This document shows, piece by piece, positions 1 through 63,512 of a stretch of DNA of 63,512 nucleotides. Within the stretch, counting starts at the first letter, position 1, and each line of letters starts with the position of its first letter. The position numbers and the translations under genes are program-made. Origin of the DNA: a virus (taxonomy: Duplodnaviria; Caudoviricetes); IMG/VR virus record IMGVR_UViG_3300006802_000101, positions 1 through 63,512 of that record; one strand, 5' to 3'. The notes below the pieces were generated by a model that saw only the letters and a list, made by a program, of their open reading frames with translations, did no database searches and had not been told where the DNA came from.

Positions 1-92
1 TCTGTTATTTCAGCTCCTGTTTTAGCAAACTTGAAGACTTCAACGATAAACGTCATAGCCATCTTGAATATGTTTGGTGTTTTCTTTGACAT
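1..92 (-). CDS. hypothetical protein, partial (runs off window start)
   Basis: ATG at 92-90 overlaps the stop of the upstream ORF; reads MSKKTPNIFKMAMTFIVEVFKFAKTG; not in ORF track. Confidence 0.5.
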   Translation of the reverse strand, partial: MSKKTPNIFKMAMTFIVEVFKFAKTGAEIT

Positions 93-742
93 TATTTAAA
101 AAGTATTAATCCTCCTACTAATCCTACGCCAGCAGCGAAACCTCTAGTCTCATACCACTTCTTTTCTTCTCTTATAGTGTAGGTTTGCATATCTATGTTA
201 GATACTAGTGGATTTGAATTTATTATATTTATCTGATACTCAGTACCTTTAGTTATACCTGTCCACCCTCTAATTTTCTTATCCCCTACAATTATTTGTG
301 ATTGATTCGGGATTTCTAACGACTTGAGCGTGAACGCCTTATTGCTAACGACAGCAGAGAGCGAAAAAAGAGAGGAGTCAATATTAACATCGAGAATACC
401 AAAATCAGGAATATCATCACCAAAGTAAACGGTAACAGTATCAATTTTAGTAATAGTCTTAACCTTAGTGTAAGATTCAACATTCTTGAAGTCTTTAGTG
501 GCCTCCTTTAACTCTTCATTTTCTTTCTTCAGTTCTTTCAGTAAATCTTTGTTAACTACAAAAGCTTTCCTTTGTATATTGATGGAGTCTTGCTGGAGAG
601 CTATCATATTAGCCCTCCTAGCAGACACCCCTTTTTCCTGGCTATATAAATAGCCCATAGTCAATACAGTAAGGAAAAGTAATGCTAAAAGAAGATTTTT
701 CAATTTACTTTTTGTTTTTAGGTAGAGGAGGAACGCTTCCAT
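92..742 (-). CDS. membrane-anchored coiled-coil protein (possible spanin/lysis accessory)
   Basis: N-terminal hydrophobic helix LLLALLFLTVLTMGYLY, coiled coil, C-terminal KKWYE plus Gly-rich hydrophobic tail. Confidence 0.5.
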   Translation of the reverse strand: MEAFLLYLKTKSKLKNLLLALLFLTVLTMGYLYSQEKGVSARRANMIALQQDSINIQRKAFVVNKDLLKELKKENEELKEATKDFKNVESYTKVKTITKIDTVTVYFGDDIPDFGILDVNIDSSLFSLSAVVSNKAFTLKSLEIPNQSQIIVGDKKIRGWTGITKGTEYQINIINSNPLVSNIDMQTYTIREEKKWYETRGFAAGVGLVGGLILFK

Positions 743-917
743 ACTCTACATAATCATAAATCCTCTTAGCATAATTTAAAGCTTCTTCTACAGATGCATC
801 ACCATCTTTTGGTAAAAAAGCTAATGCCATTCTCATAGACTCTGCACGTATAGTTTTCTTAACTTCTGACGCTTGTCTATCTCTTAAATCTGTTATTGCT
901 GGGTTAATTTCTGACAT
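705..917 (-). CDS. hypothetical protein
   Basis: 70-aa ORF tightly packed in the operon. Confidence 0.6.
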   Translation of the reverse strand: MSEINPAITDLRDRQASEVKKTIRAESMRMALAFLPKDGDASVEEALNYAKRIYDYVEYGSVPPLPKNKK

Positions 918-923
918 AATAAT

Positions 924-1685
924 TTATTTATTCCATTCATATTTACTACCTAGATTCATTGGTATGAATATCGCTGTTCGACCTCCATCCAATACAACAC
1001 CACATCCGAGTGTTGGTTTCTTTGGGAACACCTTGCCATATGAAAAAGCCATATGGTCTACAGATATTCCACAACCGACATTTAAGCCGAATATAATATC
1101 ATTTCTAGAAGCCATGTAAGATACACCTCCAAATGAATGTAGATGTCCTATTACAGTAGACTGTCTGTTAGCTATAGCTCTGTTTCTTGCTCCATTCTGT
1201 CCAGCAGAGCCTGTTCCGTGTGTATACAGAACATTATCTATCTCCCATTCCATTTCCCACTTCCAGCCTTTTGGAGCGTTCCATATCTCTTCGTAGGACT
1301 TCATAAATCTTTTAGGTATTCCAGCTGTAGTGGCTTGGCGATATGGTAATGCTGAGTGATTCCCTACGCATACTTTAACTTCTGGAAATGTAGCGTACCA
1401 CTTCTCCATAGCTTTCTGAGCTTTTTCTGCTTCGCTTTCTGCGTTAGGCATCTCAGCCATCTTCTCGTGGTAAGATAGTGCTGCATTATCTACTTCATCA
1501 CCAATATGAATTATGTTGCCGCAAGCAAATCTATCAAAGACTTCGTAGCAAAAATTTCTATAGTTTTTGTGACAGAATGGTTCATGAGTGTCACCAATGA
1601 TACCCACATTATTAGACATCCTGTGGTTAGATATTAAGTCCATCTCTATCTGACTTAACCTTGGTCTGTATTCTACTTTTTTCAT
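924..1685 (-). CDS. calcineurin-like metallophosphoesterase
   Basis: GDTHEP, GDEVD, GNH, THG and GHLH metallophosphoesterase motifs. Confidence 0.9.
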   Translation of the reverse strand: MKKVEYRPRLSQIEMDLISNHRMSNNVGIIGDTHEPFCHKNYRNFCYEVFDRFACGNIIHIGDEVDNAALSYHEKMAEMPNAESEAEKAQKAMEKWYATFPEVKVCVGNHSALPYRQATTAGIPKRFMKSYEEIWNAPKGWKWEMEWEIDNVLYTHGTGSAGQNGARNRAIANRQSTVIGHLHSFGGVSYMASRNDIIFGLNVGCGISVDHMAFSYGKVFPKKPTLGCGVVLDGGRTAIFIPMNLGSKYEWNK

Positions 1686-1706
1686 CCTACATTAAATTGA
1701 CTTAAA

Positions 1707-1737
1707 CAAATGTAAGAATTAAAAATGTGTTATCAAA
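1707..1737 (-). promoter_or_regulatory. Bacteroidota sigma70-type promoter
   Basis: minus strand TTTG-N19-TACATTTG upstream of the ATG at 1685; TGTTAATAA box adjacent at 1742-1750. Confidence 0.7.
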
Positions 1738-1750
1738 ATATTGTTAATAA

Positions 1751-4700
1751 CTATTTAGTGGCTACTGAGTGACTTTGACAAGCCATATATCCTATAACGT
1801 TTTCATATCTATGAGTATGATAACCTACACAACCCAATTTTTTAGCTCTATCTAAAGCCTCTTGCTTGCTGTAGAATAAAGGCTCTCCATCTATCCTGGT
1901 TATTTCACCTCTTACATTTGCACAGTCATATTCAACATACCCTTTAACAACAAATCCAGCCCCCATATTTGTATCAAACAAGTTTCCACTATCTAAATAC
2001 ATATGGGCGGTTTCAAACGCATTAGTATAAAAAGCGGTAGGCAATCCAGCCCATCTGTTTCTAGGGCCGTAAGATGTTTGAGTGTTTCTAGCTCTTAATA
2101 AATACTCTCCAGCATCACCCCATCCAGTTATATTCCCTGTGTAATAAACAAACTTAGGGTCTCCGTTAGACTTATAATATCCATCTAAGAAAACTTTAAA
2201 CTTACCTCCAGCATCTATCTCTACAGCCATGAAGTTTTTATGCTGCCTGATTCCTCCTAGTCCAACTCCCTCTAAAATATCGCTAATTGGTTTTGTAGCT
2301 ATAGTACCGGAGATAGTTTTATGACCAAATCCGTTTGCTTTGAAATCTCTCCATCTATTACCACCTCTAAAAGGGTCTCCATATATCTTAGACACATTCT
2401 GAATAGGTTCGTATCTGTGATTTTTACAAGCAGACCAGTGAGCTATTTGCATATCAGCCATAGCCAGATTAGTGAAACCTCCCTTAGACCAATACATTAG
2501 ACTATGAGTACTTGGAGTGTGTGTATTATTCTGCTCACCCTGATATGTATCCCACATTGTCGGGTGGTCTAAAACAGTATTGTTTGTTGCATCGTAATAA
2601 GGGTCTACAGCAAAGTCCTCATACAACGGGTAATTTCTTCCTATAACCCTGTTTGTTTCAGGGTGTTTAAATAGGTTAGCTGGATTTACTATATAATCTC
2701 CACTACCCTCCATATAACAGGTGCTTCCTATCATAACAGCATCCATAGATTGATTATCTGATAATTCACACGTGTAATAATATTTATCTGGATACCAAGG
2801 TGCTTGATGAGTTGTAATTACTGGTAGGTTTACATTCCCAGCTTTATTCAAGAATAACATTACATTATCATAGGATGAGAAAACCAACTTAGCTGTAACA
2901 TTGGTAGCTCCTTCAGGTATGTTAAACTTTCTTTCGTAATCTAAAGCTTTTCTTCTATAAGACCTTCCGTATATTGCACGTTCTACACCAGCAACATCAT
3001 TTGTTCCAGGAACAGCCGTGCCAGCTTCTATTTCATTTGGAATAACAGGAAATAAATCATATTGACCATCTGCACGCACCTTATGTCTTAAAAGTGTAGG
3101 GTCATCATTCATTTGAGCTTTACCTCCATTAACAGTTAGGTGACTAGCACTAGTTTGACCTCCAAGTAAAAAGCTATTTAAAGGCCCAACAACCATAGAG
3201 TGCGGAAAGGCACAATGGACATTGTCATCTTGTTTAATACCAAATCCTGGTGGAGTGTGAGGTAAAAAAGAAGTTTGGCCAGTAGCTTCGTAATAATCAG
3301 GTCTACCTCTATTAATATCTGATTTATACCCTGGAGGACAATTGATTTGTCTTGTTTCGTAGTTTCCGTATGTCTGATGAAACAATGGGTCTTTTGCGGG
3401 ATTTTTTTTCCCACCAGACATGAAGAAATCATTAGGAAAAGGTCTGTATATTCCATCTAAATGAGTAAACTGGTAATTCATTCCAGCCCCAGTATACATA
3501 TTTGGAAGAAAGTAACCGTAATCGTTTTGTATAGCGTTTCCGTTCCAATCTGTAAATACACCAAGAACCGCTTCACCCCCTTCTGGCAACGTAAACTCAG
3601 CTGGAGCGTTTCTAAAAATAACACTGTGCTCATGCTCAAAGTCCTCGTAAATATCCTCAAGCCTTCTCATCACATCATTCTTACTGTTTATTGTTACAGA
3701 ATCACCTTTATATTGACCACAAGCGTAACCGTAAACAAGATAAGTGTTTTGTATTCTTATCCTTCCAATATGAGACACAGTTGGTCTTTTTTCTGGTAGA
3801 TAAGTATAATTATAACCACCACTATCTGTACCTATGTTAAAAGGGTAGTCTCTAGTAGCTGGATAGCTTAAATAAAAATCATAGTTATCAGAACAATGAG
3901 TAAAAGGGCCTGGCCCTACACTTGTACCGGGGGATTTTGGTCTATTTTTACCACCCAAGTATCCTTTTGTAACGGATATAACCCATGTGTCTCCGGTGTG
4001 GTGTCCGTCTATACTAGAGAATGTTGGTCTAATAGCATGACCGAACTTGCTATTAGAGCCTGTAGAGCCAAATGTGTGTTTTGAAGATGTAACTGAAAAA
4101 TCTCCAGAGTATTGTGCGTTTTCATGGTCAGGGTCTACGATACCCATAACAGTAAACAGGCCGTTTAAAGAATTATAATGTGAAGTGCTTAAATCTACAG
4201 ATGTATTGCAAATTCTCTCGTGCAAATTAAAAGTTTCATGAGTAAAAAAGTGGTCTTCTCCATTAGTATCTCTAAGTCCAACCCTATATTTACTTGCCTG
4301 TCCAGAACCCTCTGGAGTTCCTTCTGTTATCTGTATTATAATTTTTACTTCACAAGGCTCAAAGTTGTCCATGTTTCCAGGGAAAGATAATGGAGAAGAT
4401 GGAGAGCCTCCATCCTGACCATGAACATAATTATACCACCTGTTGTCATACCAACTGTGATAACCCAAACCAGTATTATCGAAAGGGTTTATGTTTTTTA
4501 ACCTGTCTATATTTGGATTTGGGTTAGCTCCTCCTGGTTCAAAAACAATATTATTACTATTTATGTAAGGAACAGCTACATCCGTTGTGCTATAGGGTTC
4601 TGGGTAAGTTGTTTCATCATGCCATCTATGAACAGCACCACCCATAATATCTACAGTTTTATCCTCAAAACCATCCATATTTTTATAAGGAGAGTGATAC

Positions 4701-5809
4701 TCATGGCTATTGTGCCCAGCATTTTTATTAGCCGCAGAGCCATACTTTACCTTCATCCATTTAGAATCAGTCTGACCATTTCTCATAGGTCTGCTCTTAT
4801 CAAAATCCCAACCGGTGTTTAATATTAAAAGAGACTTGCAGTCTGATGGGTCTGTATCTACTGGGTCTACCGGGTCTACTGGGTCAGTTCCTCCATCATC
4901 AGATGAGAAGTCACAAGAACCATCATCTACAGTAGCGTTTGGATTATAATTATTAGCATCGGGGTCAGTACAACCAAGTATAGGTCTTTCACTTATCATG
5001 GTAGCACCTCTAATTACAGCGTCTTTGATAGCTGGATTTAGAGCCAAAGAACCTGAAGCTATCCCTGTATTTATATCTACACGAGAAAAATATTGATTGG
5101 TTGGAGGAGCAGTAAATGTATCTTGATTATTTCTATTCCAAAAAACATACAACTGATGAGAGTCTTGTATAGACCTGTAATAATTTGTTATAGCATGTAT
5201 ACTAGTGTTAGGAGGAAGTATATTTGTAGTATGCTGTATTGTTTGTTTATACACATTAAACTGACTATCCTCTTCAGCTTGATTGGTAGGAATAGTTAAT
5301 GCACTGATTCTTACTAAACTATCCGTTATGTTACCAAACGATTTTCCTGTAGCGTAATAAGTTTCAAAACTATCACCATCATTAGAAGGATAATAAGGAG
5401 TTATACCTCCAGTACTATTGAATTGCTCGTTTGCATCATCATCTAGGTCTGTGACCGTGTTAACAGGAGAGCCATTTATAGTATAATAATAAAGCTGATT
5501 GTTTGAAGAAATTACAAATCTATCAAGATTATAATCGTATGTAAGTCCTTGAGGGTCAGGTATTTTTACAGAAAATAGAAGGCTTACGTTTGCTGGAGTT
5601 AAAGGGCCTGAGCTTTCATTCCAAACGTAAATCGCACTCCTGTCAAGGAAATACCACCTTCCGCCTTCGTAATGATGTAAATCCCTAGCGTCAGATAGCC
5701 CAGTATTACCTACAAATTCAGTAACCCCAGTGTCAATATGAACAGCATATACACTTCCGGACTCTACTATTACAGCAGCATTCTTTGTAAAAACAATAGG
5801 GTATCCCAT
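1751..5809 (-). CDS. large putative virion/surface protein with beta-propeller-like N-terminus, GCTDP Cys repeat and C-terminal His/Cys motif
   Basis: 1352 aa; GCTDPDANNYNPNATVDDGSC, a DPV linker, and C-terminal EALDRAKKLGCVGYHTH...YMACQSH. Confidence 0.6.
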   Translation of the reverse strand: MGYPIVFTKNAAVIVESGSVYAVHIDTGVTEFVGNTGLSDARDLHHYEGGRWYFLDRSAIYVWNESSGPLTPANVSLLFSVKIPDPQGLTYDYNLDRFVISSNNQLYYYTINGSPVNTVTDLDDDANEQFNSTGGITPYYPSNDGDSFETYYATGKSFGNITDSLVRISALTIPTNQAEEDSQFNVYKQTIQHTTNILPPNTSIHAITNYYRSIQDSHQLYVFWNRNNQDTFTAPPTNQYFSRVDINTGIASGSLALNPAIKDAVIRGATMISERPILGCTDPDANNYNPNATVDDGSCDFSSDDGGTDPVDPVDPVDTDPSDCKSLLILNTGWDFDKSRPMRNGQTDSKWMKVKYGSAANKNAGHNSHEYHSPYKNMDGFEDKTVDIMGGAVHRWHDETTYPEPYSTTDVAVPYINSNNIVFEPGGANPNPNIDRLKNINPFDNTGLGYHSWYDNRWYNYVHGQDGGSPSSPLSFPGNMDNFEPCEVKIIIQITEGTPEGSGQASKYRVGLRDTNGEDHFFTHETFNLHERICNTSVDLSTSHYNSLNGLFTVMGIVDPDHENAQYSGDFSVTSSKHTFGSTGSNSKFGHAIRPTFSSIDGHHTGDTWVISVTKGYLGGKNRPKSPGTSVGPGPFTHCSDNYDFYLSYPATRDYPFNIGTDSGGYNYTYLPEKRPTVSHIGRIRIQNTYLVYGYACGQYKGDSVTINSKNDVMRRLEDIYEDFEHEHSVIFRNAPAEFTLPEGGEAVLGVFTDWNGNAIQNDYGYFLPNMYTGAGMNYQFTHLDGIYRPFPNDFFMSGGKKNPAKDPLFHQTYGNYETRQINCPPGYKSDINRGRPDYYEATGQTSFLPHTPPGFGIKQDDNVHCAFPHSMVVGPLNSFLLGGQTSASHLTVNGGKAQMNDDPTLLRHKVRADGQYDLFPVIPNEIEAGTAVPGTNDVAGVERAIYGRSYRRKALDYERKFNIPEGATNVTAKLVFSSYDNVMLFLNKAGNVNLPVITTHQAPWYPDKYYYTCELSDNQSMDAVMIGSTCYMEGSGDYIVNPANLFKHPETNRVIGRNYPLYEDFAVDPYYDATNNTVLDHPTMWDTYQGEQNNTHTPSTHSLMYWSKGGFTNLAMADMQIAHWSACKNHRYEPIQNVSKIYGDPFRGGNRWRDFKANGFGHKTISGTIATKPISDILEGVGLGGIRQHKNFMAVEIDAGGKFKVFLDGYYKSNGDPKFVYYTGNITGWGDAGEYLLRARNTQTSYGPRNRWAGLPTAFYTNAFETAHMYLDSGNLFDTNMGAGFVVKGYVEYDCANVRGEITRIDGEPLFYSKQEALDRAKKLGCVGYHTHRYENVIGYMACQSHSVATK

Positions 5810-5826
5810 AATAAAGGTTTTAGTTA

Positions 5827-5834
5827 CAAATATA
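5827..5834 (-). promoter_or_regulatory. Bacteroidota -7 promoter element
   Basis: TATATTTG on minus strand 17 nt upstream of the ATG at 5809. Confidence 0.55.
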
Positions 5835-5854
5835 CGAAAATTATTCCGTATATA

Positions 5855-5883
5855 AAAGAAAAGGGGGTCATTATTCCCCCTTT
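5855..5883 (-). terminator. intrinsic terminator
   Basis: AAAGGGGG-N8-CCCCCTTT hairpin followed by a U-rich tract on the minus strand at the end of the replication operon. Confidence 0.6.
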
Positions 5884-6236
5884 ACAGAACTACCTTTATC
5901 TCTTTGTGTGTTTATACCCTTGACATAACCGTGTTGATTGAGTCTTGAGAAATGTTTATCTCTCACTTTAAAGTTTTGATACTTGTTGTCATAAGATATT
6001 TTATGCATCTTGCTCTTGTTAAAGGCTAGCTTTCTACAATGAGAGCAAACACCAACCTCTCTTTTATCTGAGTGGCCTATCCAAATCATTGGTGCTGAGT
6101 GACAATTACTTAAAGCGGTTTCGTCTACATCATCTTTTATCTCATCCCACTTATGGAATGTTACTTTAGTGTCTTCTGATTGAACTCTAGCTTTTGTGTT
6201 CATGTATTCTAGTGTGGACATTTTTATTCCAGGCAT
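5871..6236 (-). CDS. hypothetical protein, possible zinc ribbon
   Basis: SNCHSAP...CSHC motif. Confidence 0.55.
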   Translation of the reverse strand: MPGIKMSTLEYMNTKARVQSEDTKVTFHKWDEIKDDVDETALSNCHSAPMIWIGHSDKREVGVCSHCRKLAFNKSKMHKISYDNKYQNFKVRDKHFSRLNQHGYVKGINTQRDKGSSVKGE

Positions 6237-6238
6237 AG

Positions 6239-6481
6239 TTAAAATGGTTTATCTTGTTCTTGTTTTGTTTTTAAATACTCTAATTGAAACTCAAGGTGAT
6301 TTATAGCTTTCTGTATACACTCTCTTGGGTCTCCATGTTTACGCTCACAACGCAAAAGATATGTCGTGGCGGTTGCGATATGATACGGAAGCTCAAAGTC
6401 TTCACATACCTTCCTTGCTTCGTATCCATAATATTTGCCTATGTAATAATTAGGCATTGGGCTTTCTTTATATTTACTCAT
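6239..6481 (-). CDS. DUF3310-like small phage protein
   Basis: PNYY...ATATTYLLR...K...ECIQKAINHL pattern. Confidence 0.7.
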   Translation of the reverse strand: MSKYKESPMPNYYIGKYYGYEARKVCEDFELPYHIATATTYLLRCERKHGDPRECIQKAINHLEFQLEYLKTKQEQDKPF

Positions 6482-6707
6482 CTCTTAATAATAATCTATC
6501 GTTATAAAAATCTATATCTATTTCCTTTATGCTTTCTAGCTTTTCTTTTTCTATTCTCTTAGCCTCTTCTTTCGTTCCAACATCAAGAGGAGTGTTAGTT
6601 CCTAGGTTAGCAAACATGATTACACAATCGTGTAATATCTTATCTATCTTTGATTTGACAGATTTATTAGTGTCGTACTTAATTTTATTTGGTTCTCTTT
6701 TTCTCAT
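6474..6707 (-). CDS. hypothetical protein
   Basis: 77-aa ORF overlapping neighbours in the operon. Confidence 0.6.
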   Translation of the reverse strand: MRKREPNKIKYDTNKSVKSKIDKILHDCVIMFANLGTNTPLDVGTKEEAKRIEKEKLESIKEIDIDFYNDRLLLRDE

Positions 6708-6912
6708 TTTGTTTTTCAGTTAAAATATCTATTACTTCTAGTGTTTCTTTCAGTAGTTTTAATTCAGATAAAATATAGTCTAGCTTTATTTTACTACCTT
6801 TATGTAGTTCCGTAGATTTAAATATGTATTTTATTTTTTCAATTACATATTGTCCAGTTGTATCTGTTTCCCAGAACTCATTGCTTTTATCAGTGTTATT
6901 ACTTCTTGACAT
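6685..6912 (-). CDS. hypothetical protein
   Basis: 75-aa ORF in the operon. Confidence 0.5.
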   Translation of the reverse strand: MSRSNNTDKSNEFWETDTTGQYVIEKIKYIFKSTELHKGSKIKLDYILSELKLLKETLEVIDILTEKQNEKKRTK

Positions 6913-7256
6913 TGTTTTTGGTTTTTAGGCATTAATATTAAAGGCTCTCTATTGTTGTCCAACAAGTGTCTCTTAAGCAGCTTCCATTTTATTTTGTTAT
7001 CGTTCCTTTGGAAACCTTTAGTGTCAACAATCATGTCATGCTGAGGTATGGAGAAGTCAACAGTCAAGGTCATTTCTCTAACAGCACTACCATTGTATCT
7101 AAACTTTTGCAAAAGTACAAACTTTTCTTGAAATATGAAAGGAATCTTTTCTTTTTTTAATAGATTGTAAAAATATAATTCAAGCTTTGAATCAAACTTG
7201 ATTCCATCTTGCATTACTTTTTTTATCTTAGTACCTTTCTTCCTTTTCCATCTCAT
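6843..7256 (-). CDS. DUF1064-like PD-(D/E)XK endonuclease
   Basis: DGIKFDSKLE...VDF...IVDTKG motif. Confidence 0.8.
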   Translation of the reverse strand: MRWKRKKGTKIKKVMQDGIKFDSKLELYFYNLLKKEKIPFIFQEKFVLLQKFRYNGSAVREMTLTVDFSIPQHDMIVDTKGFQRNDNKIKWKLLKRHLLDNNREPLILMPKNQKQCQEVITLIKAMSSGKQIQLDNM

Positions 7257-7725
7257 GTTTTTCTATTGTATCTATTCCAAACTTATGTTTAAACTTATCT
7301 CTTGGTATCAAAGCTATGTATGAATCATTATTATCACCACCATTCACAAACTTTATATCTTTTATGTTTTCTTTTATCAAAGACTTCAAGTTATCAACCT
7401 GTATCATCCAAAGGTTATCTTTAGATATATGTTTGTAGTAATATACAAACCATTGAGCGTAAGTTGTAGATATACCACTAGGATTGCCCTTGTACTTTAT
7501 CTCAACAGCTATATTACCAGTATCACTATCATCCGTACAGTAGTCATCTGTCTTGACTTCAAACAATAACTCTTGGTCTTTTGACGGTGAGTAATGTCTT
7601 AAGTCGTATCTGTAATCTTTGTTGTAACCTCTAAACTCAAGGCCTTGCATAACTAGATAGAGTGCAACTATCTTCTCTCCAGCTTCACCTTCTTTAAGGT
7701 CTGTTTCAAAATCATAATTTCCCAT
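7228..7725 (-). CDS. PD-(D/E)XK nuclease-fold protein (start moved to MGNYDF)
   Basis: GEAGE...YDL...FEVKTD...TGNIAVE...SGI motif; the internal ATG avoids overlap with the helicase gene. Confidence 0.7.
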   Translation of the reverse strand: MGNYDFETDLKEGEAGEKIVALYLVMQGLEFRGYNKDYRYDLRHYSPSKDQELLFEVKTDDYCTDDSDTGNIAVEIKYKGNPSGISTTYAQWFVYYYKHISKDNLWMIQVDNLKSLIKENIKDIKFVNGGDNNDSYIALIPRDKFKHKFGIDTIEKHEMEKEERY

Positions 7726-7735
7726 AATTGTGGTT

Positions 7736-9502
7736 TTATTCCCAAGGCATTTCAACTTGCTCTGAGGGTTGGTTAACGTATTTATCAATTGGATACTCTC
7801 CAGTAAAGCTTGTGAACCTACCTGAAGGCCTATGGTATCTCAATACAACAGGCTCTCCAGTAGGAACACCAACTAACTTTTGAAACTTTATCTTTTGTAC
7901 ATGTATGTTTGTTGTAGTATCTGTAAAATCTTTTGGGTTTGGTCTGTGAACACATATAATATTATCAGCTTTATTGAACCAATTAGCTCCTCCAGCAATT
8001 CTATATGCGGTAGGAACCTCGTTGTCACCGCTACCAGCAGTTGCACTACGCATTGTGATAGGATGAGCAACGACAATAAACTTGAGGTCATGAGACTTTG
8101 TAAACCTTCTTATTTTATTCAAAGCATCAGCAATATAGTTTGCTTCACTCTTCGAGCCAAAGTCATGGTCAAGCTGATTGAAGGGGTCTACCAAGACTCC
8201 CTTGATTCCTTTCCTTCTAACCAAAAACTGAAATCTTTCCAAAACACTTTTCATTGTAAAATCTTTCTCAGGATAAACAGCATAGAAATGATTCTTAAGA
8301 AAATTCATACCATGAACATATTCTTCTTTTGTCATTCTACTTGGTGAATCCATATCAGAAGTCTTTCCAATATACAACTCAACTAAACCATCAAAAAGTT
8401 CGTTGATAGGATAGTTTTCTGGAGAGAACACTCCCCACTTCCAACCATACAATATAGATGCATTCATCATTAATTGTAAAGCGAAAGATGTTTTACCGTG
8501 ACCAGGTATTCCTGTAAACACATCAAACTCAGAAAGTCTAAAACTGTAATGTGGATTTAATTCAGGGTAGCCTGTAGTTAAACCTTTTTTCTTGCCATTA
8601 TCAAAGACATCAAGCATTTCATCTCTGACATCCTCCAAACCAAAAACTCCCTCAACAGGATATGCTCTAGCATTCTGAAAGCACTCATCCAACAACTCAG
8701 GGCCATAAGATTGCAGTACGTCATTAGCATCTTTACATCCATCAGGAAAGTCAATGATAAAACATTTCTCTCTTCCAATTCTTCTGCTCATCTCTTGTAA
8801 AAGTCTGATACCGTTTTCATCATTGTCCACACCAATGTAAACGTTGCTAGCGGCATCAAGATAATCAAAACAATTATCAATGTATGTGAATTTGTTATCT
8901 AAGTTTTTTGCTGTGGCATTTGGTGCACCATCAGGAACACTGATACAGTTCTTGTATCCAGCCTCCTCAAAAGCTAGCTTATCAAACTCTCCCTCAACAA
9001 TAATTATATCACTCTCCCCTTTTATATCATCAAGCCCATAGAATATCTTCTCAGCATCTTTTGTTTGTTTAAAAGTCTTACTAGCATCTCTATATTTTAT
9101 ATTTACAAGCTCACCGTTTCTGTAGTAGTTGAAGTTGATTACATTCTTTTTACCATCAGAACCTGGCATATACTCAAGACTCTGTGTTATTTTATTTCTA
9201 TTCACAGTCTCATCAGATATACCTCTACTGTTAAAATACTTGAGCATCTTGTCAGACAGCTTTGTGTTGTTATCTGTGTGAACAGGTTTGTTATATACAA
9301 TTTTGTCGTTTTCTTTTCCTATGGAGCCTGACCACCCACAATGATGACATAAATACATGCCATCCTTTGTGTTTATAGCAAGGCATGGTTCTTTAGGTTT
9401 CTTTCTACCCGAAGAACATTTAGGGCAAGGAGTCTTTATCTCTGTAGCCCATCTACCAGTGTACGTAACACCTATATTGTTTAAGTCTGCTCTTGTAATC
9501 AT
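7736..9502 (-). CDS. T7 gp4/Twinkle-like primase-helicase
   Basis: Zn finger CPKC...CHHC; TOPRIM IVEGEFD and DND..G; Walker A TGIPGHGKT; LVDP; VVAHP; NWFNKAD. Confidence 0.93.
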   Translation of the reverse strand: MITRADLNNIGVTYTGRWATEIKTPCPKCSSGRKKPKEPCLAINTKDGMYLCHHCGWSGSIGKENDKIVYNKPVHTDNNTKLSDKMLKYFNSRGISDETVNRNKITQSLEYMPGSDGKKNVINFNYYRNGELVNIKYRDASKTFKQTKDAEKIFYGLDDIKGESDIIIVEGEFDKLAFEEAGYKNCISVPDGAPNATAKNLDNKFTYIDNCFDYLDAASNVYIGVDNDENGIRLLQEMSRRIGREKCFIIDFPDGCKDANDVLQSYGPELLDECFQNARAYPVEGVFGLEDVRDEMLDVFDNGKKKGLTTGYPELNPHYSFRLSEFDVFTGIPGHGKTSFALQLMMNASILYGWKWGVFSPENYPINELFDGLVELYIGKTSDMDSPSRMTKEEYVHGMNFLKNHFYAVYPEKDFTMKSVLERFQFLVRRKGIKGVLVDPFNQLDHDFGSKSEANYIADALNKIRRFTKSHDLKFIVVAHPITMRSATAGSGDNEVPTAYRIAGGANWFNKADNIICVHRPNPKDFTDTTTNIHVQKIKFQKLVGVPTGEPVVLRYHRPSGRFTSFTGEYPIDKYVNQPSEQVEMPWE

Positions 9503-10168
9503 TTATTGAAATGCTTTTGTTATGTCTTCTGCTGAAGCGTTTTTAATTTGTTCTATCACCCTTGCCTTCTTCTGATATATTTCATCGTTCCAAGACTCGT
9601 TGCGTAGGAATGTTTCAGGGTGTTTCCTGTATTGGACATCAGGTTGCGACTTCTTATAATGGGGTATATAGGCCATGCATGCAGACTTTTTATTCTTACT
9701 AAGTTTATTCCACAGTGATTGTGCCTTTGACTTGCCAACCTTCTTATCGTATAAGTCCCAAAACTCTTCAAATCCATTATCATCATCTACTTTTGTTTTA
9801 TTTTTCCACCTTGCATCAGCACCTCTCTTGGCTGTTTCTTTTCTCTTGTTTGCTGCATCAAGTGATTCTTTTATATACTCTGAGTACAAGAGACCATTTT
9901 CAACAAACAACAATCCAAACTCACTACAACAATCATCAATGAATGTCTTTGCAGTTTCAACATCTGTCTGCATTCTTTTGGCTAGTGCTGGCAAAATACC
10001 CTTCCCATCAATCTTAATAGAGTTGCCTTCAGCAACACACAAAGACTCTAGAATGATATAATAAAAACCATAACCCTCTGCACCATATACAGACATCATA
10101 GACTCTACAGACATACTGCTCCAATTGGTAGCATAATGTTTAAACCAAAATGTATTTGTATCTCTCAT
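9503..10168 (-). CDS. phage replication initiator (Lin1244/DUF4373-like N-terminus)
   Basis: WFKH...YGAEGYGFYYIILE N-terminus; C-terminal FEEFWDLYDKKVGK...HPETFLRNESWNDE. Confidence 0.75.
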   Translation of the reverse strand: MRDTNTFWFKHYATNWSSMSVESMMSVYGAEGYGFYYIILESLCVAEGNSIKIDGKGILPALAKRMQTDVETAKTFIDDCCSEFGLLFVENGLLYSEYIKESLDAANKRKETAKRGADARWKNKTKVDDDNGFEEFWDLYDKKVGKSKAQSLWNKLSKNKKSACMAYIPHYKKSQPDVQYRKHPETFLRNESWNDEIYQKKARVIEQIKNASAEDITKAFQ

Positions 10169-10180
10169 ATTAATTAAATT

Positions 10181-10207
10181 AAAAAGGGAGGGGAACTACC
10201 CCCTCCC
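10181..10207 (-). terminator. intrinsic terminator after SSB gene
   Basis: GGGAGGGG/CCCCTCCC stem followed by a U tract on the minus strand. Confidence 0.7.
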
Positions 10208-10230
10208 ATGTAAACAAATAAACTAAATAA

Positions 10231-10575
10231 CTAAAACGGTAAGTCTCCAGTGGCTTCAGTAACCGCTTCTTCTACTTTCTTAGTAGTAGTAGTTTCTCCA
10301 TTAGCAGTGATTTTCCAAGCATCAATGCTATTGAAATATTTAACCTGACCTTCAGGGTTAGTCCACTCACGACCTCTCAAGTTGAACATAACATCAATGA
10401 TGTCTCCAACCTTGTAGTTGTCAAGAATGTCACACTTATCTTGTGTGGTTTGCATCAAGATTGACTGAGGATAATCTCCATCATAATCTGTGATAATAAT
10501 AAACTCACGAACTTTGAACTTGTCGCTTACTTGCTTTGTCTCAAATTTGAATTTGAGCTTTCCAGTTACCATCAT
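10231..10575 (-). CDS. single-stranded DNA-binding protein (DUF3127-like)
   Basis: FKVREF...YPQ...FNLRGREW...YFNSIDAWKI and acidic DLPF tail. Confidence 0.85.
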   Translation of the reverse strand: MMVTGKLKFKFETKQVSDKFKVREFIIITDYDGDYPQSILMQTTQDKCDILDNYKVGDIIDVMFNLRGREWTNPEGQVKYFNSIDAWKITANGETTTTKKVEEAVTEATGDLPF

Positions 10576-10879
10576 AATACTCTAATGTTTTTAATGATTT
10601 ATAAAATTTATTAACTTCCAATTTTCCTTTACCAGTTATGGAATATACTCTGGTTCTGTATTGATTTCTCTCTTTCACAATGTTGATGAGGCTCAATGCA
10701 GTAAGCCTTTTGAGTGACTCTCTAAATGACCTCTCAGAACTTGATACATCTAATCTAATGTCAGCCACGTCAAACGTGTCACAGTGATTAGCATAAATCA
10801 ATATCTCAAGAGCATTCAAAGATATACCCAATCTTTTTCTAGATGTGTCTAATGCTTTTCTTAAAAACTTCAGATTCAT
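10541..10879 (-). CDS. winged-helix DNA-binding protein (MarR-like)
   Basis: LEILIY...SLKRLTALSLI...RVYSITGKG wHTH pattern. Confidence 0.65.
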   Translation of the reverse strand: MNLKFLRKALDTSRKRLGISLNALEILIYANHCDTFDVADIRLDVSSSERSFRESLKRLTALSLINIVKERNQYRTRVYSITGKGKLEVNKFYKSLKTLEYYDGNWKAQIQI

Positions 10880-11472
10880 TTCTCTATAAATATTTTTTCT
10901 CCATTCTTAGACATAACCATAGATAATCTTTCCTCGTATATTGCATCATCTACTCTTACCCACGAATCATTGTCATTCTTAAAGAATCCTACAGCATAAA
11001 CAATGCCATCTCTTCTTTCTATCGCCTGGTGTCTGTATGTAATCTCTTTCACTCCCTCATCAGTTTCGTAGTGTAACAAAGTCTTTTGACCTCTACTCAT
11101 CCTCATAAAATATCCGGAGTTCAAGTAATCTCTTCTGTCTATACCAAGTATACCTTCAATATTTTTTACATCCTTACGATAATCTCTTTCATACTCCATT
11201 CTATCAGAAACAATCCTGATAGAGTGTATCACAGTAGCGTGATTACCAATAGAACCGTGAAATTTAAAATAGTCAGCTATCTCAGTCAGTGTCATCGTAG
11301 TGTATTGACTCATAAGGTAATGCATTATCTGTCTAACCATAACCTTATCAGACTTTCTAGAACGTGAGAAAACATACTCTCTCACAACACCAAAGTAACT
11401 ACAACAAACATCTACAATATCATTAGGAGCAACCTTGTTGTACCTAACATCAAATCCTTGTTTATTAATCAT
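10876..11472 (-). CDS. DnaA domain IV (Bac_DnaA_C) DNA-binding protein with extra C-terminal domain
   Basis: SRSRK..VMVRQIMHYL...TLTEIADYF...NHATVIHS matches the DnaA C-terminal HTH signature; no AAA+ domain. Confidence 0.85.
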   Translation of the reverse strand: MINKQGFDVRYNKVAPNDIVDVCCSYFGVVREYVFSRSRKSDKVMVRQIMHYLMSQYTTMTLTEIADYFKFHGSIGNHATVIHSIRIVSDRMEYERDYRKDVKNIEGILGIDRRDYLNSGYFMRMSRGQKTLLHYETDEGVKEITYRHQAIERRDGIVYAVGFFKNDNDSWVRVDDAIYEERLSMVMSKNGEKIFIEK

Positions 11473-12236
11473 AATTCTTCGTTTACAAAATAATTCTTTA
11501 ACATCTCTCTACCAAAGTCATCCTGGAAATAATCATTATACTGCTCTAGTAAACCAATAACCTCATCTTGTCCTTGCTCTATAAATTCATCTGATGTATA
11601 AAACAATCCCACTGAATATGGAGGTTCTTTCTCAATACATATAAATACAAATGAGGAAGCTTTAAATAACTCTCTATAGAAATATGCTTGCCTGTGGTAT
11701 CCATACTTGTAGCAAGACCTACGGAAGTCTTTAGGATTTACTGACTGAGTTGTTTTCAAGTCAACTACCCATCCACGACCTTCATTTACAATATCAGCCT
11801 TGCCTTTGCAAAGAGTGTTATGAATTTTCCCTACAGCAACTGACTCATTTATATTATCTTTATGAGTTAGTAATTCTTTGATAGCTTTCTTGCTAAATAA
11901 AGAATCACTCATTTCCTTAATCTTTAAAGCCTCCTTGAAGCTGATAATAGTTTTTCCTAAATTAGCTTCATTGAAAGCATCCCACTCTTTACCCCTTCTT
12001 GTTTTACCGCTAAATACAGCAACCTCTGAATCAAACTTATCTTTTTCAAGAATGTATAAGTGAAAAGCTTTGCCGAAGTTTAAAGCTGGAGATTCCTCAA
12101 CACCACCATCAAGATAGTGTTGAAGATGTTCCGGCCCCTTATTTAACTTACTCAACATGGAGTTAGTCACATAAGAATTATCAGCATAGTATTCCCTGTC
12201 ATCAGAGAATCTGACGATGTCTTTTTCTACACTCAT
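11469..12236 (-). CDS. exonuclease VIII-like PD-(D/E)XK nuclease (DUF3799-like)
   Basis: FGKAFHLYILE, CKGKAD, VDLKTT, YGYHRQAYFY, IEKEPPY. Confidence 0.85.
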   Translation of the reverse strand: MSVEKDIVRFSDDREYYADNSYVTNSMLSKLNKGPEHLQHYLDGGVEESPALNFGKAFHLYILEKDKFDSEVAVFSGKTRRGKEWDAFNEANLGKTIISFKEALKIKEMSDSLFSKKAIKELLTHKDNINESVAVGKIHNTLCKGKADIVNEGRGWVVDLKTTQSVNPKDFRRSCYKYGYHRQAYFYRELFKASSFVFICIEKEPPYSVGLFYTSDEFIEQGQDEVIGLLEQYNDYFQDDFGREMLKNYFVNEEL

Positions 12237-12241
12237 AATGA

Positions 12242-12862
12242 TTACTTAGATGATTTATTGAAACTATCTAAAGCCTCACGTAGCTTTTTCTTTTGAGTAT
12301 CAGTAGCTGTGTAAGACTTCATACGCTCAAGAACAATATCGCCTTTACCATCATTGATAAACTCAATCATTGCTTTGAATGTTTTGGCATCAAGCTTTTT
12401 TGTAGGTGATGATGATGATAGTGATTGTTTCTTAGGCTGAGCTTGAGCAACATACTTGTTGTCATCCCAATCACCCAAGAATATGTCAGCAGAAAATCCT
12501 AGTTTAGATAATCCTTTTGTCAAAGCATCAGTTGATACCTTCTTAAAGCAATCATCATCTAGCTTGCCAGACTTGTTGTGTGTTGCGATAGATGAATTGA
12601 TAGCAAATGTTTTCATTTGTTGGTCTTTACCCCTCCACCAAAAGGTAGCCTGGTATCCTAGTAGACCATCAGTGACCATGTAAAAATTCTCTTCATAAAC
12701 ACCCCAACCTTCACCACAGGAACCGAATTGTTCGGTTGCACACATAATCTGGTACTGAGCGTTGATACTTGTAAACTTACGACCGAAGTTCACTTCTTTG
12801 GTATACTTTGGATTCGTCACAGAGACTTGGCTCCAAATAGCCATGTTGTTTTTCTTTTCCAT
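12242..12862 (-). CDS. single-strand annealing protein (Rad52/Sak-like)
   Basis: TEQFG..GEGWG...KKVSTDALTKGLSKLGFSADIFLG; adjacent to the exonuclease gene. Confidence 0.7.
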   Translation of the reverse strand: MEKKNNMAIWSQVSVTNPKYTKEVNFGRKFTSINAQYQIMCATEQFGSCGEGWGVYEENFYMVTDGLLGYQATFWWRGKDQQMKTFAINSSIATHNKSGKLDDDCFKKVSTDALTKGLSKLGFSADIFLGDWDDNKYVAQAQPKKQSLSSSSPTKKLDAKTFKAMIEFINDGKGDIVLERMKSYTATDTQKKKLREALDSFNKSSK

Positions 12863-12885
12863 AATATTAAATTGAATTGACCCTA

Positions 12886-12929
12886 CAAATGTAGGAAATA
12901 TATTTGTTAATTACTAACAATGTTAATAA
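12886..12929 (-). promoter_or_regulatory. promoter of the replication/recombination operon
   Basis: TACATTTG -7 element (12886-12893) plus TGTTAATAA box at 12921-12929. Confidence 0.6.
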
Positions 12930-13013
12930 GTATTTTGTATACTATGAACAATGCACTCATTGTAATCATGTAGTATACGAACTCCATAAAATTACCACCT
13001 CTATACTTTCTCA

Positions 13014-13196
13014 TTAATTATATTTTATTATTTTAATATCAATCATAAGTAGGTGAATATCAATAGTATACATATCAAACACCTCATCACTTGAGTAGCT
13101 TACTCCTAGTCTGAGGGCTGGATTATATATAAACTTCCACAGTGTTGCCCCAAGTAATCTGTGAGACATCATAAATAATAATTTAGGTTTCATCAT
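13014..13196 (-). CDS. hypothetical protein
   Basis: 60-aa ORF, ATGA-coupled to the upstream gene. Confidence 0.45.
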   Translation of the reverse strand: MMKPKLLFMMSHRLLGATLWKFIYNPALRLGVSYSSDEVFDMYTIDIHLLMIDIKIIKYN

Positions 13197-13426
13197 ATTT
13201 CAAATAGTTTTTTGTATTGTTCCGGGTAGTTGTCTCTGAACCATCTGTGAGCTCGCTTTGATTTGTCAGTATACCTTAGAAAGTCATATCCTTTTATTAA
13301 GTCATACATAGATGAACCAAGAGCATCAAGCTCTACAAGGTCACCATTTGTGTTTATGTATGAGGTACCTTCCTTGTATATCTCACCATCAAACCATCTC
13401 GGAGGTTTAATTCTTTTGTCTTCCAT
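13193..13426 (-). CDS. hypothetical protein
   Basis: 77-aa ORF with A-rich leader. Confidence 0.65.
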   Translation of the reverse strand: MEDKRIKPPRWFDGEIYKEGTSYINTNGDLVELDALGSSMYDLIKGYDFLRYTDKSKRAHRWFRDNYPEQYKKLFEI

Positions 13427-13457
13427 ATTCTTTTTTTTTATTTACTTTAATATTAAT

Positions 13458-13489
13458 AGCAATGCTACAGCAATGCTAATGCATAGCAT
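13458..13489. repeat. AGCAATGCT iteron-like repeats
   Basis: AGCAATGCT at 13458 and 13469 (11-bp phase) plus a degenerate third unit; intergenic. Confidence 0.55.
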
Positions 13490-13491
13490 AA

Positions 13492-13881
13492 CTATATTTT
13501 CTCTTTGAAGTGGTCGGTTATACTCTTCATTTGAGTGTTATAATACAACGCAAATGGTGTACTTACCATGTTACCATCTTCATCCATATGTTGAGGTTGT
13601 TGATTCTCCCACACAAGATACAAAACATTTCTAAGTTTTTGACTTGGAGTCTTACTTTCTATACCGCTTGTAGATATTGATTGCTTTACAGTATCAACCA
13701 TTTCATCAGGTATAGGGTTAGTAGATACAACAACATATCCTCTTTTCTTGTTGAGGTTGAATATATTTGACATTGTTTCTGGTGGTAACTCTGGTGTTTC
13801 CAAAGTTATCTTCAATGAACCATCAGCCATTGTTCTGACTGAATCAATACCACCCTCAAATACTACCGTGCTTTTACTCAT
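13492..13881 (-). CDS. hypothetical conserved phage protein (start moved to MSKSTV)
   Basis: RTMADGSLKITLET...KTPSQKLRNVLY; ATG at 13881 follows the stop of the Fis-like ORF. Confidence 0.7.
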   Translation of the reverse strand: MSKSTVVFEGGIDSVRTMADGSLKITLETPELPPETMSNIFNLNKKRGYVVVSTNPIPDEMVDTVKQSISTSGIESKTPSQKLRNVLYLVWENQQPQHMDEDGNMVSTPFALYYNTQMKSITDHFKEKI

Positions 13882-13882
13882 A

Positions 13883-14017
13883 TTATAGTTTGTTTTTCTT
13901 TTTAAATAGATAAATCTTTCTAGCACTAATACCTAGAGATTTAGCGGCATCCTCAACAGTTTTACATAATTTCAATGCTCTTATCATTTCTTTTTCGTGT
14001 AACTCTTTTAATGTCAT
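13883..14017 (-). CDS. Fis-like HTH microprotein (44 aa, not in ORF track)
   Basis: MTLKELHEKEMIRALKLCKTVEDAAKSLGISARKIYLFKKKNKL; AAKxLGIS HTH_8-type motif. Confidence 0.7.
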   Translation of the reverse strand: MTLKELHEKEMIRALKLCKTVEDAAKSLGISARKIYLFKKKNKL

Positions 14018-14028
14018 ACTTATTTGTT

Positions 14029-14430
14029 TTATAAAAATATATCCTCTTTCTTATTGTGATTGTATATAGCTTTCTGATTGAACAACCATCCAATCAATGT
14101 GGCTGTTCTTTGAGTGTTTACATTCCTACATAAGTCAAGAACATAAACATTCTCTTTTTCATCATACCATATACCAACGTTATTATTATCGGACTTGTCC
14201 GAAATCCTATCAACAAAGCCAACTATACAATCAAGTATCTCTTGGTCTGAACCACTACAACATGTAGTATCGTCTGTTGATACTGCTACTGAATAGCCTT
14301 TGTTCACTGGAACTCCATCTCTAGTTAGTGTAATTCCTCCACTTTTTGCACCATTGAATAACTCAAGTGCTAATTTGTTTTTAGTTTCTTTATCCATTAT
14401 ATGTGTCCTCCTATTTTTAATTGTTCGCAT
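14029..14430 (-). CDS. hypothetical early protein (true start probably 14397, MDKETK)
   Basis: GG.T...GYSVA...VGIW...LD...QKAIY pattern; contains the SDKS palindrome. Confidence 0.65.
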   Translation of the reverse strand: MRTIKNRRTHIMDKETKNKLALELFNGAKSGGITLTRDGVPVNKGYSVAVSTDDTTCCSGSDQEILDCIVGFVDRISDKSDNNNVGIWYDEKENVYVLDLCRNVNTQRTATLIGWLFNQKAIYNHNKKEDIFL

Positions 14431-14684
14431 TCATATCTCCATTCAGAATCTGCTTCAGGAATATTCATACCCCTGTAATCATCTACCCCACTCCCATACT
14501 CAAAGTTAGCTTTACTGATAGCTTCATCTATTTTGTCTATAAACAAATCTTCGTTGTAGTTTAAATAACCATTAAGTCCATCAGAAAATTCTGATGTATA
14601 ATCTTCGTAGTCATCTTTATCTATATCAATCTCTACCTCTGCGTACTTGTGGTACACGCTTCTTTGCATAATTTTAACTTTCAT
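14397..14684 (-). CDS. hypothetical acidic early protein
   Basis: 95-aa ORF in a packed early operon. Confidence 0.65.
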   Translation of the reverse strand: MKVKIMQRSVYHKYAEVEIDIDKDDYEDYTSEFSDGLNGYLNYNEDLFIDKIDEAISKANFEYGSGVDDYRGMNIPEADSEWRYECEQLKIGGHI

Positions 14685-14922
14685 AATACTCTGGTTTATC
14701 GTTAGTTATATCTAATGTATTCTCTAGTAGTGTTTCTACTTCATCATATCTTTCGTTATAGAAATCTTGTGCCTCTTCTTTAAAGACAATACAAGTCCCA
14801 TCTGATAGACCATCTTGAATAGTTTCAAATGTATCTTCGTGAAAGTTTAGTTCGGTGAGTTGTGTAGCTATCTCGCTAATAAACTCAATCCATTTGTCGT
14901 TTGGTACTCTGTGTTTACTCAT
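14674..14922 (-). CDS. hypothetical acidic early protein
   Basis: 82-aa ORF coupled to neighbours. Confidence 0.65.
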   Translation of the reverse strand: MSKHRVPNDKWIEFISEIATQLTELNFHEDTFETIQDGLSDGTCIVFKEEAQDFYNERYDEVETLLENTLDITNDKPEYYES

Positions 14923-15392
14923 CTTGTGAAAGGTTTTAAATATATTGGTTCGTTCTTGTTTGCTACACTATGTTTCTCTCCAATGTAGTAATTCCAATAA
15001 GCAGTGATTGTATCTTCATGCTTGTATTCATCAGGCATACATTGTGGTGGAGGAATAAAGTCAAGTCTAGGCATATCTCTTGGAGGAGTTGATAATAACT
15101 CTGCACACTTGATAATGCTGAGATGTTGCTTGCCATAACGTCTAGTGTACTCATCACCCAAAGCCATCATATGTAACCAAAGCCAAGAGTAATGTTGTGT
15201 ACTCTGCCTTGTCCATATGGTTGATGGATGATTGTAGTGTGCTTTCTTGTATGGTACATGCTCTCCATTATCGTAATGATGGTGTGCTGTACATAGCATT
15301 TGAGCTGACTCAAGTATCATCTTGACTTTGTGTTTGTCATAGAAGTATGATGCACATACCTCTGGGTCTTCGTGTAAATAAAATATGTTCAT
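14919..15392 (-). CDS. pyrimidine-dimer DNA glycosylase/endonuclease V-like protein
   Basis: MNIFYL...DKHKVKMILESAQML...HYNHPSTIW...EYTRRYGKQH...PPQCMPDEYK. Confidence 0.75.
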   Translation of the reverse strand: MNIFYLHEDPEVCASYFYDKHKVKMILESAQMLCTAHHHYDNGEHVPYKKAHYNHPSTIWTRQSTQHYSWLWLHMMALGDEYTRRYGKQHLSIIKCAELLSTPPRDMPRLDFIPPPQCMPDEYKHEDTITAYWNYYIGEKHSVANKNEPIYLKPFTR

Positions 15393-15394
15393 AG

Positions 15395-15661
15395 TTATTG
15401 TATTGCGTATCCACTACATCTAGGTAGGAAATGTTTATTGTTTGATTTCATCATACCACCAATATCGTGTTGTATGGTTGATATTATTTCATGTTCACTT
15501 ATTCCGTTGTCTTCGCAGTACGTAATATATCCCTCTAAATCTCTAGCGAAATCATCATGCACAACCAATGTGAGCATCATCTCTGTTCTGTAGTTCATAC
15601 TATTCCAAAATACTGGAGCGTATTTTTCCATCATGTTGAATATGTTTCCTCTTGTTACCAT
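15395..15661 (-). CDS. hypothetical early protein
   Basis: 88-aa ORF ending TIQHDIGG...FLPR. Confidence 0.65.
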   Translation of the reverse strand: MVTRGNIFNMMEKYAPVFWNSMNYRTEMMLTLVVHDDFARDLEGYITYCEDNGISEHEIISTIQHDIGGMMKSNNKHFLPRCSGYAIQ

Positions 15662-15663
15662 AG

Positions 15664-16266
15664 TTATCTGTAGTTTTGTTTAATCTTTCTAAATCTTTCC
15701 CAAGTGCTACTCTGTAATAGTACCGGACTGATACCCAGTATGTTAGCAGTATACTTGTATGTATCTCTGAAGAAGTTGTATTGGTTGTTTGTCATACCAG
15801 CATAGTCTTCTTCTTGTATCCATCTACCAAGAGCAACTGATAGGGCATGCCTGTCAATAGTCACCATATCAGCTTTCTCAGGATGTAGCATATTCTCAAA
15901 GAATGATACAATCTTACGACCTTTGAGTATTGACTTGATGCAATCTTCACACCCATCACAATTAATGATGTCTTCAGCTTTCTTGACGAATGTTTTCATA
16001 TGCTTACCATCACCGGTTTCAATGAAGTGTATAGCACACTTTTTGTTTTGCTCCCAAGATTTGAGTGGACTGAGAGCTGAAACAATACCACAAGCAACTG
16101 ATACAGGTATGTCGTAGTCAGATGATAGTGATTTACAGAACGCATGTGCCTCTGCATACCAATCGTGTCTGTCGGACTTGTCCGATAAATTGTAAATCTT
16201 GAGTATGTTGTTCTTCACTTTGGTTCGGGATAACGTATTACCCTTGTATTGAATGCGTGTAATCAT
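15664..16266 (-). CDS. conserved phage early protein (DUF7178-like, possible glycosylase fold)
   Basis: WY..AH...ACGIVSALSP..SWEQN...KIVSF...VTIDRHA...LQSSTW pattern. Confidence 0.65.
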   Translation of the reverse strand: MITRIQYKGNTLSRTKVKNNILKIYNLSDKSDRHDWYAEAHAFCKSLSSDYDIPVSVACGIVSALSPLKSWEQNKKCAIHFIETGDGKHMKTFVKKAEDIINCDGCEDCIKSILKGRKIVSFFENMLHPEKADMVTIDRHALSVALGRWIQEEDYAGMTNNQYNFFRDTYKYTANILGISPVLLQSSTWERFRKIKQNYR

Positions 16267-16460
16267 CTCTTTTGTTTTTTGGTTTTTAAATATCTGTTCT
16301 CTTGTATGTTATCGTAGAAGAATCCGGTTACAAGGAAGTAGTTATCCCAAGTAATCTTTGATGGTCTACTTCTATTTGCATAGTGTTCCCTCATTCTATG
16401 TAACATCTCTTCTTTAGTTTCGGACTTGTCCGAATACTCTTCCTCTGTATCTTCTGTCAT
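16263..16460 (-). CDS. hypothetical early protein
   Basis: 65-aa ORF, ATGA-coupled; contains the SDKS palindrome. Confidence 0.55.
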   Translation of the reverse strand: MTEDTEEEYSDKSETKEEMLHRMREHYANRSRPSKITWDNYFLVTGFFYDNIQENRYLKTKKQKR

Positions 16461-16553
16461 ATTGAAAATAAGTTTACTATTATTAATGATATGATAGCTA
16501 TAAATCCCACATACATAACTACGTGTTCAGCTATTTCTATGTAATGCTTTCTA

Positions 16554-16958
16554 TTATCTCTTTTCATTTTCTACACTTAAATAAGGGTTTGTCATTGAAA
16601 TTTCTAGTTTACTGATATGTTCCACATAATCATACCAATCGCCCTGTTCTGAATGTATTGCTCCATCTTCTCCCATACAGACCATAAACGTATCTAATTC
16701 ACAATAGTCTGATATAAGTCTGTTTACTGCGTCAACATCAGGGTAACCATCATACCATTTTAAGTAATCTCCAACCCATACAATCCAATATTCTGTATGA
16801 GTTACTTTAACATTGTTGTCTTTATCAAACTCATACCAATCGTATGTCCTCTCATACCATTTAAAACTATCTGTTAAGTCGTGTTCTTTTAGAACTTTAT
16901 CTACTGCTTGTCGGTGTTCTTTTTTGACACCAAATATTACTTCACTTCTATATCCCAT
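16554..16958 (-). CDS. hypothetical early protein (MGYRSEV...LKWYDGYPDV type)
   Basis: 134-aa ORF with A-rich leader. Confidence 0.7.
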   Translation of the reverse strand: MGYRSEVIFGVKKEHRQAVDKVLKEHDLTDSFKWYERTYDWYEFDKDNNVKVTHTEYWIVWVGDYLKWYDGYPDVDAVNRLISDYCELDTFMVCMGEDGAIHSEQGDWYDYVEHISKLEISMTNPYLSVENEKR

Positions 16959-16979
16959 AATTTAATTTAGTTTTAGTTG

Positions 16980-17234
16980 TTAAACTCCATATTGTGTCCA
17001 TCTGTTAATGTGTTCTATCGTATCAGTCAAGTCCTCAATACTATCTTGTTGTCTGTGTATTAGTTCATCTTCAATTAGTTCGTCAATCATCTGATACTTT
17101 TCCATATAGGGATAGTGTTCTATATGATTACCAAACCACTCACTATACAATCCCTCTACTTGTGAACGATTAAATTGTTCATAGTACTCTCTTTGGGAGT
17201 CTTCCCAATCTTGTAACAAGTCTTTCTTTTTCAT
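16980..17234 (-). CDS. hypothetical acidic early protein
   Basis: 84-aa ORF. Confidence 0.6.
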   Translation of the reverse strand: MKKKDLLQDWEDSQREYYEQFNRSQVEGLYSEWFGNHIEHYPYMEKYQMIDELIEDELIHRQQDSIEDLTDTIEHINRWTQYGV

Positions 17235-17458
17235 TTGAATTGTATTGCTTTTGATAGGTTGTCGTTTTCTGTTTTAATATTCTTACCATCTCTCAACTCT
17301 ATGTAGTGAGCGTGGTTGTACTTTACTTGGTCAAGTAACCGGTCAAGGTCTACTTGGTCGTAGTCGTACTTACCATTGTCAACAAAGTTGGCGATAGTTC
17401 TTAAGGTTGATACTACATCATCTTTGTAGTATTTCCATTGTGCTTTTCTAGTATCCAT
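17231..17458 (-). CDS. hypothetical early protein
   Basis: 75-aa ORF. Confidence 0.6.
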   Translation of the reverse strand: MDTRKAQWKYYKDDVVSTLRTIANFVDNGKYDYDQVDLDRLLDQVKYNHAHYIELRDGKNIKTENDNLSKAIQFK

Positions 17459-17460
17459 AG

Positions 17461-17835
17461 TTATTTAGTTTTCTTTAGTTTAATTAAATCTTCTTCTATT
17501 AACATCTCAAGTATCTTTTTTGCTGACGTGTGGTGGTCGTAACCCATTCTCACATCAACAAGTTCGAGTTCACGTCCATTAACTTCAAATTCATACTCAT
17601 CTATGTCCCAAGCTTCCGGCTCATTACAATACATATCGTCTAGCTTGTGTTCCAAGGTTGTCCATAAATCATCGTATTGTTCTTCTGTTATTGTTGTTGC
17701 CTTTAGTTTATCCATAATGTTCTGTAATTTAGTTTTAGTTTTAGTTAATAATTTTCGGACATGTCCGATAGTTTTCTGTTCTAGTTTGTCTAGAAGGTAT
17801 GCTTCCCTCATAGACCATTCAAATCTAATCTTCAT
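17461..17835 (-). CDS. hypothetical early protein (possible alternative start at 17715)
   Basis: 124-aa ORF; internal AACTAAAACTAAATTA leader-like tract before MDKLKA. Confidence 0.55.
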   Translation of the reverse strand: MKIRFEWSMREAYLLDKLEQKTIGHVRKLLTKTKTKLQNIMDKLKATTITEEQYDDLWTTLEHKLDDMYCNEPEAWDIDEYEFEVNGRELELVDVRMGYDHHTSAKKILEMLIEEDLIKLKKTK

Positions 17836-17837
17836 AA

Positions 17838-18155
17838 TTAAAATATTGCTACTTTTTCTAATAATTCTCTTGTGTATTTCCTAACAATTCTTTCTTTGTA
17901 CGTTTTATGTAACTCTAATTTGTACTTGTGTTCTAATGCTGAAGGTGAAATAGATTTAAAATACTTGTGTCTTTCAGCTTGTATCTCTTGATTGTACTCA
18001 CCATATTCAGTGATATATTCCATGTAGTTAGGGAGAGAACCACCTAAAAACAGAGCTATTTCTCTGTGTATTTCAAACATTTCTTTTGCTTTTTCTTCTA
18101 TGTATTTATTAGCTTTTAATTCTAGTTGTTTTTGGATTTCATTAGTGTCTTTCAT
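17838..18155 (-). CDS. hypothetical early protein
   Basis: 105-aa ORF. Confidence 0.6.
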   Translation of the reverse strand: MKDTNEIQKQLELKANKYIEEKAKEMFEIHREIALFLGGSLPNYMEYITEYGEYNQEIQAERHKYFKSISPSALEHKYKLELHKTYKERIVRKYTRELLEKVAIF

Positions 18156-18552
18156 TGTTATTATTTAATTGGTTAATAAATTCTACTACTGATTCGTATG
18201 TAAGTTCAAGGTCAAATTCATAGTGTGATATTTCTTCATAATATTCTTTTGGAAATATATCTTCCAGATTATCCCAATCATACTTACCTACTTCTTCTAT
18301 TTCGTATGTACTATCCATACTTCTAATCTTGTTTATCACCGGCATAAGCCAATCCCAAGATACATTGTAAGATAGTTCGTGTTCTTCATACCAACTCCCA
18401 CTATTAAACTCTCTAAAGTAGTAGTTTACCTTACCACTTTTAAAGACTTCTGTTGGGAGTCCCATAAATTCTGCTATGAGTTTGTTGTGTGTTATTACTT
18501 CTTCCATATTAACAATATATTTCGTCCGGCATATTCTGTTGTAGGTCATCAA
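18142..18552 (-). CDS. hypothetical early protein (true start probably MEEVIT)
   Basis: NKLIAEFMG...LSYNVSWDWLMPVINKI motif. Confidence 0.65.
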   Translation of the reverse strand: MMTYNRICRTKYIVNMEEVITHNKLIAEFMGLPTEVFKSGKVNYYFREFNSGSWYEEHELSYNVSWDWLMPVINKIRSMDSTYEIEEVGKYDWDNLEDIFPKEYYEEISHYEFDLELTYESVVEFINQLNNNNERH

Positions 18553-18790
18553 TCTTCTTGCAATATTCTACATACTTCCAACACTCTGATAGAGTTTTGT
18601 ATGCGTATTGCCAAGCTTCAATATCATTGTCAGCGTGTGCTTCTTCCATTTCTTCTGATGCACCAATCCAATGGTAATACATAGTATCGTTGTAGTCGCC
18701 TCCAGATTGATTGTGAAATGCGTCTGAAATTTTGTTGTAAAGTTCTTCACAGCGTAATTGCATTAATGTTAACTTTTCTCGTTTAGTCAT
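18509..18790 (-). CDS. hypothetical early protein
   Basis: 93-aa ORF. Confidence 0.6.
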   Translation of the reverse strand: MTKREKLTLMQLRCEELYNKISDAFHNQSGGDYNDTMYYHWIGASEEMEEAHADNDIEAWQYAYKTLSECWKYVEYCKKIDDLQQNMPDEIYC

Positions 18791-18795
18791 AATAA

Positions 18796-19008
18796 TTATT
18801 TGTTAAGGTTAGAGTTTTCGGACTTGTCCGATTTAATTAAATTGTTTAGTTGCTCAATGCTATCGCACTCGTTTACCAATGTATTCCAAACGTGGTAATA
18901 CTTTAGTGGTGTCTTGATAGCTGATGCCTTGAGCCGTGATAGTGATGAAATGTATCCACCACCACTTCTCATATTAGTTGGTGCTAATGTTCCTGTTTTA
19001 GTTTTCAT
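18796..19008 (-). CDS. hypothetical early protein
   Basis: 70-aa ORF; SDKS palindrome near the C-terminus. Confidence 0.55.
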   Translation of the reverse strand: MKTKTGTLAPTNMRSGGGYISSLSRLKASAIKTPLKYYHVWNTLVNECDSIEQLNNLIKSDKSENSNLNK

Positions 19009-19229
19009 AATCCCATCGCATAATCCGTTATTCTGTCTTCCATCATATCTGTATCAAAGAATCCAAAGTAGAAATCTGTTATATCATCTCCGTTAGCCAA
19101 CACCTTGCTGATTGTTACAATAGTTTCAGCTGGTTGCTCCCACGTAGCTGGTGCGTAATAAAAGTCATACTCTATCTCTAGTATGTTATCATTTATTTCT
19201 TCCGAATATGTTCCCGTATGTGTTCTCAT
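19005..19229 (-). CDS. hypothetical acidic early protein
   Basis: 74-aa ORF, ATGA-coupled. Confidence 0.6.
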   Translation of the reverse strand: MRTHTGTYSEEINDNILEIEYDFYYAPATWEQPAETIVTISKVLANGDDITDFYFGFFDTDMMEDRITDYAMGL

Positions 19230-19543
19230 AATAACTGATAGTATTTGTGTTGCATACTTTCAATCAAGTGTCTGCCGTTAGCCGTGTGAAAGCCGTAGCT
19301 ATGTGTATGTAAGCTATCCATAGGTACATTTGCTAGTAGCAATTCCATAAGGTTGTACTCGTTGCAATCCATATCATCAGCGACCTCGTTGATAGCTTGT
19401 GCTAGTAGGTCGGTGTTGTGTCTAGGTTTCTGTCCTAGTTCCTCAGTAATGTATCGTTCTACAATACTTCCGGTTAATCTGTAATCATTTTCGGACTTGT
19501 CCGATAAAACTTCTGCTCTCATAGGTCTAATATTTTTTACCAT
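19226..19543 (-). CDS. hypothetical early protein
   Basis: 105-aa ORF; SDKS palindrome near the N-terminus. Confidence 0.6.
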   Translation of the reverse strand: MVKNIRPMRAEVLSDKSENDYRLTGSIVERYITEELGQKPRHNTDLLAQAINEVADDMDCNEYNLMELLLANVPMDSLHTHSYGFHTANGRHLIESMQHKYYQLL

Positions 19544-19625
19544 TAATTACTCGGTATGCGTTAGCTCTTGCTTTAGCTACCTCTTTCCTTACTTTGATAG
19601 TTCTGAATGTACTCATATCTTTTTA

Positions 19626-19925
19626 TTAGTGGATTATTATTCTTACTCCGTACTTGCTTTCATTTGGAGCGTCCATTGTAAACTCAATCTCAAACCAATG
19701 GTGGTCTTTATTCCACTCACATTTGTAGTCGTTTACATAAGCAAACTTAGAGGCATTGTCAAACTTTTGCACAAGTTCGCTGAATGTGTAAGGTTGTTTT
19801 CTTCCGTTCCATTGCAAACATACGGCTCTGGTATCAACTGATACATTGAAAAAGTCTTCAATAGTCAATTGTAAATCTGCTTTTAAAAATTCTTCGAAAA
19901 GATTTAGGCTCTCTAATTTAGTCAT
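19626..19925 (-). CDS. hypothetical early protein immediately downstream of the hammerhead ribozyme
   Basis: 99-aa ORF with A-rich leader. Confidence 0.65.
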   Translation of the reverse strand: MTKLESLNLFEEFLKADLQLTIEDFFNVSVDTRAVCLQWNGRKQPYTFSELVQKFDNASKFAYVNDYKCEWNKDHHWFEIEFTMDAPNESKYGVRIIIH

Positions 19926-19942
19926 AATAATAATTTAGTTTA

Positions 19943-20026
19943 GTTACAGACACTAAGGTTCCTGTCGTTTATTAGCTGGTACTAATTACCTTAGTGTTTC
20001 GACCTCTTTGGTCTCATCAGTGTAAC
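19943..20026 (-). ncRNA. type I hammerhead ribozyme
   Basis: minus strand: stem I GUUACA / core CUGAUGA / stem II GACC-AAAGA-GGUC / GAAA / stem III CACUAAGGU...ACCUUAGUG / GUC cleavage triplet (C at 19949) / UGUAAC; all core nucleotides canonical; intergenic. Confidence 0.92.
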
Positions 20027-20046
20027 ATATCGGACTTGTCCGAAAA

Positions 20047-20466
20047 CTATGCGATTTGCATAGCTTTCTCTAGTCCCTTACCTATTGCTTGTACTTGCTT
20101 ATCTGATAGGTCAGTCTGCTTCTCTAGTAGCTTTTGTATCTGCTCGATAGTATCAACTACTTTCTCTCTCTTGACATTGTCCACAAAGATATACTCTCCT
20201 GTTTTTCTATCTGATAGTTTTAGCTTGACACTTTTACCCTCATAATCCTCACTTGAAGTGATACGCTTGAGTGTACGTTGTAGGGTGTTTAGTCCCGTTG
20301 ACTTACTACCTTGTTCCATATAGAAGTATTGTGCTACGTCTAGAATGGTGTTGCCTTTGTCTTTGACTAGGCTTTCGCTAGTCAGTTCCGTTACTTTCTT
20401 GTCAGCCTTGCTGATTGAAAGGATTGCAGTTCTAAGGTCTTTTGCAGTTGGTGATAAATGTTTCAT
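20047..20466 (-). CDS. hypothetical early protein
   Basis: 139-aa ORF, first gene after the promoter at 20513-20544. Confidence 0.7.
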   Translation of the reverse strand: MKHLSPTAKDLRTAILSISKADKKVTELTSESLVKDKGNTILDVAQYFYMEQGSKSTGLNTLQRTLKRITSSEDYEGKSVKLKLSDRKTGEYIFVDNVKREKVVDTIEQIQKLLEKQTDLSDKQVQAIGKGLEKAMQIA

Positions 20467-20512
20467 AAGATAATTTAATTTAATTGATTTAGTTACTTGT
20501 TTAATTCTTTTG

Positions 20513-20544
20513 CAAAGCTATGAATAATTTTTGACATATCCAAA
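20513..20544 (-). promoter_or_regulatory. early promoter P2 (Bacteroidota type)
   Basis: TTTG-N20-TAGCTTTG on the minus strand. Confidence 0.75.
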
Positions 20545-20577
20545 TTGTGCCGGACTTTTTTTTCGGACTTGTCCGAT

Positions 20578-20904
20578 TTATGCCCATCTATATCTAGAGG
20601 CTCCCTTGTCTCGACCTCTAGCATCTAGCCTATTGTTTAGCCTAGTGTAATATACTTGAGTCGCTAGTATCTTGATTACCCCGTTCTCTCGGTAACAAGT
20701 GTATAAATCCCCGTTACGTCTGAAGTGATACTTTTGTCCGGTTAAGCCGTTGGTCTTGAGTTTATAACCTTTGTAGTTATCTAGTAAACCCTCTTGCTTC
20801 TCTCTAGACTTTGCCCAAGCTAACTTGAGTGCTACGGACTTGTCCGAAATTTTGGTTGTACGGATTACGTACCACATATACTTGAATATATCGCTCTTAC
20901 TCAT
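20578..20904 (-). CDS. basic hypothetical early protein (first early gene)
   Basis: 108 aa; KYMW...SVALKLAWAK pattern; contains an SDKS palindrome variant. Confidence 0.65.
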   Translation of the reverse strand: MSKSDIFKYMWYVIRTTKISDKSVALKLAWAKSREKQEGLLDNYKGYKLKTNGLTGQKYHFRRNGDLYTCYRENGVIKILATQVYYTRLNNRLDARGRDKGASRYRWA

Positions 20905-20927
20905 TGCTGTTATTTTTGATTACTTTG

Positions 20928-20959
20928 CAAATCTACAACGAATTTTTGACATACACAAG
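20928..20959 (-). promoter_or_regulatory. early promoter P1 (Bacteroidota type)
   Basis: CTTG-N20-TAGATTTG on the minus strand; shares the spacer sequence TATGTCAAAAATT with P2. Confidence 0.7.
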
Positions 20960-21150
20960 TCGCTGAGTATCAGTGAGTTACGTGTTTTACCAAGTTGTAA
21001 CTCATTGAATATCAGTCAGTTACAAGATTGACAAATCGTTATTTAGAATGAATATAAATAAGCAACTCACTGAGTATCAGGCAGTTACAATGTTATTTTT
21101 ATTTAGACTAATTCTAAATAGATGTAAGTCGCTGATTATCAGTTAGTTAG
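20955..21150. repeat. four 27-bp imperfect palindromes GTAACTNNCTGA-N3-TCAGNNAGTTAC (IHF-site-like)
   Basis: copies at 20955-20981, 20997-21023, 21062-21088 and 21124-21150; each contains TATCAG-N4-TTA. Confidence 0.85.
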
Positions 21151-21518
21151 GTATAATTGGGTTTATGGTGGTTCTTTTATTAAGTAATAAACCACGGACA
21201 CGAATAACAAAATAAATGACAATTCCAAATTTTTTAGTAACTTTTTTTTCAATTGTTGATAAATAAATAATAACTTTTACTAGGATTATTCAAAAAGACT
21301 TTTTCCTTATCTAGTAAATTGCTTCTATTTGACGTTCTCAAAGTTTTAATATATGGGTATCAGAGAGGGTACAAAGTAGCTTAAAACGGCTTATTTTTAT
21401 ACCTGTAAAATTATTGATATGTGCAAGTATTTAGGTAAAAAAATGATGGTCAATCGGCAAATTTAGATTGATTCTAAATAGTGAGGGGTATTGTCCCTTG
21501 TCTAGACTCATTCTAAAT
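21041..21518. promoter_or_regulatory. four 19-bp inverted repeats ATTTAGA-N5-TCTAAAT (Fur-box-like)
   Basis: 21041-21059, 21101-21119, 21461-21479 and 21500-21518. Confidence 0.65.
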
Positions 21519-21659
21519 TACAAAAATAACCGGCAAAAGGTTTGGAAGGGTACGGGAACGAGGGTACACGGGTACACAATTTGACTTTCTGTTGTGCGTA
21601 GTGGGATGTGCGGGGGTGTATAATACCCTAGCTACCCAAAACTAACCCCTTCATGCTAC

Positions 21660-21690
21660 AGCATTGCTCAAGCATTGCATCAGCATTGCT
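21660..21690. repeat. AGCATTGCT iteron-like repeats (reverse complement of the 13458 unit)
   Basis: units at 21660, 21671 (AGCATTGCA) and 21682; 11-bp phase. Confidence 0.6.
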
Positions 21691-21852
21691 ATACGTCTAA
21701 TATACTCTACTATACTTTTATATTTGATGTGCGTGCTTAAAAACAAATGATGTGCGGAACGTACCCACCCGTTTGGTATACGAACCCTCCAGGCAAAAGA
21801 AAAGCCCTTAGAACGCATCCTAGGGCCTTATAACAGGGTTTCTTTGTAAGCT

Positions 21853-22095
21853 TTACTTCTTTGTTCGTACTTTTGCTTTCTTTGTGTTTGCTACGAATTG
21901 TTTCTTTCCTCCAGAAGCTTTCTTCTTTCTTGCAGTCTTAGCTCTCTCTGCTTTTGATAGACTTCTTGCTTTTGCTAGTGGTAAACACCTGTCTGGGTTT
22001 TTTTTGTTCTTGCTTGTTCCGCACTCTCCTTTGATAGAACCAACAGTTCCTATACGAACCCATCTTTGTTTTCTCCATTTAGCTAACTCTCCCAT
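21853..22095 (-). CDS. small basic protein
   Basis: MGELAKWRKQRWVRIG...CG...RCLPLAKA; K/R-rich. Confidence 0.75.
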   Translation of the reverse strand: MGELAKWRKQRWVRIGTVGSIKGECGTSKNKKNPDRCLPLAKARSLSKAERAKTARKKKASGGKKQFVANTKKAKVRTKK

Positions 22096-22229
22096 TACTT
22101 TTTCTTTTTCTTTTTTACTTTTTTAGATTTCAATGCAATAAAATCTGCCTGAGTAATCTTATCATAAGGGGGAGCCGCAGCTGCGATTCTCTTTTGGTTT
22201 CCTTTTAGGTTGTGTCGTTTTTTGTGCAT
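22095..22229 (-). CDS. small basic protein (44 aa, not in ORF track)
   Basis: MHKKRHNLKGNQKRIAAAAPPYDKITQADFIALKSKKVKKKKKK; TAATG-coupled to the next gene. Confidence 0.65.
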   Translation of the reverse strand: MHKKRHNLKGNQKRIAAAAPPYDKITQADFIALKSKKVKKKKKK

Positions 22230-22231
22230 GA

Positions 22232-22384
22232 TTATTTTCTTTTTGCTTTCTTAGCGTAGTTAGGGTCTTTACAATACTTTGATGCAGCCATGTTTGCGTA
22301 TGCACTTGGATACTTATCAAATGTTCTCTTAGCCCAAGCTATACCAGCTGGACATATCTTGTTTGATTTCTTTTTCTTTGCCAT
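22232..22384 (-). CDS. small basic protein with YPSAYAN motif (50 aa, not in ORF track)
   Basis: MAKKKKSNKICPAGIAWAKRTFDKYPSAYANMAASKYCKDPNYAKKAKRK. Confidence 0.7.
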   Translation of the reverse strand: MAKKKKSNKICPAGIAWAKRTFDKYPSAYANMAASKYCKDPNYAKKAKRK

Positions 22385-22385
22385 A

Positions 22386-22484
22386 TTACTGAGTATGTAA
22401 TCCGTATATCAAAAACAACAATAACACTATGAAATATATTACAGCTGGATGAATGTATTTAGATTCTTTATTTTTATTTAGCAT
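22386..22484 (-). CDS. small membrane peptide (32 aa, not in ORF track)
   Basis: MLNKNKESKYIHPAVIYFIVLLLFLIYGLHTQ; exactly fills the gap between coupled genes. Confidence 0.5.
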   Translation of the reverse strand: MLNKNKESKYIHPAVIYFIVLLLFLIYGLHTQ

Positions 22485-22783
22485 TAGTATTTACCTCTTC
22501 GGGATTTAGGAGAAGACTTTTTTGAACCACCCTTTCCAGCCCATAGATTTTTGCAAGCCCAATATCTTGCGGATAGTTTGTTCTTAGCAGAACCACATCT
22601 ATGTCTAGCCTTGAATGATTTACGTGCGGCAGCAGAGTAGTTGTGACCATAGCCTGTAGCTCCAAAGTGGATAATCTTTTCTTTACCTCCAGAACAAGCT
22701 TTTACCACTTTCTTCTTTTTGGGGTTTGGAGACTTTCTAGGCCTATTACAAGCCATTTTACTTTTGTCCAATCTACTTGCCAC
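22484..22783 (-). CDS. small basic protein
   Basis: KKKVVKAC...KIIHFG...ARKSFKARHRC...LSARYWACKNLW. Confidence 0.75.
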   Translation of the reverse strand: MASRLDKSKMACNRPRKSPNPKKKKVVKACSGGKEKIIHFGATGYGHNYSAAARKSFKARHRCGSAKNKLSARYWACKNLWAGKGGSKKSSPKSRRGKY

Positions 22784-22910
22784 AGCCGCAATCTTCTTTT
22801 ACAGGTCTAGGTTTTCTAAGCTTACTTAAACGTTTATTGTCCTGAGCTTGCTTCTTAGCAGCCCAGGATGATTGATTAGACCCTCTTGTTAATAATTGTT
22901 TGAATCTCAT
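22773..22910 (-). CDS. small basic protein ending CGCGK (45 aa, not in ORF track)
   Basis: MRFKQLLTRGSNQSSWAAKKQAQDNKRLSKLRKPRPVKEDCGCGK. Confidence 0.55.
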   Translation of the reverse strand: MRFKQLLTRGSNQSSWAAKKQAQDNKRLSKLRKPRPVKEDCGCGK

Positions 22911-22911
22911 A

Positions 22912-22980
22912 TTACTTCTTTTTCTTCTTCATTGCTTTTCTGCCACCTTTCTTTGTAGCTTTTGTCTTTTTTCCGTACAT
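22912..22980 (-). CDS. Lys-rich micropeptide (22 aa, not in ORF track)
   Basis: MYGKKTKATKKGGRKAMKKKKK; 1-nt spacing to both neighbours. Confidence 0.55.
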   Translation of the reverse strand: MYGKKTKATKKGGRKAMKKKKK

Positions 22981-22981
22981 G

Positions 22982-23230
22982 TTATCGTTTTTTACGTTTA
23001 GAACCTTTTTTCCTGGATTTCTCTATTCGACCTCTATTCTTAGAAGCTTTCTCAAATCCAACTATACGACCACGTCTATGAGAAGCATCCAATCCATCAC
23101 CATTACCGTAAGTTCCTTTAGCCCTGTTATACTTGTTCAATGCGGCTCTTTTCTTTTTGGCTCTGGTGGAAGACTGAAACTTTTTGTATTCTTTCTTATA
23201 ATCTCTTTTCTTCTTTTTAGTGTGTGCCAT
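22982..23230 (-). CDS. small basic HNH-like protein (start moved to MAHTKK)
   Basis: RDYKKEY...GDGLDASH...SKNRGR; -7 promoter element lies just upstream of the ATG at 23230. Confidence 0.65.
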   Translation of the reverse strand: MAHTKKKKRDYKKEYKKFQSSTRAKKKRAALNKYNRAKGTYGNGDGLDASHRRGRIVGFEKASKNRGRIEKSRKKGSKRKKR

Positions 23231-23235
23231 ACTAA

Positions 23236-23298
23236 CAAATATACAAAAAATATAGTTATTAACAAAATAGTAATTTAATAAATATTTACTTATATTTG
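23236..23298. promoter_or_regulatory. divergent promoter pair at the strand switch
   Basis: minus strand TTTG-N19-TATATTTG (23236-23266) with TTATTAACA box at 23256-23264; plus strand TATATTTG at 23291-23298. Confidence 0.75.
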
Positions 23299-23303
23299 CT
23301 AAC

Positions 23304-23621
23304 ATGGATGATGAATTAGAAGATAAATTAAATGCAGCTTTACACGAACTAAGTGTATTGAAAAAGAAATACAAACAATTTCATTTTTGTTTATCAGTTT
23401 GTATGGTTGATGATGAAGACGAAAATTTTGACAACGTTGTTGGAGAAGTAGCGATAAGCAACATGAACTATCAAACGTTTGAAACAATCGTAACTCAAAT
23501 AGCTGAGGCGTTTCAAAATAACAAGTCCGGGTTTTTAAAACCAGATATTAATAATTTAACATATGAGGAGTTAATCACCATATGGGGTAATCACTACAAT
23601 GATGGAGAGCAGTTTAATTAG
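23304..23621 (+). CDS. hypothetical protein
   Basis: 105-aa ORF following the promoter. Confidence 0.65.
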   Translation: MDDELEDKLNAALHELSVLKKKYKQFHFCLSVCMVDDEDENFDNVVGEVAISNMNYQTFETIVTQIAEAFQNNKSGFLKPDINNLTYEELITIWGNHYNDGEQFN

Positions 23622-23862
23622 AAAGATAATAGTCTCTGCTGGAGACAGAGATATAAGTTATGTCGTAGGTAAAGATATGGCTGGAGGAAGTATAACGGTT
23701 GCAGATATAGTATTTGACCAAGAATATGCTAGAGAGTTTAACGAGCCTAGATACAATATATACGTAATAGATAATAATCAAAACGTAACAAGAATGTGGA
23801 AATCTGTTCCGGCTAGCAAGTGCGTGCCAGAATATGATTTAAAAATACAAACCGAAATATAA
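23599..23862 (+). CDS. conserved hypothetical phage protein
   Basis: LIRKI...YVVG...YNIYV...WKS...EYDL pattern, upstream of the GroES-like gene. Confidence 0.7.
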   Translation: MMESSLIRKIIVSAGDRDISYVVGKDMAGGSITVADIVFDQEYAREFNEPRYNIYVIDNNQNVTRMWKSVPASKCVPEYDLKIQTEI

Positions 23863-23863
23863 T

Positions 23864-24055
23864 ATGGCAAAGTTTTATTGTAACAAATGTAAAACGGAAA
23901 AAGAAGTTTTGAGCTACACAATGAAGCTTACTCCAGAAGGAATGATTTCTCCAGAAGCAGTTTGTTGTTCTACATATATGGAAAGAACATACAAAGGAGA
24001 AGGCTTTGGAACTATCAAGAAGGGTGCTAACGGAACAGTAAAAGGAAGAAAATGA
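23864..24055 (+). CDS. small zinc-ribbon protein
   Basis: FYCNKC...CC motif. Confidence 0.6.
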   Translation: MAKFYCNKCKTEKEVLSYTMKLTPEGMISPEAVCCSTYMERTYKGEGFGTIKKGANGTVKGRK

Positions 24056-24657
24056 GACGAAAAGGCCCTTTAGGACAGTACATGATTGTTGAGCTTGAGA
24101 AAGAAACAGAAGACCAGGTTGTTCTTGGTAACGGAACTGAGTTATGGATGGACACAGAGCTTGAAAGAGCTTGGCATGCTAGACAGTATGGTGTTGTAAT
24201 CCATCCTACACTAAACCCTAAACACGGATACCAGAAGTGTGACGTAGAACTAAACGAGGGTGAGAAAGTATATTTTCATCACTTCGTGATGGATGACAGA
24301 TTCCAACAGAAGATAGCTGACGTGGAAAACGACAAAACATACAAGGCTCATGTAGACCAGGTATATTGTGTTATTAGAAATGGTGAGCCGGTAATGTTAC
24401 AAGACTTTATATTTGTGGAGCCTGTATTTGAGCCAGAAGAAAATTACATGACAAAGTCTGGTATAATGCTAAAAGCAGAACCAGAAAAATTAGAAAGAGA
24501 AGGTATTGTAAAACATATCAATAAATTCTCAAATGATTGTGGCGTTGAAGTAGGAGACCATATATACTTTGACACAGGATGTAACTACGAAATGGAAGTA
24601 GAAGGAAAAACCTACTACAGAATGCGTAACGAAAATGTATTATTTAAGTATGAGTGA
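24052..24657 (+). CDS. GroES-like co-chaperonin (tandem GroES-like domains)
   Basis: DFIFVEPV...TKSGIML...GIVKH...GVEVGDHIYF...EVEGKTYYRM; the N-terminal half shows a similar pattern. Confidence 0.75.
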   Translation: MRRKGPLGQYMIVELEKETEDQVVLGNGTELWMDTELERAWHARQYGVVIHPTLNPKHGYQKCDVELNEGEKVYFHHFVMDDRFQQKIADVENDKTYKAHVDQVYCVIRNGEPVMLQDFIFVEPVFEPEENYMTKSGIMLKAEPEKLEREGIVKHINKFSNDCGVEVGDHIYFDTGCNYEMEVEGKTYYRMRNENVLFKYE

Positions 24658-24949
24658 TATTAAGAGTTACACAGAGGAAGTACTAGCAGAGCTAGTAGAG
24701 GCCGCAAAAGAAGGTATAGCAACATTGATAGCAGATGTCAAAAGACCTATTGCAGATGATGTTGCAGATGAAAGAAGAAAGTCAGCTCTTGAATCTAAGA
24801 AGAAAGCATTCATGGACGCTCAAGAGATGATAACCGCCTTGGTAAAACTAGATAAACAAATAAACTCAGACGAGGATGTAAATGACGAGGTTTCTAATGA
24901 AGGAAACTTTAGAGGTGGGTTCTCGGAAAAGTTTGCAAAAAAGAAATAA
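24650..24949 (+). CDS. putative terminase small subunit (start MSDIKSY)
   Basis: helical ~100-aa protein upstream of TerL; the call is mainly positional. Confidence 0.45.
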   Translation: MSDIKSYTEEVLAELVEAAKEGIATLIADVKRPIADDVADERRKSALESKKKAFMDAQEMITALVKLDKQINSDEDVNDEVSNEGNFRGGFSEKFAKKK

Positions 24950-24951
24950 CT

Positions 24952-25197
24952 ATGAATGAGATAAAAGCAATAGAAAGAGAACAGCAGATAATAGACGCAT
25001 GCATGTTTAATACCTATGCATTTGTAACAGGGTTATTAAGCTTTGAAGATATTCTAGATGAAGAAGAACCTTGGCTTTTGTATGTTCCTTCAAACAATGA
25101 CGAATACCAAAGAACAGAAGCTATAAACAATCTGATAGCTTATTACACAGAGAGAGAAGAATACGAGAAGTGTCAAGACTTAGTTGATATAAAATAA
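24952..25197 (+). CDS. hypothetical protein with UVR-like C-terminal motif
   Basis: YYTEREEYEKCQDL. Confidence 0.6.
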   Translation: MNEIKAIEREQQIIDACMFNTYAFVTGLLSFEDILDEEEPWLLYVPSNNDEYQRTEAINNLIAYYTEREEYEKCQDLVDIK

Positions 25198-25222
25198 AAA
25201 AAGGGGCTTACGCCCCTTCTTT
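25195..25222. terminator. bidirectional terminator between convergent genes
   Basis: AAGGGGC-TTAC-GCCCCTT flanked by A and T tracts. Confidence 0.7.
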
Positions 25223-25239
25223 AATTTATATATTCAATA

Positions 25240-25620
25240 CTATGAATAGAACACTCCATACTCAACGATAGTATTATCGTCAGTATTTGCTGTGTAAACC
25301 GTAATATCTCTAGCCCCCTTCCAAGGAAACCATGCCCACTCTCCACCTTTAAGCTGGACAGAGCTGTCGCTGAATGGGTCTAAACTTATGTGAACATAAT
25401 CTGTTGCTGTTGTGTCAACATTCTTTATGTACACGTATGTTGGATAACTATAGGAAGTAGCAGCTAAAAGTACTTGAGCTTCACTAGAAGTGTTTGCAGT
25501 AACTTTAGTCCTGATAACCCCACCATTATTAATAGTAAGGCTGTTTTCTACAGAAAAATCTATAGAGTCACTTGATATATCAGTACTTGTTAGACTTATT
25601 TTAGCTTTTAATGTTCCCAT
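25240..25620 (-). CDS. putative virion structural/decoration protein, paralog of 25626-25991
   Basis: shared M(A/G)TL...YVY(I/V)(K/R)N.D...L..GE(W/F)A..P...EY pattern. Confidence 0.6.
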   Translation of the reverse strand: MGTLKAKISLTSTDISSDSIDFSVENSLTINNGGVIRTKVTANTSSEAQVLLAATSYSYPTYVYIKNVDTTATDYVHISLDPFSDSSVQLKGGEWAWFPWKGARDITVYTANTDDNTIVEYGVFYS

Positions 25621-25625
25621 AATTA

Positions 25626-25991
25626 TTAAGATTTACTCCAGTAAGCGTATTCTAAAACACATGCTGCTGTATCAGCGGTAGCTTCTAAACCTACACCACC
25701 TTTAAGAGGTAGGAATGCAAACTCACCAGGACTTAAGTCCATTACAGCAGTTCCGTCATCAGCTTTTAGAACGATAATATTAGTTGAATCAGTATTTCTA
25801 ACATATACGTAAGAAATCCCAGTATTACCAGCAGTTGTTAGGATATTCTCCTGACCAGTGGTTGCAACTGAAACTCTTGATACACCTATACTAGGAGCAC
25901 CTACTGTTAAAGAATCTGATAACGATAAACTAAGAACATCAGCTGAAGCATCTGAACTTGATAATGTTAATCCGACTGTTAATGTTGCCAT
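25626..25991 (-). CDS. putative virion structural/decoration protein
   Basis: beta-rich Ala/Ser/Thr composition; paralog of the downstream gene. Confidence 0.6.
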   Translation of the reverse strand: MATLTVGLTLSSSDASADVLSLSLSDSLTVGAPSIGVSRVSVATTGQENILTTAGNTGISYVYVRNTDSTNIIVLKADDGTAVMDLSPGEFAFLPLKGGVGLEATADTAACVLEYAYWSKS

Positions 25992-26016
25992 TTTATTTTA
26001 TTTTAAAGATTATTAA

Positions 26017-27006
26017 TTACGATACTACGTGGTCTTCCATACTAGTTGAAATAACTTCGTCTAAAGTATTTCCTAATACTAGTTCATCAAAACCATTTTT
26101 ACCCATACCTTTCATTTTGATGTAAACTTTTGAACTCGCTTCATATGCGTTTACAACGCTGTCGTTTCTTAAGAAGCCAGAAGCAGTTTGGTCAGGAAAG
26201 TTTACAACGTTTCCATTTACAGTAAGAGTTTCAAAATCAAGAGGTGCATTAGAACCTAAAGCTCCAATATGATTTATAAACTTAACTTTGTTTGAAGCTG
26301 AATCTAAAGATGTTTCAACTTCTAATATATTAATAAATGGAGAATCAAATCCAGCATTATTAGTTTTAGAAGTATCATAAAAGACAGTCCAGTCATCAGC
26401 AGAACCGCTTTCGTAAGAAAGAATAACTCTATCAGTATTGATTACTAAATTTAAATCAGTACCAGAGTAATCTACTCCATTTTTAGTGTTAATATCAACA
26501 GGAAGTAATTGAGAAGACAAAGCAGAAATGGTGTTTCCAGCGTGGTCTTGTCTAATAACGCCTCTTTTTAATAATAACTCAATTGGTCTAGTGTTAGTGC
26601 AAGTGTCAGCGTAGATAACTTCCGCTTCAATCTTGAAAACATCAGCAGCAACAGTGTCGTTACCAGCAATAGCTTGAGCTGTACCATCTCCCTGAGCATC
26701 AGCAACACTAATTGTGTTTGCGTCATGAACAGCTTGAACATAATAAACTCTGTCTGCAAGAATGTTAGTTGGCTCAATCTCAACTGTGAAATAGATAGCG
26801 TCATCTACTGATAGTCCATGTCCAGTAACTGTGATTTTATCACCAGTTGCAGTTTGAGAAGCAGTAGAGCCAATTTTTGTTTCTATGTCTCTAGCATAGA
26901 TAATTTTATCAGTACTAAGACCGATAGTTTTGTAGCCAGCACTTTCAGACTTAGAGTAATCTACCCCATCGTACTTAATTGCTGGTACTTTTATAAAATT
27001 TGCCAT
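26017..27006 (-). CDS. putative virion structural protein
   Basis: 329 aa; HGLSVDDAIYF...YYVQAV beta module; internal repeat of (D/N)GVDYS. Confidence 0.55.
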   Translation of the reverse strand: MANFIKVPAIKYDGVDYSKSESAGYKTIGLSTDKIIYARDIETKIGSTASQTATGDKITVTGHGLSVDDAIYFTVEIEPTNILADRVYYVQAVHDANTISVADAQGDGTAQAIAGNDTVAADVFKIEAEVIYADTCTNTRPIELLLKRGVIRQDHAGNTISALSSQLLPVDINTKNGVDYSGTDLNLVINTDRVILSYESGSADDWTVFYDTSKTNNAGFDSPFINILEVETSLDSASNKVKFINHIGALGSNAPLDFETLTVNGNVVNFPDQTASGFLRNDSVVNAYEASSKVYIKMKGMGKNGFDELVLGNTLDEVISTSMEDHVVS

Positions 27007-27019
27007 TTTAAAAAATTTT

Positions 27020-27093
27020 TGTTAATAAATAAATAAGTATGTTTACAAATATAAGAAAATAATAGGTTATATCCAATCTTTTTATTATTTTTG
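27020..27093. promoter_or_regulatory. divergent promoters for the inverted cassette and terL
   Basis: minus strand TATATTTG at 27046-27053; plus strand TATTTTTG at 27086-27093; TGTTAATAA at 27020-27028. Confidence 0.55.
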
Positions 27094-27119
27094 TAGAGAC
27101 ACATATATTTTATTTTGTA

Positions 27120-29141
27120 ATGTCCGAAAAGAACATAGATGAAATACAAGGAATATCTGTCTCTGTACCTAAAATACCACCCAGAAAAACAATACAGGGT
27201 TATGGTAAAAAGAAAAGAGAACAGAAATGGGAAAGAAATCCTCTTCCATCAAATTGGGATACCATGTCCGAAGGGGCAAGGTCTAAATTTGTTGAGCAAG
27301 AGTTTATTAGGAGAAGAGACGGATACTGGTTTTATAATAACGGAGAGCCAACATACATTACAGGACTACACTACTACTACTTAAATTGGTGTAAAATAGA
27401 TGTGGGATACCCAAGCTATTGGGATAGAGATAGAAGATTCTTTTTGGTATGGGAGTCTTGCATAAAAGATAACAACTGTTATGGCTTGATAATGCCAAAG
27501 CATAGACGACAAGGAGCATCATGGAAAGCTGCCGCTATAGTTCTAGAAGGAATTACCTCAATGTACAATTCAAATGGAGGAATAATGAGTAAGACTGGTG
27601 CTGACTCCAAAAAGCTTTTTGATAAAGTTGTTTATTTGTTTAGACAGCTACCACCATTCTTTCAGCCGATAATAGAAGGAACTGATTCTCCTAAGACAGT
27701 CTTGTCATTCAAAAAGCCTGGTGAAAGAATCACTAAAAACAAACAAACAGTATCCAAGTCTGAAGCATTGAATAGCCAGATAGATTGGAGAAATACAAAA
27801 AACAACTCTTATGATGGGGACAAGCTAGCTATATTTGTATCCGATGAGGGTGGTAAATGGTTAGAAGCTGATGTATCCAAAAACTGGCAGATTGTAAAGC
27901 CAGCATTATCACAAGGTAGAAAGATTGTGGGTAAAGCATTCTTACCTTCTACTGTAAACGAAATGGAAGCTGGTGGTAAATCATTCAAAGATATATGGGA
28001 TGACTCAGACCAGAATGATAAGGTTGTAGGGACTAACAGGACTAGGTCAGGGTTGTATAGGTATTTTACAGAAGCGTATGACGGTTATGAGGGGTTTATA
28101 GATGAGTACGGAATGTCTGTTATACATACACCCACATCAAAAACTTTTGACTTAGATGGGGATGAGATAACTATAGGTTCAAAAGAATACTTATCTCAGA
28201 TTAGAGATGGTTTGAAAAACGATACAAATAAATTAGCAGAACATAAAAGACAGTTTCCCTGGACACCAGAAGAAGCATTTAGAGTTTCAGTAGACACCTG
28301 TTTGTTTGACGCTGAAAAGATATACCAACAAATAGAATACTTAGAGGTTGTAGGGCCTTCCTTAACAAGTAGAGGTAATTTTATTTGGAAAAATGCAGAA
28401 CAAGATAGTGAGGTCAGATGGATACCAGACAAGAAGGGTAAGTGGGATGTTTCTTGGGTTCCTCCAAATGATGTAGGAATAAATAAAAAGAGACCTCCAA
28501 ACCAAGAGCTTCTTGTTGCTGGTTGTGACCCATTCGACCACGATGTAACTACTGACGGCAGACGTTCAAATGGAGCTGCTTACGTGTTTAAGAAGTTTAA
28601 TATACACGAAGAAGAAAGCCACATGTTTGTTGCCGAATATATTAACAGACCTCCAAAAGCTGAAATGTTTTACGAGGATATGTTAAAAATGTGTGTATTT
28701 TATGGCTGTCAAATACTAGTGGAAAATAATAAAATAGGATTGTTGCAGTACTTCAAGAAAAGAGGGTATGAAAAATATCTTATGGCAAGACCAGAAAGTA
28801 CTCATACAAAGTTTAGTAAAACTAGACAGGTGGAGTTAGGATTACCTACTACAGGTCAAGCTGTTATTAGTGCAATGACTGACGCTTTGCAAGCTTATGT
28901 ATATGATTATATAGGTATTAGAGAAGATGGTACTATGGGTAACTTATTCTTTTTCAACTTATTGAAAGATTTGCTTGAGTTTGACGCAACAAATAGAACT
29001 AAGTTTGATGCCAGTATGGCTGCTGGAATAACATTGCTTGCCGCACAAAAAAATATAAAACCGAAAATAGAAAAGAAAGTATATATACCATTTGTAAAAA
29101 AATATAACAATACTGGTGTAATTTCAAAACTGATTAAATAA
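27120..29141 (+). CDS. terL: terminase large subunit
   Basis: Walker A-like KHRRQGAS, Walker B FVSDEGGK, nuclease AGCDPF, VENNK, FDASMA. Confidence 0.92.
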   Translation: MSEKNIDEIQGISVSVPKIPPRKTIQGYGKKKREQKWERNPLPSNWDTMSEGARSKFVEQEFIRRRDGYWFYNNGEPTYITGLHYYYLNWCKIDVGYPSYWDRDRRFFLVWESCIKDNNCYGLIMPKHRRQGASWKAAAIVLEGITSMYNSNGGIMSKTGADSKKLFDKVVYLFRQLPPFFQPIIEGTDSPKTVLSFKKPGERITKNKQTVSKSEALNSQIDWRNTKNNSYDGDKLAIFVSDEGGKWLEADVSKNWQIVKPALSQGRKIVGKAFLPSTVNEMEAGGKSFKDIWDDSDQNDKVVGTNRTRSGLYRYFTEAYDGYEGFIDEYGMSVIHTPTSKTFDLDGDEITIGSKEYLSQIRDGLKNDTNKLAEHKRQFPWTPEEAFRVSVDTCLFDAEKIYQQIEYLEVVGPSLTSRGNFIWKNAEQDSEVRWIPDKKGKWDVSWVPPNDVGINKKRPPNQELLVAGCDPFDHDVTTDGRRSNGAAYVFKKFNIHEEESHMFVAEYINRPPKAEMFYEDMLKMCVFYGCQILVENNKIGLLQYFKKRGYEKYLMARPESTHTKFSKTRQVELGLPTTGQAVISAMTDALQAYVYDYIGIREDGTMGNLFFFNLLKDLLEFDATNRTKFDASMAAGITLLAAQKNIKPKIEKKVYIPFVKKYNNTGVISKLIK

Positions 29142-31426
29142 TGGAAGACAACAAAAATTACGGAGGATACCCAGACCCATTTGCTTCACAAGAAGAAAAA
29201 CTAGAAAAGTCGTATGGCGTTAGGTATTTTAAAAGAATGTATCATGAGCATATAAACGAAAACAACTTGCTTAATGATAAACATAGAAGATACGAAAAAT
29301 GCAGAAGCTATGCGGATGGTTTACAGTCTATAGACAAATACAAGGATATTGTAGGGGCTGAAGGAGATACTTCGTATCTCAATCTAAACTGGGAAGCATT
29401 ACCTATCATTCCTAAGTTTGTTGATGTTATAACTGGAGGTCTTATAAACCAGGAACACAAGGTTAAATGTACAGCTATAGACCCTATGTCTGTTCAACAA
29501 AGAAATCAAGATAAGCTTGACATAGAGACAGATATGGTTATGAAGGAGTTTAGTGAAAAGATGACTCTAGCTAGCGGTATAGCTTTTAACAAAAACAACG
29601 AGTCTCTTCCTGAAGATAAAGATGAGCTTGACTTGTATATGAATTTAAACTACAAGCAAGCTACAGAGATAGCTATGGAACAAGGTATTGAGTTAACTCT
29701 ATACTTAAATAATTGGAATGAAATTAGAAAAAGAGTTATTAGAGACTTGATAACATTAAATATCGGTGCAACTAAAACTGATGTTATAAATGGTAAGATT
29801 GATATAAGATACGTAGACCCTCAGTATTTGGTTACATCTTATAGTAGCGACCCTTCTTTTAAAAAAATAAATCATGCTGGTGAAATTATATATATCACTA
29901 TACATGAGTTAAGAAAGATGGCTAAAGGAGAGTTTACTGAAGACGAACTAAGAGAGATTGCTGAGTTGAATGTAGGCAAACTTGGTAATCCTAAAAAATT
30001 CAGTTACAAGTCTATCAACTATAATGGTCAGACAGCTCATGCTTACGACTCATACAAAATAGCTGTACTAGATGGTGTGTTTAAGGTTTTTGATAATCTG
30101 GTTTATGAAAAGAAAGAAAACTCATTCGGAGGTTATTCTTATAACAAAAAGAAATCAAACTATAAATTACCTAAGAAATCAAAAAACGAAAGAGAGTTAG
30201 ATTCTAATACTGTTGAAATGGTTTACAAGGGTAAATATATTATTGGAACAGATTACATATTTAACTACGGTCATGCTGATAATATAATTAGACCAAAAAG
30301 TAATCTAACAGAAGCTGTTATACCCTATAGTATTTACTCTCCAAATCTAAAAGACATGGATAGTAAGTCTATAGTAGAAAGAATGATACCTTTTGCAGAC
30401 CAGATACAATTGGCACACCTTAAGATTCAACAGCTTATGGCAAAAGCAAAGCCAAAAGGTTCAGCTATAGAGTTGGGAGCTATAGAAAATGTTACAAAAG
30501 GTGATGGTGGTGTGTTTAGTCCTTTAGAAATACAGGACATATACCAACAAACAGGTAACTTGTACTACAGAATACAACAAGACGATGGAACTCAAGCTCC
30601 TGTAGCACCTATTCAAGAATTAGGAGGTGGTATAGGTGGTGCATTGCAAGAATTAGTTGCTATATACCAATACAACATGCAGATGATTCGTGATGTAACA
30701 GGAATCAATGAAGCTAGAGATGCTAGTATGCCTAGTAAAGATGCTTTAGTTGGTGTTCAAAAGATGGCTGTATTAGCATCTAACAACGCAACTAGATTTT
30801 TGAATCAGGCATACATAAGTATATACGAACATATGTCAAGATGTTTAGCACTTAGAGTTTCAGACCTTGTTAAATATAAAGGAGCATACGAAGGTTATGT
30901 TGAAGCTGTGGGAGAGTATAGTATGAAAGCTATCTCCGTAACTAAAGATGTTACTATGGCTGATTTTGGTATTATGATTGAAGCTTTGCCTGACGAAGAA
31001 GAAAGACAAATGATGGAGCAGAACATTCAGATGTCATTGAAGCAAGATACCCTTAGATTAGAGGATGCTATTATGATTAGAACTGTAAAAAATACAAAAC
31101 TGGCTAATCAAATGTTAATGCAGAGAAGAAAAAAGTATCAGGCTGAAAAAGCTGCTGAAGCACAAAGGAATGCACAGATAAATGCTCAGATACAAAGAGA
31201 GTCTGCTTTATCTAAGGCTCAGGCTGAAACAGCTAGTGCTGCTGAAAAGTCAAAACTAGAAATAGAAAGGATTCAAGTTGAATTTATGCTAAAAGAAGAG
31301 TTTGAGAAAAAACAGCATGAAAGAAAGATGAAAGAACTTGAATTACAAGGAAAAATGAAGGCTGAACACATTGAAATAGCACAAAATGATGTTGAGTCAG
31401 ATATGACAAGAATAAGAAAACAATAA
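29141..31426 (+). CDS. portal protein
   Basis: 761 aa directly after TerL; LPIIPKFVD, IRDVTGINEARD, coiled-coil C-terminus; crAss-like portal. Confidence 0.85.
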   Translation: MEDNKNYGGYPDPFASQEEKLEKSYGVRYFKRMYHEHINENNLLNDKHRRYEKCRSYADGLQSIDKYKDIVGAEGDTSYLNLNWEALPIIPKFVDVITGGLINQEHKVKCTAIDPMSVQQRNQDKLDIETDMVMKEFSEKMTLASGIAFNKNNESLPEDKDELDLYMNLNYKQATEIAMEQGIELTLYLNNWNEIRKRVIRDLITLNIGATKTDVINGKIDIRYVDPQYLVTSYSSDPSFKKINHAGEIIYITIHELRKMAKGEFTEDELREIAELNVGKLGNPKKFSYKSINYNGQTAHAYDSYKIAVLDGVFKVFDNLVYEKKENSFGGYSYNKKKSNYKLPKKSKNERELDSNTVEMVYKGKYIIGTDYIFNYGHADNIIRPKSNLTEAVIPYSIYSPNLKDMDSKSIVERMIPFADQIQLAHLKIQQLMAKAKPKGSAIELGAIENVTKGDGGVFSPLEIQDIYQQTGNLYYRIQQDDGTQAPVAPIQELGGGIGGALQELVAIYQYNMQMIRDVTGINEARDASMPSKDALVGVQKMAVLASNNATRFLNQAYISIYEHMSRCLALRVSDLVKYKGAYEGYVEAVGEYSMKAISVTKDVTMADFGIMIEALPDEEERQMMEQNIQMSLKQDTLRLEDAIMIRTVKNTKLANQMLMQRRKKYQAEKAAEAQRNAQINAQIQRESALSKAQAETASAAEKSKLEIERIQVEFMLKEEFEKKQHERKMKELELQGKMKAEHIEIAQNDVESDMTRIRKQ

Positions 31427-31432
31427 AAAGTT

Positions 31433-31463
31433 TTTGAAATTGTTAATAAATATATTATATTTG
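31433..31463 (+). promoter_or_regulatory. late promoter with TGTTAATAA box in the spacer
   Basis: TTTG-N19-TATATTTG; box at 31441-31449. Confidence 0.75.
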
Positions 31464-31488
31464 CATACTAACCTAAATTTAATTTAAA

Positions 31489-32652
31489 ATGGCGAACAAT
31501 AGATTCGAAGAGCTGATTGCTAAACAATTTGATGCGGCAGCTCAAGAAAAAGGTGTTAAACCTGAAGAAACAAAAAGTGATGAAACCAAAGAAGTTGAAG
31601 CTAGTACAACTAACGAGACAGGAGTGGATGGAAGCACTGAAAGTTCCGAAACCGTACAGGAACAAGAAACTGTACAGCCGGAAGGAGAAACACAAGAAGA
31701 AAGTTCTTTAAATACTGAAAATAAAGAAGAGACTCCAGAAGTATCGGATACTCCTAAACAAAGTGAGGAAGCCAAAACTACTGAACCATCTTATGAGTTT
31801 GAGGATTTACTAATCGAAAAGAGTAATGGTAAGTTTACTACATATGATGAGGTAGCAGAAGCTATAGATGCACTTGAAAAAAGCTCACAAAATCAATTCG
31901 CAAACGAACAGATTGAGAATTTAAACAATTATGTAGCGAATGGGGGTGATATAATGGATTTTCTTACTACTCAATTAACAGACTATGAGTCGATGAGTGA
32001 TGAACAGCTTGTAAAATCTGTATGGTCAATGAATGAAAAAGACTTGACTAGAGATGAAGTTGATATGTTATTCGAAGACTCTTATAAGTTAAATGAGGAA
32101 CAATGGACTGACAGAGAAGTTAAATTAGCGAAGATAAGACTAAAGCGAGATGCTAAGTCTGCTAAAGATGAACTACTTAAGCTTCAGAAACAAAACTCTA
32201 TCCCTAAATCTGTTGCTGACAACAAAGAGCAGTTAGAGGCTCAGGAGAAAGCACAGAAAGAATGGGTTAAGAAAGTTGAGGTTTCAGCTAGACAACTTAA
32301 GAGCATTGACGTAGACGTTAATGAACAAGGAGACAAGTTTAGCTATCAAGTTCCAGAAGATACTGTGAAAACGGTTAGAAAGTCTAATAGAGACTTAAAT
32401 AAATTCTGGTCTAGATACATCAATGAAGATGGGACTGAAGACATGGCTAGTTTAAATAGAGACATGGCTATCTTAAATGACTTTGATAATATTATTAGAG
32501 CTGTTTATTCTCAGGCACGTTCAACTGGTAAGGAGACTGTTGTTAAGGATTTAAAGAATCCTAGTTATACTCCAGAATCTAAACCTAAAACGACTGAGCA
32601 AAAATTGACTATACAGGAACAGATTGCTCAACAACTGAAAAATAATTTTTAA
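31489..32652 (+). CDS. putative capsid scaffolding/assembly protein
   Basis: very acidic low-complexity N-terminus, helical body, located between portal and MCP. Confidence 0.65.
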   Translation: MANNRFEELIAKQFDAAAQEKGVKPEETKSDETKEVEASTTNETGVDGSTESSETVQEQETVQPEGETQEESSLNTENKEETPEVSDTPKQSEEAKTTEPSYEFEDLLIEKSNGKFTTYDEVAEAIDALEKSSQNQFANEQIENLNNYVANGGDIMDFLTTQLTDYESMSDEQLVKSVWSMNEKDLTRDEVDMLFEDSYKLNEEQWTDREVKLAKIRLKRDAKSAKDELLKLQKQNSIPKSVADNKEQLEAQEKAQKEWVKKVEVSARQLKSIDVDVNEQGDKFSYQVPEDTVKTVRKSNRDLNKFWSRYINEDGTEDMASLNRDMAILNDFDNIIRAVYSQARSTGKETVVKDLKNPSYTPESKPKTTEQKLTIQEQIAQQLKNNF

Positions 32653-32671
32653 CCGTATAAATATTAAATAG

Positions 32672-34051
32672 ATGTCTTATACAACTACGCCTGGAATCCC
32701 AAGTGCATTCAAACAGGCAACAAATGAAAACTACGTGTCTTCATTAAGTATTCACCACCCACAAGTGGCTGAAGATTTTGTAGACCGTTATGGAGACCAA
32801 TCATTGATGGGTCTATTAGATGCTTTAGGAGCAAAAGCTCCTGTAGCTGGTAAAGTGTTCGAGCACTATGAGTCTGACTACTTACACCAAAACTTTAAAC
32901 TAAAAACAGCTGCTACTGTACTTGCTACTGGTACAAAAGTTGAGGTTGCTGTAGGTTTTACTTCTACTGGTGCTAACGATGGTAACATTTTCTTAAGAAA
33001 AGGTGACATTGTTATGAACTCTGTAGGAGAAATGGCTTTAGTTACTATAGATGGTGATACATCTGGTCACGCTGCTGACGAGGTTACTTTAATGTCGTAT
33101 GGTGCTGACTGGGCTGCTCAAACTACTACTTCTGAAATTCTTATCGTTGTAGGTAATGAGCACGAAGAAGGTACTGGACAGCCAAAAGGAATCACTCCTA
33201 CTGTTAACAAGTATACTAACTCTGTTGCTATTATGAAAGAATCTTTCGAAGTAACTGGTTCTGAAGCTACAAACAAAATCTGGTTTGAAGTAACTGACCC
33301 TAACACTGGAGAAAGAGGATTTTTATGGTATATCAAAGGTGAGGCTGATACTTACAAGCGTTTTATGAACTATTGTGAGACTCAAATGTTATTAGGTCAA
33401 AAAGCTACTAATGCTTCTTTACCTGGAACTATTGACCAAGGTGGTATCACTGGTACTGAAGGTCTTCTTGAGTTTATCAAGTCTGGTAATCAGCAGTCTT
33501 ACAACCAATTAAGTGGTTTTAACTTGTCTGACTTTGATGCTATGATTCGTAAATTAGACACTCAAAGAGGTGCTAAAGAAAACATGATGTACTGTGGTAT
33601 TGATTTATCTTTAGCTATTGATGATGCTGTAGCTGCAATGTTTGCTGGTGGTGGTATTCAGTATGGTGCTTTCAACGGTGCTGAAGAAATCGCAGTAGCA
33701 TTTGGTTTCAACTCATTCACTCGTGGTGGTTACACATTCCACAAAAAAGTATATGATGCATTCAACTACTCTCCAATGATGGGAGCTGATGGATACAACT
33801 ATGCTGGTATGGGTATGGTAATTCCTGGTGACTCTCAGCGTGACGCTAGAACTCGTGAAGCTATTCCTTCATTGAGAATCCGTTACAAAGCTGCTGAAGG
33901 TTACTCTCGTGAGATGGAGCATTTCTTAACTGGTTCTGCTGGTTTAGCTCAAGTTACTAATGACGAGGATAACATGAAGTGTCACTACAGAACTGAAAGA
34001 GGTTTTGAAGGTTTCGCTAACAACAGATTTATGCTTATCGAAAGAGCATAA
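32672..34051 (+). CDS. major capsid protein
   Basis: 459 aa, strong high-expression codon bias, position after the scaffold gene, GTEGLL and FGFNSFTRGGYTFHK motifs, followed by a terminator. Confidence 0.85.
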   Translation: MSYTTTPGIPSAFKQATNENYVSSLSIHHPQVAEDFVDRYGDQSLMGLLDALGAKAPVAGKVFEHYESDYLHQNFKLKTAATVLATGTKVEVAVGFTSTGANDGNIFLRKGDIVMNSVGEMALVTIDGDTSGHAADEVTLMSYGADWAAQTTTSEILIVVGNEHEEGTGQPKGITPTVNKYTNSVAIMKESFEVTGSEATNKIWFEVTDPNTGERGFLWYIKGEADTYKRFMNYCETQMLLGQKATNASLPGTIDQGGITGTEGLLEFIKSGNQQSYNQLSGFNLSDFDAMIRKLDTQRGAKENMMYCGIDLSLAIDDAVAAMFAGGGIQYGAFNGAEEIAVAFGFNSFTRGGYTFHKKVYDAFNYSPMMGADGYNYAGMGMVIPGDSQRDARTREAIPSLRIRYKAAEGYSREMEHFLTGSAGLAQVTNDEDNMKCHYRTERGFEGFANNRFMLIERA

Positions 34052-34066
34052 TTTATATAGGATTAC

Positions 34067-34102
34067 GGAGGGGGGTGTCACCCCCTCCTAATTCTTTTTT
34101 TT
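34067..34102 (+). terminator. intrinsic terminator after MCP
   Basis: GGAGGGGG/CCCCCTCC stem followed by a T tract. Confidence 0.8.
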
Positions 34103-34127
34103 TAATTTTAATTTAAACTTTAATAAA

Positions 34128-34952
34128 ATGACAAACAATAAAAGAAAACCCACTATTTTCCAGTTAACAAGGATGAATCAAAATCCAGCAACTCAAGGGA
34201 GATACTACCCAATATCATATAGAATACCATCAGTAGATGAGATATTTGATGAAGAGACTGGAACTAACAGAAAAATAAGATACGTTATTGGTGAGCAGTC
34301 TATATTTGAAGACGAGCAAACAACTAAGAATCCTGTAGTCGGTGACATTGTATTTATTAATGGTCAGTTGATTGTTCCTTACCAAAAGCCAGTATTAAGA
34401 GATTTCTTGTTTGCTTCAAACTACAACAAGTCTAATGAAAATAGAATACCAAGCATGAAGCAGATATTCGAAACATTAGATTTTGAAAAAGAAGCAAAAG
34501 AAGATTTAGAATCTTTAGAGTTAGAGTTTCAGGCAATTGAAATGGCTATGAATATTGAACCACAAGAGATGGTTGCTTTATGCAAAGTCTTAGGTATTAA
34601 TACAGACCGTTCAATGTATGAAATCAAGCATGACTTTATGAGATTTGTTAAGAATAATCCATTCGATTTTATTGAAAGTCTTAATGACCCAAGAATAGAG
34701 CGTAAGCAAGTTATTGTGGAAGCTTTGGATAATAAAATCATTTCCTCAAACACAACAAAAAGAACTATAGATTGGGGAGGTAAAAATGGACAAACAATTT
34801 CTATCGTTCCAATAGGTGTAGACCCTATAGATTCTTTTGTAGAGTTTACATTTGAAAAAGACGGAGAAGAAGTTTATAGAAGAGTTGTAAGTATGTTAGA
34901 GGCTAAGTTAAAGCCTAAAAAACAAACTGCAAAGAAAGCTAAGGCTGAATAG
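34128..34952 (+). CDS. conserved protein downstream of MCP
   Basis: RKIRY..GEQSIFEDEQ...IVFINGQL pattern; crAss-like gene order. Confidence 0.65.
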   Translation: MTNNKRKPTIFQLTRMNQNPATQGRYYPISYRIPSVDEIFDEETGTNRKIRYVIGEQSIFEDEQTTKNPVVGDIVFINGQLIVPYQKPVLRDFLFASNYNKSNENRIPSMKQIFETLDFEKEAKEDLESLELEFQAIEMAMNIEPQEMVALCKVLGINTDRSMYEIKHDFMRFVKNNPFDFIESLNDPRIERKQVIVEALDNKIISSNTTKRTIDWGGKNGQTISIVPIGVDPIDSFVEFTFEKDGEEVYRRVVSMLEAKLKPKKQTAKKAKAE

Positions 34953-34976
34953 CCACATAGTTTATACAGATTTTGG

Positions 34977-35010
34977 AAGGGGGAATAAATTAACATTCCC
35001 CTTTCTTTTT
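34977..35010 (+). terminator. intrinsic terminator
   Basis: GGGGAAT-N8-ATTCCCC hairpin plus T tract; a TATATTTG promoter element follows at 35025-35032. Confidence 0.6.
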
Positions 35011-35051
35011 AACATTTTTTTTCGTATATTTGTAGATACTCAACCTAGAAT

Positions 35052-35834
35052 ATGATAAGAACAATCGACATAGATGAAATGTACAGGTTTGTACAGTTTA
35101 TTGCAAACAAAGAACAATCTGGGTTTATTAAGCCTTCAGAATTTAACTTAGCAGCACAACAAGCTCAAATTCAGTTGTTTACTGAGCGTTACGGTCACCC
35201 TTCAGAGTATACTATGGGCAACCCTATACCAGTTACTGGTGGTTATGCACAGAGCCAAAAGCTTCAAGATGATTTTAATCCTTTTATTATGTCCGCTTCT
35301 TTTAATGGTGGTGATATAAGATTAAACTCCTTAACTTGTGATTATGCTCACCTTGTAGCTATATATGGAGACACAGGTCAGAGGGTAAAGTTAGTTGGTT
35401 TAGATGAGTATGCAGAAATGACGACATCTCAGTTGTACGCTCCAAGTAGTTCATATCCAGTTGCTTACTTTGCAGATAGGATGAGAATAAATATTGATGG
35501 AGTAAATTCAGGTACGGTTTATTACCTAAGATACCCTAACGACCCTAACTGGGATTATTTTAAAGATAATTCTGGAAAACCTTTAGATTCTTCTGGAGGT
35601 AGTATTGTAACATATCCTGTTTTTGACGACTCTCCTTCAGGCAATGTATACAACGATGAGACAGGTTACAATTGTAATAACACTGGAAACCCTTACGATA
35701 ACTGTGTTAATTTTGAGTTTCCTTACGATTGTTTTAATGAAATAGCTATAAAAATATTAAGTTTTGTTGGTATAAACTTGAGAGAGCAAGCTTTAACACA
35801 GTACACGGAACTTAAAGAACAACAAGGTATATAA
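35052..35834 (+). CDS. tail ring/adaptor protein
   Basis: NKEQSGFIKPSEFNLAAQQAQ...YLRYP..PNW...ILSFVGINLRE. Confidence 0.65.
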   Translation: MIRTIDIDEMYRFVQFIANKEQSGFIKPSEFNLAAQQAQIQLFTERYGHPSEYTMGNPIPVTGGYAQSQKLQDDFNPFIMSASFNGGDIRLNSLTCDYAHLVAIYGDTGQRVKLVGLDEYAEMTTSQLYAPSSSYPVAYFADRMRINIDGVNSGTVYYLRYPNDPNWDYFKDNSGKPLDSSGGSIVTYPVFDDSPSGNVYNDETGYNCNNTGNPYDNCVNFEFPYDCFNEIAIKILSFVGINLREQALTQYTELKEQQGI

Positions 35835-36478
35835 TGGCAACTAAAGTATCATTAGCAGAACAGGTAAAAAGAATGCTATCTGGTGGAGACCCACGTTCAG
35901 ATAGTGATATTGATATAAGAGAGTTAGTTCAAGCTGTAGAAAGTACAAGAGATAGGGTTCAGTACGAGGTCTTGGTTAATTCTGCTGAAAATGCTATGAA
36001 TCCTTCTTTTACTGACACTGAGTTATTTAGCCAGTTAGTTATAAAGCAAAGTGTTAGCAGTGTTTCTGGAGAGGGTGGTTATAAGCATTACATTAAGGAT
36101 TACTTAAGTTTACCAGATGATAAGGGATTGTTTTACGTTCAAAAAGCTGATAAGAATACAGAGTTTGATACCCTTTTAAGAGCACAAGGAACTCCAGCTT
36201 TTTGGAGGTTTAACCCTGAAAATGTGTCTTACGAAGGGTTAGTTGCTTATTGGGTTTTAAGGGATACTTCAGGCCCTTACATTTGGACTATAAAAAACCC
36301 TAACGGACTTACAGTTCATCTTATACCTTTAACTAGAGAGCTTGGAGATACTGTAGAGCTTCCTGGTGGAGGATTTATAGACGATATGGTAGTTCAAAGA
36401 GTATATGAGATGTATGCAAGTGCAACTCAAATACCAAAAGACAATCTTGGTGATAATGTACCAAAAATAAATAGATAA
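35834..36478 (+). CDS. putative tail ring protein
   Basis: 214 aa, coupled within the tail operon. Confidence 0.5.
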   Translation: MATKVSLAEQVKRMLSGGDPRSDSDIDIRELVQAVESTRDRVQYEVLVNSAENAMNPSFTDTELFSQLVIKQSVSSVSGEGGYKHYIKDYLSLPDDKGLFYVQKADKNTEFDTLLRAQGTPAFWRFNPENVSYEGLVAYWVLRDTSGPYIWTIKNPNGLTVHLIPLTRELGDTVELPGGGFIDDMVVQRVYEMYASATQIPKDNLGDNVPKINR

Positions 36479-37212
36479 TGGCAAATAGTCACGGAAGAAA
36501 AATAGCAATAAGAGAAATTGTAAAATCTCTTTTAATACAAGAAGGTTCTTTTACCGAGCACAAAATGATGCAATATATGGATATTGCTTTAAGAGGCCTT
36601 AAAGAGCTTTCTTATGATGTTTCAAAAGATATTAAGTATGCGGTTGTTTTAGCTAGCAATAATTTAACAGTGGCTATCCCACCAGATTGTGTTCAGATAT
36701 TGAAGATAGGTTTAGTTAAAGATGGTAGGTTTGTAGATTTTGGTAGTGAAGAAAGTATATCTTTTTCTCCAGATACAACAACAGAAGCTGGTGACTTTTT
36801 TAATGACAGCGTAAACTGGTATGCCAACTACAGAAATGGAGAAAATACTGGTGGTGCTTACGGTCACGGAGGTGGTCACAAGCCAGCTTATTATAGAATA
36901 AATTCAGATAGAAACTTAATCCATCTATCTTCAGAGTTTAAATCAGGACAAGTTGCTATGGAGTATATATCAGATGGTATTAGACAAGGCGGAACATCTT
37001 CTGTTCATGTGTTTCTTGAAGAAGCAATTAGAGCATGGATATGGTGGAAGGTTACGCAAAGAAAAAGAGATACTAGTCCTCAAGAAAAAGAATTAGCCAG
37101 AAGAGATTGGTTTAATGAGAAAAGAATAGCTAAGTCTAGAATGCAGTCGTTTACAAAGGAAGAGGCATTAAGAGTAAGTAGAAAAGGAAATAAGCAAGCA
37201 CCTAAGTTTTAA
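36478..37212 (+). CDS. tail ring/tubular protein
   Basis: RGLKELSYD...IPPDCV...MEYISDG...EEAIRAWI. Confidence 0.65.
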   Translation: MANSHGRKIAIREIVKSLLIQEGSFTEHKMMQYMDIALRGLKELSYDVSKDIKYAVVLASNNLTVAIPPDCVQILKIGLVKDGRFVDFGSEESISFSPDTTTEAGDFFNDSVNWYANYRNGENTGGAYGHGGGHKPAYYRINSDRNLIHLSSEFKSGQVAMEYISDGIRQGGTSSVHVFLEEAIRAWIWWKVTQRKRDTSPQEKELARRDWFNEKRIAKSRMQSFTKEEALRVSRKGNKQAPKF

Positions 37213-37214
37213 GA

Positions 37215-40200
37215 ATGGCTAACGAAAAGAAAATATTTGTAGGGGGTATGGATAGAGACTCCGACTTGAGATTTGTCAAGAATGGAGACTATAGGGATGC
37301 TTTGAATATAAACGTATTCTCTACAGAAGAAGACGGTGAGGTTGGAGTAATATCCAACATGAAAGGTGCAGAGGAAATAAAGAGATACCTTGGTATAAAT
37401 TATTATGGAAACCAACATAAAGTTATTGGGGCTGTAGAAGACCCGTCTTTTGACAGGGTTATATTTTTTGTAGCTTTTACTGGTTTAGATGTTCCAGAGT
37501 TTTCTTTGTCTGATTCTATCGTTGAGTATAGCCTAAAAACAAATGAGTGCTATACTATTCTACAATCAGATGAACTCAATTTTAATCCTCAGTATAGGAT
37601 AAATGATGCTTTTATAGTGGGCCATAAAGAAGACTATTCTCCAGAGGGCTTTTTGTATTTTAATGATAACTACAACCCTCCTAGGAAAATAAACATAGCA
37701 GAGGAAAAATTAAATGCTCCAGCATCTTTAGCTGAGATAGTTCCTTCTTCCGGAGGTAGAAAAAAATATAAAAACATAGTAACAGGCTTTGAGTATGAGG
37801 GTGTTTCACCTACTCTACAAGGACTGTTAGGTCATGGAATCACATTACAAGAAAGAATAAATGTTGCTAGAATAGCACCATTGATAAAGCCCACTGTAAC
37901 GATTTCTACAGATAGTTCTTTCAAAGCAAACTACGTAAAAGGTAAAGCTTTTAAGTTTAAGTACAGATACCAATACAAAGATAAACAGTATTCTGCTTGG
38001 TCTCCAATATCAGAAATGATAGCCACTGAAGAAGGTACTCCGCAAACAAATGGTACATCAGCTGATTTAAGTCAGCAAAACTTAATAAAGGTAGGTATAA
38101 AAATATCTAATAGTGATATAGAGTCTGTAGAGCTAGCTGTGAGAGATTTAACAAATTCAGATACTTACGGATTGGTAGATACATTATCTTATTATAATCA
38201 AGATGGATTTTATTATGAAGGCAATAAGATAACGGATAAATTTTTAGTTGGAGGATACGCTGACACAACATTAAATCAAGAGTCGGCTACAATAGTATCT
38301 AGTAATTCTATTGTTGAATATTATTTTTATAACAACGAAATATACCCAGCTATAGATTTAAGAGAGTCAACTAAGCTTTTTAACAATATACCTATAAAAG
38401 CAAAAACTCAATCTCTTATTGACGGAGGTAGGATTGCATATGGTAATGTGGTTACGGGTAGAACCGGTCATAATCCAAAACTTAATGTTAGAAATTATGA
38501 TGCTGGTGATATAGAGACGAATACAGTGAAAGGGCCAGTTACAGCAAGTGCAAGCTGTGCTTATCGTTATAAAAAATGGAAACCTGGAAGTCAACAGTCC
38601 TTTTGTTCAAGAAGAGCGGTGTGGACATGTAATTACACTGTTAATGTTAAATTTAACGATTTGCCTGATGATATGACTTTTGGGCAATATAATGTAATTA
38701 TAAACAATCTGCCTTTTACCGCTATGTGGGGTGAAGATGTAGATGATACTGTTAATTCAGCTTTAGGATTTTTTAATTTATTCGAAAACTCCGGAAACCC
38801 ACCTGGAACACCTAGCAGTAACAATGCTGCTACTGTAGCACAAACATTTTACAACTCAGTCATTTCAAACTTAACTGGAGGACAAATATCTAGTGGAGCA
38901 AAAATAACATCAGCAAATTTTACAGGAAGCGATATGGTAAAGCTTGTTGATGCTGATAACGCATACCTTAGAGCTGGTCATGTAGACGCTGTGGATATAG
39001 CTGATAATGCAAATTCTGGGTCTGGTAATTCAAACTGTACTTTTGGTACTAGTGATTCCTACATAGAGGATAATGCAAGCTCTTTTAGTGAGCACAACTT
39101 TATATCTATAAGTGGGGATACCATAACATTTAGATGGAGTGTTCTTTTTAACTTCTACAATTATAACAGATGGAAAAGACCTAATTGGCCAGTAAGAGAC
39201 CATGGTTGTTTTGTGGGTATAAATAATTTATCTGAGTTTAATAATGATACTGGTAATAGTCACAACAGAATTAATGTCATAGCAGAACAAGTTGTATCAA
39301 ATATAAATTCTGACGTATCCTATAGTGATACTGGCGGATGGTATCCTGATGTTAGTAGCAGTGAGTTTGATTGGAGAGATTACATTGAACAACAGGGAGG
39401 CGACCTACAGGCTCAAGATACTATACTAAATATATATAAATCTGTAGTAACAAGTAACGCTACTTTGGAGGTTCAATATACTCAGTTAGGGTATAAACCT
39501 GTAGAGACTGGTTTTAAAACAGGTTCTTGGCATAATTTTGGTGTTGTATACTACGACAAACAAGGTAGAAGCTCTTCTGTTCAGGGAAAAACATCTGTAT
39601 ACATACCAACGCACTTAGAGAAAGATGATGATGCTGATGGTGAAGTTACCACAACATTAGATAGGTATGGAGTAGAATATTACATAAATAATTTACAAGC
39701 TCCATACTGGGCTGATAAGTATCAAATTGTATATACTGGAAATAGAAATATAAGAAAGTTTGAGCAATTCGTTACTGATGGATTTCATACCTCCACAATT
39801 TTTCCAGACGTTGTATTTGTAAACGCAAACCCTTTGTTTAATGCGTTAGAAACCAGTGGTGGTAAAGGTGTAGATGCTCAATTTGAACCAGGAGATAGGT
39901 TAAGAATATTAACATCAACTACAGCAGCTCTTAATGGAAAGCTTAATGATGGGCCTTTTGATTTTCAGATAGTAGATGTTGTAAAGGTTACAAAACACAC
40001 TCCTACAGAAGGTAATGAGTTGGTCGCTAATATACAACAAGCTAATGACTATACTGCGGTAGAGATAAAAGGTCACCACTTAAATGTAACAAGAACTCTT
40101 CATACTGATACAGCACTACCTGTACCGGAAAGAGATGAAACAGACCTTTATTTTGTTTTAAACAAATCTGACTTTGACCAGACAAGTGTATATACGTCTG

Positions 40201-43200
40201 GCAATAGTTTAGCTCTAGGTGGTAATGCTAAAGTTCTAGCTGATAGTCTTGTTGAGGTTTATTCATTAAAAAAAGAGGTAGATGAGGATGAATTAATATT
40301 CTTTGAGTTTGATGAAATTCATGATACAGTTAAAACAACCTCTTCTTTAATGTACGCTAATTTTACAGAAGGCTCCAGTACTGTTCAAATAGACTCTGAT
40401 AATTTAGCTGAATATCCTCAAATAGTAGAGGGAGTGGTTGTTCAAAACGCTTTAGCTTTTCCTTATGGTGCTGTTGTTGAGCAAGTTATAAGAAACTCTT
40501 CTAATCAGGTTACATCGTTTATAACTTCAGCTCCAGCTTCATTAACAGTGGATTCAGTAGGGACTTTAGAAACCAAGTTCATATCTAACACTCATGGTGT
40601 TGGTTATAATTCTGATGGAAGTGAATATTTTAAACTTACAAGACAAGGAACAAGTGAGCCTAATGGAGATGTATACACTAGGATAAGAAGATATAGAACA
40701 GATGGAGGTATTGTTTCTGCTGGTGTAGAAAGTTATCATTTTAGCGATTTTTTTAAGTCTGACTTTTGGAATAGTGGTAGGGCTAATAAAGAGCTAGAAA
40801 GTTATCATGAGTCAAGAAAACCAAATACTATAATATACACCGATTCAATAATAGGGAATACATATATCAATGGATTAAATTCATCTTTTGAAAATGAATA
40901 TTTTACCGAGTTTGATAAGTCTAATGGTACTATACAGAAAATATTTGCAAGAAACAATTACATTGTAATATTCCAAGAGGATAAAGTGTTAAAAGCTTTT
41001 GTAGAAAGAAACATGACTTTTGACGCTTCTGGTTCAGGCAACCTGGCTTTATCTAGTGAGATAATATCAAAATCAGTTCCTTACGAGTGGGAGGGAGGTA
41101 TAGGTGAGCATCCTGAATCGTTTGCTAGTTACGGTGACACAATGTATTTCTTTGATTCACAAAGAGGAGAGGTTCTTAAAATACAAAACGACAGAATAGA
41201 ATTAATATCCGATAAGGGTATGTCTTCATTCTTTTCAAATAAAGCAAAAGAATTAGCTTTAATGGGTAATAAAGCACAAATAATAGGTGCTTATGATACC
41301 TCCAAAAATGAATATGTATTATCTTTTGAAGGTGCTTTTGAAGAAGAAGTGGTTGAACTTTGTGAAGTGGCTTCTGGAGGTGAATACTGGAACTCACAAG
41401 ACACTTACAATCCTGGGGATGTTGTGAACTACGCCTTATCATCTGATGAGCAAGAGGAGTCAGGTGATTTAGCAGAAATAATATACATAGCTGTAAGTCA
41501 AAACACAAATATAGTTCCTTACAGCAACTCTAGTGTTGTTACAATTGTTTTTGTTAGTAATTCAAATGCTTTATGGAGCCCTGGTGACACTATAAATATA
41601 CCAGCTCCAGCTGGGGCTACCGCCACTACATCTGGTGTTATTACTGTAAACTCAGTGACTAAACCTGTGGCTTCTGTTTCCATTAATGCTGCTGGTTCTG
41701 GTTACGAGGTTGACGATATTTTAGCAGTTGATGGAGACCAGAATTATGATAACCCCTTACTAATAAAAGTTTCTTCTATTGGAGCAGATGGAGCTGTAAC
41801 AGGTTTAACAATACAAGATGGAGGGGACTTTACAGGTTTTAATATACCCACAACAGGATTGATTGCTGTTTCAGAAGATGGAGATGGTGAGGTAGATGAT
41901 TTTACAGGATTTGGATTGTCTGTGGATATAACATACTCTGCTGTTGGACAAATAGTAGACTACTCTTTAACATCTCAAGGTGATTACACAGCTTCTGCTA
42001 ATGCTTATACACCTAGTGTTGAGGATGGTGATAAAACAGCATCTTTACAGGTTACAACAGCTTCGGCTTGGACTGTTTGTTCCGGACTGGGAGCACAAAT
42101 AGGTTGTACAGATGATATAGCTAACAATTACTCTTCAGAGGCTATATACGATGATGGCTCATGTAATTATGATTGCCTTGGGGTTGTATTTGATGATGGA
42201 TGCGGTACTATCACTGCAACATCTACACCTTCTACCGTAAACCTAGAAGAACTTGTTTCTTTTAACCTGGTAGACCAAGCTGTAGGGAGTATAGATTACG
42301 CAATTACTAATACATGTGAGGGTTCTGGTACTGAATATCACACAGTTATTGTTAGGAATGGTCAGGTTGTTTTAATAGACCTGTATCACAATAATGAGGT
42401 AATTTACGAGAATTTATTAGCTGGATTTTATAATTTTATAACTGTAGACACAAACTCTATAGAAGCTAATTTAGGTAGTTTTACTTTGCCAGAAGGGTTT
42501 ACTGACCCTTTTGATATAGATTTACCAGAAAGCACTATAGAAGCAAATGCAGTTATATTATATAACATATTACAAGATTGCGGAGTACAAACAGAGGTTG
42601 CTGTTCAATTACTAGCCTGCGATAACCCCGCAGCTGTAAATTATGCTTCAGGGTATGGTGAGGGAATAGTTATAAATCCAACAACTATAGGTGAGCCAGA
42701 CCCTTGTACTCTTGATATATTTGGTTGTACTAACTCTTCATCCCCAAATTATGATTCAGATGCAACAGCTGATGATGGGTCTTGTATTGTATGTTCAGAG
42801 GATGATGGAACTAATAATTTATTTGGTGTGTTTGCACCTGACGCTGTAGGTATTCAAACTACAACTTTTGATATAGAGGTGAGTTTGACAGATGAAGCTG
42901 AGTACGAAGGGTGGATTCCTCAATATATCGTTACTGTTTTTAAGGATAATCAGGATGGAGAAATATTCTTCCAGCAAGAGTATACAGATATTGATGGATA
43001 CTTAGAAGTAGGGACAGGAGGCACAGTAAGTATCGAAGGTTTAGACCTTACTACAGGAGGATTAAACCCTCAACTACAGACATATATGGTTCGTGTAGAA
43101 GCGGTTGATTCTTGTACTGTAGACCAGTTTGTTACACCAGGATGGATAGGTTGTACTACTCCTGAATCTGTAAACTACAACGCTTTAGCTACGGAAGACC

Positions 43201-46200
43201 CAGGAAACATATGTGTAAATTGTACAAATGTACTTAATGAGTTTGAGGTAATTTCTTTTAATGGAACTGGCCAACCAACAGAACTTGGTGTTGCTGGAGA
43301 CTCAAACAATCCTAATAACTTGCAATTAGTATTTAGTCCTGGATTATTTGAAGACAACAATCCGGGAGTTACTATGTCTTACGAGTTTTCATTAGTTAAT
43401 GAAGATACCGGTGCTCCTATATTGGATTCTAATAGTAATCCTATAGTGCAAACTGTAGTGGGTAGTAGTAGTGCAGAATATACTGTTAACTTTGAAAATG
43501 TATTCTTTGATGGTTTAGGTGATAATAATTATAGAGCTGATATAAAAATAACATCTTCTTATTCAGATAACTCTCTAGAGTGCTTTACTGATGCTTCTAC
43601 AACTGTAGGTTTGTATGGATGTACTACTAACGTTTATTCTGGAGGAGAGTTAGATGGTTTATCAACAGAAAACTATAATGAACTAGCTACCGTTGATAAC
43701 GGTACTTGTTTCACTTGCGGTCAGTATAGTATCATCAATGTAAGTACAGTTGCTGACACTAACGGTTTAGGTAGTGGTAGTATTTCTCTTACGGTACAAA
43801 ATTTATTATCAGGCGTATATGCGATTGAAGTTTTAAATCCTGAAGGATTAGTAATAAACCCTACACTTACAGGTATAGATGGTTCAGGTTATGTTATTTA
43901 TACTTACGAGGGGTTAACTACAGGTGATTATAATGCATCACTAATACTTGATGCTCCTTATGATATTTGCGATATTAGTGAAACTATAAGTGTTTCTAAC
44001 GATATACCTGGGTGTTTAACTGAAACATCACAAAACCACCTAGTATCTGATTATGGAACTCCTAATGTTCAAGCTACATCTTTTCCTGATGCTTGTCAGT
44101 TCTGCCCTCCTAAATGTTCTTGGAGTCAAGAGACTTTAAACCCAGGAGGATTTGATGTAGTAAATAATTTTGATGGAAGACCTGAAAATATACAAGGATT
44201 CCTTTTCAACACAATAGTAAGTGACGCTTCTTCTCCTGGTGCTGTAGACGGTTCTATAAAATTCCAATTGATAAGAGGTTCATTTACAAACCCATCCAAT
44301 CCTGGTGGGCCTAATCAAGGTGCTGATTCTTGGGTTGACGCTTCTTCAGAGATTCAATCTTTTATAAATCTTATGGAGCTTGGCGGTCAGGTAAGATTTA
44401 ATTTATATAGTGACCCTGGTTACACTGAAATAATACAAACTGCGTTAGTTGGTCAAGCTGAGTTTATTGCCTTAGAAAGCAATTATGCACTTCAAACTGA
44501 TACTCCAATAGTTGTAGCTGAGTTTACAGGCTTAGATGGAAATGACAGTAGTGGAAACCCTACTGAATATTACTATCAGATTGAGTATCTACAAGTTCCT
44601 CAAGCAGAGGCTTCTTCTAATAGTTCGTTCTTTGCTAACCCTGATGCTTTTGCAACAAACAGCCCTTATTTATTGACTAACTCAGCTTGTTCTGAAGCTG
44701 ACTTCAATATAAATAATGATTCTTACTTTAGAATACAATACAAATATTTAGAGGGTTGTAGTTATAAATATGAAGCAACTATTACTGATGAAGGTTGTCC
44801 TAGTATACAAGGTTTATTTGGAGCTTTTCCTTCAAGCGTTTGGAGTGATACAAATATTAGTGCTAACAGCTTTAGTGTCGATAATGTTTTAAACATAACA
44901 CATGCTAGCATGGTGTCAGGTGATGCCACTCTTGATGACTCTGTAGGTGGAGCGTTATCTGTGACTGGTTCTAGCAGTAATCCTGGGTTCTGGGCTGATT
45001 CTGTTAACAATGGAGGCAATATAGAATATGTTAGATACCAATTAAGGGTTCAAGAAAATACATCTGCTTCTGGGTATGATGACGGTGATTTAAACGGTGT
45101 AGTTGGTCAAGTTACGGTTCAATATTCAGCTGACGGAACACCTGTAGCTTCAATTCTAAGTAACCCAAATAACGGTGTTAACCCTACTGCTTACGGTGGT
45201 GGTGTAGAATCTAATTTAACTGAAGCTGGCTCTACAGGATATAATTTTTCTTTCACAAATCTTAGACCAGCTATATATAAGCTTAAAGTTACTATTCATT
45301 TTAGTACTTCAGATATAGAGTGTGTCAAAGTGATAAATGATATTGAAGTCAAACTTTATGGTTGTAAATTTAACGGTGCTACAAACTATAATTCTGAAGT
45401 GGAGTATCCTACTGAACAACAGTTGGTTTTAGGTGATTGTGGAGCTATTTGCTGTATGCCTGATATAACTGATTGTGCTGACCCTTCTGCTACAAATGTT
45501 ATAGATGTATTTACTGATGCCTACACCAATAATGTAACATTTCAGTACGATGATAACAATATAATAACTAGTGCTTTCTCTTATGGAATATACAGCAACG
45601 CTTATCAATTTTACTGGGATATAATTAATGACGCTGATTCTTGTTATATAGCTGGATGTATGAATCCTGATGCTAACAATTACAATGCTAACGCTACAGT
45701 TCCATGTGATGAAGAGGGAACTTGGGATGTCAATAACTCGGATGACAATACATGTTGTGCTGGTTGCATAGACCCCACAGCTCTAAACTACAACTCTAAT
45801 TTCGGTAGTGATTGTTCTGGTGTTGAGGGTGGAAATAATCACGGATGTTGTAATTATTTAATTGGCGTTAGTGGAAATGTATTGAATGTAAACGATGCAC
45901 AATTTTATAATCAACATAACGAATTATTAGGCTTAGAGTATACTAGAGAATGCGACATTATATATGGAGGCCTTCAGTTTGTAAACGAACAAATTACAGT
46001 TACTGGAGTAGCAAGTATAGAGAACGGGGATGGTGAAGTGCTTTATAGTAATATATTTAGCAATGGTGTTAGCCAATTTACGGCTTTGAATAATGACCCT
46101 AACAATTCCATGGGTAGTAATATCATTAATGAGCCAATAGAAGTAGGTTTAACTTTTAATGCAAGCACTTTTACTCCTGGGACTAGTAATGGTGCATATT

Positions 46201-47183
46201 ATTATCAAATCGCTGGAATACTTAACCCTATACTTGTAGATTCAGGTAATACCTTTGCTGGTGGTGGTTCTGGTTCTCCTTTATTTCCTTATGTACTATC
46301 TAATAGTCCTTTTGCAAACCCAATAGTTCAACCTTTAAATGCTGTAGAAATAACAACTTCTAATGCGGATATAATAAATCAGGGAGGTCAAGATTGTCAG
46401 ACGGAATACCCTGTAGACACTTTCGGTGGTAATAAATGGTTCTTAAAGATGGCCTCAGCTTCTTCTTCAAGAACTGCTGCTGATGTTGTAGATGATGAAT
46501 CATTTAACGACAGGCTGTTTGAAAGTTTTGGTCTAAATAATGATGGCTCAGGAGCTGACCACAGACAGTTTATAGATTTAGAATGCTTAGACTTATTCCA
46601 TGGCACTTCTTGTGAGCCAGTTCCTCTTGGGTATGAGGTGGTTAATAACGAAGCTAGTAGTGACAACTCTAACATCGGAGTACACATTAATGAAGGTAAT
46701 GTAAAAGTTAGTCTTGTTGGTAAAGGGACATCGTCAATACATATAAGAATATTTCAGGTTGACGAAAATGGAGATGAGTTAATTTTTAATCAAGATGATT
46801 CTTTCACTTATCTTACGGTTGGAGACTCTTCTTATGAAACTGCTTTCCCAGGCGACTTTGAGCCTTTTAGTTGGGATATAAAGTATACGTGTATTGAGGT
46901 TGACTCAAGTTCAGGTACTTACACAGCAACCTTGGATGTCTTACAAAACAATGATGAAGGTAAGCGTTTCAATATAAACCATTCGCTGGAGAATATAGTT
47001 AATCTTGAAACATGGTGTCAACCTAGAATGCAAGGATTTAATAATGGCCTTGGTTATATAGAAAGTAACAACGCATGGAATATTCCTAGTATTGGTACTC
47101 CTCAAACAGCGTGGAAAGGATTATGGTTCTCTAATCAAACATCAAACTTAAACGCAAACGCATTAACTATAGAAGATATTTAA
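37215..47183 (+). CDS. tail stabilization/muzzle-like protein (N-terminal ~1400 aa) with a ~1900-aa Cys-repeat/Ig-like extension
   Basis: GGMDRDSDLRFVKNGDYRDALN, NDNYNPPRKIN, FGVVYYDKQGRSS, GTIQKI...FQEDKV, GIGEHPESFA; about 10 GC.(D/N)...NY-type repeats in the extension. Confidence 0.75.
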   Translation: MANEKKIFVGGMDRDSDLRFVKNGDYRDALNINVFSTEEDGEVGVISNMKGAEEIKRYLGINYYGNQHKVIGAVEDPSFDRVIFFVAFTGLDVPEFSLSDSIVEYSLKTNECYTILQSDELNFNPQYRINDAFIVGHKEDYSPEGFLYFNDNYNPPRKINIAEEKLNAPASLAEIVPSSGGRKKYKNIVTGFEYEGVSPTLQGLLGHGITLQERINVARIAPLIKPTVTISTDSSFKANYVKGKAFKFKYRYQYKDKQYSAWSPISEMIATEEGTPQTNGTSADLSQQNLIKVGIKISNSDIESVELAVRDLTNSDTYGLVDTLSYYNQDGFYYEGNKITDKFLVGGYADTTLNQESATIVSSNSIVEYYFYNNEIYPAIDLRESTKLFNNIPIKAKTQSLIDGGRIAYGNVVTGRTGHNPKLNVRNYDAGDIETNTVKGPVTASASCAYRYKKWKPGSQQSFCSRRAVWTCNYTVNVKFNDLPDDMTFGQYNVIINNLPFTAMWGEDVDDTVNSALGFFNLFENSGNPPGTPSSNNAATVAQTFYNSVISNLTGGQISSGAKITSANFTGSDMVKLVDADNAYLRAGHVDAVDIADNANSGSGNSNCTFGTSDSYIEDNASSFSEHNFISISGDTITFRWSVLFNFYNYNRWKRPNWPVRDHGCFVGINNLSEFNNDTGNSHNRINVIAEQVVSNINSDVSYSDTGGWYPDVSSSEFDWRDYIEQQGGDLQAQDTILNIYKSVVTSNATLEVQYTQLGYKPVETGFKTGSWHNFGVVYYDKQGRSSSVQGKTSVYIPTHLEKDDDADGEVTTTLDRYGVEYYINNLQAPYWADKYQIVYTGNRNIRKFEQFVTDGFHTSTIFPDVVFVNANPLFNALETSGGKGVDAQFEPGDRLRILTSTTAALNGKLNDGPFDFQIVDVVKVTKHTPTEGNELVANIQQANDYTAVEIKGHHLNVTRTLHTDTALPVPERDETDLYFVLNKSDFDQTSVYTSGNSLALGGNAKVLADSLVEVYSLKKEVDEDELIFFEFDEIHDTVKTTSSLMYANFTEGSSTVQIDSDNLAEYPQIVEGVVVQNALAFPYGAVVEQVIRNSSNQVTSFITSAPASLTVDSVGTLETKFISNTHGVGYNSDGSEYFKLTRQGTSEPNGDVYTRIRRYRTDGGIVSAGVESYHFSDFFKSDFWNSGRANKELESYHESRKPNTIIYTDSIIGNTYINGLNSSFENEYFTEFDKSNGTIQKIFARNNYIVIFQEDKVLKAFVERNMTFDASGSGNLALSSEIISKSVPYEWEGGIGEHPESFASYGDTMYFFDSQRGEVLKIQNDRIELISDKGMSSFFSNKAKELALMGNKAQIIGAYDTSKNEYVLSFEGAFEEEVVELCEVASGGEYWNSQDTYNPGDVVNYALSSDEQEESGDLAEIIYIAVSQNTNIVPYSNSSVVTIVFVSNSNALWSPGDTINIPAPAGATATTSGVITVNSVTKPVASVSINAAGSGYEVDDILAVDGDQNYDNPLLIKVSSIGADGAVTGLTIQDGGDFTGFNIPTTGLIAVSEDGDGEVDDFTGFGLSVDITYSAVGQIVDYSLTSQGDYTASANAYTPSVEDGDKTASLQVTTASAWTVCSGLGAQIGCTDDIANNYSSEAIYDDGSCNYDCLGVVFDDGCGTITATSTPSTVNLEELVSFNLVDQAVGSIDYAITNTCEGSGTEYHTVIVRNGQVVLIDLYHNNEVIYENLLAGFYNFITVDTNSIEANLGSFTLPEGFTDPFDIDLPESTIEANAVILYNILQDCGVQTEVAVQLLACDNPAAVNYASGYGEGIVINPTTIGEPDPCTLDIFGCTNSSSPNYDSDATADDGSCIVCSEDDGTNNLFGVFAPDAVGIQTTTFDIEVSLTDEAEYEGWIPQYIVTVFKDNQDGEIFFQQEYTDIDGYLEVGTGGTVSIEGLDLTTGGLNPQLQTYMVRVEAVDSCTVDQFVTPGWIGCTTPESVNYNALATEDPGNICVNCTNVLNEFEVISFNGTGQPTELGVAGDSNNPNNLQLVFSPGLFEDNNPGVTMSYEFSLVNEDTGAPILDSNSNPIVQTVVGSSSAEYTVNFENVFFDGLGDNNYRADIKITSSYSDNSLECFTDASTTVGLYGCTTNVYSGGELDGLSTENYNELATVDNGTCFTCGQYSIINVSTVADTNGLGSGSISLTVQNLLSGVYAIEVLNPEGLVINPTLTGIDGSGYVIYTYEGLTTGDYNASLILDAPYDICDISETISVSNDIPGCLTETSQNHLVSDYGTPNVQATSFPDACQFCPPKCSWSQETLNPGGFDVVNNFDGRPENIQGFLFNTIVSDASSPGAVDGSIKFQLIRGSFTNPSNPGGPNQGADSWVDASSEIQSFINLMELGGQVRFNLYSDPGYTEIIQTALVGQAEFIALESNYALQTDTPIVVAEFTGLDGNDSSGNPTEYYYQIEYLQVPQAEASSNSSFFANPDAFATNSPYLLTNSACSEADFNINNDSYFRIQYKYLEGCSYKYEATITDEGCPSIQGLFGAFPSSVWSDTNISANSFSVDNVLNITHASMVSGDATLDDSVGGALSVTGSSSNPGFWADSVNNGGNIEYVRYQLRVQENTSASGYDDGDLNGVVGQVTVQYSADGTPVASILSNPNNGVNPTAYGGGVESNLTEAGSTGYNFSFTNLRPAIYKLKVTIHFSTSDIECVKVINDIEVKLYGCKFNGATNYNSEVEYPTEQQLVLGDCGAICCMPDITDCADPSATNVIDVFTDAYTNNVTFQYDDNNIITSAFSYGIYSNAYQFYWDIINDADSCYIAGCMNPDANNYNANATVPCDEEGTWDVNNSDDNTCCAGCIDPTALNYNSNFGSDCSGVEGGNNHGCCNYLIGVSGNVLNVNDAQFYNQHNELLGLEYTRECDIIYGGLQFVNEQITVTGVASIENGDGEVLYSNIFSNGVSQFTALNNDPNNSMGSNIINEPIEVGLTFNASTFTPGTSNGAYYYQIAGILNPILVDSGNTFAGGGSGSPLFPYVLSNSPFANPIVQPLNAVEITTSNADIINQGGQDCQTEYPVDTFGGNKWFLKMASASSSRTAADVVDDESFNDRLFESFGLNNDGSGADHRQFIDLECLDLFHGTSCEPVPLGYEVVNNEASSDNSNIGVHINEGNVKVSLVGKGTSSIHIRIFQVDENGDELIFNQDDSFTYLTVGDSSYETAFPGDFEPFSWDIKYTCIEVDSSSGTYTATLDVLQNNDEGKRFNINHSLENIVNLETWCQPRMQGFNNGLGYIESNNAWNIPSIGTPQTAWKGLWFSNQTSNLNANALTIEDI

Positions 47184-47184
47184 A

Positions 47185-47742
47185 ATGAGTAAGACAAGGA
47201 AAATATTAGAATCAACCTACGAAGGATTTAAGATGATAGCTCAAAAGAAATACGATGAGCTAAAAAGTAAATTGAAGACCGGTGATATTGATGACTTAGG
47301 TATAGATAATGTTTTAGAGTTCAGTCAAAAGGCCAGAAACAATAAGAATAACAAAGCTAGAAGATATACTAGGGATGGTGTTAAAAACTTTTTAAACAAC
47401 AAAAAAGTAAATGGCCGTTCATCTGGTACTAACTTTAGTTATAAGACTTTGCTATTCAATAATATAAGCGGACAAGACTTAAACAATAAAAAATTCATTA
47501 GGGGGAATATGGATTCTGCTACATCTAAATCATATAGGAGAGGTATAGATTCACCTACGTTAATCACTAAAACAGCTAAGTATAAAGCTAGCAACCCTAG
47601 TGTTGGAGTAAAGAGCTCTGTGGTAACAGGAAGACAAGTAACTTCAACATCTACCGCAACCACTACTTCTGTCTCATCATATAGTGGAGGTTCTGGAAGT
47701 TCTGGAGGAAGTTCAAGCTCTGGAGGAGGCTCAGGATATTAA
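47185..47742 (+). CDS. hypothetical basic protein with Ser/Gly/Thr-rich tail
   Basis: 185-aa ORF between the two muzzle parts. Confidence 0.55.
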   Translation: MSKTRKILESTYEGFKMIAQKKYDELKSKLKTGDIDDLGIDNVLEFSQKARNNKNNKARRYTRDGVKNFLNNKKVNGRSSGTNFSYKTLLFNNISGQDLNNKKFIRGNMDSATSKSYRRGIDSPTLITKTAKYKASNPSVGVKSSVVTGRQVTSTSTATTTSVSSYSGGSGSSGGSSSSGGGSGY

Positions 47743-47758
47743 TATAAAAAAATAAGAT

Positions 47759-48409
47759 ATGGCGATTAATTTAGAACCAGACCAAGAGTTAAGGTATGAC
47801 GAAGAAACAGGAGAGTGGATATTAAGAACGTATCAGTCTCCAAAAGAAACTATAGCATTTAATGAGAAGTCAGGTAAGTGGAGTACATTCTACTCTTACA
47901 AGCCGGAATCTATGTGCTCTATAAATTCTGAGTTTTCTGTGTTTTTAGGTGGTAAAATGTTTGTATTAGGTAGAGATGAAAATACTTACAACAATCTACC
48001 AACAAAAACAGCTTTTGGACAAGTGTTGACTAAGGTGTTTCCTACGTCTGTAACTGCTGTATCTAATCAGAATCCATCTGACAACAAAATATATCAGGCT
48101 ATAGAGCTTGAATCATCTAGCTTATGGTCTGTACCTGAGATTGAAACAGAGAATGGTCAAATATCATCATTACCAGAATCAGCCTTTACAGGTAATATGG
48201 AGAATGTTTTTGAGTCTGGATACAACAAGAAAGAGAATAAATTCTTCGCTTACTTCCTTAACAACGAGAATACTCAAGGTGGATTATTAGAGGGGGATAA
48301 GATAAGAGATAATAGTTTGGTTGCTAAAATTATATACACAGCCAACAAAGCAGCTAAGTTATTTGCTGTTAATTTTAAGTTTACAAAATCCTTCAGAAGT
48401 GGGGGATAA
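47759..48409 (+). CDS. muzzle/stabilization protein C-terminal part (separate gene)
   Basis: ETIAFNEKSGKWSTFYSYKPE...NQNPSDNKIYQAIELES...KKENKFFA...LFAVN pattern. Confidence 0.6.
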   Translation: MAINLEPDQELRYDEETGEWILRTYQSPKETIAFNEKSGKWSTFYSYKPESMCSINSEFSVFLGGKMFVLGRDENTYNNLPTKTAFGQVLTKVFPTSVTAVSNQNPSDNKIYQAIELESSSLWSVPEIETENGQISSLPESAFTGNMENVFESGYNKKENKFFAYFLNNENTQGGLLEGDKIRDNSLVAKIIYTANKAAKLFAVNFKFTKSFRSGG

Positions 48410-48435
48410 TATTAGGAAAAACAATTTAATTTTTT

Positions 48436-48443
48436 TATATTTG
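48436..48443 (+). promoter_or_regulatory. -7 promoter element, near-leaderless
   Basis: TATATTTG 5 nt before the ATG at 48449. Confidence 0.55.
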
Positions 48444-48448
48444 TAGTT

Positions 48449-49189
48449 ATGGCAATACCTTTATTAGCAATAGGAATGGGAATAAGTGCTGCCGCTGGCA
48501 TAGCACAGAGTATTCAAGGTATAGGTCAGGTTAGCAAATCTCGTAAAGAGATGGAAAACCTAACTAAACCTGAATATATAATTCCTCAAGAAATAGCACA
48601 AAATTTAACTGATGCAGAGCAAAGACAATATTACGGTCTTCCTGATGCACAGAAGAGAGAGTTTTTAAACAGCATGCAACAGTCTACCACTGATGCTTTA
48701 AGGTCTTCAGCGACTAGAAGAGGTGGTTTACAGATGGTTAGCAATATACAAGAACAGCAGAATCAAATGTCTAATCAATTAATGCTCCAAGATATTCAAG
48801 CTAGAGAAGCTAAAGTTGGACAATTGATGGATGCTCGTAGAGAGATGGCTCAACAAAGACTACAAAAGTTTGCACATGAGTACAGTGATTACTCTTCACA
48901 ATTAGACTACCTTAGAAGTCAAGAGTCTGCTGGTATACAAAACATATTTGGAGGGGTTGACCAACTTGCTTCTACAGCTATAAATGCTGGAACAATGCAA
49001 TCTTTAGGAGGTTTTGAAGAGGGAGGCTTAAAAAATCTAATGCAACAAGGTGGTGGCGAAAATACAAGTAATACACTTTTAACTAAAATGCTGTTAAATC
49101 AACAAAAACAAGATTCACGTTTCTCACTAGATAATATTATTGAACGACAAGGAATGACAATTAATCCTTTAACAGGTCTACCGTATTAA
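48449..49189 (+). CDS. putative ejection (internal virion) protein
   Basis: Gly/Ala-rich hydrophobic N-terminus and Gln-rich coiled coil, pilot-protein-like. Confidence 0.6.
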   Translation: MAIPLLAIGMGISAAAGIAQSIQGIGQVSKSRKEMENLTKPEYIIPQEIAQNLTDAEQRQYYGLPDAQKREFLNSMQQSTTDALRSSATRRGGLQMVSNIQEQQNQMSNQLMLQDIQAREAKVGQLMDARREMAQQRLQKFAHEYSDYSSQLDYLRSQESAGIQNIFGGVDQLASTAINAGTMQSLGGFEEGGLKNLMQQGGGENTSNTLLTKMLLNQQKQDSRFSLDNIIERQGMTINPLTGLPY

Positions 49190-49199
49190 ATAATAGATT

Positions 49200-50984
49200 A
49201 TGGCAATTAAATATCCAGGACAAACACTACAGCAATACGGACAAGCGACTGTCATACAGATGGGTAAGGCTGATGCTGCTCAAAAAACAGCTATAGCTAC
49301 TGTCCAACAACAGCAAAAATCTAGAGCTGCTGCTTTAAAAGCTAGAAAGGCGTTAGAAAAAGATATGTTTAAGGACATTAAGGTTGATGGCGTTAGAGCT
49401 GCTGATGCTCCTTATATAAATTCAGAGTTTGACAATCTAAGACAGTATTATCAAGATAACAGAGAGTTGTATAATTTAGGTGATAGAAATGTAATAAGCA
49501 CCTTTAATGCAATGCAAAGCGAGCTTCTGAACAAAACTATAGCTTCAAAAGAAGAGCGTAAAAATGAAGATATACAGCGTCAATCTAGAATGAATGAGGG
49601 CTATAATACAGACTATAACAATTTAAACCTTAATAAAAAAATACAAACTTCAATGTTTGGTTCTGATGCTGAAACATGGAACGGAACAGAAGAAGCTCCT
49701 GGTATAGGGTCGTTTAGAATGTATCCAGATATTGACTTCGGAGAATATTACAAAGACTTCAAAGTTAATGAGCAATTCATAAATAAAGTAGAAGGTGTTG
49801 ATATGGGGACTGCTGCTGTAGCTGGTTATAATATTGATTTTGAGCCTTCCACAAAGGCTTTGATAGCTCAAGGGTCTTCAGCTTACAGTCAGTTTAAGGA
49901 TAATCCAGGTGCTGTTGTTAAGTTTAAACAAACCTACGATAACGAAACATTCTTAAATAACATACCTACTCAAATAAAAAACCTATACAGTCAAGCAAAA
50001 AAAGATGGCGATATGGATGGTATGATGACAGCTTTATCGGCTGGTCAGGTTTATTTAGCCACCGATAATAAAGATATATTCAAGCTCACATCTTTACCTT
50101 TAGGTCAACTTGGCCCTTCTATTGATGAATCTACAGATGGTAACTACTTCGTAGGAGGTAGAGAGTCTTCTGTATCGTCTTATTACTTACCTATTAATAG
50201 TAGAAGAGGTATTGGTCTTGGAAGAGGTGTGGCTGGCTCTATTGATTTAGATTTCAATGATGTAGACGACCAAATGAAATTATCTAAATTCTTTGGATAT
50301 AGTGGTGACAACGCTTGGTCTGAATGGACTAGAGATGCTGGTTATAAGGATGTTGGTGAGCATGGAGTTATGGGTGTTAGGCAGTATAATAGAATAAGCT
50401 TTAATTTGCCTAAAGGTGCTGAGGGAGCACAAAACCTATTAAATCTTTCAAATGTTCCATATACAAGAATATCTTTTAATAGAGGTAAAGATGATGCTGT
50501 AGGCATGTCAGGGCCTACTTCTGGTTCTGTAGCTATGTCTATAACTTCTCTATCCACTAGAGATGTTTATGATAAAGACATAGACTTGGTAGTTCTTCCT
50601 GGAGGAGAGGTTGTCCCTTACAATGAAAGTTATAAAGATAAAGGATATAGAATAAATGCTAAAAAAGGAGACTTTATACCTAAAATATTCTTTGATAGCA
50701 AGAATCCAGAAATAAAGAAAGCTATAATGGATGGTGGCTATATAGCTAGCGGAACAGGTGTTCCTGTTATAGAGGGTAAAAATGACGATGGGTACGATGT
50801 TGCTATAGAGATACCTTTCATTAGAGAAGGTGAAAATAAGGGTTCTTTAGACACTGATTCTGAGATATATAAGTCTTTAGTTCAGTGGTATAGAGTTTCA
50901 TTGTCAGACGCTAAAAAGTTCTCACAAGACGAATTGGATAAGTTTATTTCAGAGCTAGATAAGATGGCTCCTAAAGTAAGATAA
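49200..50984 (+). CDS. putative ejection (internal virion) protein
   Basis: 594 aa between the pilot-like and giant proteins. Confidence 0.5.
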   Translation: MAIKYPGQTLQQYGQATVIQMGKADAAQKTAIATVQQQQKSRAAALKARKALEKDMFKDIKVDGVRAADAPYINSEFDNLRQYYQDNRELYNLGDRNVISTFNAMQSELLNKTIASKEERKNEDIQRQSRMNEGYNTDYNNLNLNKKIQTSMFGSDAETWNGTEEAPGIGSFRMYPDIDFGEYYKDFKVNEQFINKVEGVDMGTAAVAGYNIDFEPSTKALIAQGSSAYSQFKDNPGAVVKFKQTYDNETFLNNIPTQIKNLYSQAKKDGDMDGMMTALSAGQVYLATDNKDIFKLTSLPLGQLGPSIDESTDGNYFVGGRESSVSSYYLPINSRRGIGLGRGVAGSIDLDFNDVDDQMKLSKFFGYSGDNAWSEWTRDAGYKDVGEHGVMGVRQYNRISFNLPKGAEGAQNLLNLSNVPYTRISFNRGKDDAVGMSGPTSGSVAMSITSLSTRDVYDKDIDLVVLPGGEVVPYNESYKDKGYRINAKKGDFIPKIFFDSKNPEIKKAIMDGGYIASGTGVPVIEGKNDDGYDVAIEIPFIREGENKGSLDTDSEIYKSLVQWYRVSLSDAKKFSQDELDKFISELDKMAPKVR

Positions 50985-50986
50985 AT

Positions 50987-53900
50987 ATGGCTGAAGAGCA
51001 AGTATTACAAGTACAGGGTGCGAATCCTGATGATAGTGATAACACTACAACGATTACTAATAGCGGAAGGGATGCATTAAGTGTATACCCTTCTTTCTAT
51101 GCTACGGCTATGGCTAACGATAGTAATCCTGAAATGATTCGCCAAAAGTTTCCTGAGCTTGATGACTCTCAGTTTTCTTTATTGACATCTAAGTTTTACA
51201 AAGACTCTAGTCAAGAGCCTCAGTATTACACCGTTCAAGAAGGTGATAATTTTGGCTCTATAGCTAAAAATAACAATCTATATCAATTTGACTTATCAAA
51301 GTTAAATCCTAGAGTAAAAAAAGATAAACTTAGTATAGGTCAGCAGTTGGTTGTTGGAGGTTCTCCAGAAGCCAACCTTTCTTCAGCTATATACAGTAGA
51401 GATGTTGATTATACCAACACTATAACTGAAAACATAAATCCTGAGCAAAAGCTAAACATTATAGGTCATATAGAAACAGGTAAGTCTGCTGAGGTTGCAA
51501 GAGGTGAAGACCCTTACTCTATAGAGAATAGTTCTGGTGCTATGGGTAGGTATCAAATCAAGTTCAATGAAAAAGGGCCTGATGCTAATTATAGAAAGAT
51601 ATTAAAAGATGGTGGTTTTGATGTAAACACAAAGGAGCAGTTTTTGGCTAATCCAAAAGCACAAGACTTTTTAATGACTAACTTGTTAAATAATGATTAT
51701 GCTAAACAAGTTACTCAGATAAGAACTCAAGCTACAAAACACTCATCTAAGTATTCTGACTTTGACATCATGATGTCTATACATAAGATAGGATACCCGC
51801 AAACATTAAAAAAATTAAAAAAGGGTAGTTTACCAGTTGGAGAGGTAAAAAACCTAAAAGGTGAAAGAATAGATGATGAGGTAGGAACTTATGTACAAAA
51901 CGGTAGAGATTTCATAAAGAATAATGGTTACGATAATCTTTTGTTTTCTCAAGAGAATAGATACTCTAGAGATGGTACTAGAATCCCTACAAACTACTAC
52001 CCTGACGGAGACCCTGAACTTGTTAGAACTGGAAAGGCTACATCTTCAGCTCTTCAAAAATCAGACAATATCAAGAACGTTATAATAAATGAAGATGAAT
52101 TAGATGACGCTGAATTTCAGTGGTATACATCTAATGATTACAAGAGATTCACAGATTTTGTTCGATTAACAAACTCTTTGGTGTCAAAGGAGGTAAATCA
52201 AGCTTTTTCATTTTTAGACCCGTCTACAGAGTTTGGAGATGTAGAATCAGCTGAAGTAGCTATTAGTAGTTACAACGAGGCTAAAAATAATATATTTGCT
52301 AATCAAGTAACTAGATTGCAAGAATACATTGAATCAGAGCCTTTTGAAAGATTGATAGCTAGTATAGGTCAGGAAGGTTCGTTCTCATCTGAAGATTTTG
52401 ACGAGGATAGCGATTTATTTGAAGTGGTTGGATTTTCAAACAAATATTTACAAGGAGAAGCTTTTCTTAGTAAAGTGTTGTATGATGAAATTGAAACACA
52501 AGTGGGTCAAGTATTTAATGAAGCTATAGTTCAAAATATCTTGCCATTATTAAGTGGTAAAGAAAATTTTGAAGAATATGAAAATTATCTTGAGGAAACG
52601 TCTAATTACAACAAAGAATACGTTGAAAAATTTCCACATTTAATTGACGGCTCTGCTGTTGCTGGAGGATTAACAAATACTACTAAAGAAGATGTTGCCA
52701 ATAGAAGGGATTATTATACATTTGCTTTTGATAAACTAGAGGGTATATTTCCAAAAGGAGTTTTAGATGGAATACCAGCGGTCATAAAAGAAGAGTTGGC
52801 TGTTAGAGCCGCTGATTCACATTGGTGGAACACTAGCGGTGCTAAAGATGAATATGACCAGATAATTGCTGAAAACCTAGAAACTTATGGTGTTATAGAC
52901 CCACATCAAGCTATGATGCAATGGAACAAAAGATATTTTGACCTGTCTCAATCAAATATATCTGAAGGAGAGATGTTTAATCAATTAGAGTCTTACGCTA
53001 AAGAATTAGGGGCTTTTGATGTAGAAACTTCTCCTTCTGCTGATGGTGGTTACAGCATGATTATAATACCAAATCAAGTAAACCAAAAATCATTTGACAC
53101 AATACAAAACTTAGCTTATCAAGATATTGAAAACAAATATCCAAAAGGAGAAGTTGATAATAGCTTGGAGTATTTTGTAAAAGAATCTGTAAATAAAAAC
53201 TCTTTGGGTTTAGCTTACACAGCTCTTACTGATAGAAAGCTATTTAGTACTTACGGGTATAATCCTTCAGAATCAGAAGGTTTTTGGACAGATGTAGGTT
53301 CTTTTGTGTTTGACCCATTATTTATGGCTGGCGGTGCTCTTGGTAAAGCTGCCGTTAATTATGGAGGTAGGTTTGTAATAAATCAGTCGTGGAAAAACAC
53401 AGTTAGAGGTGCTGCTAAATTAGAGGCTGCTGGATATACTACAGAACAAGCAACAAGAGCTTATAAGTTGTATAGTGCGGCTAAAATGAACCAAAAAGGT
53501 TATAAGTATGTTGCTACAACTGTTCCTGGAGCTACTAGTTTTGCAACATTTGATGCTGGTCAAGATGTATTTAGACAAAAAATATCTGCTGGAGAGTGGG
53601 CTGAAGTAGATTATATTCAATCACTAAAATCTGGTGGAAAGGGATTTATTTTAGGTTTTGGAGTTTCTAACGTAGGGTATGGCTTTGGTAGGATGTACAA
53701 TCAAATGGCTCAAAGAGGTATACCTAAGTATGCTGAATGGTTTGCAAAGCCTGTAGAGTTTGGAGCTGAAGTTTCTGCATTTACACTGGGTAGCTCTGTA
53801 TTACACGGAACAGATATAAAATTTCAAGATTTTGTAGAAACAGGTAAGTTTCTAGGTGGCCTTAAATTAACTCACGGTATAAGAAACGCTCCTCATAAGA

Positions 53901-56900
53901 TATTAAAGACAGCTGAAAACATAAAGAACCACAGAAGTCTTTACGCACCAAAACCAGAATCAAGATACGATGCGTTTGGAAAATTTAGTGAATCTGAAAG
54001 GAAACAAATAATTAGAGAGTTAGATTTAGAAGTTAACTCATCTCCAGATAAGGTTTTTGAATCTTTAGCTTTATCCCCAGATAATCTTATAAAAGCTTTA
54101 AATAGCAAAAACGTAGACATATATTTAAAGCAAAAGCTAAACTATGCATTCTTTAATAGTGTAGCTAATGTTACAAATAGTAAGACTGGGGATATAGATG
54201 TAGATGCTTACTTTACTACAGTTCCAAAAGATGTCAAGATGAACTCAATGGTAAATCCTAAGAGTGGTAAAATCGAGTACACTGTTGACATACTAAACAA
54301 CAAAGGTGAAAAGCTTTATACCGAAATATTTGAGTCAAAGTCAGAAGCTTTAAAAGCAGAGAAGCAATTTATAGAAGCTTCTTCACAAGGTTTTGCTTTT
54401 GAGTCAATGATAAATCTAAAAAGAGAAAGTGTTAGTGACTTCAACACCCTACTAGAAAAGAACGGTATCACAGAGTCTCACTTAGTAGAGATATTTGAAA
54501 AAGGCGTAACCAATGTAGCTCCAGAAGTCAGAAACAAAGTAATGGAGATGGCTAACGAAGCATCTGCAAAAGCTACAGAAATAAATAAAAACAAGATAGC
54601 TGAAGCTGAAGCCTTTATGCCTATGGATAAGCCTTCTGAAATGAGAAGTGGTGACCCAGCATTATACGGTCAATATTTACGCATGCAGAAAGAAGGTAAA
54701 GAAATGACTGCTGAGCAAAAAGCTGAACTTGAAAGACTTAACAATACATCAGGCAAAGAGTTAGATTCCGTTTATTCTGAGGTAATGGGTAAGGAAAGAA
54801 CTGTTGAGGTTAAAGAGCCTACTGTTGAGAAAGAAGTTAAGGAAGAAGCTCCAGAAGTCAAGACTGAAGAAGCTCCAGTAGAAGGGGAGTCTAAAACATA
54901 TTTCCATGGTTCTAAGGATAAGCCTGTAATAAGCTCTAGCATGAGTAGGTTTGAAAAGGGTATGGGTATGCACTTTGGTGTTAACAAGCAACAAGCTGAA
55001 GTTAGAAACGAAAAGAAAGGTACGAAAGACGGAAATATTTTTGAATATAATCTAGAACCTAAAAACTCTTTGAAAGTAGAAAGAGATTTTGTATGGGAAG
55101 GTAATGAAGCGGCTGAAAAAAGATTTAAAGAAGACCCTAATGCATATCTAAGAGAAAAAGAACAAAACAAAGAGTTAGGTATAGAGTCTGACTGGTTTGG
55201 AGATTACCTATTAGATAATAAAATAGTTACACAAAAAGAATTACAAAAAGACCCAAGCCCAGCTGGTATAAGAAAGTTGTTAGTAGATAAAGGGTTTGAT
55301 TCTATAAACTATTTAAATACAGGTGAGGTAGCTAAAGGCGGTAAGCCTGACCGTAGTATTATAGCTCTTACTCCAGATATTATCAAGGAGATTGGTGCGA
55401 AACCAGAAGTAAAACTGTCTAACAAAAAAGAAACGTTTACTCAAGAATTAGATAAAGCAAAATCTGAAAAACCAGAAGACTACTGGTCTGTAGATAAAGT
55501 AGATTCTAAAGACTTAAAAGGAAGTAAGCTTATAGAAGTAGATGGCGGTTATGGTGTTGTTACTAAAGAAGGTGACATAAAGGGCGTATTTAAAAAGCCA
55601 GACTCCAAAGAAAAAGGAGTAGGTGATAAGATTATACAGAAAGCTGTAGAAGAGGGCGGTAGAACGCTTGACAACTACGATGGATACCTAACTAAGATAT
55701 ATGAGAAAAACGGCTTTAGAGTTGTTTCTAGAACGCCATTTAACGAACAATACGCACCCGAAGGATATAACAAAGAAAAACATGGTACTCCTGACATTGT
55801 AACCATGATATATGACCCTCTAAAGAAGTTGGATATACAAGAAAAGACTTTTAAGGGTGAGACTGGTTATGATAAAGCTATTGAGTATAGAAACTCTTTC
55901 TTGGAGCAATCTCAAAAAGAATACAAGCCTCTATCTGAAAAGCAAAAAACTAGAAAGAAGTTTAATGAAAGAATCAAGCAGATTCGTTCAGAATATCAAG
56001 GAAAGATAGACTTGTTGAAAGAAGGAACAAGAGAGAAAGCTAACAAGATAAAAGAGGTTAGAAGCAATCTTACTGAAGTAATTAACGAAACTAACTTCTC
56101 AGGCCCTATAACAAAGAACTTACTAAAGAAAGCGAGTAATGTCAAGAATGAAAAAGGTTTAGAAAACTTTGTGCAAGAGATTGAAAAGCTAAACTATAGA
56201 AATGATGTAAAGAATATCAACGAAGACATTAACTCTCTAAAAAGAAGTGTAAGGTCTAAGTTGCAATCTGGTGAATTTGGAGATATAAAAACAAAAGCGT
56301 TGGTTAATGACCTTTTGGATATAAACTTCAGAGAGATAGAAACCACTATGGGTACAGCTGAAGGTCAGACTGGCATGAAACTACTAAATGACGTTAAGTT
56401 AGCTATGGAGCAGTTAGCAAGACCAAGGGTAGGTGCTGTAGCTGGTAAGTCTAGCCAATCAGAAATGAAGTCAATTATTGAAAATGCCAATAAGCTTGTT
56501 TCTGAATATAGAGCTAAAAAAGAGTCAGATAAAATAAAATCACAGACTGATGCTGTAACTACTGTAGAACAGGTTGAGTCTTTAGTCAAAGAGCAATTGT
56601 CTAAAGTAGAAGGTTTTGAGTTTGAAGCTGGCAGTCTTACAGGTAGTGAAGTTAGAAGTTATAGTTCAGCTGCATTACGTATAAGAAGAGCTCAACAAAA
56701 ATTAAATGAAGCTTTAGATGCTGGTATAATAGAGTCAAAAGTATACAACGAACTTAGTGATAAGATAGAGATAGCTTCTGAAGAATTGTTGAGTAAAAGA
56801 GGAGAGTTTACAAAAGCTTCTTATAATGAAGGAATAGAGTATATGAGAGAAGTTTTAAATAACTTTGAATCTTACCCTAACTACACTTCACAACAAAAAG

Positions 56901-59530
56901 CTTTGCTAGAAAAAGTAATAAACTCAGAGTATATAGATAAAATAGGTTATGCTGAAGATGTGCTGGTATCAGGTATAGATGCGGCTAATGGATACTTCCC
57001 AACTAAAAGGTTAGGAGAATTATCTAAAGAATCTATGGGCTTTAAACATGGTAACCCATTATACAGACAGATAAGATTAGGTTTAGAGTCTAAGCCAAGT
57101 CTAGCTCAAAAATCAGACACTAATAAAGGTGCTGACTTGTTATTAAGGGATATGGAGTTTATACCATTGTCTTTCTTGACAGGAAAAGCTAATGCTGAAA
57201 AAACAGGAAGAACATTAGATGAAGTTGTTATCACTCCAATAACTAGGAGTATGACTAGTGCTAAAGCTGACATAAACACAGTTGTTCAAGAATGGAATAA
57301 GATTACCTCTAGTGGTACGTTATCTAGACTATTTTCTCCTAGCTCTCCAATGCTTAGAAGAAAGCAGTTGAATGAAACTATGGAAAAGTTAGGCATGATT
57401 ATGCTGGAAAAACAGTATGAAGTTAACGGTGGTAATGGTAGTTTTGTAGATAGAGCTATAAGAGAGAATACAAACGATTACGGTACTGGTGATGCTAAAA
57501 GACTTCAAGAAGCTTACAATAAGCTACCTAAAAAGACTGTAGACGGCAAAGAAATGATTGACTGGAACGAAGCTTACAAAGGTCTCAGTAAAAAAGAAAA
57601 AGAGATATATGATTACGTAAGAGGTCAGTTTGAGGGTAATCTAAGAGATAAGCAGAGATTTGTTAACGAATACAGAGGTAAAGAGTTTCAAGATTTTGAA
57701 TCATACGTTCCTTTAATGAGATTTGGTAAAGTAGGTATTGAGGACTTTAAGAGTATAGATTTTGTAGAGCAGATAGCACAAGGTAAAGGTAAGACTGGAC
57801 TTGCTGCTGGAGTTGGTAAAGAAAGAACAACAATAGAGCCTTCTGCTGTAGAATTTAATATAGAGTCTTTACTTATGAGAAGTGTGGTTCAAACTAATAG
57901 GGACTTCCACATGACCCCAACTGTTAGAGAATCTTTCCAGATTATAGCTAATGCTCAAAATGAGTTTAAAAGTATACAACAAGAAACTCCAACAGACCAA
58001 ACTAACCTGAATGTTGGTAAATATTTAGATGCCTACAAAGAAAGAATGCAACAATCTTTAGGGGTTCAGTTTGATGTTTCTGGATACCAACAATCTTTTA
58101 TGCCGGCTCTTACTCAGAGATTGTCTGGAGCAGCTTATGCAGCATCTCTAAATAGGCCTGGTAGGCTTGCTGTAGAGACGGGAGTAGAGTATTTAAGGGT
58201 AGGTGTAGGTGCTAGTACCCCTGAAACACCAAATGTCATTATAAATCAGTTTAAAGAAAACATGGAGCGTATTGTTGGTGCTAGGTTTGAAGATGGTAAA
58301 ATTAAGTTTGGTAGACAAGACAATACAGCTAACGACTTAATGAATTTTACAAACAGCCAGTTTAGATTGAAGTTCAATAAGCATAGTATTAACGGTGAGT
58401 ACGATGTGTTATCTGGCCTTTACAGAAACGGTGCTTTGAAGACACTTAATGACTTTTTAATAAGTGCTCCTGATAGAGCCACTGTTTACTTAGCTTGGAT
58501 GCCTACATTCCAAACTCAATTCAAAGAGATTACTGGAGCATCTTTCAATAGAAAAGAATATAGACAAAACCCTTCTTACAGAAAACAGTTTGAAAAAGAA
58601 ATATTTGATGCTGCTGCTATAGCGGACAGAGAGGCTGTAAAATGGAAAAACACTACGTTAAAGGGTGGTGGTCGTAGTCAGATAAAACTTCCTTTTGGTT
58701 CAGTTGATGTTAACAACAGAACACTAGCTCCAATAGTAACCTACATGTCTAACTTTGGTGCTTTAGAGTCTTTAAACTTCGGTAGGTCTGCTAGAAATAT
58801 TTATTTTGGAAACACTCCAACTGAAAAAGCAAATGCTCTAAAACAAATATCAGCACAATTTGCTGGTGGTGTAGCTTATGGTATAGGAACTTCAATGGAG
58901 TTTTTGATGTATCAACAATTGGTAGCTGAATCAGAGCCTAACACTACCAAAAGAGCTCAAATGTTATCTGATATTGATGAAAAAAGAAGAGAGCTATTTT
59001 CTACTGAAGGTATAATAAAGACATCAGCTGCTAACGCAACATTCTTATTGACTAGTAAATACTCTCAGGTAGGTAGAAACTTAATGTTACTAACAGCTGG
59101 AGCCTTACAAGGTCTTACTGGTGATAAAGAAATGGATGATTTAATATCTGAATTTACTAAGATTGCATACTATGCAGAACCTTTAAATCTTGAGGGTTAT
59201 GGCCCTAAAACAGAGGTTATTAGAGCTGCTGCTCCTATGTACTACAATGCCATAGAGATTGTGATGGATAATGCGGAAGCCATAAGAAATTACAAAGAAG
59301 CCACAGATGGTAGTAAATCTTTCACTGACCCAGAGGGTAGAGAGGCCGCTGCACTGTTTGATATGCTTGTAAACCTACAAAGAGCCCTACTATTAACACA
59401 AGGTACTTCTATACCATTTAATAAGGATGTAGAGTATTTAAGTAGATATGGTATTGCTCCACTAGGTGGATTAGACGTTGAAGGGCCTACAAAAGGTACA
59501 GAAAGGACTAAAAAGTTCTTTAAGGAATAG
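50987..59530 (+). CDS. giant polyvalent ejection protein: LysM, lysozyme-like, ADP-ribosyltransferase-like and GNAT domains
   Basis: LysM YTVQEGDNFGSIA...LSIGQQLVV; HIETG...AMGRYQ; YFHGS...GMHFG...GFDSI; GVGDKIIQKAVEEGGRTLDNYDGYLTKIYEKNGF. Confidence 0.75.
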   Translation: MAEEQVLQVQGANPDDSDNTTTITNSGRDALSVYPSFYATAMANDSNPEMIRQKFPELDDSQFSLLTSKFYKDSSQEPQYYTVQEGDNFGSIAKNNNLYQFDLSKLNPRVKKDKLSIGQQLVVGGSPEANLSSAIYSRDVDYTNTITENINPEQKLNIIGHIETGKSAEVARGEDPYSIENSSGAMGRYQIKFNEKGPDANYRKILKDGGFDVNTKEQFLANPKAQDFLMTNLLNNDYAKQVTQIRTQATKHSSKYSDFDIMMSIHKIGYPQTLKKLKKGSLPVGEVKNLKGERIDDEVGTYVQNGRDFIKNNGYDNLLFSQENRYSRDGTRIPTNYYPDGDPELVRTGKATSSALQKSDNIKNVIINEDELDDAEFQWYTSNDYKRFTDFVRLTNSLVSKEVNQAFSFLDPSTEFGDVESAEVAISSYNEAKNNIFANQVTRLQEYIESEPFERLIASIGQEGSFSSEDFDEDSDLFEVVGFSNKYLQGEAFLSKVLYDEIETQVGQVFNEAIVQNILPLLSGKENFEEYENYLEETSNYNKEYVEKFPHLIDGSAVAGGLTNTTKEDVANRRDYYTFAFDKLEGIFPKGVLDGIPAVIKEELAVRAADSHWWNTSGAKDEYDQIIAENLETYGVIDPHQAMMQWNKRYFDLSQSNISEGEMFNQLESYAKELGAFDVETSPSADGGYSMIIIPNQVNQKSFDTIQNLAYQDIENKYPKGEVDNSLEYFVKESVNKNSLGLAYTALTDRKLFSTYGYNPSESEGFWTDVGSFVFDPLFMAGGALGKAAVNYGGRFVINQSWKNTVRGAAKLEAAGYTTEQATRAYKLYSAAKMNQKGYKYVATTVPGATSFATFDAGQDVFRQKISAGEWAEVDYIQSLKSGGKGFILGFGVSNVGYGFGRMYNQMAQRGIPKYAEWFAKPVEFGAEVSAFTLGSSVLHGTDIKFQDFVETGKFLGGLKLTHGIRNAPHKILKTAENIKNHRSLYAPKPESRYDAFGKFSESERKQIIRELDLEVNSSPDKVFESLALSPDNLIKALNSKNVDIYLKQKLNYAFFNSVANVTNSKTGDIDVDAYFTTVPKDVKMNSMVNPKSGKIEYTVDILNNKGEKLYTEIFESKSEALKAEKQFIEASSQGFAFESMINLKRESVSDFNTLLEKNGITESHLVEIFEKGVTNVAPEVRNKVMEMANEASAKATEINKNKIAEAEAFMPMDKPSEMRSGDPALYGQYLRMQKEGKEMTAEQKAELERLNNTSGKELDSVYSEVMGKERTVEVKEPTVEKEVKEEAPEVKTEEAPVEGESKTYFHGSKDKPVISSSMSRFEKGMGMHFGVNKQQAEVRNEKKGTKDGNIFEYNLEPKNSLKVERDFVWEGNEAAEKRFKEDPNAYLREKEQNKELGIESDWFGDYLLDNKIVTQKELQKDPSPAGIRKLLVDKGFDSINYLNTGEVAKGGKPDRSIIALTPDIIKEIGAKPEVKLSNKKETFTQELDKAKSEKPEDYWSVDKVDSKDLKGSKLIEVDGGYGVVTKEGDIKGVFKKPDSKEKGVGDKIIQKAVEEGGRTLDNYDGYLTKIYEKNGFRVVSRTPFNEQYAPEGYNKEKHGTPDIVTMIYDPLKKLDIQEKTFKGETGYDKAIEYRNSFLEQSQKEYKPLSEKQKTRKKFNERIKQIRSEYQGKIDLLKEGTREKANKIKEVRSNLTEVINETNFSGPITKNLLKKASNVKNEKGLENFVQEIEKLNYRNDVKNINEDINSLKRSVRSKLQSGEFGDIKTKALVNDLLDINFREIETTMGTAEGQTGMKLLNDVKLAMEQLARPRVGAVAGKSSQSEMKSIIENANKLVSEYRAKKESDKIKSQTDAVTTVEQVESLVKEQLSKVEGFEFEAGSLTGSEVRSYSSAALRIRRAQQKLNEALDAGIIESKVYNELSDKIEIASEELLSKRGEFTKASYNEGIEYMREVLNNFESYPNYTSQQKALLEKVINSEYIDKIGYAEDVLVSGIDAANGYFPTKRLGELSKESMGFKHGNPLYRQIRLGLESKPSLAQKSDTNKGADLLLRDMEFIPLSFLTGKANAEKTGRTLDEVVITPITRSMTSAKADINTVVQEWNKITSSGTLSRLFSPSSPMLRRKQLNETMEKLGMIMLEKQYEVNGGNGSFVDRAIRENTNDYGTGDAKRLQEAYNKLPKKTVDGKEMIDWNEAYKGLSKKEKEIYDYVRGQFEGNLRDKQRFVNEYRGKEFQDFESYVPLMRFGKVGIEDFKSIDFVEQIAQGKGKTGLAAGVGKERTTIEPSAVEFNIESLLMRSVVQTNRDFHMTPTVRESFQIIANAQNEFKSIQQETPTDQTNLNVGKYLDAYKERMQQSLGVQFDVSGYQQSFMPALTQRLSGAAYAASLNRPGRLAVETGVEYLRVGVGASTPETPNVIINQFKENMERIVGARFEDGKIKFGRQDNTANDLMNFTNSQFRLKFNKHSINGEYDVLSGLYRNGALKTLNDFLISAPDRATVYLAWMPTFQTQFKEITGASFNRKEYRQNPSYRKQFEKEIFDAAAIADREAVKWKNTTLKGGGRSQIKLPFGSVDVNNRTLAPIVTYMSNFGALESLNFGRSARNIYFGNTPTEKANALKQISAQFAGGVAYGIGTSMEFLMYQQLVAESEPNTTKRAQMLSDIDEKRRELFSTEGIIKTSAANATFLLTSKYSQVGRNLMLLTAGALQGLTGDKEMDDLISEFTKIAYYAEPLNLEGYGPKTEVIRAAAPMYYNAIEIVMDNAEAIRNYKEATDGSKSFTDPEGREAAALFDMLVNLQRALLLTQGTSIPFNKDVEYLSRYGIAPLGGLDVEGPTKGTERTKKFFKE

Positions 59531-59546
59531 AAACATAAAAATTAAC

Positions 59547-59577
59547 TTTGTTAATAACTTTAAAAACACTATATTTG
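59547..59577 (+). promoter_or_regulatory. late promoter with overlapping TGTTAATAA box
   Basis: TTTG-N19-TATATTTG; box at 59549-59557. Confidence 0.75.
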
Positions 59578-59599
59578 TAAACTATAAAAACTTTTAATT

Positions 59600-60316
59600 A
59601 TGTCAAAAATAGAACAATTATCAATAGGAATGGGAGGCCCAACCCTTTTGATGTCAGACGGGGATTCAGCTAACAATATTAGGGGTTATGCTATACAAGC
59701 CTTAGAGGATTGTATTTTTTCTCAATTAGACCTTGACCAAACCCCATCTATCCCATTTGGTGAAAAACTACAAATCACAGCCGTCACTAATGCTGATAAT
59801 GAATTTACCTTAGACTCTGCTGATATAGCAAAATTATCAGTTGGCGACAAAGTTTTCTATAATGCTGGAGGAGTGGACATGCCTCTAGGAACAGTACAAG
59901 ATGGAGAGGGTAGAGCAACAGAATTTAAAGATAAGTCTATATACTTTATTCAAGCTATCGACACAACCAATAATCAGATTAAAATAGAAGAGACATTAGG
60001 AGCTGGAGCGATAACGCTTTCTGATGACGGCACATTATATGGGGTTAATTCCTTTTTTGCTAAAGTAGACGCTAACTTTTCTTTCGGTACTTTTACTAGA
60101 AATGCATCTTCTAACGATAGAACACACGAAATAGTAGGCAATGTAGATGGTCGTATATTCAAAACAGCTGATGATTCTGGGTTACAAGTTAACATGTTTG
60201 ACACTACAGGCGGTGCAAATGTAGGTGATGTACAGATACCAAGAGGTATGACTGTTTACTTACCAATAACCGACATAACATTAACATCAGGAGCCTGTAT
60301 AGTATACACAAGATAA
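59600..60316 (+). CDS. putative tail/virion structural protein
   Basis: AIQALED N-terminus and IPRGMTVY...ITLTSG C-terminus flanking an inserted beta module. Confidence 0.55.
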   Translation: MSKIEQLSIGMGGPTLLMSDGDSANNIRGYAIQALEDCIFSQLDLDQTPSIPFGEKLQITAVTNADNEFTLDSADIAKLSVGDKVFYNAGGVDMPLGTVQDGEGRATEFKDKSIYFIQAIDTTNNQIKIEETLGAGAITLSDDGTLYGVNSFFAKVDANFSFGTFTRNASSNDRTHEIVGNVDGRIFKTADDSGLQVNMFDTTGGANVGDVQIPRGMTVYLPITDITLTSGACIVYTR

Positions 60317-60317
60317 A

Positions 60318-62441
60318 ATGGCGGGTAGTTTAGGTATAGGTTTAGGTTTAGGAGGTTCAGTAGGAGGTGGGAATAATAATTCCTACACTGCTGTTGCTGG
60401 TCTATTATGGGAGCTTCCATCTGAATTAGTACTTAATGGTGACTTTGATGAGATTGGGCCACAACTAATTCAGAACCCAAACTTTAGCCTTGGGCTAGAT
60501 TTAACTACTAATGGGGATTTTAGTAATGGTTCGACTGATTGGGAAGAAGAAGGTTCTTCTGAAATAACAGTAGGAACGTATCAAGGTAGAGAAAATGTTG
60601 CTCGAATAAATATAAATGATACATCTACAGGTTCAAGAATAAGGCAGCCATTTACTTATGTTAATGGAACTACCTATAAAATTGTAGTAAATGTATATTT
60701 GGAAAGTGGCAGTTTTAGAGTAGATAGTTCTAATTCATTTGTAAGCACGGACTTTGTTCAAACTACCGATACGGGTTCTTGGCAGACATTGACTGCTTAT
60801 TTTACTACTATATCTAGTGGCTCTAATTATATATGGTTAAGGTCATCAACTGAAGTTTCAGAATTTTATGTAGAAAACATATCAGTACAAGAAGTTCCTT
60901 ATTGGACTTTAGGTACAGGTTGGAGTGTAGAAGATGGTGTAGCAGTAGCTTCAAACTCTAGTGCTAATGCTACGCAAGAAACATTCACGATAGATGCAGC
61001 TAAAACTTATAAGATAGATTTTACTATTTCTGATTATGGAGGTGGAACCTTTTTCATAACTTTTGGTGGTAATGATAACTCTTCTAATTTCACAGCTAAT
61101 GGCAGTTATACTGTTTATATAACTCCTACCAATAGAGTTAATAATATATTTTATTTAAGAGGCTCAGGTTTTACAGGCAAAATAGACAACATATCAGTAA
61201 AAGAAGTAGTAGGGTGGACTTTAGGTACAGGTTGGAGTGTAGAAGATGGTAAAGCTAGTAATAATGGTTCAAGTGGTTCTAATAACCTAACACAACCATC
61301 CATTTTAGAAGTTGATGAAAGTTATGAGATTACTATAACTGTTTCTGATTATGTTTCAGGAAACGTAGAAGTATCAGCGGGTGCATCACCTAGAGGTGAA
61401 GTGTCAGCTAATGGCACTTATACTTTTTACCAACAAGCTACTCCAAATAATAACTTTTATATTATTGCAAATTCGTTTGAAGGCTCAATAGAAAATGTAT
61501 CAGTAAAAGAATTTGCACTAAAACCATATCCCGCTGGAATAGTATCAGATTACAATTTAGCATGGGATTTAGATGGTTTAAATTACATGCCACAAGCTAG
61601 TCCATCTACTGATGGAAACTGGGAAGTTGTTTTGGGTGATGAATTAGTACAAAACGGTGATTTTGAGGACTTGGGTGATAACTACATTATAAATCCTACG
61701 TGTGACACCTCTATACCGTTTGGAACAAATGGAAGTGGATGGAAAACTATAGATGCTTCTAATGATGGTACTATAGAGTTTTTTAACGGAGGTATTAAAT
61801 TGACTAGAGTAGGTAGCACTCTTAAAAGATTAAGAGCTACACTATCTAACGGCTCTCAAGATGTTATACCTAGCACTGTAAAAACATATAAAATACAATA
61901 CGAAGTTATTTCTGCAACTGACGACAGCTCGTTAGCTGGCATGTATTTTGGGGGAGCTAGTATTCCACAGTCTTCCATAAGTACTACAGTCGGAGTTAAT
62001 ACCATTTACGCTGAATCAGGTGGCTCTAACGGTATAATTCAGTTTCAAGCGTACAACGATAAAGAAGTTGTTTTAGACAACATATCAGTACAACAAGTAG
62101 ACCCTAATGATAGGTGGAACGCAGGCAATAAATGGTCAATAAGTGGAGGTACTGCTAATAAAGCAACAGATGCAACTTCTAATATATCACAAGCAATAGA
62201 TGGAATTAGTGGAAAGCTACAAAAAGTTGTATTTACAGTTAGTAATTATGGTGGTAGTGGTGGTGTAGGTGCATCTGCTGATGGCTCAAATTATACTCAA
62301 AACGAGGGAAATGGTACTTTTACAGAATATATAACACCAAATAGTAACAACTTATATATTAGAGCAAGTTATTCATTTGTAGGTTCGATAGACAACGTAT
62401 CAGTAAAAGAAGGCGGAGAATTAATACCTAAAGAAATATAA
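60318..62441 (+). CDS. putative receptor-binding protein with repeated CBM4-like modules
   Basis: repeated L..NGDF starts and (D/E)N(I/V)SV(K/Q)(E/Q) ends; exact 36-nt repeat at 60903-60938 and 61215-61250. Confidence 0.65.
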   Translation: MAGSLGIGLGLGGSVGGGNNNSYTAVAGLLWELPSELVLNGDFDEIGPQLIQNPNFSLGLDLTTNGDFSNGSTDWEEEGSSEITVGTYQGRENVARININDTSTGSRIRQPFTYVNGTTYKIVVNVYLESGSFRVDSSNSFVSTDFVQTTDTGSWQTLTAYFTTISSGSNYIWLRSSTEVSEFYVENISVQEVPYWTLGTGWSVEDGVAVASNSSANATQETFTIDAAKTYKIDFTISDYGGGTFFITFGGNDNSSNFTANGSYTVYITPTNRVNNIFYLRGSGFTGKIDNISVKEVVGWTLGTGWSVEDGKASNNGSSGSNNLTQPSILEVDESYEITITVSDYVSGNVEVSAGASPRGEVSANGTYTFYQQATPNNNFYIIANSFEGSIENVSVKEFALKPYPAGIVSDYNLAWDLDGLNYMPQASPSTDGNWEVVLGDELVQNGDFEDLGDNYIINPTCDTSIPFGTNGSGWKTIDASNDGTIEFFNGGIKLTRVGSTLKRLRATLSNGSQDVIPSTVKTYKIQYEVISATDDSSLAGMYFGGASIPQSSISTTVGVNTIYAESGGSNGIIQFQAYNDKEVVLDNISVQQVDPNDRWNAGNKWSISGGTANKATDATSNISQAIDGISGKLQKVVFTVSNYGGSGGVGASADGSNYTQNEGNGTFTEYITPNSNNLYIRASYSFVGSIDNVSVKEGGELIPKEI

Positions 62442-62460
62442 TAAATAAAAATAAAATAAT

Positions 62461-63336
62461 ATGGCAACACCAAATATATTACCAAGAGCAAACGGAGAAG
62501 GAGAATTAGGAACATCTTCTAAAGCTTGGTCTAAAAGCTGTGTTTCAGCAGTCTCAAGAGTAGGAACTGATGACACTCTAAACATTCAAGTAACACCGAA
62601 TAGAATAGCAATTACTGGTTCAGAAAATGATACTGCGGTTTTTACATCAAACACAAACGGAGCTTTAAATCTAACCACAAATGATTCGTCTGGCTCTGCT
62701 GCACATCTTACAATTAATGTTGACGGAGATGTAGAGATTGATTCTACTACTGGAGTCATTAAGTTTGAAAAAAGCAGCACTGAGATAGGCAACATAAAAG
62801 ATACATTTTCTCAGCTTAACACAATAGAATATGTTAGAGTTTTAGGATATACATCAGGAACAGCTAGTACAGATGTATTCGGGCCAGACATTTCTCAGGG
62901 CTCAACTTCTCACGTATGGGCAGACTCTCTTTTTGCTGATGGGGCTACGGCACAAGTAGTATCACCTGACAGGGCTATACAAGCAGCTCAGTTAGTTGCT
63001 GGTAGAGGTGGATATATAAGAAACATAAGCGGATGGATTTCTGGTACTGGTGGTAAAACAGCTACTTTTAGAGTATTTAAAGCTACGCCTAGCGATGATG
63101 GTTCAGGAGCTCTAGCCTTGACAGAACTCGGTCAATCTAACGGTGTAGATGTAGCTTTAGACGGAACAGGTGAGTCTACTAGAATAGATTATAACGCTGT
63201 AGCAAGTTCTGACCTTGGTAGTTCATCTACGTTTTCTGCTAACGACTTAATAGTTGTGGGTCTTCAAAGTGACAGCTCTGGAATGGTTTCTAGATTTGCT
63301 TTAACTATGGAGGTTGTATACACAGAAATAATCTAA
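62461..63336 (+). CDS. putative tail fibre protein
   Basis: ILPRANGEGELGTSSKAW N-terminal tail-fibre motif; beta-rich. Confidence 0.6.
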   Translation: MATPNILPRANGEGELGTSSKAWSKSCVSAVSRVGTDDTLNIQVTPNRIAITGSENDTAVFTSNTNGALNLTTNDSSGSAAHLTINVDGDVEIDSTTGVIKFEKSSTEIGNIKDTFSQLNTIEYVRVLGYTSGTASTDVFGPDISQGSTSHVWADSLFADGATAQVVSPDRAIQAAQLVAGRGGYIRNISGWISGTGGKTATFRVFKATPSDDGSGALALTELGQSNGVDVALDGTGESTRIDYNAVASSDLGSSSTFSANDLIVVGLQSDSSGMVSRFALTMEVVYTEII

Positions 63337-63347
63337 AATATAGAGTA

Positions 63348-63512
63348 ATGGCAACAACGGCAAAAGAAATAGCATTGATGCAACAAAGAATGGATAATAT
63401 GGAGAAGAAACTCGACAAGATGGACGAGAAGTTAGATAGTCTTTGTAAGCAATTACTAGACCCAGATAATGGTGTGACCGCTAGGGTAAATAAAAATACT
63501 GCTGCGAGAAAA
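63348..63512 (+). CDS. coiled-coil protein, partial (runs off window end)
   Basis: MATTAKEIALMQQRMDNMEKKLDKMDEKLDSLCKQLLDPDNGVTARVNKNT. Confidence 0.6.
   Translation, partial: MATTAKEIALMQQRMDNMEKKLDKMDEKLDSLCKQLLDPDNGVTARVNKNTAARK

What the first reader, a model, noticed from the sequence alone, without database searches (positions are those of the whole stretch)
14189..20847. A 14-bp palindrome written into the early genes nine times, always in the same orientation (encodes S-D-K-S)
Seen: TCGGAC-TT-GTCCGA occurs 7 times exactly (14189, 16172, 16420, 18818, 19491, 20030, 20563) and twice with one mismatch (17755, 20834). All copies lie in a 6.7-kb early region, and I saw none in the other ~57 kb. 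Six copies sit inside unrelated ORFs in the same frame (ISDKSD, LSDKSD, YSDKSE, KSDKSE, LSDKSE, ISDKSV), using TCG/TCC codons that look rare here, so the DNA rather than the protein seems to be selected. One copy is 3 nt from the hammerhead and one is just upstream of the P2 -33 element. The central TT is always on the plus (template) strand; the single exception is the fully symmetric CATG copy. Established: dispersed intragenic palindromes of this size are how parS/ParB, NBS/Noc, matS/MatP and SBS/SlmA mark DNA domains, and C-TT-G forms a stable two-base-loop DNA mini-hairpin. Inference: an undescribed marking system for the early (possibly first-injected) region. It could be sites for a phage regulator (wHTH 10541, Fis-like 13883) or a host factor, a defence decoy, or a strand-specific ssDNA/RNA hairpin signal for entry, antitermination or processing.
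Basis: partly seen in the sequence, partly recalled or inferred. Interest (0 to 1): 0.9.

Follow-up and report, generated by a model that had tools for sequence, protein, structure and literature searches.

The report
Repeated palindrome marking phage early genes
An uncultured marine phage has written one 14-base palindrome nine times through its first-expressed genes, most likely as docking sites for one of its own early proteins, an arrangement already seen in other phages but here with an unknown protein family as the probable reader.

Summary
TCGGAC-TT-GTCCGA occurs 7 times exactly and twice with one change, all on the + strand between 14189 and 20847. There is no other copy in the 63.5-kb phage genome at up to 2 mismatches (chance expectation 0.09).

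Selection acts on the nucleotides, not the peptide. All 6 SDKS peptides use the same rare codons. A syntenic relative, G001, carries 11 copies at non-homologous places, in variable linkers and small insertions of orthologous proteins. Ten strain contigs add 39 more sites.

The motif is an accessory feature. It is absent from a third syntenic relative (G002) and from 22 of 22 further terminase relatives. It co-occurs strictly with two early genes, gp108 and gp139. gp139 belongs to no known family, is predicted to form a homodimer, and keeps one basic helix nearly unchanged between W and G001, which share the motif.

My best reading (about 50%) is an operator or "stoperator-like" array read by gp139. 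The main rival (about 30%) is an RNA hairpin in the early mRNA, supported by the one-strand asymmetry (centre AA in 55 of 59 sites) and a conserved hammerhead next to one copy.

Comparable arrays are published (Cluster A stoperators, Cluster O 17-bp dyad repeats). Earlier notes of this scan report similar arrays on other phage DNA.

The parts
14189..14202 (-). motif copy, exact; inside ORF 14029-14430, codon 77, frame SDKS
16172..16185 (-). motif copy, exact; inside DUF7178 gene 15664-16266, codon 28, frame SDKS; kept at the same place in strains L359 and L364
16420..16433 (-). motif copy, exact; inside ORF 16263-16460, codon 10, frame SDKS
17755..17768 (-). motif copy with centre AT (fully symmetric); ORF 17461-17835, other frame; strains L363 and L366 have centre AA at this place
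18818..18831 (-). motif copy, exact; ORF 18796-19008, codon 60 of 70, frame SDKS
19491..19504 (-). motif copy, exact; ORF 19226-19543, codon 14, frame SDKS
20030..20043 (-). motif copy, exact; intergenic, 3 nt after the stop of gp139 and 3 nt before hammerhead stem I
20563..20576 (-). motif copy, exact; intergenic, 1 nt after the stop of gp108 and 18 nt upstream of the -33 TTTG of promoter P2
20834..20847 (-). motif copy with one arm change (sense GTCCGT); gp108 codon 20, frame SDKS; other strains carry their copy elsewhere in the same gene, in a 6-codon insertion
20047..20466 (-). gp139, candidate reader: unknown family, predicted homodimer, basic helix 57-70 nearly unchanged between W and G001; found only in motif-bearing phages
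20578..20904 (-). gp108, first gene of the block; found only in motif-bearing phages; low-confidence model, no fold match
20513..20544 (-). promoter P2 of Bacteroidota type (TTTG, spacer, TAGCTTTG) in front of gp139
   Evidence: pattern match only
19944..20026 (-). type I hammerhead ribozyme next to copy 20030; core kept in 5 strain loci, stem II covaries
   Evidence: (RF03152, 25.1 bits, below gathering 56.3)

Best explanation
The 14-bp dyad TCGGAC-AA-GTCCGA (sense strand) is an iterated binding site on double-stranded DNA. Its reader is a phage-encoded dimeric protein, most likely gp139 (20047-20466), possibly acting with gp108.

gp139 is made from promoters P1 and P2 at the head of the block. 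It would bind the copy beside its own promoter and the copies spread through about 6.7 kb of downstream genes. In that way it would autoregulate and then throttle or shut off transcription of the whole early block, as operators plus 'stoperators' do in Cluster A mycobacteriophages.

Because the genome is tightly packed, sites are placed wherever proteins tolerate them. These places are termini, variable linkers and small insertions, in the one reading frame (S-D-K-S-D/E) that gives a harmless hydrophilic peptide.

Shown: the sites, their selection at nucleotide level, their turnover, and their strict co-occurrence with gp139 and gp108. The gp139 dimer is predicted, not shown. Inferred: that gp139 binds the site, that binding is to duplex DNA, and that the effect is repression.
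For: 1. Dyad symmetry. The GGA/TCC core never varied among the 59 sites found at one arm mismatch or fewer, a search that could not find more diverged copies. Changes fall only at positions 1, 2, 6-9 and 14. All but one of the centre letters are A or T, and the 3 bases on each side are almost only A or T: 46, 47 and 41 of 47 on the 5' side, and 41, 44 and 40 of 47 on the 3' side.

2. Co-occurrence. gp139 and gp108 profiles hit only W-lineage and G001 loci among all loci held. They hit none of G002, G022, G023, G027, G028, G007, G008 or L190. Every locus with gp139 has motif copies.

3. W and G001 gp139 are 37% identical overall but keep S54 K55 S56 L59 N60 T61 L62 Q63 R64 T65 K67 R68 unchanged, and both phages use the identical motif.

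4. The gp139 model has mean pLDDT 77. It shows four helices, a beta-hairpin at 80-96 and two C-terminal helices. The homodimer is supported: ipSAE 0.69 (median of three runs; one run scored 0.13) against a best control of 0.02; the mark was reached by 20 of 30 proteins solved as pairs of one chain and 1 of 23 proteins solved as single chains; the runs agree in at least 92% of contacts; partner pLDDT at least 61; my own alignment was used. The interface is formed by the N- and C-terminal helices, which leaves most of helix 57-70 and the hairpin free.

5. A copy always sits at the head of the gp139 gene. It lies 18 nt upstream of P2 in W and at codons 10-14 of the gene in G001.

6. Distant family members encode T-DKS-V, A-DKS-A and V-DKS-T in the same N-terminal extension. 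These are the peptides expected from palindromes whose outer two pairs changed symmetrically; this holds in 3 of 4 further subgroups. This is an inference from protein sequence only.

7. Orientation-biased site arrays in transcribed regions are known for DNA-bound repressors (PMC9283540, passages).
Against: A symmetric dimer needs no strand rule, yet the asymmetry is strong. 55 of 59 sites read AA, and none TT, on the sense strand. This includes at least 8 sites free of the SDKS frame. The 3' flank is W-A-A (A in 44 and 39 of 47) while the 5' flank is only T-enriched.

Every copy lies in transcribed sequence downstream of P1, so nothing distinguishes DNA from RNA by position.

gp139 has no HTH or other nucleic-acid-binding family. 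There was no Pfam hit at E up to 1 and no PDB profile hit. Foldseek gave nothing at or below E 0.001, and the best VIA Z was 7.0 to unrelated helical proteins. MarR-type chains appeared only at Foldseek E 1.6-2.5 with TM 0.18-0.27.

Two unrelated phage lineages (G007 and G008; G017) carry the same core without any gp139 or gp108 homologue.

No binding was tested.
Confidence: 0.5

Rival explanations
1. The signal is read in the early mRNA. UCGGA-CAAG-UCCGA forms a 5-bp hairpin with a CAAG loop and a 3' A-rich tail. It tags the long P1/P2 transcript for a phage protein (gp139 or gp108 as an RNA binder) or for a nuclease. The function would be transcript processing, stability, timed decay of early messages (as T4 RegB does with GGAG; recalled), or antitermination.
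For: - Strict one-strand form: AA in 55 of 59 sites and TT in 0. At least 8 of the AA sites are intergenic or out of frame.
- The 3' flank W-A-A is asymmetric.
- All copies lie downstream of the first promoter.
- The first copy sits near the 5' end of the transcript, and it moves within gp108 rather than being lost.
- One copy lies 3-4 nt in front of a hammerhead in W and 5 strain loci, so RNA cleavage is part of this operon.
- Changes concentrate in loop positions 6-9 and the terminal pair.
- The inferred outer-pair changes in distant gp139 genes stay complementary.
- RNA-library contigs cover parts of the block, though contigs alone do not show transcription.
Against: - The hairpin is weak: about -5.3 kcal/mol, with z from -0.3 to -2.6 in 44-nt contexts.
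- The stem is not extended by the flanks. The -1/+1 pair is complementary in only 5 of 47 distinct sites.
- The 5-bp stem is kept by sequence, with no compensatory change seen in DNA.
- In G007 and G008 the same core occurs with AA, TT and AT centres in one transcription direction.
- The strand uniformity could come from how copies spread. Identical 26-nt site-plus-flank duplicates occur in L358 and L364, and Lys rather than Leu is preferred in the coded peptide.
Confidence: 0.3
2. The reader is a host factor or a structure-specific activity rather than a phage protein. Candidates are a Bacteroidota DNA- or RNA-binding protein, a single-strand DNA hairpin on the template or non-template strand (ops/RfaH-like, or an N4-like hairpin promoter), or a defence decoy.
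For: - The same core palindrome is enriched in phages that share no proteins with W: G007 18 sites, G008 11 sites, G017 3 sites.
- The strand rule in the W lineage fits a single-strand reading.
- The palindrome is about the size of N4 early-promoter hairpins (recalled).
Against: - G002 and 22 of 22 further relatives, including 4 complete genomes, lack it and carry no substitute palindrome. A host factor would be expected to serve them too.
- G007 and G008 have AGGAG ribosome sites and resemble Vibrio phages at about 30%, so they probably infect another phylum.
- No RNA polymerase was detected in the 3322-aa, 2847-aa or 1352-aa proteins.
- Most sites are inside genes, not in front of them.
- The bacterial genome scan gave 78 sites of the 18-mer, against about 35 expected. 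Most were tips of longer hairpins, and no genome was dense in them.
- The sharing with G007 and G008 was found by searching 2.9 million contigs for this very word, so a chance coincidence of half-sites is plausible.
Confidence: 0.1
3. The copies are mainly footprints or junctions of a recombination or insertion process that shuffles early gene cassettes. Comparable cases are T4-type PeSL cassettes (recalled) and the 17-bp direct repeat, a separate sequence from the dyad repeat, that flanks Corndog gene 14. Any regulatory role would be secondary.
For: - Copies arrive as small insertions: 4, 6 and 12 codons in orthologues.
- Site-plus-flank duplicates occur in L358 and L364.
- The order of gp108 and gp139 is swapped between W and G001, with copies at the junctions.
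- Strains differ by cassette replacements in this block.
- The phage encodes a PDDEXK nuclease next to a conserved 206-aa protein.
- PMC4351075 reports a gene flanked by a 17-bp direct repeat.
Against: - The strain joints seen (13883/14042, 14401/14680, 16962/17004, 17835/18508, 19950/20013 and others) do not coincide with motif copies. The nearest are 17 and 67 nt away.
- 14 bp is short for homologous exchange.
- Orthologous copies are kept at 97% identity against 84% in 40-nt flanks (8 pairs). 33 of 39 strain sites are exact. Both argue for ongoing selection on the site itself.
Confidence: 0.1

Closest known systems
Operators and stoperators of Cluster A mycobacteriophages (L5 gp71-type repressor; PMC9283540, passages read)
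   Same: One short site occurs many times through transcribed regions of a phage genome, in promoters and between genes. Its orientation correlates with the direction of transcription. It is read by a phage-encoded protein that stops initiation and elongation.
   Different: Stoperators are asymmetric 13-mers bound by a monomer, lie in short intergenic spaces over the whole genome, and belong to an immunity repressor of temperate phages. Here the site is a dyad and the candidate reader is a predicted dimer of an unknown family. Most copies are inside genes in one frame and are confined to one block. No lysogeny genes were seen, though I did not search for them systematically.
17-bp dyad repeat TGTTCGG-NNN-CCGAACA of Cluster O mycobacteriophages (Corndog; PMC4351075, passages read)
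   Same: A perfect inverted repeat with invariant arms and a variable centre is present tens of times. It lies between genes and inside genes near their ends. The centre is biased with respect to transcription direction (14 TTT against 6 AAA in one operon).
   Different: The sequence, length (7-3-7) and host differ, and the Cluster O repeat is spread over the whole genome. Here the array is limited to the early block and a candidate reader gene can be named by co-occurrence.
parS/ParB, KorB-OB and phage N15 dispersed centromere sites (recalled, not read here)
   Same: Dispersed palindromes of 13-16 bp, some inside genes, that mark a DNA domain and can silence nearby promoters.
   Different: No ParB/KorB-like protein was detected among the proteins scanned. 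The copies are much denser (9 in 6.7 kb) and obey a strand rule.
Lambda N/nut boxB and T4 RegB targets (recalled, not read here)
   Same: Small RNA elements confined to early transcripts, read by an early phage protein, with the first element close to the 5' end.
   Different: Lambda has two nut sites with boxA. RegB cuts a 4-nt word in ribosome sites. No arginine-rich N-like or RegB-like protein was identified here.

Membership tests
Cluster A mycobacteriophage operator/stoperator system | Many copies of one short site through transcribed regions, with orientation tied to transcription | tested here: met
   W has 9 copies, G001 has 11 and the strain loci have 39. 55 of 59 read AA on the sense strand.
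Cluster A mycobacteriophage operator/stoperator system | Asymmetric 13-mer bound by a monomeric two-domain repressor | tested here: not met
   The site is a 6-2-6 dyad. The candidate reader gp139 is predicted to be a homodimer.
Cluster A mycobacteriophage operator/stoperator system | Reader homologous to the L5 gp71-type immunity repressor | tested here: inconclusive
   No Pfam, PHROG or PDB family was found for gp139 or gp108. I made no direct comparison with gp71.
Cluster A mycobacteriophage operator/stoperator system | Binding blocks transcription initiation and elongation | not testable with these tools
   Needs EMSA, reporter assays or infected-cell RNA-seq.
Cluster O-type iterated dyad repeats (descriptive class) | Invariant inverted arms, variable centre, tens of copies between and inside genes, centre biased by transcription direction | tested here: met
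   compared with passages of PMC4351075. The copy number is lower (9-11) and the copies are confined to one block.
parS/ParB-like domain marking | ParB/KorB/Noc-type reader encoded by the phage or host | tested here: inconclusive
   No such Pfam hit among 22 W proteins scanned. Not all ORFs were scanned, and the host is unknown.
N4-type hairpin promoters for a virion RNA polymerase | Virion RNA polymerase gene present | tested here: inconclusive
   The 3322-aa, 2847-aa and 1352-aa proteins give no RNA polymerase family, no PDB sequence match and no NADFDGD-like motif. Their folds were not examined.
N4-type hairpin promoters for a virion RNA polymerase | Few hairpins placed upstream of early genes | tested here: not met
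   7 of 9 copies lie inside ORFs, at codons 10 to 77.
RAGATH-1 hammerhead (Rfam RF03152) | Score at or above the gathering threshold, with the 5' hairpin matching the model | tested here: not met
   25.1 bits against gathering 56.3, E 1.2. The match rests on the hammerhead core.
MarR-type winged-helix dimer (for gp139) | Sequence or fold match to winged helix-turn-helix regulators | tested here: inconclusive
   The order of helices, beta-hairpin and terminal dimer helices resembles MarR; this is my reading. Pfam gave no HTH at E up to 1. MarR-type chains appeared only at Foldseek E 1.6-2.5. None were among the 50 best VIA rows, where Z was 7.0 or less.

The most novel reading that the evidence does not exclude
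gp139 (with gp108) founds a new family of hairpin-specific RNA-binding dimers. The phage tags its whole early transcript with CAAG hairpins, which are inserted in frame into its own genes. The protein can then time the processing, protection or destruction of early messages together with the adjacent hammerhead. This would be an RNA-level early-to-middle switch in Bacteroidota phages, whose hairpin outer pairs co-vary across the family.
Probability: 0.2. Interest if true: 0.8.

Novelty: new variant of a known kind. Interest (0 to 1): 0.5.

Why it matters
If gp139 reads these sites, this gives a new DNA-binding (or RNA-binding) protein family with a precisely known 14-bp target. It would also show how phages of Bacteroidota, whose gene regulation is poorly known, control a whole early operon.

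The case also shows clearly that a regulatory word can be forced into coding sequence. It uses rare codons and one frame, sits in linkers and small insertions, and moves between positions within a single gene.

The array is small, sharply defined and tied to two candidate genes. That makes the open question of what the iterated palindromes of phage early regions do directly testable here.

Tried and rejected
Leads that went nowhere:
- Virion RNA polymerase hairpin promoters: no polymerase was detected and most sites are intragenic.
- Host iterated palindrome: the genome-contig scan of TTTCGGACWWGTCCGAAA gave 78 sites in 74 stretches over many phyla, and no genome was dense in them.
- Published sequence: a full-text search for six forms of the motif returned only p53 response-element and other unrelated papers (11 papers hold a term, 10 listed). 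I therefore know of no printed description of this word in phages, within that library.
- Cultured relatives: blastn of the early block and tblastn of gp139, P0047 and P0051 against 50,697 phage records gave nothing useful.
- Fis-like 13883 and wHTH 10541 as readers: rejected by co-occurrence.
- DenV-like 14919-15392 and DUF7178 15664-16266: these are shared by W and G001, but homologues also occur in motif-less G023 and G027. DUF7178 resembles HhH-GPD glycosylases in the Atlas model (TM 0.63).
- Shared reader with G007, G008 and G017: tblastn, phmmer and profile searches found none.
- An equivalent palindrome in G002, G022, G023, G027 or G028: none found. The TGATAATCA cluster of G002 lies in the control region and matches W 21133, so it is a different array.
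- Fold searches for gp139 and gp108: no convincing match.
- Reads: only assembled contigs were available. RNA-library runs X19 and X20 cover parts of the block, but no ends, strand or level can be read from them. Parts without cover mean nothing.
- Supplementary files of papers were not consulted. Figure 8 and the site tables of PMC4351075 might refine the comparison.

Full report
**Observation.** The window is a complete 63,512-bp virus record with 35.5% G+C. A search for TCGGACTTGTCCGA with up to 2 mismatches finds 9 places, all with the TT (or AT) form on the + strand. Seven are exact: 14189, 16172, 16420, 18818, 19491, 20030 and 20563. Copy 17755 has centre AT, and copy 20834 has one arm change. 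Nothing else matches, and shuffles give 0.09. Genes from 92 to about 23,300 lie on the minus strand, so the messenger reads TCGGACAAGTCCGA.

Six of the 7 copies inside my gene set are in the frame S-D-K-S, and two copies are intergenic. TCG and TCC are the two rarest serine codons (2.7% and 4.6%). All 6 SDKS peptides of the phage use the same 12 bases. Resampling synonymous codons 300 times never produced the 12-base core, against 7 observed. This includes the hammerhead 3 nt away and the -33 element 18 nt downstream of copy 20563.

**What the phage is.** Promoters of the Bacteroidota type (TTTG, spacer, TAnnTTTG) stand at minus-strand 23243, 20520 and 1714 and plus-strand 31456 and 59570. Start codons lack Shine-Dalgarno sequences (my reading). 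The minus-strand arm encodes a primase-helicase, a DnaA domain IV protein, a PDDEXK nuclease and an SSB-like protein. The plus-strand arm encodes the virion, with giant proteins of 3322 and 2847 residues in which I found no RNA polymerase. The motif-bearing block is the run of small genes behind P1/P2. It ends before the replication genes.

**Relatives.** G001 (52.7 kb) and G002 (64.6 kb) are syntenic with the window and about equally distant: terminase 70% and 70%, capsid 66% and 66%.
- G001 has 8 exact and 3 one-mismatch copies between 15948 and 26977, all in the same orientation. Six of its 8 coding copies are in the SDKS frame.
- Together with W, 12 of 15 coding copies share that frame (P about 3e-4 for a given frame).
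- The G001 copies are not at the W positions. Two lie in orthologues of W 9503-10168 and 12242-12862, where W has no copy. They sit in the least conserved linker, one of them in a 4-residue insertion. One lies in a 12-residue N-terminal extension of the gp139 orthologue.
- G002 has no copy at up to 2 mismatches and no other iterated palindrome.
- Of 22 further terminase relatives, 4 of them complete, 0 have the motif at up to 1 mismatch. The 4 complete ones have no substitute.

The array is therefore an accessory feature of two sub-lineages.

**Strains.** Ten metagenome loci that encode gp139 at 71-99% identity carry 39 sites, of which 33 are exact. All have the sense-strand form. The centres are AA, except GA once and AC twice. 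With W and G001 this makes 59 sites: 55 AA, 2 AC, 1 AT, 1 GA and 0 TT. The counts are not independent, because many sites are orthologous; there are 47 distinct 44-mers.
- W's odd CATG copy is CAAG in two strains.
- Arm changes occur only at positions 1, 2, 6, 9 and 14. Because I searched at one arm mismatch or fewer, more diverged copies would have been missed.
- Flanks are almost purely A or T for three bases on both sides. The 3' side is W-A-A (A in 44 and 39 of 47), while the 5' side has T in only 27 and 22 of 47.
- The -1 and +1 bases are complementary in only 5 of 47 distinct sites, so the stem does not extend.
- For 8 strain sites with clearly orthologous flanks, the motif is 97% identical to W against 84% in the flanks. 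Choosing pairs by flank identity makes this contrast conservative.
- In gp108 the copy has moved. W has it at codon 20, through a one-codon change. Several strains instead have it about 15 codons further on, in a 6-codon insertion.

**Who reads it.** Three W genes have homologues in G001 but in none of the 5 complete motif-less relatives: gp108 (20578-20904), gp139 (20047-20466) and a 134-residue protein (16554-16958).

gp108 and gp139 are the first two genes behind P1 and P2, and they are neighbours in G001 in the opposite order. gp139 is flanked by copies 20563 and 20030. The family is rare, with 15 representative clusters among 1.84 billion proteins. It has no Pfam or PDB relative.

The gp139 model (pLDDT 77) has four helices, a beta-hairpin and two C-terminal helices. 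The stretch S54-R68, on the fourth helix, is almost unchanged between W and G001 although the proteins are 37% identical.

Two copies of gp139 are predicted to pair. The score is 0.69 (median of three runs, one of which scored 0.13) against a best control of 0.02. The mark was reached by 20 of 30 proteins solved as pairs of one chain and 1 of 23 solved as single chains. The runs agree in at least 92% of contacts, and partner pLDDT is at least 61. My own alignment was used, so the counts hold only roughly. The interface uses the terminal helices and leaves the conserved helix and the hairpin exposed. This layout recalls MarR-type dimers. That is my reading of the topology only, and the fold searches do not confirm it. 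gp108 gave a poor model (pLDDT 61) and no match.

**A hint of co-variation.** Several distant gp139 homologues have a Lys-rich N-terminal extension like that of G001. In it they encode T-D-K-S-V, A-D-K-S-A and V-D-K-S-T, with K replaced by T in two cluster members. If the core GGAC-AA-GTCC is kept in frame, these are exactly the residue pairs that palindromes with complementary outer dinucleotides would give. A fourth subgroup, L-D-M-S-A, does not fit. I could not obtain the DNA, so this stays an inference. It suggests that a copy at the head of the gp139 gene is a family trait, and that the outer two pairs change symmetrically.

**The same word elsewhere.** Scans of IMG/VR found two phages, G007 (79 kb) and G008 (75.6 kb). 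They are related to each other and, at about 30%, to Vibrio phage SHOU24. They carry 18 and 11 sites of TCGGAC-WW-GTCCGA (one arm mismatch or fewer), mostly in short spacers after a stop codon and about 8 nt before an AGGAG ribosome site. AT, TT and AA centres are mixed within one transcription direction. A third contig, G017, has 3 copies. None shares a detectable protein with W.

I found these phages by searching 2.9 million contigs for this very word, and many phage lineages seem to have their own iterated palindrome (published cases below; scan notes). A chance coincidence of a 6-bp half-site is therefore plausible. I do not take it as evidence for a shared reader.

**DNA or RNA.**
- For RNA: the one-strand form at every one of at least 8 sites not constrained by the SDKS frame, the asymmetric 3' flank, the restriction to transcribed sequence, and the conserved neighbourhood of a hammerhead whose stem II co-varies among strains.
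- Against RNA: the hairpin is weak at -5.3 kcal/mol, and G007 and G008 use both orientations.
- Against the weight of the strand rule: copies seem to spread by copying. L358 and L364 carry identical 26-nt duplicates. In coding copies, AAG (Lys) is gentler on the protein than TTG (Leu).

I put duplex-DNA operators read by gp139 at about 0.5 and the RNA reading at about 0.3. A host or single-strand reader and a mainly recombinational origin get about 0.1 each.

**Comparison with the known.** The closest functional model is the operator/stoperator system of Cluster A mycobacteriophages (PMC9283540, passages). This locus fails two of its defining features, the asymmetric site and the monomeric reader, so it works like that system at most and is not a member.

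The closest description is the 17-bp dyad repeat of Cluster O mycobacteriophages (PMC4351075, passages). Corndog has 34 copies with invariant arms and a centre biased by transcription direction. Many copies lie inside genes near their ends, and the function is unknown.

Earlier notes of this scan (AI notes that I did not check) report similar early-arm palindrome arrays, with a suspected first early protein as reader, in several other uncultured phages. The kind of thing has thus been found before on other DNA.

What is particular here:
- the sharp co-occurrence with a two-gene module of unknown family;
- the mostly intragenic, one-frame placement;
- the documented relocation within one gene;
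- the strict strand form;
- the hammerhead next door.

**Verdict.** This is a real, strongly selected, lineage-restricted site array. It is most likely a regulator-operator system of a known general kind with a new reader family. Interest is moderate (0.5), and higher if the RNA reading proves right.

Noticed in passing
window 19944-20026 (-); also L357, L361, L362, L363, L366: A type I hammerhead sits between gp139 and the next gene. Its core, CUGAUGA ... CGAAAC, is kept in 5 strain loci, and stem II co-varies (GACC/GGUC against GUUC/GAAC). It scores below Rfam's threshold (RF03152, 25.1 bits against 56.3). Strains L358-L360 and L364 have other sequence at this place.
   Followed up: partly
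G007 (L168-L171) and G008 (L172-L175): Two phages that resemble Vibrio-phage SHOU24 carry 18 and 11 sites of the same core palindrome. It forms part of a roughly 38-nt intercistronic cassette: TAACTT, palindrome, A-n-ATTT-n-AGGAG. Two of the cassettes directly follow tRNA genes. In G007 one perfect sigma-70 promoter lies 36 nt upstream of the first site.
   Followed up: partly
L190 (G017) 446, 1340, 2223: A third unrelated viral contig has three copies of TTTCGGACATGTCCGAAA spaced about 890 bp apart.
   Followed up: no
window 15664-16266 (-): The DUF7178 protein belongs to a large, mostly viral family. The Atlas model of this protein resembles HhH-GPD/OGG-type DNA glycosylases (TM 0.63). It sits next to a T4 endonuclease V-like gene (14919-15392, Pyr_excise).
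   Followed up: partly
window 13883-20013 (strain contigs of runs X18, X20, X5): Natural strains differ from the window by cassette deletions and replacements in the early block. Examples: 13883-14042 is lost, 17835-18508 is lost, and 19950-20013 inside the hammerhead is replaced by 74 other letters.
   Followed up: no
window 21133; G002 446-727: A separate array, with core TGATAATCA inside longer palindromes, lies in the non-coding control region upstream of the early promoters. It is shared by W and by motif-less G002 (4 copies), so it is independent of the SDKS motif.
   Followed up: partly
L236 7167-7268; L209, L197, L224: In bacterial genomes the 18-mer occurs three times at 42-bp spacing in a Tannerellaceae MAG. 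It also lies inside a repeated element of Acidaminococcaceae MAGs. These are probably unrelated repeat families.
   Followed up: no
window 16554-16958 (-): A third gene (134 aa) is shared only by W and G001 among the 7 genomes compared. It has no family and I did not study it further.
   Followed up: no

Follow-up and report, generated by a model that had tools for sequence, protein, structure and literature searches.

A canonical, evolutionarily maintained hammerhead ribozyme was shown, from its sequence and from comparison with homologues, between co-oriented genes of a ~63.5-kb phage genome. It is quite probably a functional type I hammerhead which acts in the early small-gene arm of a phage with a Flavobacteriia-like host and takes part in the processing of an early transcript; from the analysis of its surroundings, cutting of the early polycistronic transcript is its likely role.

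The stretch of DNA analysed (the window) was the whole IMG/VR virus record IMGVR_UViG_3300006802_000101 (63,512 bases, 35.5% GC, completeness estimate of 100%). The minus strand, from ~23.4 kb down to 0.1 kb, carried small genes and replication genes, and the plus strand, from 24 kb, the structural genes: terminase, portal, head proteins and two giant ORFs. Both giant ORFs sit in the structural arm: 37215-47183 (+, 3322 aa), part of whose length matched a PHROG “virion structural protein” family and nothing else, and 50987-59530 (+, 2847 aa), which had a single small match. The window terminase matched 136 records of GenBank phages, every one of them below 60% identity and the best named ones at 35-40%; by organism, these records were Flavobacterium (68), uncultured (36), Cellulophaga (15) and a few others. 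Since the terminase relatives were mostly Flavobacterium and Cellulophaga phages, the host is probably a member of Flavobacteriia. Positions 19000-21000 gave no match to the GenBank phage records by blastn.

Architecture, chance expectation and fold of the hammerhead

The core of the hammerhead was fully canonical (C3 U4 G5 A6 N7 G8 A9, G12 A13 A14, A15.1-U16.1 and H17 = C), and the core-adjacent pairs A2.1-U1.1, G10.1-C11.1 and A15.1-U16.1 were all present. Stems I, II and III had 6, 4 and 10 bp respectively, and a three-topology descriptor assigned the element to type I alone: stem I open, stems II and III closed by loops. The positions of its parts and of the neighbouring features are summarized in Table 1.

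Table 1. Coordinates of the hammerhead, its parts and the neighbouring features in the window. Minus-strand features are given in the direction of the RNA.
Feature	Position	Strand	Details
Promoter-like repeat copy	20953-20924	-	30 nt; upstream of ORF 20904-20578
Promoter-like site nearest upstream of the ribozyme	20544-20509	-	TTTG, 20-nt spacer, TAGCTTTG
TTTG-N17-21-TAnnTTTG sites before ORFs	23266-23236, 20544-20513, 1737-1707	-	
TTTG-N17-21-TAnnTTTG sites before ORFs	31433-31463, 59547-59577	+	
Upstream ORF	20466-20047	-	139 aa; last gene of the predicted 5' product
Palindrome copy	20042-20031	-	CGGACAAGUCCG; 4 nt past the upstream stop codon, 4 nt before stem I
Type I hammerhead, complete	20026..19943	-	84 nt; from sequence, descriptor, fold and homologues
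Stem I, 5' strand	20026-20021	-	GUUACA
Core	20020-20014	-	CUGAUGA
Stem-loop II	20013-20001	-	GACC-AAAGA-GGUC; arms 20013-20010 and 20004-20001, loop AAAGA
Core	20000-19997	-	GAAA; GAA = 20000-19998
Stem III, 5' side	19997-19988	-	A15.1 and CACUAAGGU
Stem III tip insert	19987-19960	-	28 nt; A, then the hairpin, then AAACGACAGGA
Inner hairpin of the insert	19986-19971	-	AUUAG-UACCAG-CUAAU; arms 19986-19982 and 19975-19971
Unpaired 3' side of the insert	19970-19960	-	AAACGACAGGA, 11 nt
Stem III, 3' side	19959-19950	-	ACCUUAGUG and U16.1
C17, cleavage nucleotide	19949	-	predicted cut 19949/19948, GUC
Stem I, 3' strand	19948-19943	-	UGUAAC
A/U-rich leader left on the downstream mRNA after the predicted cut	19948-19926	-	23 nt
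Downstream ORF	19925-19626	-	99 aa; first gene of the predicted 3' product

Our own type I descriptor (CUGANGA, a closed stem II, GAAA, a closed stem III ending in U-H and an open stem I) was run on both strands of the window and matched the element itself and nothing else. With loose thresholds (stems of at least 4/3/4), 5 matches were obtained in 300 first-order Markov shuffles, i.e. 0.017 per window, and with thresholds of 6/4/8 none of the 300 shuffles matched. The minimum free energy (MFE) fold of 101 nt was the hammerhead structure (z of -2.51, 5 of 200 shuffles folding as well), and the same fold persisted in a context of 191 nt (z of -4.40, 0 of 200 shuffles as good).

An earlier, sequence-only reading had described a complete type I hammerhead at this site, with a 9-bp stem III and a predicted GUC cut 23 nt before the ATG at 19925. 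The complete ribozyme was borne out by the canonical core, the sole descriptor match, the MFE fold and homologues in two related phages (G001 and G009, described below); the coordinates of the cut and of the ATG were correct on the sequence, and the 9-bp count holds if the A15.1-U16.1 pair is left out. A comparison with the Rfam hammerhead models, which the same reading had put forward as a check, turned out differently: no family reached its gathering score, and the whole window gave 0 matches at gathering thresholds. The best score was that of RF03152 (RAGATH-1 hammerhead; 25.1 bits vs. a cut-off of 56.3, E of 0.029 over 261 bases), with RF00008 (Hammerhead_3) at 18.1 bits (cut-off 48.5) and RF00163 (Hammerhead_1) at 13 bits (cut-off 34). 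RF00163 aligned only part of the element, and the shortfall coincided with the long stem III insert. The low scores are probably due to this insert, since the models leave part of the element unaligned; the case shows that hammerheads with a long insert in a stem escape standard Rfam annotation.

No complement to loop II (AAAGA), nor a pseudoknot of this loop with the stem I tails, was found by eye in the window, G001 or G009. Among the 21 type I hammerheads aligned, 17 had an A two bases past the 6-bp stem I, which is no more than a hint of a non-Watson-Crick contact. If loop II and stem I made no tertiary contact, cleavage would be predicted to be slow at physiological Mg2+.

Homologues in related phages, metagenomes and RNA libraries

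An exact search of the viral contigs with the 25-base core and stem II retrieved two contigs, G001 and L003. G001 is a 24-kb fragment of a distant relative (terminase 38.9% and portal 37% identical to those of the window) and carries a type I hammerhead whose stem III insert is of the same kind. The mean column identity between the two elements was 91% over 91 columns, and all 50 pair cells were paired: stem I had one changed pair, stem III two and the inner hairpin of the insert another two (5 of the 25 pairs in all), both partners had changed in each of the five, and no pair was broken. In a control in which the partners were slid by 1-3 columns, only 29-35% paired. Because its pairing was kept through two compensatory changes, the inner hairpin is, on this comparison, under selection. 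The CCAG of the hairpin loop and the AACGAC of the unpaired strand were common to both inserts, and stem II was unchanged. Nucleotide similarity ended at the edges of the element plus its A/U-rich leader, and none of the window early ORFs matched G001 at E 1e-4; this single pair suggests a lateral exchange of the element between phages. In a 176-nt context, the weak A/U stem I of G001 was missing from the MFE fold (z of -0.33, 73 of 200 shuffles as good), and RF00163 scored 15.3 bits (cut-off 34). The 76-aa ORF just downstream of the G001 hammerhead (locus L077) has a clear paralogue ~1 kb upstream in the same array (the two ORFs are 1254-1484 and 2431-2661, both on the minus strand).

The second contig, L003, carries a type III hammerhead (~1470-1527, +); its stem-loop II (GACC-AAAGA-GGUC) is identical to that of the window. 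This type III hammerhead lies directly after a hairpin and ahead of an ORF.

A covariance model of our own, built from the window and G001 pair, was searched in 30 records of terminase relatives and found real matches in two of them: G001 and G009. A hit in G004 (E of 0.337 with the same model) had a broken core and unpaired stems, and was discarded as a hammerhead. G009, a complete 60.7-kb phage whose terminase is 43% identical to that of the window, has a compact, minimal type I hammerhead of 50 nt without insert; the sequences of its stems I and II differ (GUCC/GGAC in the case of stem II) and still pair. It scored 41.7 bits with our model and 35.9 bits with RF00163, above the cut-off of 34. 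The three-topology descriptor was run on 8 long related records including the window (five of them at least 97% complete, and one represented by its first 60 kb), and gave a single hammerhead in each of three records (the window, G001 and G009); G002, G003, G004, G007 and G017 had no match. Two of those lacking it, G002 and G003, have terminases with 70% identity. Since the distribution is patchy (2 of 30 records; 3 of 8 including the window), the phage lineage does not need the hammerhead. Relatives of the flanking ORFs were also sought in viral_contigs for syntenic copies, and none was confirmed: the downstream ORF had no relatives there, and the upstream one had a weak relative in G003 (33% over 72 aa).

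The long-insert pattern was found at one locus of viral_contigs, G001 again, and at 64 loci of metagenome_contigs, with 30 matches at E <= 0.01 using our model. Of the metagenome loci, only L115 and L139 had the insert, and both scored 116.9 bits, exactly as G001 did, so that only two distinct long-insert sequences are in hand. The other metagenome loci were rejected as long-insert forms: these loci had the usual short type I hammerheads, followed downstream by AACGAC by chance. When 21 type I hammerheads were aligned, 99.4% of the cells paired and 19 of the 25 pairs covaried, values reached by 0 of 500 shuffles, in an alignment fitted to the model and made of sequences preselected by a pattern which fixes part of stem II. 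Three of the loci contained tandem type I hammerheads, in a clustered arrangement as described for prophages and with a spacing of ~250-290 nt: L131 (+; 654-707, 902-955 and 1193-1246, one copy with CUGACGA), L102 (-; 1229-1278 and 1472-1521, one copy with CUGCUGA, i.e. a changed core position) and L117 (+; 950-999 and 1193-1242).

The contigs of four metatranscriptome runs, in which DNA carry-over is possible, were compared with positions 18800-21200. Contigs from X16 and X19 matched the neighbouring ORFs in part (identity of at least 99%), outside 19730-20295, and X20 had one contig over 19997-20135. The four libraries contained no contig which crossed the cut site with 31 letters, and no contig end coincided with this site. 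A contig from X18, belonging to a ~92%-identical relative, was alike on either side of the hammerhead interior (20013-20506 and 19932-19951) up to its end at 19932; between these flanks, the 61 letters 19952-20012 were replaced by 69 different ones. A third variant of the hammerhead interior thus probably exists.

Gene context, transcription signals and dispersed repeats

The hammerheads of the window, G001 and G009 all lie in a gap between small ORFs of the same strand, shortly before the next ATG: the leader left after the predicted cut measures 23, 24 and 21 nt, respectively. In G009 the upstream ORF reaches stem I, with a stop codon that shares bases with the start of the element.

In the window, the order in the direction of transcription is: the repeat copy 20953-20924, ORF 20904-20578, a palindrome copy, the repeat copy 20538-20509, ORF 20466-20047, a hairpin over the stop codon of this ORF, another palindrome copy and the ribozyme. 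About 20 small ORFs follow, down to ~13 kb. The sequence-only reading had proposed that cleavage separates the first two early genes from about 20 downstream ones. The downstream count stands, and so does the pair of ORFs between the nearest promoter-like repeats and the ribozyme; they are the “first two” of the nearest transcription unit only, because approximately nine more minus-strand ORFs (23305-21651), with their own promoter-like site, lie further upstream.

The promoter-like site nearest to the ribozyme includes the second copy of the 30-nt repeat (20538-20509) and has a TTTG / TAnnTTTG arrangement; the repeat itself had 2 matches in the window vs. 0.00 expected. This arrangement is that of the Bacteroidota housekeeping promoter consensus; the window sites fit this consensus and a flavobacterial host. 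TTTG-N17-21-TAnnTTTG sites numbered 7 in the window (shuffle mean 2.6, maximum 8), so that the number of sites is not significant by itself; five of them were directly upstream of ORF starts (Table 1). The promoters were assigned by motif only, and would probably be used by the host RNA polymerase. Sigma-70 promoters (42 vs. 43.5) and terminators (7 vs. 5.4) were not enriched in scans of the window.

A stretch of ~750 nt without ORFs, upstream of the early promoter-like site, contained two repeat families at 20938-21521: four imperfect palindromes of ~27 nt (AACTCACTGAGTATCAG..AGTTAC type) and four palindromes of 21 nt (ATTTAGA.T.ATTCTAAAT type). Both families resemble operator or iteron arrays and might mark a regulatory hub or an origin. 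Three tandem copies of TGCTNCAGCATTGC, with 11-nt spacing, were present at 21654-21690, at the 3' end of ORF 21818-21651.

The 12-nt palindrome which precedes the ribozyme (CGGACAAGTCCG on the minus strand) had 9 copies in the window vs. 0.63 expected, at 14190, 16173, 16421, 17756, 18819, 19492, 20031, 20564 and 20835 (span 14190-20846), flanked on the minus strand by a T-run on the 5' side and an A-run on the 3' side. Eight of the nine copies had the same orientation, and the ninth was symmetric, with an AT centre. Two copies were 2-4 nt past stop codons, and six of the seven inside called ORFs shared the reading phase (xCG GAC AAG TCC, Ser-Asp-Lys-Ser) and mostly occupied codons 10-28: the starts of these ORFs were over-called or, alternatively, only one frame accepts the motif. 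Judging from its strand bias, the palindrome may well be an RNA-level or single-strand signal and not a symmetric protein operator. Eleven copies were found in G003, all on one strand of the early region, and 0 in G001, G002, G004, G007, G009 and G017. A coupling between the palindrome and the hammerhead, which had been suggested from their proximity, was not upheld: G003 has the copies and no hammerhead, and G001 and G009 have the hammerhead and no copies. Since each occurs without the other in relatives, the two elements are independent, and the partial match between the palindrome and the 5' hairpin of the RAGATH-1 model is most plausibly coincidental.

Proposed role, alternatives and known systems

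Hammerhead cleavage is site-specific and leaves a 2',3'-cyclic phosphate and a 5'-OH. In the proposed mechanism, the arm would be transcribed leftward from 20953-20924 and/or 20544-20509, presumably by the host RNA polymerase, and the RNA would fold into a three-helix junction which, judging from its canonical core, would self-cleave after C17. The upstream message (ORF 20466-20047, possibly together with ORF 20904-20578) would carry the folded ribozyme and a 2',3'-cyclic phosphate at its 3' end, and the downstream message would begin with a 5'-OH and the A/U-rich leader, predicted to be unstructured, before the ATG. The first six bases of the leader are the 3' strand of stem I, and these bases of a weak stem would be the only remnant of the ribozyme on the downstream product. 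Because of the type I topology, with a stem I of six weak pairs, the two products should part readily. Overall, the ~20 following genes would thereby become independent of the promoter-proximal ones in message stability and in translation.

The discordance between the 91% identity of the element and the 38.9% identity of the terminase in the window and G001 can also be read as the trace of a passenger: an active cassette formed by the hammerhead and its short leader, of little or no benefit to the phage, which moves laterally and spreads by recombination among the early regions of distantly related flavobacterial phages. The early ORFs without matches in G001, the similarity which stops at the edges of the element and leader, the absence from G002 and G003 in spite of their closer terminases, and the very different stems of G009 all fit such a cassette. 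We nevertheless consider it unlikely: the constant placement in three phages, between same-strand ORFs and with 21-24 nt separating the cut from an ATG, speaks for an element which the phage uses, signs of mobility (a mobility gene, a target duplication or a second copy) were not seen, and, with two distinct sequences of the long-insert form known, the argument is that of one pair. The insert raises a further alternative, a conditional ribozyme in which the hairpin and the 11-12-nt unpaired strand would bind a protein or a small ligand, or pair with an RNA, and so control stem III and cleavage. The two compensatory changes of the inner hairpin and the shared CCAG and AACGAC would agree with this, and regulated cleavage of phage hammerheads is raised in Perreault 2011 (PMC3088659). 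On the other side, the non-core unpaired columns differed in ~27% of cases vs. 20% for the paired ones (in two sequences), which gives no hint that the unpaired bases are specially constrained, a 10-bp stem III is stable unaided, the insert matches no Rfam family and the G009 hammerhead has no insert at all; conditional cleavage is therefore improbable, and no binding motif can be claimed, because the unpaired bases of the insert differ about as often as the paired ones in these two sequences. A bolder version combines lateral movement and control: a portable message-cutting cassette, swapped between distant flavobacterial phages, whose insert is a platform for a protein or an RNA which makes cleavage conditional. 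It follows from the 91% vs. 39% identity of element and terminase and from the unrelated flanking genes, and we give it a small probability.

That the element might be an inactive relic or a chance look-alike without catalysis could be argued from the sub-threshold Rfam scores in every family and from the tertiary contact, which was not identified; against this, the chance expectation was 0.017 per window even with loose thresholds, all core nucleotides are canonical and the 5 pairs differing from G001 are all compensatory, so this explanation is very improbable. A composite of the RAGATH-1 kind, in which the palindrome hairpin 20042-20031 and the hammerhead act as one unit, is next to negligible. 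It would account for the alignment by RF03152, the top Rfam match in the 261-base search, of the palindrome to its own 5' hairpin, but the score was less than half of the gathering score, the hairpin is one of nine dispersed copies, hairpin and hammerhead occur separately in G003 and in G001 and G009, and the upstream ORF of G009 extends right to stem I.

A functional hammerhead which processes the early transcript is thus the reading we prefer. Phage hammerheads have been catalogued since 2011 (PMC3088659), and their function is still unproven according to a 2019 review. The element described here extends this catalogue by a cleanly placed example from a complete phage genome: a single ribozyme follows directly on a promoter-proximal gene pair, its predicted cut leaves a 23-nt leader to the next gene, and the homologues of two other phages are placed alike. 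It leaves the knowledge of the class unchanged, being a solid and fairly ordinary member, and provides a concrete construct for asking whether cleavage sets the relative expression of early genes in hosts with A/U-rich leaders.

In Perreault 2011 (PMC3088659), phage and prophage hammerheads were proposed to cut long transcripts into shorter messages. The window element resembles the type I phage hammerheads of that work in its core, its three-helix junction with an open stem I, its setting between co-oriented genes and its proposed role; it differs in being single, and not in a gene-flanking cluster, and in that a pseudoknot between loop II and the stem I tail was not found by eye. The hammerhead of the haloviruses HF1 and HF2 (HHphage), described in the same work (PMC3088659), is also located in an early region, short of a start codon in a polycistronic transcript (13 nt there, 23 nt in the window), and a transcript 5' end was mapped at most 3 nt from its cleavage site, whereas the window cut is predicted from the sequence. 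HHphage is, in addition, a structural variant thought to need high salt and belongs to an archaeal virus (PMC3088659), in contrast with the fully canonical core of the window element and the Flavobacteriia infected by the relatives of the window phage.

With respect to the Rfam families, the compact G009 copy passes the cut-off of RF00163 whereas the window copy, with its 28-nt stem III insert, does not. RAGATH-1 (RF03152) consists of a hairpin followed by a type I hammerhead, resembling the palindrome and hammerhead of the window, but stem II is a single pair in the model vs. a 4-bp helix in the window, and the window hairpin is a dispersed repeat, independent of the hammerhead in relatives.

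In phage T7, the early polycistronic mRNA is cut by the host RNase III at intergenic double-stranded hairpins, leaving a 5'-phosphate and a 3'-OH. The outcome would be alike, with shorter messages arising from an early multi-gene transcript through cuts at structured sites between genes; the means differ: several sites and a protein enzyme in T7, one site and a predicted self-cut with 5'-OH and 2',3'-cyclic phosphate ends in the window. Synthetic insulators of the RiboJ type, engineered from a plant satellite RNA ribozyme, place a hammerhead upstream of a coding sequence to remove the upstream RNA and leave a defined short leader. The window element shares with them the self-cleaving hammerhead ahead of a coding sequence, and the defined short leader which would result, but it is natural and of type I, and nearly all of the ribozyme is predicted to stay on the upstream fragment.
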